DNA of 28,375 bases from Chloroflexota bacterium (GTDB lineage: Bacteria > Chloroflexota > UBA5177 > JANWHV01), in the NCBI GenBank assembly GCA_028287725.1, contig JAQBPC010000392.1:1-28375 (forward strand), written 5' to 3'. Positions 1 to 28,375 of the stretch are shown here, in pieces (position 1 is the stretch's first letter; every line of letters begins with the position of its first letter). Under the pieces are notes generated by a model. That model ran no database searches. It was given only the letters and a program-made list of their open reading frames with translations, and was not told the DNA's origin. The position numbers and the translations under genes are program-made.

Positions 1-1
1 C

Positions 2-3000
2 GATTTCGTAGCGGGCGCCGCCACGAGCGCCTCGAATGAGCTTTCCGCGGGCATCAATCCGGCCGGGTGTAGCGCGACCAGCAGCTGTGTCACCCCTGAC
101 CAGCTCATCGCGCCGCAGGGTGCGGCGTCAACGTCCCCTTTAATATGGACAGCCGACAATCTGCGTCAGAAGCTCTACGGCACTCGCCACGACATCGTCT
201 TCCTGGCGGGCCACTTCAGCGCCGCTAACCTGCTTGCGTCCGACTACTCGACGCAACTCAGCGCCGCCGAGGTTGTCTCATCCACAGCGAGCCTTTCCAA
301 CACGCTGGTGCTCGCTCTTGGCTGCCATGGCGGTTTAAACCTGCCCGGCCAGGATAGCATCGCCGGCGTCTCACCCACGCCCGATTGGACGGAAGCGATG
401 GCCATGAAGGGTGCGACGTTTTTGGCCGCCACCGGCTATGCCTACGGTGACACGGTCCTGACCGAGTACGGCGCGCGCCTCTTCGTCAATGTGGCCCGGC
501 AGCTGCGCACCGGCACCGGCAATGTACCGATCGGCGTTGCGAACGTCGCGGCCAAGCAAGACTACCTGAATACACACCTCGACCTTGGCGGCATCGACGA
601 GAAGACGCTGCTGGAAACAACCCTGTACGGCCTGCCCATGCTGCAGGTGAACATGAGGGGCCAGCGCCTAACCGCGTCGACATCCAGCTCGATTGTCAGC
701 TCGGCGCCTACCGTGACGACGGGACCGGGTGCAGGCCTTGGGCTAGCCGTTGGGCAAAACGCAATAGGCTCGCCCGACATAGCCGTTGCTCCCACCACCA
801 CCATGAACACCACGCCGCTTACCGATACGAGCGGCAACCCGGTGACGGCGAGCTGGCTCAGCGGCGCGAGCGGCGTCGTGGCCCATCCGCTGGATCCGGT
901 GTTCCCGCTGCAACTCTATAACGCCACCGTGCCCAATCAAGTCCTGCGGGGCATCGGTTTCCGAAGCGGCAGCTTCACCGACCTCCCCAACGTGACGCCG
1001 CTGACCGTCGCGCCAAGCACCGAGACCTCGGTCGGACACCCGACCTTCTTCTCGAACGTGTTCTACCCAACACAGGTCTGGAGCGCCAACTATTTCGATA
1101 CCGTGGACGGACTTAACGGCGGAATCACGAACCTGGCGGTGGCGCCCGCGCAGTACCAGTCATCTTCACCAGGCTCGACAGCCGGGACGATTCGCAAGTT
1201 CACCGACTTGAAGTTCCGCCTGTACTATCTCGGCAATAGCGCATTGGCGAGTCAAATTACTACCGGTGCCGCGCTAGACTCGGCGCCAAACATCGTTGGC
1301 GCGACAAGCACACGAGATTCGAGCGGCAACGTGACGTTCCAGGTTCGCGTACAGAATGGCTTGCTGCCGAGCGGTGCGCAAGATCTGCAGGACGTGTGGG
1401 TCACCTACACCGATCCCTCAAGTGGCACGCCTCAATGGACATCGGTCGATCTAACTCAGGATGTGAGCGACCCCTCACTGTGGACCGGCACGGCATCGGG
1501 ACTGTCCTCTGGGACAGTGTTCATGGTGCAGGCCGCGAATGCGACCGGCCTGGTCAGTCTCAATACCAACAACGGCGCCTACTTCACGATCGCTCCCGCC
1601 ACACCGCCGCCTCCGCCGGTGGCGCCTGTGCTGACCATTCAGTCAGCAAGTAATAGTGGTGTATACCAGTCGTCGGCTACGTTTACGGTAAGCCTGCAGG
1701 CGAATAGCGCCGGCATCCCGAACCAGCCTGTCGGAGTGCAGGTCGGGCCGCAGACAAAATACGTGACGACGGGCAGCGACGGCACCGCCACGGTTACGAT
1801 ACCACTGGCACTGGCCCCAGGCAGCTACACCGTGAATGCCTCGTACGCCGGCGCCACGGTCGGTGGCACAACTTACTCCGGCGCAGCCGGTCATGGCAAC
1901 GACTTCACCATCAACCCTGCCCCGACGACCCTAACCTTGACCCCGTCCTCGGCAAATGCAACCTACAGTTCGAGCGAGTCTAACGGAATCGCGGCAGCGC
2001 TGCAGTCGAACGGCGCCGGTCTGGCGCAGAAGTCGGTGTATTTCACCATCGACAACGGGGCCGGAGGACTGACGCATAGGGTAACGATCACCGATGCCAA
2101 TGGGAACGCGGCGCTCGGCACGCTCTCACTGCCCGCCGGTTCGTACACTGTGAGCGCGGCGTTCGCCAAATCCATCAGCGACCCCGCCGTGGCCTATACA
2201 GATCCCTATTATCAGGGAAGCAGCACGACCGCGCCGGCCTCGCTGACTATCGCCAAGGCGCCGCTGACGGTGACCGCCGACGCGGCCAGCAGGATCTACG
2301 GTGCAGCTAACCCCGCCTTCAGCGCAACCATTACTGGCTTCGTCAACGGCGATACGTCCAGTGTGGTCAGCGGCGGTCCAAGCCTGACCACGTCGGCTAC
2401 AACGTCCAGCTCCGTGGGTAGCTACGCGATCACCCCCGCCACAGGCAGCTTGGCCGCGGCGAACTACAGCTTCACTTTCGTCAACGGCACCCTGACTGTT
2501 AACCCCGCCCCGCTAATCATCACGGCCAAGGACCAGACCACTGTCTACGGCACTACCGCGGTGAACCTGGTGACCGGCGCCAGTACCGTTACCTATAGTG
2601 GCTTTGTCAACGGGGACAGCGCCAGCTCCCTGACCACCCCGGCCGTCCTGCACTCGCCGGCGACCCTTGCTAGCCCTGTCTCCACGTACCCAATCAACGT
2701 CGATGGTGCCACCGACGCCAACTACGCTATTAGCTTCGTGCGCGGCACCCTCACTATTGGCAAAGCGCCGCTCACCATCGCAGCCGAAACCAAGTATATG
2801 ACCGTCCACGCCACGGTGCCGGCTCTTACCTGGACGCCCACTGGGTTGGTCAATGGCGATGCGAAGGCGACCGTCTTCAATTCGCCAAACACCGCCCCAA
2901 CCTGCGGCACCACCGCGACATCCACCAGCGCGGCCGGCAGTTACACCATCAGCTGCTCGGGCGCCGCGAATCCCAACTACAGTATCGGCTACGTGGCCGG

Positions 3001-3403
3001 CACGTTGTTCGTGCAGTACCGCTTCGACGGGTTCCTGCAACCAATCAACGATACCGGGCATGCGCAGACGTGCGGCAGCCCCTGCTCGTTGAGCATCTTT
3101 AAAGCCGGCAGCAACGTTCCCGTCAAGTTCGTGCTCAAGGATGTGAACGGCAACGTGCTGATGCCGGGCCCCAACGCCACAATGCCGGAGTGGATAATGC
3201 CGCAGGACCTCGGCACGACGACCGCTCCAATCGACGAAAGCACCTACACCGACACACCTACCTTAGGCAGCACATTCTTCTGGGACGGCTCGCAGTACCA
3301 CTTCAACTGGAAGACGACCGCCTTCAAGTCCGGCCACATTTATCTCATCGGCGCCATACTCGATGATGGAGAAGTCGTCACTGCGAAGATCGGTCTGAGG
3401 TAG
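2..3403 (+). CDS. Large surface/secreted multidomain protein, 5'-truncated by the window: His/Cys peptidase C25/caspase-like domain, Pro linker, Ig-like domains, 3 MBG repeats, C-terminal PxKF-type domain
   Basis: The frame is open from base 2 (DFVAGAATS...DIVFLAGHFS...LVLALGCHGG), so the track start at 308 is internal. Candidate His at 212-214 and Cys at 323-325. TPPPPPVAP linker, Ser/Thr/Gly/Ala-rich beta repeats, C-terminus FDGFLQPIN...GSNVPVKF...YHFNWKT. Confidence 0.85.
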   Translation, partial: DFVAGAATSASNELSAGINPAGCSATSSCVTPDQLIAPQGAASTSPLIWTADNLRQKLYGTRHDIVFLAGHFSAANLLASDYSTQLSAAEVVSSTASLSNTLVLALGCHGGLNLPGQDSIAGVSPTPDWTEAMAMKGATFLAATGYAYGDTVLTEYGARLFVNVARQLRTGTGNVPIGVANVAAKQDYLNTHLDLGGIDEKTLLETTLYGLPMLQVNMRGQRLTASTSSSIVSSAPTVTTGPGAGLGLAVGQNAIGSPDIAVAPTTTMNTTPLTDTSGNPVTASWLSGASGVVAHPLDPVFPLQLYNATVPNQVLRGIGFRSGSFTDLPNVTPLTVAPSTETSVGHPTFFSNVFYPTQVWSANYFDTVDGLNGGITNLAVAPAQYQSSSPGSTAGTIRKFTDLKFRLYYLGNSALASQITTGAALDSAPNIVGATSTRDSSGNVTFQVRVQNGLLPSGAQDLQDVWVTYTDPSSGTPQWTSVDLTQDVSDPSLWTGTASGLSSGTVFMVQAANATGLVSLNTNNGAYFTIAPATPPPPPVAPVLTIQSASNSGVYQSSATFTVSLQANSAGIPNQPVGVQVGPQTKYVTTGSDGTATVTIPLALAPGSYTVNASYAGATVGGTTYSGAAGHGNDFTINPAPTTLTLTPSSANATYSSSESNGIAAALQSNGAGLAQKSVYFTIDNGAGGLTHRVTITDANGNAALGTLSLPAGSYTVSAAFAKSISDPAVAYTDPYYQGSSTTAPASLTIAKAPLTVTADAASRIYGAANPAFSATITGFVNGDTSSVVSGGPSLTTSATTSSSVGSYAITPATGSLAAANYSFTFVNGTLTVNPAPLIITAKDQTTVYGTTAVNLVTGASTVTYSGFVNGDSASSLTTPAVLHSPATLASPVSTYPINVDGATDANYAISFVRGTLTIGKAPLTIAAETKYMTVHATVPALTWTPTGLVNGDAKATVFNSPNTAPTCGTTATSTSAAGSYTISCSGAANPNYSIGYVAGTLFVQYRFDGFLQPINDTGHAQTCGSPCSLSIFKAGSNVPVKFVLKDVNGNVLMPGPNATMPEWIMPQDLGTTTAPIDESTYTDTPTLGSTFFWDGSQYHFNWKTTAFKSGHIYLIGAILDDGEVVTAKIGLR
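2251..3012 (+). repeat. Three tandem MBG-type domains (~85 aa each)
   Basis: AKAPLTVTADAASRIYGAANP...GFVNGD; NPAPLIITAKDQTTVYG...GFVNGD; GKAPLTIAAETKYMTV...GLVNGD; each unit ends NY-x-(F/I)-x-(F/Y)V-x-GTL. Confidence 0.8.
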
Positions 3404-3426
3404 AAAGGTGCTAAAGTAGAGTCACT

Positions 3427-3472
3427 GCCGGAGTCGCTCGAGGCAAGTCATTTTGACTCGAGCGACTCCGGC
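3427..3472. terminator. Perfect 16-bp inverted repeat between convergent genes (probable bidirectional terminator)
   Basis: GCCGGAGTCGCTCGAG (3427-3442) / CTCGAGCGACTCCGGC (3457-3472), 14-nt loop, located between the stops at 3403 and 3480. Confidence 0.7.
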
Positions 3473-3479
3473 GAAACGC

Positions 3480-6400
3480 CTACTCGCCGTCCTGATCGGC
3501 CCGCGTGCCGGTGAATGTAGGCTCGGCAACGGGCACGGTGTCACCAGCACCTTCCGGCCCTTGCTTGGAGTCATGCTCGACCGCGAGAGCGAATGCCACG
3601 GCGTCTTGCATCTGCATCGCTCGTCCGGCAGCTTCCAGCTCCCCGGCTCGTTGATCCGCGAGCGCGCGTCGCGCGGGTTGCAGCAAACGATCGAACCGCT
3701 CGCGCTCGGCCTGTGAAAGCGCGGCGCCGGTCGCTTCGTGCGCCGCCGCCGCGGCGCCCGCCAGTATCAGGGCACGCCCCGCTTGCGCCTCAGCTGTTGC
3801 CAGCGCCGCGAAGTCGTCAAGCAGATAGGCGACGGCGCCGCGGTCGCCCAGCTCCCAGTTGATACTTAAGCTCTCTACCAGCAGCGGGCGTGCCGCGGCG
3901 TGCTCGCCTTCATCCAGCAGCACGTCGCCCAGGCTGTTCAGGGAGAGCGCGAGGCCGCCCCTATCGCCGAGCTGGCGCCGGATGGTGAGGCTCTCCTCCA
4001 GCAAGCGCCGCGCGGCAGGATAGTCGCCCATGTCGCCCGCCACGCAGCCAAGATTGTTCAGCAGCTGTCCCATGGACCAGCGATCGCCAATCTCCCTGAA
4101 GACGGCCAGGCTCTCCTCGGTCATGGCGCGTGCGGCATCGTAGTCGCCCTGGTGACGGATGGCGACCCCCACGTTGTTCAAGAGCACGGCCACCGCGGGC
4201 CGATCGCCGATCTCCTGATAGAGGGCCAGGCTCCGTTCGTAGAGCGCGCGAGCAGTCGAGCGCTCACCCTGCTGGTTCGCCAGCGTCCCGGCCCCTTTCA
4301 GGGCAAGTGCCTGCGCTCTCAAGAATTGTTCGGCCTCGCCCTGCGATTCGGCCAATCTAAGGCCTTGCTCATACCACGTCTTAGCCTCGGCATAGGCGCC
4401 TAGCTGCCGCGCGACCTCGCCGATGTCGGTCGACACCTGGCTTACCTCCGCGAGGTCGCCCATCTGCTCGAAGGCCGTATGTGCCTGAGTCAGGTAGCCC
4501 GCCGCTTCCTGGTATTTTCCCTGTTTCCTGCGGAGCCACCCCAGCGCCCGCAGACCGGTTGCCTCGCCGGACCGGTCCTCGCCCCGCATGGCCAGGTCAA
4601 GGGCCTGACGGTAGAGATCGTCCGCCTCGCTCCAGTCGCCCATGAGGTCCATCACTTGACCGAGTCTGAACAGGACGGGCGCACGTGCCGCGTCGGACAA
4701 CAATGCGAGCAGACGCCGGTAGTAACCGACGGCCGTGGCATTAGCAAAGGCTGCCTGTGATGCCTCGCCCGCGCGCAGCAGGTAATGGCACTTCTTGTCC
4801 AGATCCTCGGTCCGCTCATAATGGAAGGCCAACAGGCTGACATACTGGTCGAGCGTCTCGCCATAGGTATCCTCGATGAACCTTCCAAATTGTGCGTGCA
4901 AGGTGGCGCGCTGCGCGTAAGGCAGGCTCTCGTAGGCGACCTCTTGGGTTACGACGTGCTTGAATATGTAGACAAGATCCGGCTCCGGCTGATCCAGTGG
5001 AAGCAGATCGACAGTGCTGAGTGAATCGAGGCAAGCCCGTACCTCCTGGGTATCGCCAAGCTGCCGGTATGTCCTCGACAGCCAATCAGCCTGCACGCGC
5101 CGGCCCAGGATGCTCGCTACTTTTAGCACGACCTTCTGTCGCTCGCCAAGCCGGTCAATGCGGCTGAGGATCAGGCTATGCAAGCTGGTCGGCAGCTCCA
5201 GTCGCTCGATTGCCGCCGAATCCCGCGGATCGATGCCGCGATCGCGGATGTAGTTGATAAGTTCCTCGATGTAGAAGGGGTTGCCGTCGGCGCGCGCCGT
5301 GATGCGCTCAACCAGCTCAGCCGGCACGCCCACGTGCGCCCCGTCCAGCTGCGCGAGCTTCAGCTGGATCAGTTGCCCGGCCTCATGCGCGCTGAAATAG
5401 TTGAGCCGGATCTCCGTGAAGTGCGGTAGCGACTCCCAGCGATTGTGGGCATGGTCCTGGCTGTCGGATGGCCGGTACGACAGGACCATGATTACCGGCA
5501 AGTTCGCGGCGGCGCGTCCCAATGCCTCCACCAGGTCCTGGGACAAGGCGTCGATCCAGTGGCAGTCCTCGAGCACCAACAGCAGCGGCGAACGTGCGGC
5601 CAGGGCCTGCAGACAGTCGACCAGCAGCGCCTCGAGTGAGCTCTTGCGCAGTTTTGCATCGAATGAGCGGGTGAGCTCTGAGTCGGGAACGGAGAGATTG
5701 AGCACCGTACCGAGCAGCGGCACACGGGGCAGGAGGGCAGGATCGATGCGGACCAGCGCTGCCTCCAGCGCCGCGATCTGCTGCTCGACCGTCCAGCTCT
5801 CCTCGAGCCCGAAGAGCCCGCGCCAGATGCCCTGCCACACGTGGTAGCCGACCGTGCTGCCGTAAGATTGACACTCGCCCCCGTAGGCGACGACGCTCTG
5901 TTCTTGCGCAAGCCGAATAGCCTCGGCCACCAGGCGGGACTTGCCCATGCCAGCCTCTGCCGTTACGCCGACGAGTTGGCCGTTGCCCCGATGTGCTAAC
6001 GCCAGCCGCTGCGCGATAACGTCCAACTCTGCCTCGCGGCCGACCATAGGCAGCGTATAACGGGGCTCCCGCAACCGGAGGGTTCGATGGTCAATCGGGT
6101 CCAGGGCGGTATACACGGTGACCGGTTTTGACTTGCCCTTCACGCGCAGCGGTGGCAGGCGCTCAAAGCGAGCGATGCCGGCCGCGGCCTGCTGCACGGC
6201 ATCGCTCACCAGTATCTGCCCTGGGGCAGCTGCCTGCATCAGCCGCGCCGCCATGTTCGTCTCGTCGCCAAGCACGCCGTAGGTACGGGCGTCGCGCGCC
6301 CCGTAGGCGCCGGTGCGCATGCGCCCGCGGCTGATGCCGATCGCCGGCACCCCGACGTGCGCAAATTCCTCAGGTGGCGAAGCGAGCTCGAAGGCCGCGG

Positions 6401-7433
6401 AAACGGCGCGAATGTCGTCGTCTTCGTGTGCGAGCGGCGCGCCGAATGCCCCGTACAGGTAGCTCCCCTTGTCGCCGATGATGAGCTGCAACAGCGTGCC
6501 TTCGAGCCGGGAGAATATGCCTTGAATCCAGCGAATATAGGCATCGAGCTTGCCGGCAACGGTCTCGTCCTGCTCGAAGTCCAGGCCGCTGAAGCGCAGG
6601 AATAGCACGACGGCGGGCCGAAGCTCGGCGAGAAACTCGCCGCTTCCTGCGCGCAGCCGCTGATAAACCGCGGGCAACAGCCACTGGCGGATGGTATGCT
6701 CCTGCAGAACATCGCCTGCGGCGATCGGCCATGGATTCGGATCCACCTGAGCGGCGAGAGACGCGACCACGGCGACCCGGTCGCCCTGCGCTTCATCGAT
6801 CCTCCACTGCACGTTTGTGAGCAGGGCGCCAAGCGCCTCGGCGGTGGCGGCATCTACCACCACGTCGCCCTTCTGGGCAACGCGTTCGGCTGCCGCGATA
6901 CGCTCCAGGGTCCGTCCCGCCACCACGTCGATCAACTGAATCGCCGGGTCTCCGACCACGAACCTGCGCACGGCGCCCGCCGCTACCGCGGCCTTAACCG
7001 CGAGGGAAACCACCTCGCCGCCGGGCGTCGGTATCGCGGCGAACTGTGTCATGGCGCGCTGCATGGCCAGTCCGCAGGCGATCGCTCGCCTGCCATCGTC
7101 GCCGTCGAGCCAGCAGGTAATGGCATCGCCGCTGAAGTAGATTACGCTGCCGCCGTACAGATACAGCTCGGCGACGAGCGCATCGTAAACCCTGTTCAGG
7201 AAGTGCGTGAGCTCCTCCGCGCCGCGCTGAGGTCCGAGTGCGCGCACCAGGGTTTCGGTGAGCGGTGTGAAGCCGGAGATATCGGCAAAGAGCGCCGCGC
7301 CCGCGGCGACGGCTGGCAGCTCAGCTCCCTTTGCCATTGCACGCCGTCGATCGATGGGTATGAACGCAGCCAGCGCCGCGAGCATTTCGCTGTCGTTACT
7401 GCTCGGGTCAACTGCCATCTGGATACCTGCCAT
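3480..7433 (-). CDS. Soluble adenylyl cyclase (ADCY10)-like protein: tandem class III cyclase domains, STAND-type P-loop NTPase, TPR repeats
   Basis: C1 has FADISGFT and YFSGDA (metal-binding Asp pair). C2 has GDKG and GDETNMAARL. Walker A AEAGMGKSRL, Walker B LLLVLEDCHW, C-terminal TPRs (LNNVG/LNNLG/LNSLG). Exact start uncertain. Confidence 0.92.
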   Translation of the reverse strand: MAGIQMAVDPSSNDSEMLAALAAFIPIDRRRAMAKGAELPAVAAGAALFADISGFTPLTETLVRALGPQRGAEELTHFLNRVYDALVAELYLYGGSVIYFSGDAITCWLDGDDGRRAIACGLAMQRAMTQFAAIPTPGGEVVSLAVKAAVAAGAVRRFVVGDPAIQLIDVVAGRTLERIAAAERVAQKGDVVVDAATAEALGALLTNVQWRIDEAQGDRVAVVASLAAQVDPNPWPIAAGDVLQEHTIRQWLLPAVYQRLRAGSGEFLAELRPAVVLFLRFSGLDFEQDETVAGKLDAYIRWIQGIFSRLEGTLLQLIIGDKGSYLYGAFGAPLAHEDDDIRAVSAAFELASPPEEFAHVGVPAIGISRGRMRTGAYGARDARTYGVLGDETNMAARLMQAAAPGQILVSDAVQQAAAGIARFERLPPLRVKGKSKPVTVYTALDPIDHRTLRLREPRYTLPMVGREAELDVIAQRLALAHRGNGQLVGVTAEAGMGKSRLVAEAIRLAQEQSVVAYGGECQSYGSTVGYHVWQGIWRGLFGLEESWTVEQQIAALEAALVRIDPALLPRVPLLGTVLNLSVPDSELTRSFDAKLRKSSLEALLVDCLQALAARSPLLLVLEDCHWIDALSQDLVEALGRAAANLPVIMVLSYRPSDSQDHAHNRWESLPHFTEIRLNYFSAHEAGQLIQLKLAQLDGAHVGVPAELVERITARADGNPFYIEELINYIRDRGIDPRDSAAIERLELPTSLHSLILSRIDRLGERQKVVLKVASILGRRVQADWLSRTYRQLGDTQEVRACLDSLSTVDLLPLDQPEPDLVYIFKHVVTQEVAYESLPYAQRATLHAQFGRFIEDTYGETLDQYVSLLAFHYERTEDLDKKCHYLLRAGEASQAAFANATAVGYYRRLLALLSDAARAPVLFRLGQVMDLMGDWSEADDLYRQALDLAMRGEDRSGEATGLRALGWLRRKQGKYQEAAGYLTQAHTAFEQMGDLAEVSQVSTDIGEVARQLGAYAEAKTWYEQGLRLAESQGEAEQFLRAQALALKGAGTLANQQGERSTARALYERSLALYQEIGDRPAVAVLLNNVGVAIRHQGDYDAARAMTEESLAVFREIGDRWSMGQLLNNLGCVAGDMGDYPAARRLLEESLTIRRQLGDRGGLALSLNSLGDVLLDEGEHAAARPLLVESLSINWELGDRGAVAYLLDDFAALATAEAQAGRALILAGAAAAAHEATGAALSQAERERFDRLLQPARRALADQRAGELEAAGRAMQMQDAVAFALAVEHDSKQGPEGAGDTVPVAEPTFTGTRADQDGE

Positions 7434-7864
7434 CGCCGAAGTGGCGCCCGCCGGGGTTTACGACTGTGCTCGTTCAGAGCTTCTACAGCGCTCAGTCTAC
7501 ACTGGTCATCTCCTATCGTACAGGGGCCTGGGCGACGTCGGCGTCAATCGAATCCCCGGCGTTTTGGCTAGAGATACGCAATCGAATGGGTAGACCGGAG
7601 ATGCTAACCGAGCGATTTCGGCTATGAGCTGGTATCAGGCTATTGTTTAGGCGCTCCCGCCATGCTAGTATCGTGCCGCGAGGTTTCCAGAAGGATGGAC
7701 GATAACATCGCCGCCTTCTCGAGCGTATCGGCGCGATTGGCTGCGAAATGCCGGCTAATAGGGGCGGTGCTTAACCGACCGGAGGCAGCAGGATTAAGAT
7801 GGCTACCTTGGCAGGGCAGGCCGCGGACACGCGAACGACAACCGCGCGGTCGGAGCGCTCCGCC

Positions 7865-9439
7865 ATGTCCGTGGGATGGTGGCGGATACGCGTCCTCTGG
7901 AGTTTGGGCATTTTCTGTCTGGCGCTCCTTCCCTACGCCGCCGCGATAGCTGGAACACCGGATGGTTCGTTCTTCCGCGGATCGCTCCGCCCCTCGACCG
8001 ACGCGGGGATGTATCTCACCGCCCTAAGGCTGGGCGCAGAGGGCGAGTGGCTCTGGCACGATCCATTGGCGGTCCACGCGCCACCAGCCATCTTGATGTA
8101 TCCGACATATAACTTCGCCGGGCATGTCGGCGCGCTGTTCCACGTCTCCCCTCGCACGAGCTATATCTTCTATCATGCATTCGCCGTCCTGGTGCTCTTC
8201 GGCACGGTATGGCGACTGGCATCTCTGTTCTTTAACCCGCGGGAACGCCGTTGGTTCACGGCATTTGCATTCTGCGCCAGCGGCCTGTACTGGCTCGACG
8301 CGCTGCTTGACACTATCGGCAGGGCGCCGGTCTCGCTTACGCGGATGGGCATGGAGAATCTCAGTGGTTTTAGCCTGGGGCTGATCGTCGGCCATCAGGC
8401 TCTGGGCATTGCCGGCCATCTTATGGCCCTCACCGCGCTGCTCGTCGGGCTATGCATGCAACAAAGTCCATACTGTTGGTGGTACCTGCTGTATGGCGCG
8501 GCCGGCACCATATTGATCGGATTCGCAGCACCGGTATTTCTTCCTTTGACGTTTATGGTCTTGGCGCTCTTCGTCCTCTGGTGGGTAGTAAGGGCGGCGC
8601 CGGGTGACCAACGCCTCTCCGCGCTACGCCGTGGGCTACTGGTTGGCGGCGTTGTTGGCGGGCCAGGCGTGCCGTTCGCGCTGTACTACTATTTCCTGTT
8701 CAACCATGGCACATGGAAGGGATTCCAGCACCTCTCGCCGCTCAACCCGCTCGAGGGTCTGCTGACATGGGGCGTGCTGGTGCCCCTGGGTATATGGGGC
8801 TGGCGCATGGCACCGCCCTCGCTCCGACCACTGGCGACCATCCTGGCCCTGTGGTGCATGTGCGCGATCTGCGGCACGGCACTGAACCTCTATCAGGGAT
8901 CGCGATTGACTACAGGCGTGACCCTGCCAATCGGCGGCCTCTTTGCCATGGGGCTGATGCGATACAGCTTTACCGTGCGCCGCCACTGGCTGGAGGCGCT
9001 GAGCGTCAGCTTGGTGTGCCAGTACCTGTTCCTCCTCACCGCTTTGTTGAACGGCAATGCAAAGCACCTGTATAACAATGCTGCCCAGGAGCAGGCGCTG
9101 CAGTGGCTGGCGCTGCATGGAAATACGCGCGATGTGGTGTTAGCGCCTTTCTTCTTCGGCAATGTGGCGACCGAGGCAAGCCCTGTGCGTGTGGTAGCCG
9201 GGGGGTACGATCAGACCTACGACTTTGCCATGCGCTATCCGCAACTTCAAACGTTCTTTGGCGCCTCCTCGACGACAGCCGAGCGCCTGCACGTCCTCCG
9301 CGCTACCAGCGCAACGCTGGTGGTCTACGATGGCCACAATCCGTATGAAGGCCCATTCGATCCTCAGAACCTACCGGGCTTGCGCACGGTTTTCGTGCGT
9401 GGCGACGTGGCAATCCTTCGCGTGCCGCCGGGCATGTGA
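7865..9439 (+). CDS. Polytopic membrane protein with C-terminal soluble domain, possible GT-C-fold glycosyltransferase
   Basis: About 10-13 hydrophobic segments. First loop has DAGMYL...GEWLWHD. GGAG lies upstream of ATG 7865 (the track starts at 7799). The function is pattern-based only. Confidence 0.6.
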   Translation: MSVGWWRIRVLWSLGIFCLALLPYAAAIAGTPDGSFFRGSLRPSTDAGMYLTALRLGAEGEWLWHDPLAVHAPPAILMYPTYNFAGHVGALFHVSPRTSYIFYHAFAVLVLFGTVWRLASLFFNPRERRWFTAFAFCASGLYWLDALLDTIGRAPVSLTRMGMENLSGFSLGLIVGHQALGIAGHLMALTALLVGLCMQQSPYCWWYLLYGAAGTILIGFAAPVFLPLTFMVLALFVLWWVVRAAPGDQRLSALRRGLLVGGVVGGPGVPFALYYYFLFNHGTWKGFQHLSPLNPLEGLLTWGVLVPLGIWGWRMAPPSLRPLATILALWCMCAICGTALNLYQGSRLTTGVTLPIGGLFAMGLMRYSFTVRRHWLEALSVSLVCQYLFLLTALLNGNAKHLYNNAAQEQALQWLALHGNTRDVVLAPFFFGNVATEASPVRVVAGGYDQTYDFAMRYPQLQTFFGASSTTAERLHVLRATSATLVVYDGHNPYEGPFDPQNLPGLRTVFVRGDVAILRVPPGM

Positions 9440-9522
9440 TCGCGCACGTCAGCGGCGCACATTCTGGCTATCCATAGCCGACCTGCGCAACACTAGCCAC
9501 CGACATCGGCCGGCTTTGGTGC

Positions 9523-10020
9523 TTACATGCCAGCTGTCTCGCCGCTGCTCACGAGCTCGGCGAGCCGATCGAGGCAATCGTTCCAGCCCTGCACATGGTT
9601 GTCCCGCTCGCCTTCGTCCGCGAAATGCGCGTGTCGCAGCACCACCTCGGTGCGCGATCCCATGCAATGAAACTCTGCCGTGACGATAGTCTCAGGGCTG
9701 TCGGCGCCCTCCCAAACCCAGCTATAAACCAGCTTTTCAGGCGTGCGTAGCTCGAGATACCGGCCGGTGACGCACAGCACACCCATACCTGGAAGGTCGG
9801 CGCTGGCAAAGCGATAGCGGCCACCTACATGCAGATCCACCTCGTGGGTGGTCTGGAAGCGCGCCGGCCACCACCACTGGGCCAACAACGGCGGCTCAGT
9901 CCATGCTTCGAACACCGTGTCGCACGACCCTGCAAAGGTCCGCCGAAGCTCGACCGTGGTAGATTCCGGTTGTATCGGTTCGGCCCTGCCCACGTGATTA
10001 TTCGTCACGAGATCCCTCAT
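9523..10020 (-). CDS. SRPBCC / AHSA1-like (START superfamily) ligand-binding protein
   Basis: VELRRTF...VFEAWTEP..LAQWW; DLHVGGRYRF; GRYLEL..PEKLVYSW; GWNDCLDRL. Confidence 0.9.
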   Translation of the reverse strand: MRDLVTNNHVGRAEPIQPESTTVELRRTFAGSCDTVFEAWTEPPLLAQWWWPARFQTTHEVDLHVGGRYRFASADLPGMGVLCVTGRYLELRTPEKLVYSWVWEGADSPETIVTAEFHCMGSRTEVVLRHAHFADEGERDNHVQGWNDCLDRLAELVSSGETAGM

Positions 10021-10050
10021 TCCAGTTGAGTGGCCAATGCAGCAAACTGC

Positions 10051-10377
10051 TTATCGATTCCATTTCCCGCGTCTGCCGCCTATGCCGCGCCGCACGCGCT
10101 GGCTCCACGGCGAAAAGGCGACACAGCAGACCAGGAACAGCAGCCCGAAACCCATCGCGGCAATGATTCCCATAGCGCCGCCAATAGCGAGGCATGCAGC
10201 AGCACATGCCAGCATCCCGAGCGTCATCACTCCCTGGGCGATCCGCTGCCGCTTCCGAAGCTGAGCGAGCCGCAGGTTGTGCTGCCTGATCGGGTGCAGC
10301 TTCTTCACCGGCAGGGGAAAGGGAGCGGGGGCACCCGCCACGCGATTCGCCCCAATGTCAGGTAATCGCGAGTCCAT
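10051..10377 (-). CDS. Small hypothetical membrane protein (about 2 TM helices)
   Basis: MDSRL...basic stretch...GVMTLGMLACAAACLAIGGAMGIIAAMGFGLLFLVCCVAF then a basic tail. Same strand as both neighbours. No clear RBS; start uncertain. Confidence 0.45.
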   Translation of the reverse strand: MDSRLPDIGANRVAGAPAPFPLPVKKLHPIRQHNLRLAQLRKRQRIAQGVMTLGMLACAAACLAIGGAMGIIAAMGFGLLFLVCCVAFSPWSQRVRRGIGGRRGKWNR

Positions 10378-10542
10378 GTTCGCGGCCGTGGTGGAGTGCC
10401 TGTCTCGCTCCTGAACCGCCTCTGGTGGCTCACCGCCCATGCGTTCCCTCCCGAGCACACTCCGGCAACGCCAGCGGTAGCGTATCATGCGGGCGCCCTA
10501 TCCGCGACATCTCGTCGCGGCAACGCCAAGGCAGCCAGGGCG

Positions 10543-13500
10543 CTATGACTGGAGCGAGGCTGCAACTTCCTCAAGTCGACGCAGGAACTGACGATCTTCC
10601 AGGCGCTCAAGCACCGGTCGCGCTTGCTCCAGCGGAGCCGAGTCACCGGCCATCGCGGCGAGGACAATCCGCATGCGAGCGGCATGCGGAACAAAGCCAT
10701 GCGCCTCCAACCGGTCGATGGCCTGGGCAAGCTGAGCGGGATCCTTCGTGCTGAGCGCCCGGCTCGCCTGAACAGCCTGGTCTATCGGGGCCACGTTACC
10801 AGTCAGTGCGGACGTCACGTTTTGGAGGACGCGCTTCGGAAGAGCCATGCCGCGCTCGCTCAGAAACATGAATGCGAGCGCCCTGTGTGGGCTGGTGAGG
10901 TTCCGGTGCCAGAAGTCACCCTCTGGATCGAGGTCGAGCCTACCAGGATCATCCGCGAGGTATGCGCTAAGCAGTGGGCGTAGATAGGCTCGCGGCTCGA
11001 CGGACAGGAGTCGCTCTACAACCGCCGAGGCCATGTCAATCCCGGCGCGGTCTTGCCGCGCGACGGCCACGTGCAAGGCAGAGAAGAATCCGCCCAATAG
11101 GAAGCCGGCGCCGGGGTCCCGGCGCAGCTCGTCCCAAGCCTCATGCAGTGCGCCTTCCAGCCGCCCAAGATTGTCCCACCGTCCGGCAAGGCAGGCAGCC
11201 AGGGCGGCAAACGACACGCCGTTCGAAAATGTTATTCGGGGTTCTCCGGGACGGAGTTCCGCCAGCGTCCGTTCCATCACGTCGATGCTACGACCATATT
11301 CCCCACAGTTGACGAGACTATTGACCAACATGTTTAATGCATCACCGCGCTCCAGGAGACTCGACCCCGGCGCGGAAAGGCGGCGGCCGGCGGCTGCCAC
11401 CGCCTCACCGTGATCGCCCTCCAATTGCACGATCGACGTGTATCCGTCCAGAGCAGCATGGAACATGTTCCACTCCTGGCGGCCCTCATAGTGCAAGGCC
11501 GCTGCCTGGCCGATTTCCCTTCCCTCGGCTACTTCCTCCGTGGTTATGTTGCCGCGCCAGAATGGCCAATACAGGTCGGCGACTTTCAACCGCCAGAGCT
11601 CGTCCTCATCGCCCGCGGCTTCGGCGAGGCGCCGTGCTTCGGTTCGCATGTCCACGAGCTCCAGCTCACTTGGGCGATTGGTTACGGAACCCTGCCAGCG
11701 CATGTAGATGATGAGCAGCTTTCGTATAAGCCGGGCGCCGCCTAGCGGATCCAGTTCTCCGGTTGCTCGCCACAGATCCAGTGCCTGTCGATAGGCCTCG
11801 GTCGAGCCGTCGCCGAAGCCGACAGAGTCGCCGAGCTTTTCGAAGAGCCTTGAACGTTCCTCCGGCTGGGCAATCTCGATGGCGCTCAATAAATGGTCTC
11901 GGGCCTCGGCATACGCCCCGGCGGAGCTGGCCAGTTCTCCAGCGCGCTCCAGAAAGTAGACAGCTCGAGCAGGATCGATGGGCAGCGGGGTGGGCACCGC
12001 CGACCGCCGGCCGAGCAGCACCGCCTCCCTGTAGTGATGTGCGATGAGCTCGGCGTATTCGTCGAGTCGATCGCCGGCCTGTTGCTCCAACCAGGAGGCA
12101 ACGGCCGCATGAATCCGGATACGCTCGGGGCGTGAGAGCGTGCCATAGGCCACATCACGGATGAGCACATGCCGGAATGCGTAGGTATCGCCTTCCTCGG
12201 CCACGGTAAGATCTCGCGCCGCCAGTCCCTCACTTGCCGCGCGGATTTCAGCCGGGCCTACATCTTCCAAGATTGCCGCAAGCGTCGCAGGGCGAAAGGC
12301 GCGGCCCACCACCGACGCCGCTCGTATGACGCGGCGCTCGACCGGCGACAGTGCATCGAGCCGGGCAAGCACGGCAGCGTGGACGGTATCCGGCATCACG
12401 TCCGCACCGGGCTCGCCGGCGTTGGTTGACCGTTCTGCCAGGCTCCGCACCAGTTCCGTGGCAAAGAACGGGTTACCGCTCGATCGCTCCACAATGCGCT
12501 GCCGTGCCGTCTCGCCCAAATGCGCCCCCAGGTGTCCGACTAATTCCGAGGTCTGGAGCTCGCTCAGCGGCTTGAGGGCCAGCGCCGCAAAATTCTCTCG
12601 CCACCCGCCGCCCCAGCTCGGCCGGCGATCAAGCAGCTCGGGCCGGCTGATGGCAATGAGGAGCAAAGGAGCCTGGGTGCGCGGGTGCAGAACGTGTTCG
12701 ACCAGATCGAGCAGACTGTCGCTGGCCCAATGGAGATCCTCAAAAACGACGATGCGCGGCGCTTCTCTGGCCAGCGTCTCGACCAAGAGTCGCCAGGCGT
12801 TGAATATGCTCTCGCGCTCGGTTAGCCCTTCACTCCTGATGCCGAGCGGCGCCAGAACCAGATCCGCCAGCCGAGCAGCGTCCTCATGGCCGTGTCCTCC
12901 CGCAAGGAGCCGAGCGACGACCAAATCCCGATCAGTGCCGCCAACCAAGTCCTCGAGCAAGCCACGGAGCGGCCAATAGGCGAGGGTCTGTCCGTAGGGC
13001 ACGCAGCGGCCGGTCGCCACTTGCCAATCCGCAGCACCATCGCGTCTCGCAAGAAACTCCTCCAGTAGCCGGGTCTTGCCGATTCCCGCGGGCGCCACGA
13101 GTGACACGAGCTGTGGTCGGCGCTCCTCCAACGCCCACGACTGCATCAGCAAGAGCTGGGCCAATTCTCGCGTCCGTCCCACGAACGGTGGTCGCTCAGC
13201 ATGCCGGATGGGTCGCATGCCAATCACGGGGAAGACGGGCAGCGGATCCCGTTTGCCCTTGACGACAACGTCACGCCTCTCCTCAAAAAGGAAGGCAGCT
13301 GCGGTCGCGACATGCGTGCGCTCGCTGGTGAGAATCTCGCTTGGACTGGCACACTGCTGTAACCGGGCCGCCACGTTGACCGCATCGCCGGTCACCAGGA
13401 AATCTCCGCTGGACGGATCGCTCACCGCGACTACCTCGCCGGTGTTGACCCCAATCCGTAGTGCCATCTGCGTGAGTACCGAGTCGTCCGCCACCGCTTT

Positions 13501-13773
13501 CCGTAGGGCAAAGGCGGCAGCGACCGCCCGCTCGGCGTCGTCCCCATGTGCGTGCGGCAGGCCGAAGACCGCCATGACGGCATCGCCGATGAACTTCTCC
13601 AGTGTGCCGCTGTGATCCGAGATAATCTGACGAGCGTGATCGTAGTATCGGCCCATCAGTGCGCGAACATCCTCAGGGTCGAGCTCCTCGCCCAGTGCCG
13701 TTGAGCCGGTGACGTCGGCAAAAAGGACCGTCACGAGTTTCCGCTCTTCAGGCACGGCGTCTCCTGCTGTCAC
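10543..13773 (-). CDS. Class III adenylate/guanylate cyclase (single domain) fused to STAND-type NTPase and helical/TPR-like repeats
   Basis: VLFADVTGST, LEKFIGDAVMAVFG, GDAVNVAARL; Walker A APAGIGKTRL; Walker B IVVFEDLHW. GTG at 13755, preceded by AGGAG, may be the true start. Confidence 0.92.
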   Translation of the reverse strand: MTAGDAVPEERKLVTVLFADVTGSTALGEELDPEDVRALMGRYYDHARQIISDHSGTLEKFIGDAVMAVFGLPHAHGDDAERAVAAAFALRKAVADDSVLTQMALRIGVNTGEVVAVSDPSSGDFLVTGDAVNVAARLQQCASPSEILTSERTHVATAAAFLFEERRDVVVKGKRDPLPVFPVIGMRPIRHAERPPFVGRTRELAQLLLMQSWALEERRPQLVSLVAPAGIGKTRLLEEFLARRDGAADWQVATGRCVPYGQTLAYWPLRGLLEDLVGGTDRDLVVARLLAGGHGHEDAARLADLVLAPLGIRSEGLTERESIFNAWRLLVETLAREAPRIVVFEDLHWASDSLLDLVEHVLHPRTQAPLLLIAISRPELLDRRPSWGGGWRENFAALALKPLSELQTSELVGHLGAHLGETARQRIVERSSGNPFFATELVRSLAERSTNAGEPGADVMPDTVHAAVLARLDALSPVERRVIRAASVVGRAFRPATLAAILEDVGPAEIRAASEGLAARDLTVAEEGDTYAFRHVLIRDVAYGTLSRPERIRIHAAVASWLEQQAGDRLDEYAELIAHHYREAVLLGRRSAVPTPLPIDPARAVYFLERAGELASSAGAYAEARDHLLSAIEIAQPEERSRLFEKLGDSVGFGDGSTEAYRQALDLWRATGELDPLGGARLIRKLLIIYMRWQGSVTNRPSELELVDMRTEARRLAEAAGDEDELWRLKVADLYWPFWRGNITTEEVAEGREIGQAAALHYEGRQEWNMFHAALDGYTSIVQLEGDHGEAVAAAGRRLSAPGSSLLERGDALNMLVNSLVNCGEYGRSIDVMERTLAELRPGEPRITFSNGVSFAALAACLAGRWDNLGRLEGALHEAWDELRRDPGAGFLLGGFFSALHVAVARQDRAGIDMASAVVERLLSVEPRAYLRPLLSAYLADDPGRLDLDPEGDFWHRNLTSPHRALAFMFLSERGMALPKRVLQNVTSALTGNVAPIDQAVQASRALSTKDPAQLAQAIDRLEAHGFVPHAARMRIVLAAMAGDSAPLEQARPVLERLEDRQFLRRLEEVAASLQS

Positions 13774-13967
13774 ATGAGGCTGGTGCTAGGTTAAGGGTTC
13801 CGGGTGTTCCTTACATTTCCGGAAACGTACGTGCGGCACGTCTCCTGGCACTCTCAGGGCGATCGAGAATTGGGGCGGGTCCTGATCGTGCCGCGTCGGA
13901 AGTATCCGGAAGCCCGCGGGACATCCCTAGATTACGCTGGCCACCATCGAGTTGCAAGGAGGCGCGA

Positions 13968-14045
13968 ATGCCAATCCATACAACGCAAACGTTGGCCTCG
14001 GGAAAAACAACAGTTAAACATGAGTGCGCTGCTTGCGATAGCTGA
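13968..14045 (+). CDS. Possible 25-aa small ORF (MPIHTTQTLASGKTTVKHECAACDS)
   Basis: AAGGAGG at 13956-13962, 5 nt before the ATG; CxxC near the C-terminus. Codon usage is atypical (many A/T third positions). Confidence 0.3.
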   Translation: MPIHTTQTLASGKTTVKHECAACDS

Positions 14046-14078
14046 GTATGGATCAGGCCGACGCACGCTCGGCGACGG

Positions 14079-14122
14079 CGGCAGCGAAGACGGCGTGGCT
14101 GGGCTCGCCGTCTTCGCTGCCG
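14079..14122. terminator. Perfect 17-bp inverted repeat (hairpin)
   Basis: CGGCAGCGAAGACGGCG (14079-14095) / CGCCGTCTTCGCTGCCG (14106-14122), 10-nt loop, no U-tract. Confidence 0.55.
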
Positions 14123-14181
14123 ACCATAGTGCTGGTGGCACGACATCAGGCCGTGAACGACGGGCGCTCCCGGTGCACGTC

Positions 14182-14209
14182 TTGACACATGTGTGTGCCC
14201 AGCTATACT
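14182..14209 (+). promoter_or_regulatory. sigma70-type promoter for hcp
   Basis: TTGACA (14182-14187), 16-nt spacer, TATACT (14204-14209). Confidence 0.75.
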
Positions 14210-14224
14210 AGTCCGATGGGATAA

Positions 14225-14369
14225 GGCACCCCTGAGCGCGCGTGGCGCGCTCCAGCAAAACGGTCGCACCCTGGAGGCACCTCTGGGTGCGCGTGGCGCG
14301 CTTACGGCAAGCGCGATGCGTCCGATCGCCGGTCCCGCTCCGGCGAAGAGATCGACGCCGGCAACGGCG
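14225..14369 (+). ncRNA. Candidate structured 5' leader of hcp (tandem repeated hairpins, GCAA tetraloop hairpin)
   Basis: 27-nt direct repeat at 14225-14251 and 14276-14302 (3 mismatches), each copy folding into a hairpin. CGCCG-GCAA-CGGCG at 14356-14369. No known riboswitch recognised. Confidence 0.4.
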
Positions 14370-14393
14370 AACACCCAGTGAAGGAGTATCCTC

Positions 14394-14945
14394 GTGGCAG
14401 CAGACTACTTTCTCCAATTCTCCAATCCGATAGGAGGCCCGGCCACTAAGATCCCGGCCGGGGAGTCAAAAGACGCAGCGCACGTCGGCTGGGTTGGGAT
14501 TTCTGATTTTTCGTTCGGAGAGACGAATCCGATAACTATAGGTTCGTCGTCTGGAGGCGCGGGCGCCGGAAAGGTCAAGTTCAACGAGTTTCAAATCACC
14601 AAAAGTGTCGACTCAACATCGCCCGCCCTATTTCAGCTGGCTGCCGCGGGTGCGCATATGCCGACTGTAGTGCTGGCGATCCGAAAGGCGGCCGGTGCTA
14701 CGGTTAGCCCAGCTGATTATCTGAAGTTTGAGTTCCACTTGGTGTTCGTGTCGAGCATCGCCTGGAGCGGCGGAGGAGGGGAGGCTCCGGTCGAGTCGGT
14801 TACGTTCGCCTATGGATCACTTGGCATGGCCTACCACACGCAGAGCAGTACCGGTGCACTCTCGGCGAGCCCATTGGTGGGGACATGGAGTCAGATAACC
14901 AACACGGCAACCGACCCGACCATTCCCTTTACGCACCTCACGTAG
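14394..14945 (+). CDS. hcp: Type VI secretion tube protein Hcp family (orphan)
   Basis: DYFL...GESKDAAHVGWV..SDFSFG...GGAGAGKVKF.EFQITKSVDSTSPALF...GAH...YLKFEFHLVFVSS...ESVTFAYG. AAGGAG at 14381-14386 before the GTG. Confidence 0.93.
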   Translation: MAADYFLQFSNPIGGPATKIPAGESKDAAHVGWVGISDFSFGETNPITIGSSSGGAGAGKVKFNEFQITKSVDSTSPALFQLAAAGAHMPTVVLAIRKAAGATVSPADYLKFEFHLVFVSSIAWSGGGGEAPVESVTFAYGSLGMAYHTQSSTGALSASPLVGTWSQITNTATDPTIPFTHLT

Positions 14946-14963
14946 CCCGGCTGGAGTACGACG

Positions 14964-15482
14964 ATGAGCAACCTGGAGCAGACAGTTGAGGCTCTGCGGC
15001 GCCGAGTCGAGTCACTAGAGGCAGAAAAGGCGGAGGCTGCACGCCCTGCCAGGGACCGGCTTTCCCCAGATCAGGGGGCTAGCCGGCGACAGATGCTGGT
15101 GGGCAGCGTCGGCGTGTTGGGAGCACTCGCCGGCGGCGCGCTGCTCGGCGGCATCGAGCCCGCCATGGCAGCATCCGCGGCGCCACAAGCCGCCGTGCAG
15201 AAGCACGAAATCTTGCAGATTGCATTGACACCGCTGAGAAGTAACGGCGTGCACTGGGCACGACACGAGTGGCACCTGGGCCCTCAATTCGCGGGAGTGC
15301 ATCTGCCTGCGGTCATTGCCACGGCAGCGGACGACTACATGGACCACGATGTCACTTCGACGTGCAGCTGTAGTGTCTTCGTGCAGGGCAAGCCGGGCGC
15401 CTACCATGCCGTGATCATGGTGCGCGGCATCCATGCACGTGCCGCCATCGTGCAAGTTCACGCCATAGCAGTCGCCGGCTGA
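14964..15482 (+). CDS. Hypothetical protein: N-terminal coiled coil, twin-arginine signal-like segment, His-rich putative lectin/fibre-tip beta domain
   Basis: Heptad L4-V8-L11-V15-L18; SRRQML at aa 40-45 followed by a hydrophobic stretch and AMA-A; GGAG RBS; starts 18 nt after the hcp stop. Confidence 0.8.
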   Translation: MSNLEQTVEALRRRVESLEAEKAEAARPARDRLSPDQGASRRQMLVGSVGVLGALAGGALLGGIEPAMAASAAPQAAVQKHEILQIALTPLRSNGVHWARHEWHLGPQFAGVHLPAVIATAADDYMDHDVTSTCSCSVFVQGKPGAYHAVIMVRGIHARAAIVQVHAIAVAG

Positions 15483-15559
15483 AGCTCACAACTCGCCGGC
15501 GACTGGGCTGATTGGCCGCCGGCCCAACGCTCAGCCTGACTGGAAGACAAGACCACGTC

Positions 15560-15693
15560 ACGCTTAACGATGCGCGACAAGCGCCTGCTCCGTTGAGGGG
15601 CTGTCCGCCAAGCGTAGGACAAAGCGGTGCAGGGTATATATTGGCCACGGGTAGCAACGTCTATTCCGTGGCCACCATGGCCTAAGGAAATCT
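15560..15693. repeat. Dispersed ~134-bp element, copy A
   Basis: Manual alignment to 26733-26865 gives 103/134 identities with one 1-nt indel. Shared blocks: CTGCTCCGTTG, GTCCGCCAAGCG, TTGGCCACGG, TGGCCACC. Confidence 0.85.
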
Positions 15694-16019
15694 GTACGGA
15701 CGTTCTGCGACTCCTAGCGGTTAGTGGCCACGATGCGGAACGGTTCTTGGCCACGTGCGGTGGTCGACTTCTCTGGATGCCAACACTACTTGAGATCAGG
15801 TGGACCTTTCCAAACCAGCATTTCCTGCCCACAGAGGCAAAAGCAGGCTTCCAGACAGCCACGGTGACAGCGTGATGTGCGAAGAGTCGCCCTGTTCGTG
15901 GCTGCATGGTAATGCGAATCCATGCATAGGCATTTGCTGAGAACAGCCGAGCTACGAGGGGCCGCTTAGCCCCCGTCGTGGCACTGAAGCGACCTCGTCC
16001 GTAATACTTGCGCCGCTAT

Positions 16020-16047
16020 CTCGATTGTTTCGCCTACAACAATCGAG
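16020..16047. repeat. Perfect 10-bp inverted repeat
   Basis: CTCGATTGTT (16020-16029) / AACAATCGAG (16038-16047), 8-nt spacer. Confidence 0.6.
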
Positions 16048-16223
16048 CGCTGCTCGCAGCACGTTGGCGCAGGACTGGTCGGGCTCATACAAGGAGGCCA
16101 GGTCGCGAAGCCGTGGTCTAACTGGACCAAGCCGATGCCTGGGCAAAGGGCATGTGGTGGCCAGCGCAAGCTTGGCGGAAGAGGGTTTGCGTCGATCAGG
16201 AAGTGCGCTGGTACATCCGAGGA

Positions 16224-16414
16224 TCAGCCGCCACCCCGGCATGCGTACAGCCCAAGGACGTACCCATGGCTCATGGCCGACTCCAGGCTGTCGACCTCCC
16301 AGACCTTACTGCGGCGGGAGACGGGGCCAACGGTGAACCAGAGCAGATCGCCCTTGCGATCGACGCTGACCAGAGCACGGGTACATCGTTCAGCCAGATG
16401 GTCAGGAATTCCAT
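16224..16414 (-). pseudogene. Small hypothetical gene with an apparent 1-nt frameshift near 16370
   Basis: MEFLTIWLNDVPVLW (from ATG 16414) has G/C-ending codons. The coding-like bias then moves to the frame VSVDRKGDLLWFTVGP...GGG*. Restoring one G (CTC TGG GTC) joins the two. Confidence 0.4.
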
Positions 16415-16465
16415 GGTTCGCGATGCTATGGCGATGCCGAGACACAACGCGCCGTGCCTCGCTCC

Positions 16466-16876
16466 TCAGTCAAATTGTCGTCCGTAGCTACCAGGATATG
16501 GCGCTTCCGCACTGTGTAGGCACTGCTCCACGGCAGCATAAGGTTCGTTCAGCTCGAAGGGCTATTGCAGGAACCCATCTGCTGGCAGTCCGCCTCCGAC
16601 TGTCAGATCGACGCCAACCTGCGCCGAGCAGACGATGACCTGGGCATGATGGCCATCTCGGCGTGAATAGCTGTCCAGAAATGTTCGACCGTCCATTCTC
16701 GGCATCTGCAGATCAAGCACGATAATGTCGAAGGTACTCGCGACCGCACGATCCAGGGCTGTGCACCCGTCGACCGCTTCCTCCACATGGAAGCCCGCCT
16801 CGGTGAGCGCGACGGTCAGGAGACAGCGGACCGTGGGGTCGTCGTCGACAACCAGGATGCGTCTGGCTTCGCTCAT
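16466..16876 (-). pseudogene. CheY-like response regulator receiver with an in-frame TAG at the conserved Lys
   Basis: RILVVDDD...IIVLDLQMPRMDG...VIVCSA...DGFLQ*PFELNE. The TAG at 16562-16564 sits where K of the KPF motif belongs; the frame continues to TGA at 16466. The frame is also open upstream to ATG 17221, so the start is uncertain. Confidence 0.85.
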
Positions 16877-17493
16877 GCTGCCCTCGGGTGCTGTTCTTGA
16901 CCCTTCACGCGTCGCAGCAATTCGCACATGGCGGCTCCACCATGGGTGGCCTGCGCGTTGCACCGCGCGACCTGGCCATCTGTCATACACTCCGCATAAG
17001 GGCGACCCAAGGACCAGAAGGGCAGCGCGATCGGCACCGGTGGGCTCGGCCACGAGCACTCGGTGGATGGTGAACGCCACGCACATCGGCCAGGAAACGT
17101 CGCGATCGATCTCGGCGAGGCGCAAGCACGTCTGCTCGCCGGCCCGAAGGAAGGTTTTCAGCGATGCCAAGCGTGCCGTTGGCAAGGTCCCCCGTGCAAC
17201 CGTGATCGTTCCCGCAGACATACGCTCTCGCTCTGGAAGGTCAACGCGTTGTCGCCCATCTCAGAGCGCTGCAAGACATCCATGATGTACTCCCATTTGT
17301 TCGCAGTTCCAGGCGGGTCAGGGTTGGTGCCAATGGCAATGCAGCGCAACGCGACGAGCAGACGACGGTTTCACGCGGCTTCCGCCGTCGCATCCTTCCC
17401 ATGACCACGTACGGCCACGCTTGACGCAATCTCCATATGCCGGTGATAGCCCGGCACCGCCGCGGCTCAACTCGAGAATCCTGCTTCACCCAC

Positions 17494-18354
17494 TTACCGT
17501 CCTGCAAGCCCGGTTGTCATCACTGCCGCTCTGATTCGGCGCTGAAAGATCACGTAGAAGATCAAGGGCGGAGTCGCGACCAGCGCCGCGGCTGCCATCA
17601 ATGGGCCCACGGACTGGCTGGGCGCAAAGTTCAGTGCGGTGATCTCGACCGGCGCCGTGAACTTATCGTCGCTGCTCAGCGCGATTAATGGCCAGAAGAA
17701 GTCGTTCCAGGACGCCAGCCAGGTCAGCACCGCGAGAGTCACCAGCGCATTCTTGACCATCGGCAAATCCACACTCCAGAAGATCCGCACAATGTTGGCG
17801 CCGTCCATGGCGGCCGCTTCCTCCAGCTCGACGGGAATCGCCTGAAAAAACTGGCGCAGCAGAAACACGCCAAAGGCGCCCGCGGCGGCAGGCCATATCA
17901 GGGCATTGTAGCTGTTCAAGAAATGCAGATCGCGCATGAGCAAGAAGATAGGGATAAGCGTGACCTGTACGGGAACCATCAGGCTCAGCAGGATGATCCC
18001 GAAAATGACATTCGTGCCCGGCAGGCGCAGACGCGTGAACCCGTAGGCTGCCAGCGCATCTACCGTCAGTACGGCGAGCGTGGATGCCGTGGCCACGAAC
18101 ACGCTATTGGCAAGCGATCGCAGGAGAGGGCTGTCCAGACCGGCTTGGAAGAACGGCCGATAGTTGTCGAGCGTCGGATGGGGTGGGATCCAATAGACCG
18201 GGATATGTTGTGAGTCCTGCGGTGAATTGAAGGAGACCGCCAGCATATATGCGAACGGTACAATGGTGACCACGGTCATCAGGGCGAGGAAAAGATAGCG
18301 CAGTACGTCGAATGCCGCGTGCGGGCGCAACCGGAGCGTGGCGCTGGATGCCAT
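17494..18354 (-). CDS. Carbohydrate ABC transporter permease (MalG-like)
   Basis: 6 TM pattern; EAA loop ELEEAAAMDGA; WNDFFWPLI. Confidence 0.95.
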   Translation of the reverse strand: MASSATLRLRPHAAFDVLRYLFLALMTVVTIVPFAYMLAVSFNSPQDSQHIPVYWIPPHPTLDNYRPFFQAGLDSPLLRSLANSVFVATASTLAVLTVDALAAYGFTRLRLPGTNVIFGIILLSLMVPVQVTLIPIFLLMRDLHFLNSYNALIWPAAAGAFGVFLLRQFFQAIPVELEEAAAMDGANIVRIFWSVDLPMVKNALVTLAVLTWLASWNDFFWPLIALSSDDKFTAPVEITALNFAPSQSVGPLMAAAALVATPPLIFYVIFQRRIRAAVMTTGLAGR

Positions 18355-18377
18355 GATTATCGATGCTCCCCTCCGTA

Positions 18378-19307
18378 CTACAGTTCGAAGCGCTGGCCCA
18401 ACAGTCTAAAGAGGGCGGCAGTAAATGCACCCATGAGGACGGCAAGGGCCACGGCGATGGCCGAGGCATAGCCAAGATCGTAGAATTGCCAGGCGTTCTG
18501 GTAGAGATACTGGACGATACTCAACGAGGAGTAGCCCGGCCCGCCGGAGGTCATGATGTAGTTCTGGGCGAAAACTTGAAGATGGGCAATGACCAGAATC
18601 ACAAGGACAAAGAGGAGAGTCGGCCGCAGCAGGGGAAGCGTGATTGAGAAGAACGATTGAATGGTCCCTGCGCCGTCGATATGGGCGGCATCATAGAGGT
18701 CGTTCGGGATGTTGTACAGCCCCGCCAGAAAGATGAGCATCGGGAAACCGAAACCCCACCACACGGAGACGAGTGAGAGCGTGGGAATGACGGTCGTAGT
18801 GTTCGCCAGGAAACTGAAATTGCCCAGGCCAAAGGGTCCAAGGTAATAGTTGAGGGAGCCCGTGCTAATCAACTGGGTCATAATCACGCCCATGACCGCC
18901 GCGGACAGGGTGACGGGCGCGTAAAATATGGACTGGAAGAAGCTGCGACCGAAGAACCTATCTCGCACGGCAAGCGCAACTAACAGCGCCAGCGTCGTCT
19001 CGATTGCCACAGTTAGGCCTGCGAAGTAGACGGTGTTCTTGAGCGCCGTCCAGAAGAGCGTGTCGTCGATCAGTCTTTTGTAGTTGTCGAGCCCGGTGAA
19101 CGGCTGGTGCGAGGCAAGAATCTCCCAGTGAAACAGACTCATGTAGAAGCCGTAGAGAATCGGCCCAATTGAAAACGCGCCGAAAAACAGGAGATACGGC
19201 GCTATGAAAGCATAGTGCGGTAGCCGTCGTACGGTACGCCGCCATCTGTCGTGCCCGCTCTCCTTACGCGCACCTTGTACGGCTATCAGACCGGTCTGCG
19301 CTGCCAT
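18378..19307 (-). CDS. Carbohydrate ABC transporter permease (MalF-like)
   Basis: EAA loop DLYDAAHIDGA; FFSITLPLLRP; YGFYMS...F.GLDNY. GGAGGAG precedes ATG 19307 (the track starts at 19334). Confidence 0.95.
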   Translation of the reverse strand: MAAQTGLIAVQGARKESGHDRWRRTVRRLPHYAFIAPYLLFFGAFSIGPILYGFYMSLFHWEILASHQPFTGLDNYKRLIDDTLFWTALKNTVYFAGLTVAIETTLALLVALAVRDRFFGRSFFQSIFYAPVTLSAAVMGVIMTQLISTGSLNYYLGPFGLGNFSFLANTTTVIPTLSLVSVWWGFGFPMLIFLAGLYNIPNDLYDAAHIDGAGTIQSFFSITLPLLRPTLLFVLVILVIAHLQVFAQNYIMTSGGPGYSSLSIVQYLYQNAWQFYDLGYASAIAVALAVLMGAFTAALFRLLGQRFEL

Positions 19308-19334
19308 TGCTCCTCCGTCCAGGGATTCCGGCAT

Positions 19335-19374
19335 GCCTGCCCCATTTCGCTCTTACGGGCGAAAGGGGGCAGGC
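19335..19374 (-). other. Intercistronic stem-loop between the binding-protein and permease genes
   Basis: GCCTGCCCC/GGGGCAGGC (9 bp) plus TTTCGC/GCGAAA (6 bp), one mismatch between them. Confidence 0.65.
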
Positions 19375-19389
19375 GGTGAGAGAAGGGTG

Positions 19390-20778
19390 TTAGCCTAGCG
19401 TCCGATTGATCAGCTGGGTAGCCTGCTGAAGGGCTGCCTTTGGCGAACTCGTCCCTGTAAGCGCCGCTCCCCAGGCGGCCATGTAATATGTCTGCTGCTG
19501 GTTGTAATTCGGGCTGTACCACTCCAGACGGCCGAAGTCGCGTTGCTCGCGGGACAGCACCCCGGTCCACCAATTGCTATTGATGGCAGGGAGCTTCTTA
19601 TGCGATGTACGCGCCGGAATATGCCCAGATTCCAGCGATCCCCACGATGCCTGATCGGAGAGGAACGCGATCAGTCGGGCCACGACCTGAGTGTTCTGAT
19701 CGCTGATTCCCGCCGGAATGGACATCACGTGCGCGGTCCACCACACGGCCTTCTGTTTCGATCCCCACTGCGGCAACGGATACAGCCGAGTGACTGGGTA
19801 GTTGAGGCTCTTGAACACCGTCTTGAAGTTGTTCAGCCACCAACTTCCCTCAACCACCATTGCCAAGCGGTTCGACGCATATAAGGGTCCGGTCGCAGGG
19901 ACGTAGATGTTAGAGATTGGCACATGCGTATGATACTTCGTCGCAAGATCGGTCCAGTATTGCAGCGAGGCAACCGATTCAGGCTGGTCGAGCAGGCACT
20001 TGGTGTGCGCGGCATTGGTAATGGCGCCGCCTGATTGCCAGAGGTTGGAGATCTCGCTGTGGAAATACCAACCCATCGACACGCCGTAGTTCTGGATATT
20101 CCGCGAATCGAAGCCAGCCTGATCGGGATGGCGTCCGTGACTGTCCGTGGTCAAGCGAATGGCCCACTCGGTGAAATCGGGGCCTGTCATCGGCGGCTTG
20201 TCGGGATTCAGGCCCGCCTTGCGCACCAAATCCGTATTCATCCAGAACCCGATGATAGGATTCCACAATGGAATGCCGTAGACCTTGTTCTGCCAGCTGC
20301 CGACCGCGAGCTCGCCGGCGCTGAAGTCATTCTTCGGCAACAAATTCTGGCCAAAGATGAGGGCGTCAAGCGGCTGCAGCATATTGCGTGCGGCGAACTG
20401 TGGCAAACCGTAGGCGTCGTTGACGATGAAGTCAGGGGGTGAGCCGGCCAGAATGGAGGTTGGCACCTTCTGGTAATACACGCCCCAGTCAAGCGTCTCG
20501 TGGTGGATCTTGACGTCAGGGTTCTTCCGCACGAAGAGCGCGAGCATCTTGGCGAAAATAGCGCCGTCCGCGCCGCCCAGTCCATCCCAGATCGTGATCG
20601 TCTTGGTGCCTTTGCCGAGGTTGCTAACCACGGGCGTAGGAGGCGGAGCCGCAGCGGCATGAGCCGCGCCCGCCTGGGAGAGAAGTGTGCCGGATGCCGC
20701 GGCGGCCGCGGCGCCGGCGCCGGCCTTCTTGAGGAGTTCTTTGCGATTGATCGTGCCGTGCAAGCTATCGGATAACAA
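19390..20778 (-). CDS. Extracellular sugar-binding protein (SBP family 1) with Tat-like signal
   Basis: TTG start with GAGAGGAG RBS; NRKELLKK then Ala-rich h-region and AHA-A; ITIWDGLGG, PPDFIV, GKVYG-like NKVYGIP, FWMNTDL..KAGL, LAMVVEGSW. Confidence 0.92.
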   Translation of the reverse strand: MLSDSLHGTINRKELLKKAGAGAAAAAASGTLLSQAGAAHAAAAPPPTPVVSNLGKGTKTITIWDGLGGADGAIFAKMLALFVRKNPDVKIHHETLDWGVYYQKVPTSILAGSPPDFIVNDAYGLPQFAARNMLQPLDALIFGQNLLPKNDFSAGELAVGSWQNKVYGIPLWNPIIGFWMNTDLVRKAGLNPDKPPMTGPDFTEWAIRLTTDSHGRHPDQAGFDSRNIQNYGVSMGWYFHSEISNLWQSGGAITNAAHTKCLLDQPESVASLQYWTDLATKYHTHVPISNIYVPATGPLYASNRLAMVVEGSWWLNNFKTVFKSLNYPVTRLYPLPQWGSKQKAVWWTAHVMSIPAGISDQNTQVVARLIAFLSDQASWGSLESGHIPARTSHKKLPAINSNWWTGVLSREQRDFGRLEWYSPNYNQQQTYYMAAWGAALTGTSSPKAALQQATQLINRTLG

Positions 20779-20917
20779 CGGTGTACTCCTCTCGCCTCAA
20801 AGCAGACACAGGGATTCCGGTGGTATGCCCTTCCTACTGAACGCCAATCAGCGCATAGGCTTGCTCCTGCTCCGTCGGCATCGTGCCAATTCTCAACATC
20901 ACGAATTGCAGCCGTAA

Positions 20918-20931
20918 TGACAGCGATATCA
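20918..20931. promoter_or_regulatory. LacI-family operator 1 (at the start site of the ABC operon promoter)
   Basis: TGACAGCGATATCA, a CG-centred quasi-palindrome; 13/14 identical to the site at 21172. Confidence 0.75.
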
Positions 20932-20939
20932 TGCACGCC

Positions 20940-20968
20940 ACAATAGCGCATGCATCGCTCCCTGTCAA
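20940..20968 (-). promoter_or_regulatory. sigma70-type promoter for the SBP/permease operon
   Basis: On the minus strand: TTGACA (20968-20963), 17 nt, TATTGT (20945-20940). Confidence 0.75.
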
Positions 20969-21133
20969 GCGGACACGTCCAGTTCGATCTCGCGGCGTAG
21001 ATCTTCACCGCCGAATACACAGGAGATATTATGCGTTAACGTATCTATAGGAACCATATTGGAAGATAACCATGCGCACGACCTCGCTGGCTAGGGGGCG
21101 GCGTGTGCAGGGCGCGCCGGGCCGGCATGAGCC

Positions 21134-21162
21134 TTGACGGATGTAAACCGTTGTGCTACCGT
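21134..21162 (+). promoter_or_regulatory. sigma70-type promoter for the GH2 operon
   Basis: TTGACG (21134-21139), 17 nt, TACCGT (21157-21162), with a TGn extended -10. Confidence 0.65.
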
Positions 21163-21171
21163 TGGCCTTGA

Positions 21172-21185
21172 TGACAGCGGTATCA
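21172..21185. promoter_or_regulatory. LacI-family operator 2 (just downstream of the GH2 promoter)
   Basis: TGACAGCGGTATCA. Confidence 0.75.
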
Positions 21186-21308
21186 CGTGCCCAATTCCAG
21201 GAAGTGGTGGCGCCACGCTGAGCCGCGCACCGCCGCATCCTGGCACACGGGAGGCGCGGTGCCGAGAGCCAGACAACGCAGGCTGGCTGAACCGGCACAA
21301 GGGACAAG

Positions 21309-23183
21309 ATGGAGTTGATGAGCATGCATGGAGTTGAACTGCCGTTGCACCCGCGACCGCAGCTCGCGCGCGATCAGTGGGTGAATCTCCGCGGCGCCTG
21401 GGACTTCGCTTACGACGACCACCGGTGCGGCCTAGACCAGGAGTGGCAAAATCGGCCTGACGTCTTCGACCGCGCCATCGTGGTACCCATCCCGCCCGAG
21501 TCGCCCGCCAGCGGCATCGGCGATACGGCGTTCCATCCAGTCGTGTGGTACCGGCGGACGTTCGCGGCTAGCCTGGACGAGAGCCGGCGCCTCCTCCTGC
21601 ACTTTGGCGCCGTCGACTACCGCGCCTCCGTCTGGGTCAACGGCCAACTGGTCGTGACGCACGAGGGGGGTCACACGCCCTTCTCCGCGGACATCACCAC
21701 CGCCCTGCGTGAGGATGGCGACCAGGTCCTGGTGGTGCGTGCCGAAGACGACCCGAGCGACCTCGGCCAGCCACGCGGCAAGCAGGATTGGCTTCCGGAG
21801 CCGCACCAGATCTGGTATCACCGCACCACGGGCATCTGGCAACCTGTCTGGCTCGAGTCGGTCTTGCGCGCGCACATTGTCGACGTGCGCTGGACGCCGG
21901 ACGTGCCCGGACGCAAGCTCGGCCTGGCCGTCGCCTTCAGTATAGCCGGCAACGCGTTGTTGCTTCGCGCCACGCTCCGCCTCGGCGACCGTATCCTGGT
22001 CGACGACATGTACTCCGTACATGGACTGGGTCTGCTGCGCGACATCACTCTCGAGCGCGCAATCGCCAGCCTGGACTCGGATCTGATCCTCTGGTCGCCC
22101 GAGCAGCCAAGCTTGATCGATGTGACGCTCACCCTGCTGCAGGGCGATCGTGTCCTCGACGGGGTGCGGAGCTATGCCGGACTGCGCAGCGTCTCAATCG
22201 CCGACGGCCGCTTCCTCCTCAACGGTCAGCCTCGTTTCCTTCGCATGGTCCTGGAGCAGGAATATTGGCCGGAGTCGCATCTCGCGGCGCCTGGCGACGA
22301 CGCCATCAGGCGAGAGGTCGCGCTCATCCGCGAGGCAGGATTTATCGGCGTACGGATTCACCAGAAGATCGAAGATCCCCGCTTCCTCTACTGGTGCGAT
22401 CGCCTGGGCGTGCTCGTCTGGGGAGAAATGCCTGTCGCCTACCTGTTTTCGCCCACCGCCGCGACCCGCACGGTGAAGGAGTGGATCGAAGCGCTCCACC
22501 GTGATTACAGTCACCCCAGCATTGTTGCCTGGGTGCCGTTCAATGAAAGCTGGGGCGTCGCCGAATTGCCGCAAAGCGCGGCGCAGCGGCACTTGGTGCG
22601 GACGCTGTACCACCTGACCACGGCCCTCGATTCCACGAGGCCCGTCATCGGCAACGACGGCTGGGAGCACGTGGTGGGGGACATCATCACCGTGCATGAC
22701 TATAGCTTCGACAGCTCCACGCTGCGGGCCCGCTATGGCACGCCGGAAGCGGTGGAGCGGACCCTTCACCAGATCCAGCCTCATGCCCATGCCATCGTAT
22801 TGGACGCCCAAAGTCGACGCGATCAGGCGATCATGGTGACCGAATACGGTGGCATAGGCTATCGGCCCGATCCTGCTGTACCCTGGTATGGATACGGCAC
22901 CGTCGCGGACCAGGGCACCTACCTTGCCAAGTATCGCGAGCTGGCCGAGGCACTCCTGGACTGCCCCTCGATCGCGGGCTTCTGCTACACCCAGCTTACG
23001 GATACACTGCAGGAAACCAACGGGCTGTTCACGGAAGCTCGCACGCCGAAGCTGGATCTGGCGCTCCTCCGGGCCGTCAACGCTCGCCCCTCTCTGGCGG
23101 TGCCGGGCGAAGTCATGGCGCGTATGCAGGATGTACGGGGAGAGGTTCCGTGGGTGCCCGTGAGCCCGATGCTGTCCAGCTGA
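21309..23183 (+). CDS. Glycoside hydrolase family 2
   Basis: WVNLRGAWDF; LLHFGAVDYRASVWVNGQ...HEGGHTPF; GIWQPVWLE; FLLNGQP; acid/base WVPFNESWG; nucleophile region VTEYGG; GFCYTQLTD..QETNGL. Confidence 0.95.
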   Translation: MELMSMHGVELPLHPRPQLARDQWVNLRGAWDFAYDDHRCGLDQEWQNRPDVFDRAIVVPIPPESPASGIGDTAFHPVVWYRRTFAASLDESRRLLLHFGAVDYRASVWVNGQLVVTHEGGHTPFSADITTALREDGDQVLVVRAEDDPSDLGQPRGKQDWLPEPHQIWYHRTTGIWQPVWLESVLRAHIVDVRWTPDVPGRKLGLAVAFSIAGNALLLRATLRLGDRILVDDMYSVHGLGLLRDITLERAIASLDSDLILWSPEQPSLIDVTLTLLQGDRVLDGVRSYAGLRSVSIADGRFLLNGQPRFLRMVLEQEYWPESHLAAPGDDAIRREVALIREAGFIGVRIHQKIEDPRFLYWCDRLGVLVWGEMPVAYLFSPTAATRTVKEWIEALHRDYSHPSIVAWVPFNESWGVAELPQSAAQRHLVRTLYHLTTALDSTRPVIGNDGWEHVVGDIITVHDYSFDSSTLRARYGTPEAVERTLHQIQPHAHAIVLDAQSRRDQAIMVTEYGGIGYRPDPAVPWYGYGTVADQGTYLAKYRELAEALLDCPSIAGFCYTQLTDTLQETNGLFTEARTPKLDLALLRAVNARPSLAVPGEVMARMQDVRGEVPWVPVSPMLSS

Positions 23184-23212
23184 GTTCGCGTAGGCGAGGA
23201 AGGTCACGAGCA

Positions 23213-24307
23213 GTGTCGGTCACTATTCGGGAGGTCGCGAACGCGGCCGGTGTATCGCAGAAGACGGTCTCGCGTGTCATCAATAACGAGCCTCGCGTGC
23301 TGGCGCCCACCCGTGATCGTGTGCTAGCCGTGATTAAGGACCTGGGTTTCCATCCCAATCCGCTGGCACGCGGGCTTGCCACCAAGCTGACCCGAAACCT
23401 TGGCCTCATTGTGCCCGACGTTGCCAACCCCTTCTTTGCACGCGGCATCGATGGCTGCGTGGCCGTGGCCGAGCAGCACGGCTATAATGTCTTCCTCGCC
23501 ACTAAAGGCAGCAGCCTGCAGCGGGAAGTACAGCATGTCCGCGCGCTGCTCGGCCAGCATGTTTCCGGTATCATTTGCTGGGTCAGCGGCATTCCTGACG
23601 TCGCGCTGGAAGAGCTCATGGACGGCGTGGCGCACCACTGCCCCATCGTCTTTGTCGACCGCCCGCCCGATCCGGAGCCGGCGCGCCACCTGGTGCACAC
23701 TGCCGTGCTGGTCGACCAGCGCTACGTAGGAGAGCTGGCGACCCAGCACCTGCTATCCGAGGGTCGGCGCGCCATCGCGTACATAGGTGCCACAGAGGCT
23801 GGTCTAAGCGGCTGGGTTCCGGCGCAACGGCGCGCAGGCTACCGCGATGCCCTGCGGTCGGAGGGCCTTGAGCCAGCCGAGCGCTGGGAGCGGCAGATGG
23901 GTTACGGCACTATTCGCGAGGGCATGATTGCGGCGTCGACGCTGCTTGCCCAGAGGCCCCGCCCCGATGCCTTTTTTGCCTACAACGACCTGCTGGCAGT
24001 GGGCGCGTTGCTGGCGTGCAAGCGCAAGGGTCTGCGGGTACCGGATGATATCGCCATTATCGGCGTCGACAACACGGAGTTGGCGACGGTGACGGATCCG
24101 CCGTTGAGCTCGATTCGTCTCCACCAGTTCCAGACCGGATCGCATGCTGTTGCCTTGCTTCTGAGTCTGCTCAAGGCCGCTACCCCGGAGGAGTCTGCGG
24201 CGCTCTCCGAAACGAGTCTGCCGTTGCCCGACTTGGTAGTGCGCGGATCGACCAGTCTGCGTTCCCTTGCTCTGCCATCGCTGGAAGATATCGACGGCCT
24301 GCCATGA
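23213..24307 (+). CDS. LacI-family transcriptional regulator
   Basis: TIREVANAAGVSQKTVSRVIN HTH; GFHPNPLARGL; AFFAYNDLLAVG; GLRVPDDIAIIGVD. GTG 23213 follows GAGGAAGG (the track starts at 23150). Confidence 0.95.
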   Translation: MSVTIREVANAAGVSQKTVSRVINNEPRVLAPTRDRVLAVIKDLGFHPNPLARGLATKLTRNLGLIVPDVANPFFARGIDGCVAVAEQHGYNVFLATKGSSLQREVQHVRALLGQHVSGIICWVSGIPDVALEELMDGVAHHCPIVFVDRPPDPEPARHLVHTAVLVDQRYVGELATQHLLSEGRRAIAYIGATEAGLSGWVPAQRRAGYRDALRSEGLEPAERWERQMGYGTIREGMIAASTLLAQRPRPDAFFAYNDLLAVGALLACKRKGLRVPDDIAIIGVDNTELATVTDPPLSSIRLHQFQTGSHAVALLLSLLKAATPEESAALSETSLPLPDLVVRGSTSLRSLALPSLEDIDGLP

Positions 24308-24356
24308 AGGCTGCCTGCTTCCGGCCCCGAACCACGCCTTGAAAGGCTGTGTGACG

Positions 24357-25385
24357 ATGAGTACGGCCGTACCGACCACCATGCGGGCGGGGCGTTTCCT
24401 CGGTGGGGGTCGCATTGCCCTTGAGAGCAGGCAAGTGCCCGCACCCGGCCCAGGCGAGGTGCTGGTGAGAGTCCATGCGTGTGCCACCTGCGGCAGCGAC
24501 CGGCCTGCCTGGGAACACGGCTCGAGCATAACGCCCGGCCACGAAGGCTCCGGTACCGTCGTGGCATGCGGCCCTGGCGCCACGCTTCCAATCGGTACGA
24601 GGGGAGCAATCTACCTCGTCGCGTACTGCGACGCCTGCCGCATGTGCCGGCGCGGTGAGACTGGAGCCTGCCTGCGAAAGGAGCGCATGATTGGCTTCAC
24701 GCACGACGGCGCGTATGCAGAGTACGTGGCTGTGCCAGAGAGATGTGTCCTGCCCATCGACCCTGAAATGGACCTCGACAACGCCAACATGCTGCTCGAC
24801 GTGCTCGGCACCACATTCCACGCGATCCGGCGTTCTCGGGTGGCGCCAGACCAGATCTTCGCTGCGTGCATTATGGGTGCCGGCCCTATCGGCCAGGGCG
24901 CAATTATCGCGCTCCGCGGGTTAGGAGTGTCCAACATCTATGCTGTCGATATCAACCCATTCCGGTTGGAGATGGCGACCAAGCTCGGCGCACTGGCAAT
25001 CGACGGTCGTGAAGGCAACGTCGTGCAGCGCATCCGAGCGGCGGTGCCAGATGGGCCCGACCTTGTGCTGGAAGCGACCGGGAATCAAGTGGCCCAGCGG
25101 CAAGCGATCGATATGGTTGCGGCCGATGCCCCGGTCGTCGTCGTGGGGCATTCGCCAAACCCATTCGAGGTCCGCTCGAGCGTCGACTTGATTGCTCAGG
25201 AGAAGTTGCTCATTGGTTCCGAGTATTTCGGCGTAGCGGAATACCCGGACAATCTCGCGATGCTCCGCATGGGACACGTCGATCCAATGCCCGTGATCAC
25301 CCATCGCATGCCGCTTGACCAGATTGAGGAAGCATTCAAGTTGTTCTGGTCGGGAGCGACCGGGAAAGTGCTGATCTATCCATGA
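24357..25385 (+). CDS. Zinc-dependent medium-chain dehydrogenase (sugar/polyol dehydrogenase-like)
   Basis: ATCGSD, GHEGSG, structural Zn CDACRMC...C, GAGPIG Rossmann motif. The start could be 24357 or 24381. Confidence 0.93.
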   Translation: MSTAVPTTMRAGRFLGGGRIALESRQVPAPGPGEVLVRVHACATCGSDRPAWEHGSSITPGHEGSGTVVACGPGATLPIGTRGAIYLVAYCDACRMCRRGETGACLRKERMIGFTHDGAYAEYVAVPERCVLPIDPEMDLDNANMLLDVLGTTFHAIRRSRVAPDQIFAACIMGAGPIGQGAIIALRGLGVSNIYAVDINPFRLEMATKLGALAIDGREGNVVQRIRAAVPDGPDLVLEATGNQVAQRQAIDMVAADAPVVVVGHSPNPFEVRSSVDLIAQEKLLIGSEYFGVAEYPDNLAMLRMGHVDPMPVITHRMPLDQIEEAFKLFWSGATGKVLIYP

Positions 25386-26398
25386 CCGTCTTGCCAACGA
25401 ATGCTCAGTTGCGTGTCGCGGTTATCGGCTACGGCGGGTGGGGCAAGGTTCATCTGGAGGCCTACCGCAGTAATCCGCTAACACAGCTGGCGGCCCTGTG
25501 TGGGCGCGATCCAGAGCGCGTTGCCAAGACGGCGACATGCTATAGTGCACACCCGTATACCAACATCGGCCAGATGCTAGAAGCGGAACGGCCCGATCTC
25601 GTGTCGGTAATTCTGCCGGACGCCAAACACTTCGAGCCGACATTGCAGGTACTCGAAGCGGGCATCCCTTGTTTCGCAGAGAAACCGCTCACCATGGACC
25701 TGGGTGAGGCTGAGCGCCTACTGGCAGTAGCGAAGCAGCGTGGCGTGCGTTTCGGCATCAACTTCAACCACCGATACAGCACGCCGTTTCAGCGCGCCAA
25801 GGCGTACGTGGACGGCGGCAAGCTTGGCAGACCAGCGTACTTCCTCTGGAAGTTCACGGGCGGCCACTTCCCCGAGGGCCAGCCCTCGCTGCAGCACCTG
25901 TTGTACATGCAGAGCCACGGCTTTGACATGCTGCGCTGGCTTGGCGGCCCGGTGCGCGAGGTCAGCGCGCTAGGTGCGGATCCTCGTGGTGAGGGATTGC
26001 TTACCACGGCCACCGTGTTGTTGTCTTTCGCAAGCGGCGCGGTGGGCACGCTGATCGCCAGTGTCGACGGCAGCTATGCCGACCCGCACAACCATGAATT
26101 CGAATGCCTTGGCCTGGGTGGCCGCATTCGTGTCACGGGCGTCCTGCGGCGCTTCGAATGGTCACCGCGCGCCTCACGCGAGGGAACCACCATCTGGGAA
26201 CCCGGATTTTTCGATGACCGCGCGCGCGATTTTGCGGCTACCACGGCGACGCATATCGACCGTTTCGTCAGGGCGCAGTTGGCGGGAGAGCCTGTGCCGG
26301 TGCCGGCCGAAGATGGACTCGAGGCTCTAAAGCTGGGCCTCGCTGCCATAGAGTCGGCGCAGACCGGCAGGCGCGTGCTCGTCGAGTCGTCGAGTTAA
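25382..26398 (+). CDS. Gfo/Idh/MocA family oxidoreductase
   Basis: VAVIGYGGWG..H; FAEKP; FNHRY; SHGFDMLRWLGG. ATGA overlap with the upstream gene. Confidence 0.93.
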   Translation: MTVLPTNAQLRVAVIGYGGWGKVHLEAYRSNPLTQLAALCGRDPERVAKTATCYSAHPYTNIGQMLEAERPDLVSVILPDAKHFEPTLQVLEAGIPCFAEKPLTMDLGEAERLLAVAKQRGVRFGINFNHRYSTPFQRAKAYVDGGKLGRPAYFLWKFTGGHFPEGQPSLQHLLYMQSHGFDMLRWLGGPVREVSALGADPRGEGLLTTATVLLSFASGAVGTLIASVDGSYADPHNHEFECLGLGGRIRVTGVLRRFEWSPRASREGTTIWEPGFFDDRARDFAATTATHIDRFVRAQLAGEPVPVPAEDGLEALKLGLAAIESAQTGRRVLVESSS

Positions 26399-26732
26399 CT
26401 CCGCTCCGCGGCCTTGATGGGAGCTCGGGGCCATTTAAATGGTGAAAATATCGACCCCCCTCCGGGCTGCGACGCCTGCCCTGCAGAATTGGACGGGTGC
26501 GCGATCCATCGGGACACGGGTATAGACAAAGCGTCATAGGTGCTCTCTCTCGCTGCCTGATCGCTCCACAACCAAGGCCAAGCAGTCACCCGCTTCGTCC
26601 GAAGAATGCACCGCTCGACTGTTGCCAGCCACTTCGACTTACCGAGAGATATGCGCCAATAGCTTGTTTCCAAGAAGACAGGCCAAACAGCTCAATAATC
26701 TCTCCAGCCTCATGGTTGTGGCCATTGCCGTA

Positions 26733-26865
26733 ACGCATAAAGTTGCACGACCGGCAACTGCTCCGTTGTGGAGACGTCCGCCAAGCGCACGACAAGCGAT
26801 GCAGAGTATAAGTTGGCCACGGCAAGAAACAACTATTACTTGGCCACCGTGGCCCTAGGGATTCT
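26733..26865. repeat. Dispersed ~134-bp element, copy B
   Basis: See copy A at 15560-15693; same orientation. Confidence 0.85.
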
Positions 26866-26945
26866 TTAGTGACAGCCAACGCCCCTCTGGTCTCTCCCGC
26901 GTACGGTGTATACTGACTTTTAGGACCAACAGTATTGCGAAGGTC

Positions 26946-27044
26946 CGCCGCTAGGGGTGCGCATGTGCGCTGAGAGGTGGCTTTAAGCCATCAACCCTCT
27001 GAACCTGATCCGGTTAGTACCGGCGAAGGGAAGCCGCAACGGCG
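26946..27044 (+). ncRNA. TPP (thi-box) riboswitch
   Basis: TAGGGGTGC...GCTGAGA...AACCCT..GAACCTGATCCGGTTAGTACCGGCGAAGGGAAG. Confidence 0.95.
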
Positions 27045-27054
27045 CTTAAAGGGA

Positions 27055-27094
27055 AAGAGCCGCCGGCTCCCACTAACGGGAACCGGCGGCTCTT
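27055..27094 (+). terminator. Expression-platform hairpin of the TPP riboswitch
   Basis: AAGAGCCGCCGG (27055-27066) / CCGGCGGCTCTT (27083-27094) plus inner TCCC/GGGA; weak U-tract. Confidence 0.7.
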
Positions 27095-27143
27095 CGCGTT
27101 GTACCGGCACTATCCGTGCCTGTGCTGGAAGGAGCGCCTAGCC

Positions 27144-27287
27144 ATGGAGGACCCTCTCGCCGGTGCCGCTCCGGCGGCGTTCATGGGCTTGGAGCCATCT
27201 GTCGCCGACCGCGCAGCCGAGCCACTGCCAAGCCGAACACTGGCGGTTCACCGGGCCACACTGGAAAAGAGGCGGGACCGTGCATAG
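27144..27287 (+). CDS. Possible 47-aa ORF between the riboswitch and the ABC ATPase
   Basis: AAGGAG 9 nt upstream of ATG 27144; the stop overlaps the GTG of the ATPase by 8 nt. No recognisable family. Confidence 0.3.
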   Translation: MEDPLAGAAPAAFMGLEPSVADRAAEPLPSRTLAVHRATLEKRRDRA

Positions 27288-28080
27288 TCCGCTCGTCACC
27301 GTCGAACACGTAAGCCACGCCTTCGCGCGTGGCCGCGATCCCGCTATCCAGGCCTTGCAGGATGTGTCGTTTTCCGTGGAACAGGGCGAGTTCGTCAGCC
27401 TGGTCGGGCCCAGCGGTTGCGGGAAAAGCACCATGCTGCGACTGCTCGCCGGGCTGGATACGCCGTCATCCGGCTCCCTTCGGATCGAAGGTGCTACTCC
27501 AGGCCAACTGCTGGGCGCTGCCGGTTACATGCCGCAGCGCGACCTGCTGATGCCCTGGCGGAGCGTGCTCGATAACACCACCGTGGCCCTGGAGTTCGCC
27601 GGCGTCCCTCGCCAGGAGGCACGCGAGCGGGCCCGCGCCTTGCTGCCCATCTTTGGACTCGAGGGGTTCGAGCGAGCACACCCCGCGACGCTGTCCGGCG
27701 GTATGCGGCAGCGCGTCTCACTGCTCCGCACGGTGCTGGCCGGGCGGCGCCTGCTGCTGCTTGACGAGCCGTTCGGCGCCCTGGACGCAATCACCCGTAG
27801 CGACCTTCATGAGTGGCTCGCGGGCGTGCTGGCGAAGCTCGACGCCACGGTCATCTTGGTGACACACGATCTGGAGGAAGCCGCCTTCTTATCGGACCGT
27901 GTCTACGTGATGACCGATCGGCCCGGCCGCATCGCCGCCGCAATAGCGGTCCCCCTGCCTCGGCCCCGCTCGTACGAGCTCACCACCAGCCCTGCCTTCG
28001 GCGAGGTGCGGCGAGAGCTCATGACGGCACTGCGCGAGGCACGCCGTCCGCTCGCCACGGCCGCTAGGCTGGTGGGATGA
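27280..28080 (+). CDS. NitT/TauT-family ABC ATPase, probably ThiZ-like (thiamine precursor uptake)
   Basis: GPSGCGKST, LSGGMRQR, LLLLDEPFGALD, VTHD. GTG 27280 follows GAGG. The substrate is inferred from the TPP riboswitch. Confidence 0.92.
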   Translation: MHSPLVTVEHVSHAFARGRDPAIQALQDVSFSVEQGEFVSLVGPSGCGKSTMLRLLAGLDTPSSGSLRIEGATPGQLLGAAGYMPQRDLLMPWRSVLDNTTVALEFAGVPRQEARERARALLPIFGLEGFERAHPATLSGGMRQRVSLLRTVLAGRRLLLLDEPFGALDAITRSDLHEWLAGVLAKLDATVILVTHDLEEAAFLSDRVYVMTDRPGRIAAAIAVPLPRPRSYELTTSPAFGEVRRELMTALREARRPLATAARLVG

Positions 28081-28375
28081 TGAAAAGCCAGGCCCAACTT
28101 CAAGCTCCCGCCGTGGCACGCGCCGCGCAAGAGCTCACCGAGACGCCCGAGCGTGGCAATCTCGGGCGTGGACGCGGCAGGCGGCGCACCGCGGGCTGGC
28201 TGCTCTCGGCGCTGATCGTGGTGCTGCTGATCCTGGCCTGGCAAGCCGCCATCTGGATCGGACACCTGGAGTCGTTCGTGTTGCCAACCCCGCGCCAGGT
28301 GCTGGCCGTGTTTGGGCAAAGCGAGACCCGGTCGCTGATCCTCGATAATATCAGTCCCACGCAGACGGAAGCGAT
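28077..28375 (+). CDS. NitT/TauT-family ABC permease, probably ThiX-like; 3'-truncated and absent from the ORF track
   Basis: ATGA overlap; MMKSQ...GWLLSALIVVLLILAWQAAIWIGHLESFVLPTPRQVL (typical W...LP.P..V N-terminus); open to the window end. Confidence 0.85.
   Translation, partial: MMKSQAQLQAPAVARAAQELTETPERGNLGRGRGRRRTAGWLLSALIVVLLILAWQAAIWIGHLESFVLPTPRQVLAVFGQSETRSLILDNISPTQTEA

Follow-up and report, generated by a model that had tools for sequence, protein, structure and literature searches.

Two intergenic segments of the window (the whole 28,375-nt stretch analysed), here called copies A and B, are members of a low-copy, genus-restricted family of non-coding DNA whose copies are dispersed to unrelated intergenic places. 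The family itself may be a propagated promoter-upstream operator cassette, of the kind termed "putative mobile promoter", a reading to which we give about even chances. Its 83-nt core, P, lies at a fixed distance from outward-facing −10 boxes in half of the independent copies, and P is lacking at the corresponding promoter of a TPP-riboswitch operon in the relatives.

Extent and context of the two copies

Positions 15555-15700 and 26729-26868 are 76.6% identical over 141 alignment columns (E 6e-25), and MAFFT and BLASTN both reproduce the alignment with one 1-nt indel that had been proposed by the sequence-only reading, so that the look-alike segments are genuine homologous copies. The proposed length of about 134 nt needed correction: copy B measures about 240 nt and is homologous across 26640-26880 to a copy from the same genus, G001:C15 (BLASTN, nhmmer), and copy A corresponds to its right-hand 140 nt. 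Other details of that reading hold. The exact blocks CTGCTCCGTTG, GTCCGCCAAGCG and TTGGCCACGG are found in the A/B alignment, two TGGCCAC motifs keep an identical 27-nt spacing in both copies (15642/15669 and 26814/26841), and the minus strand carries TATACC in A and TATACT in B beside GTGGCCA (Table 1). The genomic contexts are as described too, copy A following an Hcp gene (14394-14945, PF05638) and its partner gene (14964-15482), and copy B standing ahead of the TPP riboswitch. Copy A sits within a gene-free stretch of 1.08 kb, where it adjoins another dispersed repeat, E2. The source assembly (G000; 4.36 Mb, 84% complete) is that of a soil Chloroflexota, and it contains exactly two copies, A and B, when searched by nhmmer with all filters off.

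Table 1. Positions of the element's parts and of neighbouring features in the window
Feature	Copy	Position	Strand	Basis or remark
Core P	B	26790-26872	−	83 nt, column 1 = 26872; best match of covariance model R1, 79.9 bits, E 7e-24
Core P	A	15617-15700	−	column 1 = 15700; R1 match, 72.4 bits, E 1.5e-21; included in alignment A10
Arm D1	B	26640-26789	−	about 150 nt; common to G001:C15, partly to copy A and G001:C9
Arm D1, first about 60 nt	A	15555-15616	−	A/B alignment
Palindrome box 1, GGCCAC-C-GTGGCC	B	26842-26854		pattern scan
Palindrome box 1, GGCCATGGTGGCC	A	15670-15682		pattern scan
Box 2, CCGTGGCCAA	B	26813-26822	read on −	A10 columns 51-60
Box 2	A	15641-15650		A10 columns 51-60
−10-like box, TATACT	B	26805-26810	−	faces arm D1
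−10-like box, TATACC	A	15633-15638	−	
Outward −10 box, TATACT, of TPP-riboswitch operon	B	26909-26914	+	starts 37 nt beyond the edge of P
TPP riboswitch, leader of ABC-transporter operon	B	26943-27048	+	RF00059, 74.4 bits; outward side of copy B
ABC_tran	B	27163-28080		domain match behind the TPP riboswitch
Candidate small ORF in D1	B	26586-26795	−	TTG start, 69 aa; weakly supported
Candidate small ORF, counterpart	A	15458-15622	−	54 aa

Modular anatomy

The core common to A and B comprises CACTACAG, the palindrome GGCCAC-N-GTGGCC (box 1), a GTGGCCA box (box 2) and a TATACT-like box. Adjoining P on one side is a conserved arm of either of two types, D1 or D2, and on the other side unrelated DNA, which gives the copies a mosaic build. 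An alignment of 14 copies of P from three species (A10, in which copy B is aligned with 13 others) is most conserved in the palindrome region (columns 19-34), and the arms are less well kept. The centre of box 2 lies about 31 nt from that of box 1 in copy B.

Copy B and G001:C15 are 74.6% identical over 232 nt (BLASTN), and the nhmmer match between them spans positions 1-240. In copy A a faint remnant of D1 continues to about 15520 beyond a 42-nt deletion, and the local alignment of this tail with the tail of G001:C15 outscores 2000 of 2000 shuffles. Between species D1 is 75% identical over about 150 nt, and D2 shows 70-90% identity over about 115 nt; both arms terminate in GGGCGCA, which in G001:C9 is followed by a perfect hairpin and TTTCT.

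Distribution within the genus and the question of mobility

The covariance model of P, R1, finds 2 copies in G000 and about 8-9 and 5 copies in G001 and G002, respectively, two sister species of the same genus. No credible copies were found beyond this genus. A pattern scan of JGI metagenome contigs for the conserved D1 block, followed by nhmmer, gave 44 places and no true copy; these are chance matches, because the nhmmer agreement is limited to the pattern itself. In GTDB genome contigs the P pattern matched just two places, the G002 copy already known and one by chance, and viral contigs, plasmids and phages contained nothing resembling the family. A wider regulon with TGGCCA/TATAC motifs was sought within the own genome and not found, and literature searches on the motif and on intergenic repeats of Chloroflexi yielded no report.

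The flanks of the P copies cannot be aligned to one another, and the positions are non-syntenic. Copies can nevertheless be very similar: G001:C10a and G002:C1, from different species, are 90% identical over 157 nt, against a background in which orthologous genes are 72-78% identical and other intergenic DNA is unalignable. Copy B and G002:C1 share 81% identity over 54 nt, and G001:C10b and C18a 85% over 175 nt. Other copies are incomplete, G001:C12 and G002:C7 retaining just the 5′ part of P, and G001:C9 having D1 without P, with its reading frame shifted. As contiguous stretches of 80-240 nt, including the D arms, are common to the copies, DNA copying is required, beyond what a plain regulon would need.

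The family could instead be the decaying, functionless remnant of a mobile element lacking autonomy, or of DNA displaced through illegitimate or site-specific recombination, and the phasing to −10 boxes described below would then reflect an insertion preference for promoter-upstream DNA. We regard this as unlikely. The sequence-only reading had offered a diverged mobile remnant as one of its three explanations, and the part of it that stands is the mosaic, often truncated state of the copies and their lack of synteny; the 90% identity of the cross-species pair suggests recent movement, and the place of copy A, in gene-free DNA beside E2, agrees with a mobile origin. However, the terminal inverted repeats and transposase that would identify such an element are absent, as that reading had itself remarked: the ends of copy B, copy A and G002:C1 are not joined by any inverted repeat, and domain scans of the flanking ORFs revealed no transposase, nor does an integrase adjoin any copy. 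Collections of IS-rich plasmids or phages and viral contigs have no match, the family is low in copy number, and the Y1 transposases of the own genome are flanked by a different repeat. Moreover, across the three species the palindrome has changed much less than the sequence around it, a sign that it is under selection. Neither an IS end, nor an Rfam family, nor a fragment of a known gene was encountered, these being the outcomes that the sequence-only reading had named as refuting it.

Several defined element classes were rejected as well. A and B are direct repeats around an 11-kb sugar-utilisation segment and were considered as attachment sites, but they share no long identical core and no integrase is present. 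Integron attC sites, parS, retrons and omega-RNA were dropped, as no defining partner gene or motif is there.

Phasing of the core to outward promoters

On the side of P opposite to the arms, a TAnnnT motif begins 36-41 nt past column 1 in six of 12 independent copies, compared with a background of 0.0056 per position; in a permutation test none of 5000 trials attained six in any 6-nt window. No comparable −10 peak exists on the D side. Each of the six phased boxes is followed by a gene start, and a Shine-Dalgarno motif precedes four of these starts, those of the G002:C1 gene and the riboswitch-led ABC gene being without one. The genes concerned are the TPP-ABC operon, an SH3 protein with signal peptide, a GT4 glycosyltransferase, CofD, a PQQ-propeller protein and an unnamed protein. 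Genes on the P side, among which are also an aminotransferase, an M48 peptidase and a pro-kumamolisin, are mutually non-homologous. Gene starts lie on this side in 9 of 13 copies, a bias that is non-significant taken alone. Several G001 and G002 copies stand 100-190 nt from a start codon, and in one sub-family the outward flank has a full promoter, TTGACG-17-TACGCT, at the same distance from P. The phased −10 is absent from the other six copies, copy A among them.

Copy B allows a comparison with the relatives. The same TATACT stands ahead of the riboswitch in G001, G002 and G003, all without P at this place, and the DNA upstream of it cannot be aligned. The outward −10 of copy B is thus the ancestral box of the TPP operon, with P present in the own species alone. 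Upstream of the operon synteny is broken in all genomes compared, so that no empty site can be read there. The riboswitch leader separates copy B from the start codon at 27163, which is about 290-370 nt downstream. In one small soil metatranscriptome, RNA contigs covered 26897-27047 (the riboswitch) and some genes of the sugar operon, and neither copy of the element. These contigs begin 24 nt upstream of the start of the TPP operon predicted here, which the cassette model leaves unaccounted for.

A proposed promoter-upstream operator cassette

Of the three explanations that had been advanced from the sequence, a portable promoter or operator module fits best, given a well-kept core that precedes the −10 boxes of unrelated genes by a constant distance. 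Core P would be a promoter-upstream control region, in which the perfect 13-bp palindrome, the GTGGCCA box about three helical turns off and CACTACAG are candidate sites for one dimeric regulator. In the phased copies the edge of P precedes a −10 box of sigma-70 type by 36-41 nt, in front of unrelated genes, so that, counted from the starts predicted by the −10 boxes, the palindrome is centred at about −73 and box 2 at about −104. P has a dyad site that is better kept than its surroundings and holds a fixed position relative to the core promoter, as an operator does. The phased promoters have weak −35 elements, and upstream sites combined with a weak −35 are typical of promoters that depend on an activator (class I) or are controlled through an operator. 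The lack of RNA covariation in the stems of P fits recognition by a protein at the level of sequence. Protein binding, the direction and sign of regulation, and the manner in which the copies spread are deduced here. We know of no operator type with so short a palindrome spacer, and the flanking genes examined include no regulator gene that accompanies the P copies consistently. Sigma-54 and ECF-type promoters were dropped by eye, as their spacing and conservation do not fit.

The unit controlled by copy B would be the TPP-riboswitch/ABC-transporter operon on the plus strand, P having presumably been inserted upstream of its already existing −10 in the own species alone. The TATACT-like box on the other side faces D1 or D2, and each arm could give a short divergent transcript; this is the sole role that the cassette model has for the arms. 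The copies would have spread through duplication or transfer into unrelated intergenic sites. Copy A retains P and the start of D1, lacks both an outward −10 and a gene on that side, and is most probably an orphan relic. A stronger version, in which a self-propagating cassette copies its 83-nt operator for a lineage-specific regulator in phase with existing −10 boxes, thereby wiring unrelated genes, a riboswitch-controlled, thiamine-related transporter among them, into one regulon and at the same time seeding a divergent sRNA or small-protein gene (D1/D2) at each site, seems to us quite improbable.

Candidate transcripts of the element

P might alternatively drive a small, autonomous minus-strand unit, its TATACT-like box firing into D1 or D2 to yield an sRNA of 115-160 nt or a small protein. 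In the protein version, for the D1 type, 52-69 aa would be read from a conserved TTG. On either version A and B would represent paralogous small genes, with incidental plus-strand neighbours. This reading, rather unlikely in our estimation, draws on the box itself, which reads TAT.C. in the seven best copies of A10 with the arms starting directly after it, and on the conservation of D1 and D2 between copies, whereas ordinary intergenic DNA is unalignable. The shared arm end GGGCGCA, with the hairpin and TTTCT beyond it in G001:C9, also speaks for this reading. However, this −10 is less conserved than the palindrome, and a strict sigma-70 promoter scan is empty, the TATACT being missed because its −35 is weak. 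No U-tract terminators were found, and D1 and D2 show no covariation on either strand; RNAalifold gives positive or near-zero covariation terms to D1, D2 and P, whichever strand is folded, with few sequences and hence low power.

As to the small protein, all three D1 copies keep the frame open, its dN/dS against the G001 copy (0.39) is the lowest among the open frames, the sole 1-nt A/B indel falls just upstream of the TTG, and the 42-nt deletion in A keeps the frame. Yet no ORF is conserved in D2, the D1 ORF has a GC content by codon position (0.49/0.60/0.54) that departs from the about 0.7/0.5/0.75 of real genes here, and the TTG lies 2-5 nt from the predicted start site, which would make the message a near-leaderless UUG mRNA. 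Protein homologs and Pfam matches are lacking for the small ORF: ORFs overlapping the copies have no Pfam match at E up to 10, and a 97-aa minus-strand ORF has no homolog among 5.8 billion protein clusters. The phased outward −10 boxes are left unexplained by a minus-strand unit.

For the plus strand, an RNA leader or 3′ element structured around a GGCCACGG/CCGTGGCC hairpin, or a W/P-rich micro-peptide (..WPR..WPPWP) acting as a stalling leader, was considered and is very improbable. The consensus can form a 10-bp stem in which 79% of cells pair, and about half of the copies have a WP frame that runs through P without a stop. Shuffled columns, however, match the observed pairing in 4 of 500 trials and the covariation score in 64 of 500, so that there is no clear excess; no U-tract follows the stem, and the folding z-scores of single copies are unremarkable (−0.5 to −2.0). 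Internal stops interrupt the WP frame in G001:C12, C10b and C16, C10a carries a frameshift, and in D2-type copies a stop four codons ahead of the first W is followed by no start codon. No Rfam family matches: at the gathering threshold the whole window gives the TPP riboswitch alone, and at E up to 10 the two copies give only a 15-bit chance match to mir-132 and the G001 copy nothing. Across the whole family a plus-strand RNA is thereby largely refuted, and the WPPWP peptide is not conserved.

Relation to known dispersed elements

Putative mobile promoters (PMPs) were defined by Matus-Garcia, Nijveen and van Passel (NAR 2012) as sequences of at least 50 nt with at least 80% identity at −150 to −50 from the start codon; they are homologous non-coding stretches of 50-100 nt or more upstream of non-homologous genes, within or between genomes (summarised in PMC3575422). 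Most match no known IS or Rfam entry, their route of movement is unknown, and some are cross-taxon (PMC3575422). The P family conforms to this description, and the genes behind it are non-homologous. Some of its pairs reach 80% identity, A and B having just 76.6% over 141 nt, and it departs from the −150 to −50 interval, copy B being about 290-370 nt away and copy A having no gene on that side. Its shared part precedes the core promoter (about −49 to −131) and has a fixed −10 phase, a property outside what the PMP survey examined.

Correia, ERIC and BOX elements have terminal inverted repeats or long imperfect palindromes and occur in tens to hundreds of copies, Correia with target-site duplications, whereas in the P family no terminal inverted repeats were found and there are 2-9 copies per genome. 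BOX elements are modular (boxA, boxB, boxC), and so is the P family (U, P, D1 and D2). Correia (Neisseria), ERIC and BOX (Streptococcus pneumoniae) are likewise dispersed intergenic repeats of 100-250 nt that can bring promoters or regulatory sites to their neighbours (PMC3575422).

With REP/REPIN sequences, the partners of RAYT (Y1) transposases, the family shares the character of palindrome-containing intergenic repeats, and it differs in being longer and without the inverted-doublet arrangement. All five genomes of the genus possess Y1 transposase genes; those of the own genome are flanked by CCACGCCG-TTTA-CGGCGTGG, a hairpin repeat of about 15 copies, none in the window, that bears no likeness to P, and the G000 contigs with Y1_Tnp genes, C183 and C613, have no P match (nhmmer). 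Paralogous sRNA families (Qrr1-4, PrrF1/2, OmrA/B) combine conserved upstream regulator sites with a short conserved transcribed part and a low copy number. In contrast, the P family has no terminator and no covariation, it joins two unrelated candidate transcribed arms to one promoter module, and its other side is phased to protein-gene promoters in several copies.

Significance

The family accounts for two long "empty" intergenic regions of the window, which is of value for annotation, and GGCCAC-N-GTGGCC plus GTGGCCA would, if P is a copied operator, provide a defined DNA bait for its regulator. Because the family is small and limited to one genus, its immediate impact is modest. If the cassette reading is true, a second layer of control would stand ahead of the TPP-riboswitch operon in one species only. 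If P is a copied operator, it would be a concrete case of regulatory rewiring through the propagation of promoter regions in a little-studied, uncultured lineage of soil Chloroflexota.

Extent and distribution of the element

Copies A and B, the two intergenic look-alikes, are 76.6% identical over 141 columns (BLASTN E 6e-25), which bears out the alignment with one 1-nt indel proposed in the sequence-only reading. All the exact blocks quoted there occur in this alignment, the 27-nt spacing between two TGGCCAC motifs is the same in both copies, and TATACC (A) or TATACT (B) does lie beside GTGGCCA on the minus strand. The contexts are also as described, copy A following the Hcp gene and its partner and copy B lying 70 nt before a TPP riboswitch, and neither a transposase nor terminal inverted repeats were found at the copies, in agreement with that reading. 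Its length of ~134 bp was, however, too short: the copy on contig C15 of G001, another genome of the genus, is homologous to copy B across 26640-26880 (74.6% over 232 nt), and the element is therefore ~240 nt long, with copy A comprising the right-hand 140 nt only.

The copy-number check proposed earlier (nhmmer/BLASTN) gave only two copies in G000, the assembly holding the window (nhmmer with all filters off; 4.36 Mb, 718 contigs, 84% complete), and further copies in G001 and in a third genome of the genus, G002. The Rfam search, put forward as a possible refutation, matched no family, which rules out a known RNA family. The A/B finding is genuine, above chance and outside all curated families. 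A known protein was likewise rejected (Pfam domains absent from every overlapping frame, no protein homolog), as was a classical mobile element, there being no terminal inverted repeats and no transposase or integrase beside any copy.

A sequence-only covariance model, R1, was built from the shared 83-nt core, P. It matches 2 copies in G000, about 8-9 in G001 and about 5 in G002, none in the congeneric genomes G003 and G004, and nothing better than E 0.001 in 56 further Chloroflexota genomes. One of the G002 copies sits at the end of a contig, repeats being prone to fragment short-read assemblies. Searches of plasmids, phages and viral contigs gave no match, and outside the genus the contigs of JGI metagenomes and of GTDB genomes gave chance matches only; the family is small and limited to one genus. 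On the minus strand of the window, the consensus of P reads CACTACAG, 9 nt, CTGGCCACGGTGGCCAAGG, AATAGTTGTTTTC, CCGTGGCCAGA and tTATaCTCTG, the most conserved columns being the 13-bp palindrome GGCCAC-N-GTGGCC and the adjoining AAG.

Modular architecture

Partial matches reveal that the element is modular. One contig of G001 (C9) carries the left part only, and at two G002 loci the match is confined to the segment bearing the TGGCCAC boxes, after which another conserved sequence takes over. The parts, defined by all-against-all BLAST of the oriented copies, are given in the table. Both alternative arms, D1 and D2, terminate in GGGCGCA. Several copies are truncated, as on C9, where D1 occurs without P and with its frame shifted, and the flanks differ between copies and are unrelated.

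Features of the element, its relatives and their surroundings
Feature	Position or carriers	Remarks
Copy A	15555-15700	
Copy B	26729-26868	
P (core)	all copies	83 nt
D1 (arm after TATACT-like box)	A (start only), B, G001:C15	about 150 nt
D2 (alternative arm, same place)	G002:C1, G002:C11, G001:C10b, G001:C18a	about 115 nt
U (extra module, other side of P)	G002:C1, G002:C11, G001:C10a	about 78 nt
U + P pair	G001:C10a (about 5042-5117), G002:C1 (about 38944-39023)	90% over 157 nt
-10 box TATACT	copy B 26909-26914 (+), G001:C18a, G001:C12	
-10 box TACAAT	G002:C7	
-10 box TACACT	G002:C8a	
-10 box TACGCT	G002:C1	
TPP riboswitch	26943-27048	
Toxin-antitoxin-like genes	G002:C11 (from about 300), L130:2185-2586 (G002:C1)	one PIN-domain (VapC-like)
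Intergenic region	15483-16561	~1.08 kb, between Hcp partner gene and response-regulator gene
E2 (second dispersed non-coding element)	15706-15950	directly beside copy A
E2 copies in G001	C15:34949-35184, C12:993353-993502, C14:185832-185916	
Y1 transposase genes (G000, outside window)	C183:2132-2488, C613:2365-2721	IS200/RAYT-like

The neighbours of copy B, a MocA-type oxidoreductase gene and the TPP-ABC operon, are adjacent in the window (25400-28300), whereas their G001 orthologs lie 26 kb apart on C12, with the element beside neither; in each of the four genomes compared, synteny breaks immediately upstream of this operon's promoter. Between G001 and G002, orthologs share 72-78% identity and ordinary intergenic DNA is unalignable. 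The 90%-identical U + P pair in these two species suggests either recent exchange or very strong constraint.

Both G002 copies with the order U-P-D2 have toxin-antitoxin-like genes 300-600 nt past D2. The gene other than the PIN-domain one has an N-terminus that is HEPN-like by eye only, and Pfam gave neither a HEPN nor a nucleotidyltransferase match for it.

Phased -10 boxes

A TAnnnT hexamer starts 36-41 nt beyond the edge of P in 6 of 12 independent copies, on the outward side, opposite the arms (for copy B, reading along the plus strand of the window). The background for this hexamer in the outward flanks is 0.0056 per position, in 5000 circular-shift permutations no 6-nt window ever gathered six sequences, and no comparable peak occurs on the D side of P. 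Each of the six boxes is followed by a gene start, with a readable Shine-Dalgarno in four; these starts belong to the TPP-riboswitch ABC operon and to genes for an SH3 protein carrying a signal peptide, a GT4 glycosyltransferase, CofD, a PQQ-propeller protein and an unnamed protein. The -35 sites are weak, except in module U (TTGACG-17-TACGCT). If transcription starts about 13 nt past the first base of the -10, P covers about -49 to -131; the palindrome is centred near -73, the second GTGGCCA box lies near -104, and the ~31 bp between these two sites amount to three helical turns. Copy B has an ancestral -10; TATACT stands in the same place before the riboswitch in G001, G002 and G003, where nothing upstream is alignable and P is absent.

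P may well be, with about an even chance, a promoter-upstream operator or activating site that was copied with neighbouring DNA before unrelated promoters. Such copying of a control region would place the family with the "putative mobile promoter" kind (PMC3575422). A putative dimeric regulator would bind P, copy B would act, with either sign of regulation, on the TPP-riboswitch/ABC operon, and some mechanism of spread would have carried P and its adjoining DNA to the other promoters. An unlikely alternative is that the copies are inert, decaying remnants of mobile or recombined DNA and that the phasing of the -10 boxes reflects an insertion-site preference.

Transcript data come from a single small metatranscriptome of soil, produced in the study that also yielded the best DNA holder. 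Its contigs span 26897-27047 and portions of the sugar operon and leave the element uncovered; as they show neither strand nor ends, they have no bearing on it. The contig over 26897-27047 aligns to the TPP riboswitch with a single mismatch. Its left end lies 24 nt upstream of the predicted start of the TPP operon, at about 26921 on the plus strand, and upstream of the TATACT box. A start site further upstream, read-through or DNA carried into the library could account for this.

Coding and RNA alternatives

The element might instead be a self-contained transcription unit on the minus strand, driven by P as promoter, in which D1 or D2 encodes a small RNA or, for D1, a small protein; in copy B the transcript would run from about 26797 to about 26640. 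The arms are conserved and the TAT.C. box is kept; in the TTG-start candidate ORF of D1, at 26586-26795 in copy B, dN/dS is 0.39, the deletion in copy A is in-frame (42 nt), and the sole non-triplet indel between A and B falls just ahead of the TTG. However, the promoter and start signals are weak, GC by codon position is atypical, no homologs were found and the arms show no covariation. This reading, unlikely in our estimate, is compatible with P as a divergent control region. A WPPWP micro-peptide was rejected, several copies having internal stops or a frameshift and the D2-type copies no start codon.

Single-copy folding is unremarkable (z-scores -0.5 to -2.0), and covariation beyond controls is absent on both strands of P, D1 and D2, in alignments of 3-14 sequences with low power. 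A plus-strand RNA or leader peptide is highly improbable.

Neighbouring non-coding DNA and filing of the family

The intergenic region that holds copy A also contains E2, two extra TGGCCAC boxes (15724 and 15750) and ~600 nt that are unexplained, and no frame in it has coding-type GC by codon position. E2 is single-copy in G000 and has three copies in G001 (72-77% identity), all between convergent genes; the sequence GAGATCAGGTGGACCTTTCCAAACC at its core hardly varies, and E2 has neither coding periodicity nor an Rfam match. A REPIN was excluded as well: Y1 (RAYT-like) transposases exist in G000, but a different hairpin repeat flanks them. Each of the two genes lies between inverted REP-like repeats containing the hairpin CCACGCCG-TTTA-CGGCGTGG, which occurs ~15 times in the G000 assembly and 0 times in the window.

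Since copy A has no phased -10, no gene on that side and no coding-type frame in its region, it is taken as an orphan relic. The best classification for the element is a new family inside a known, loosely defined kind, the propagated promoter-region repeats. We infer its function as a control region; what the family adds is the fixed phase of a palindromic core to the -10 boxes of adjacent genes.
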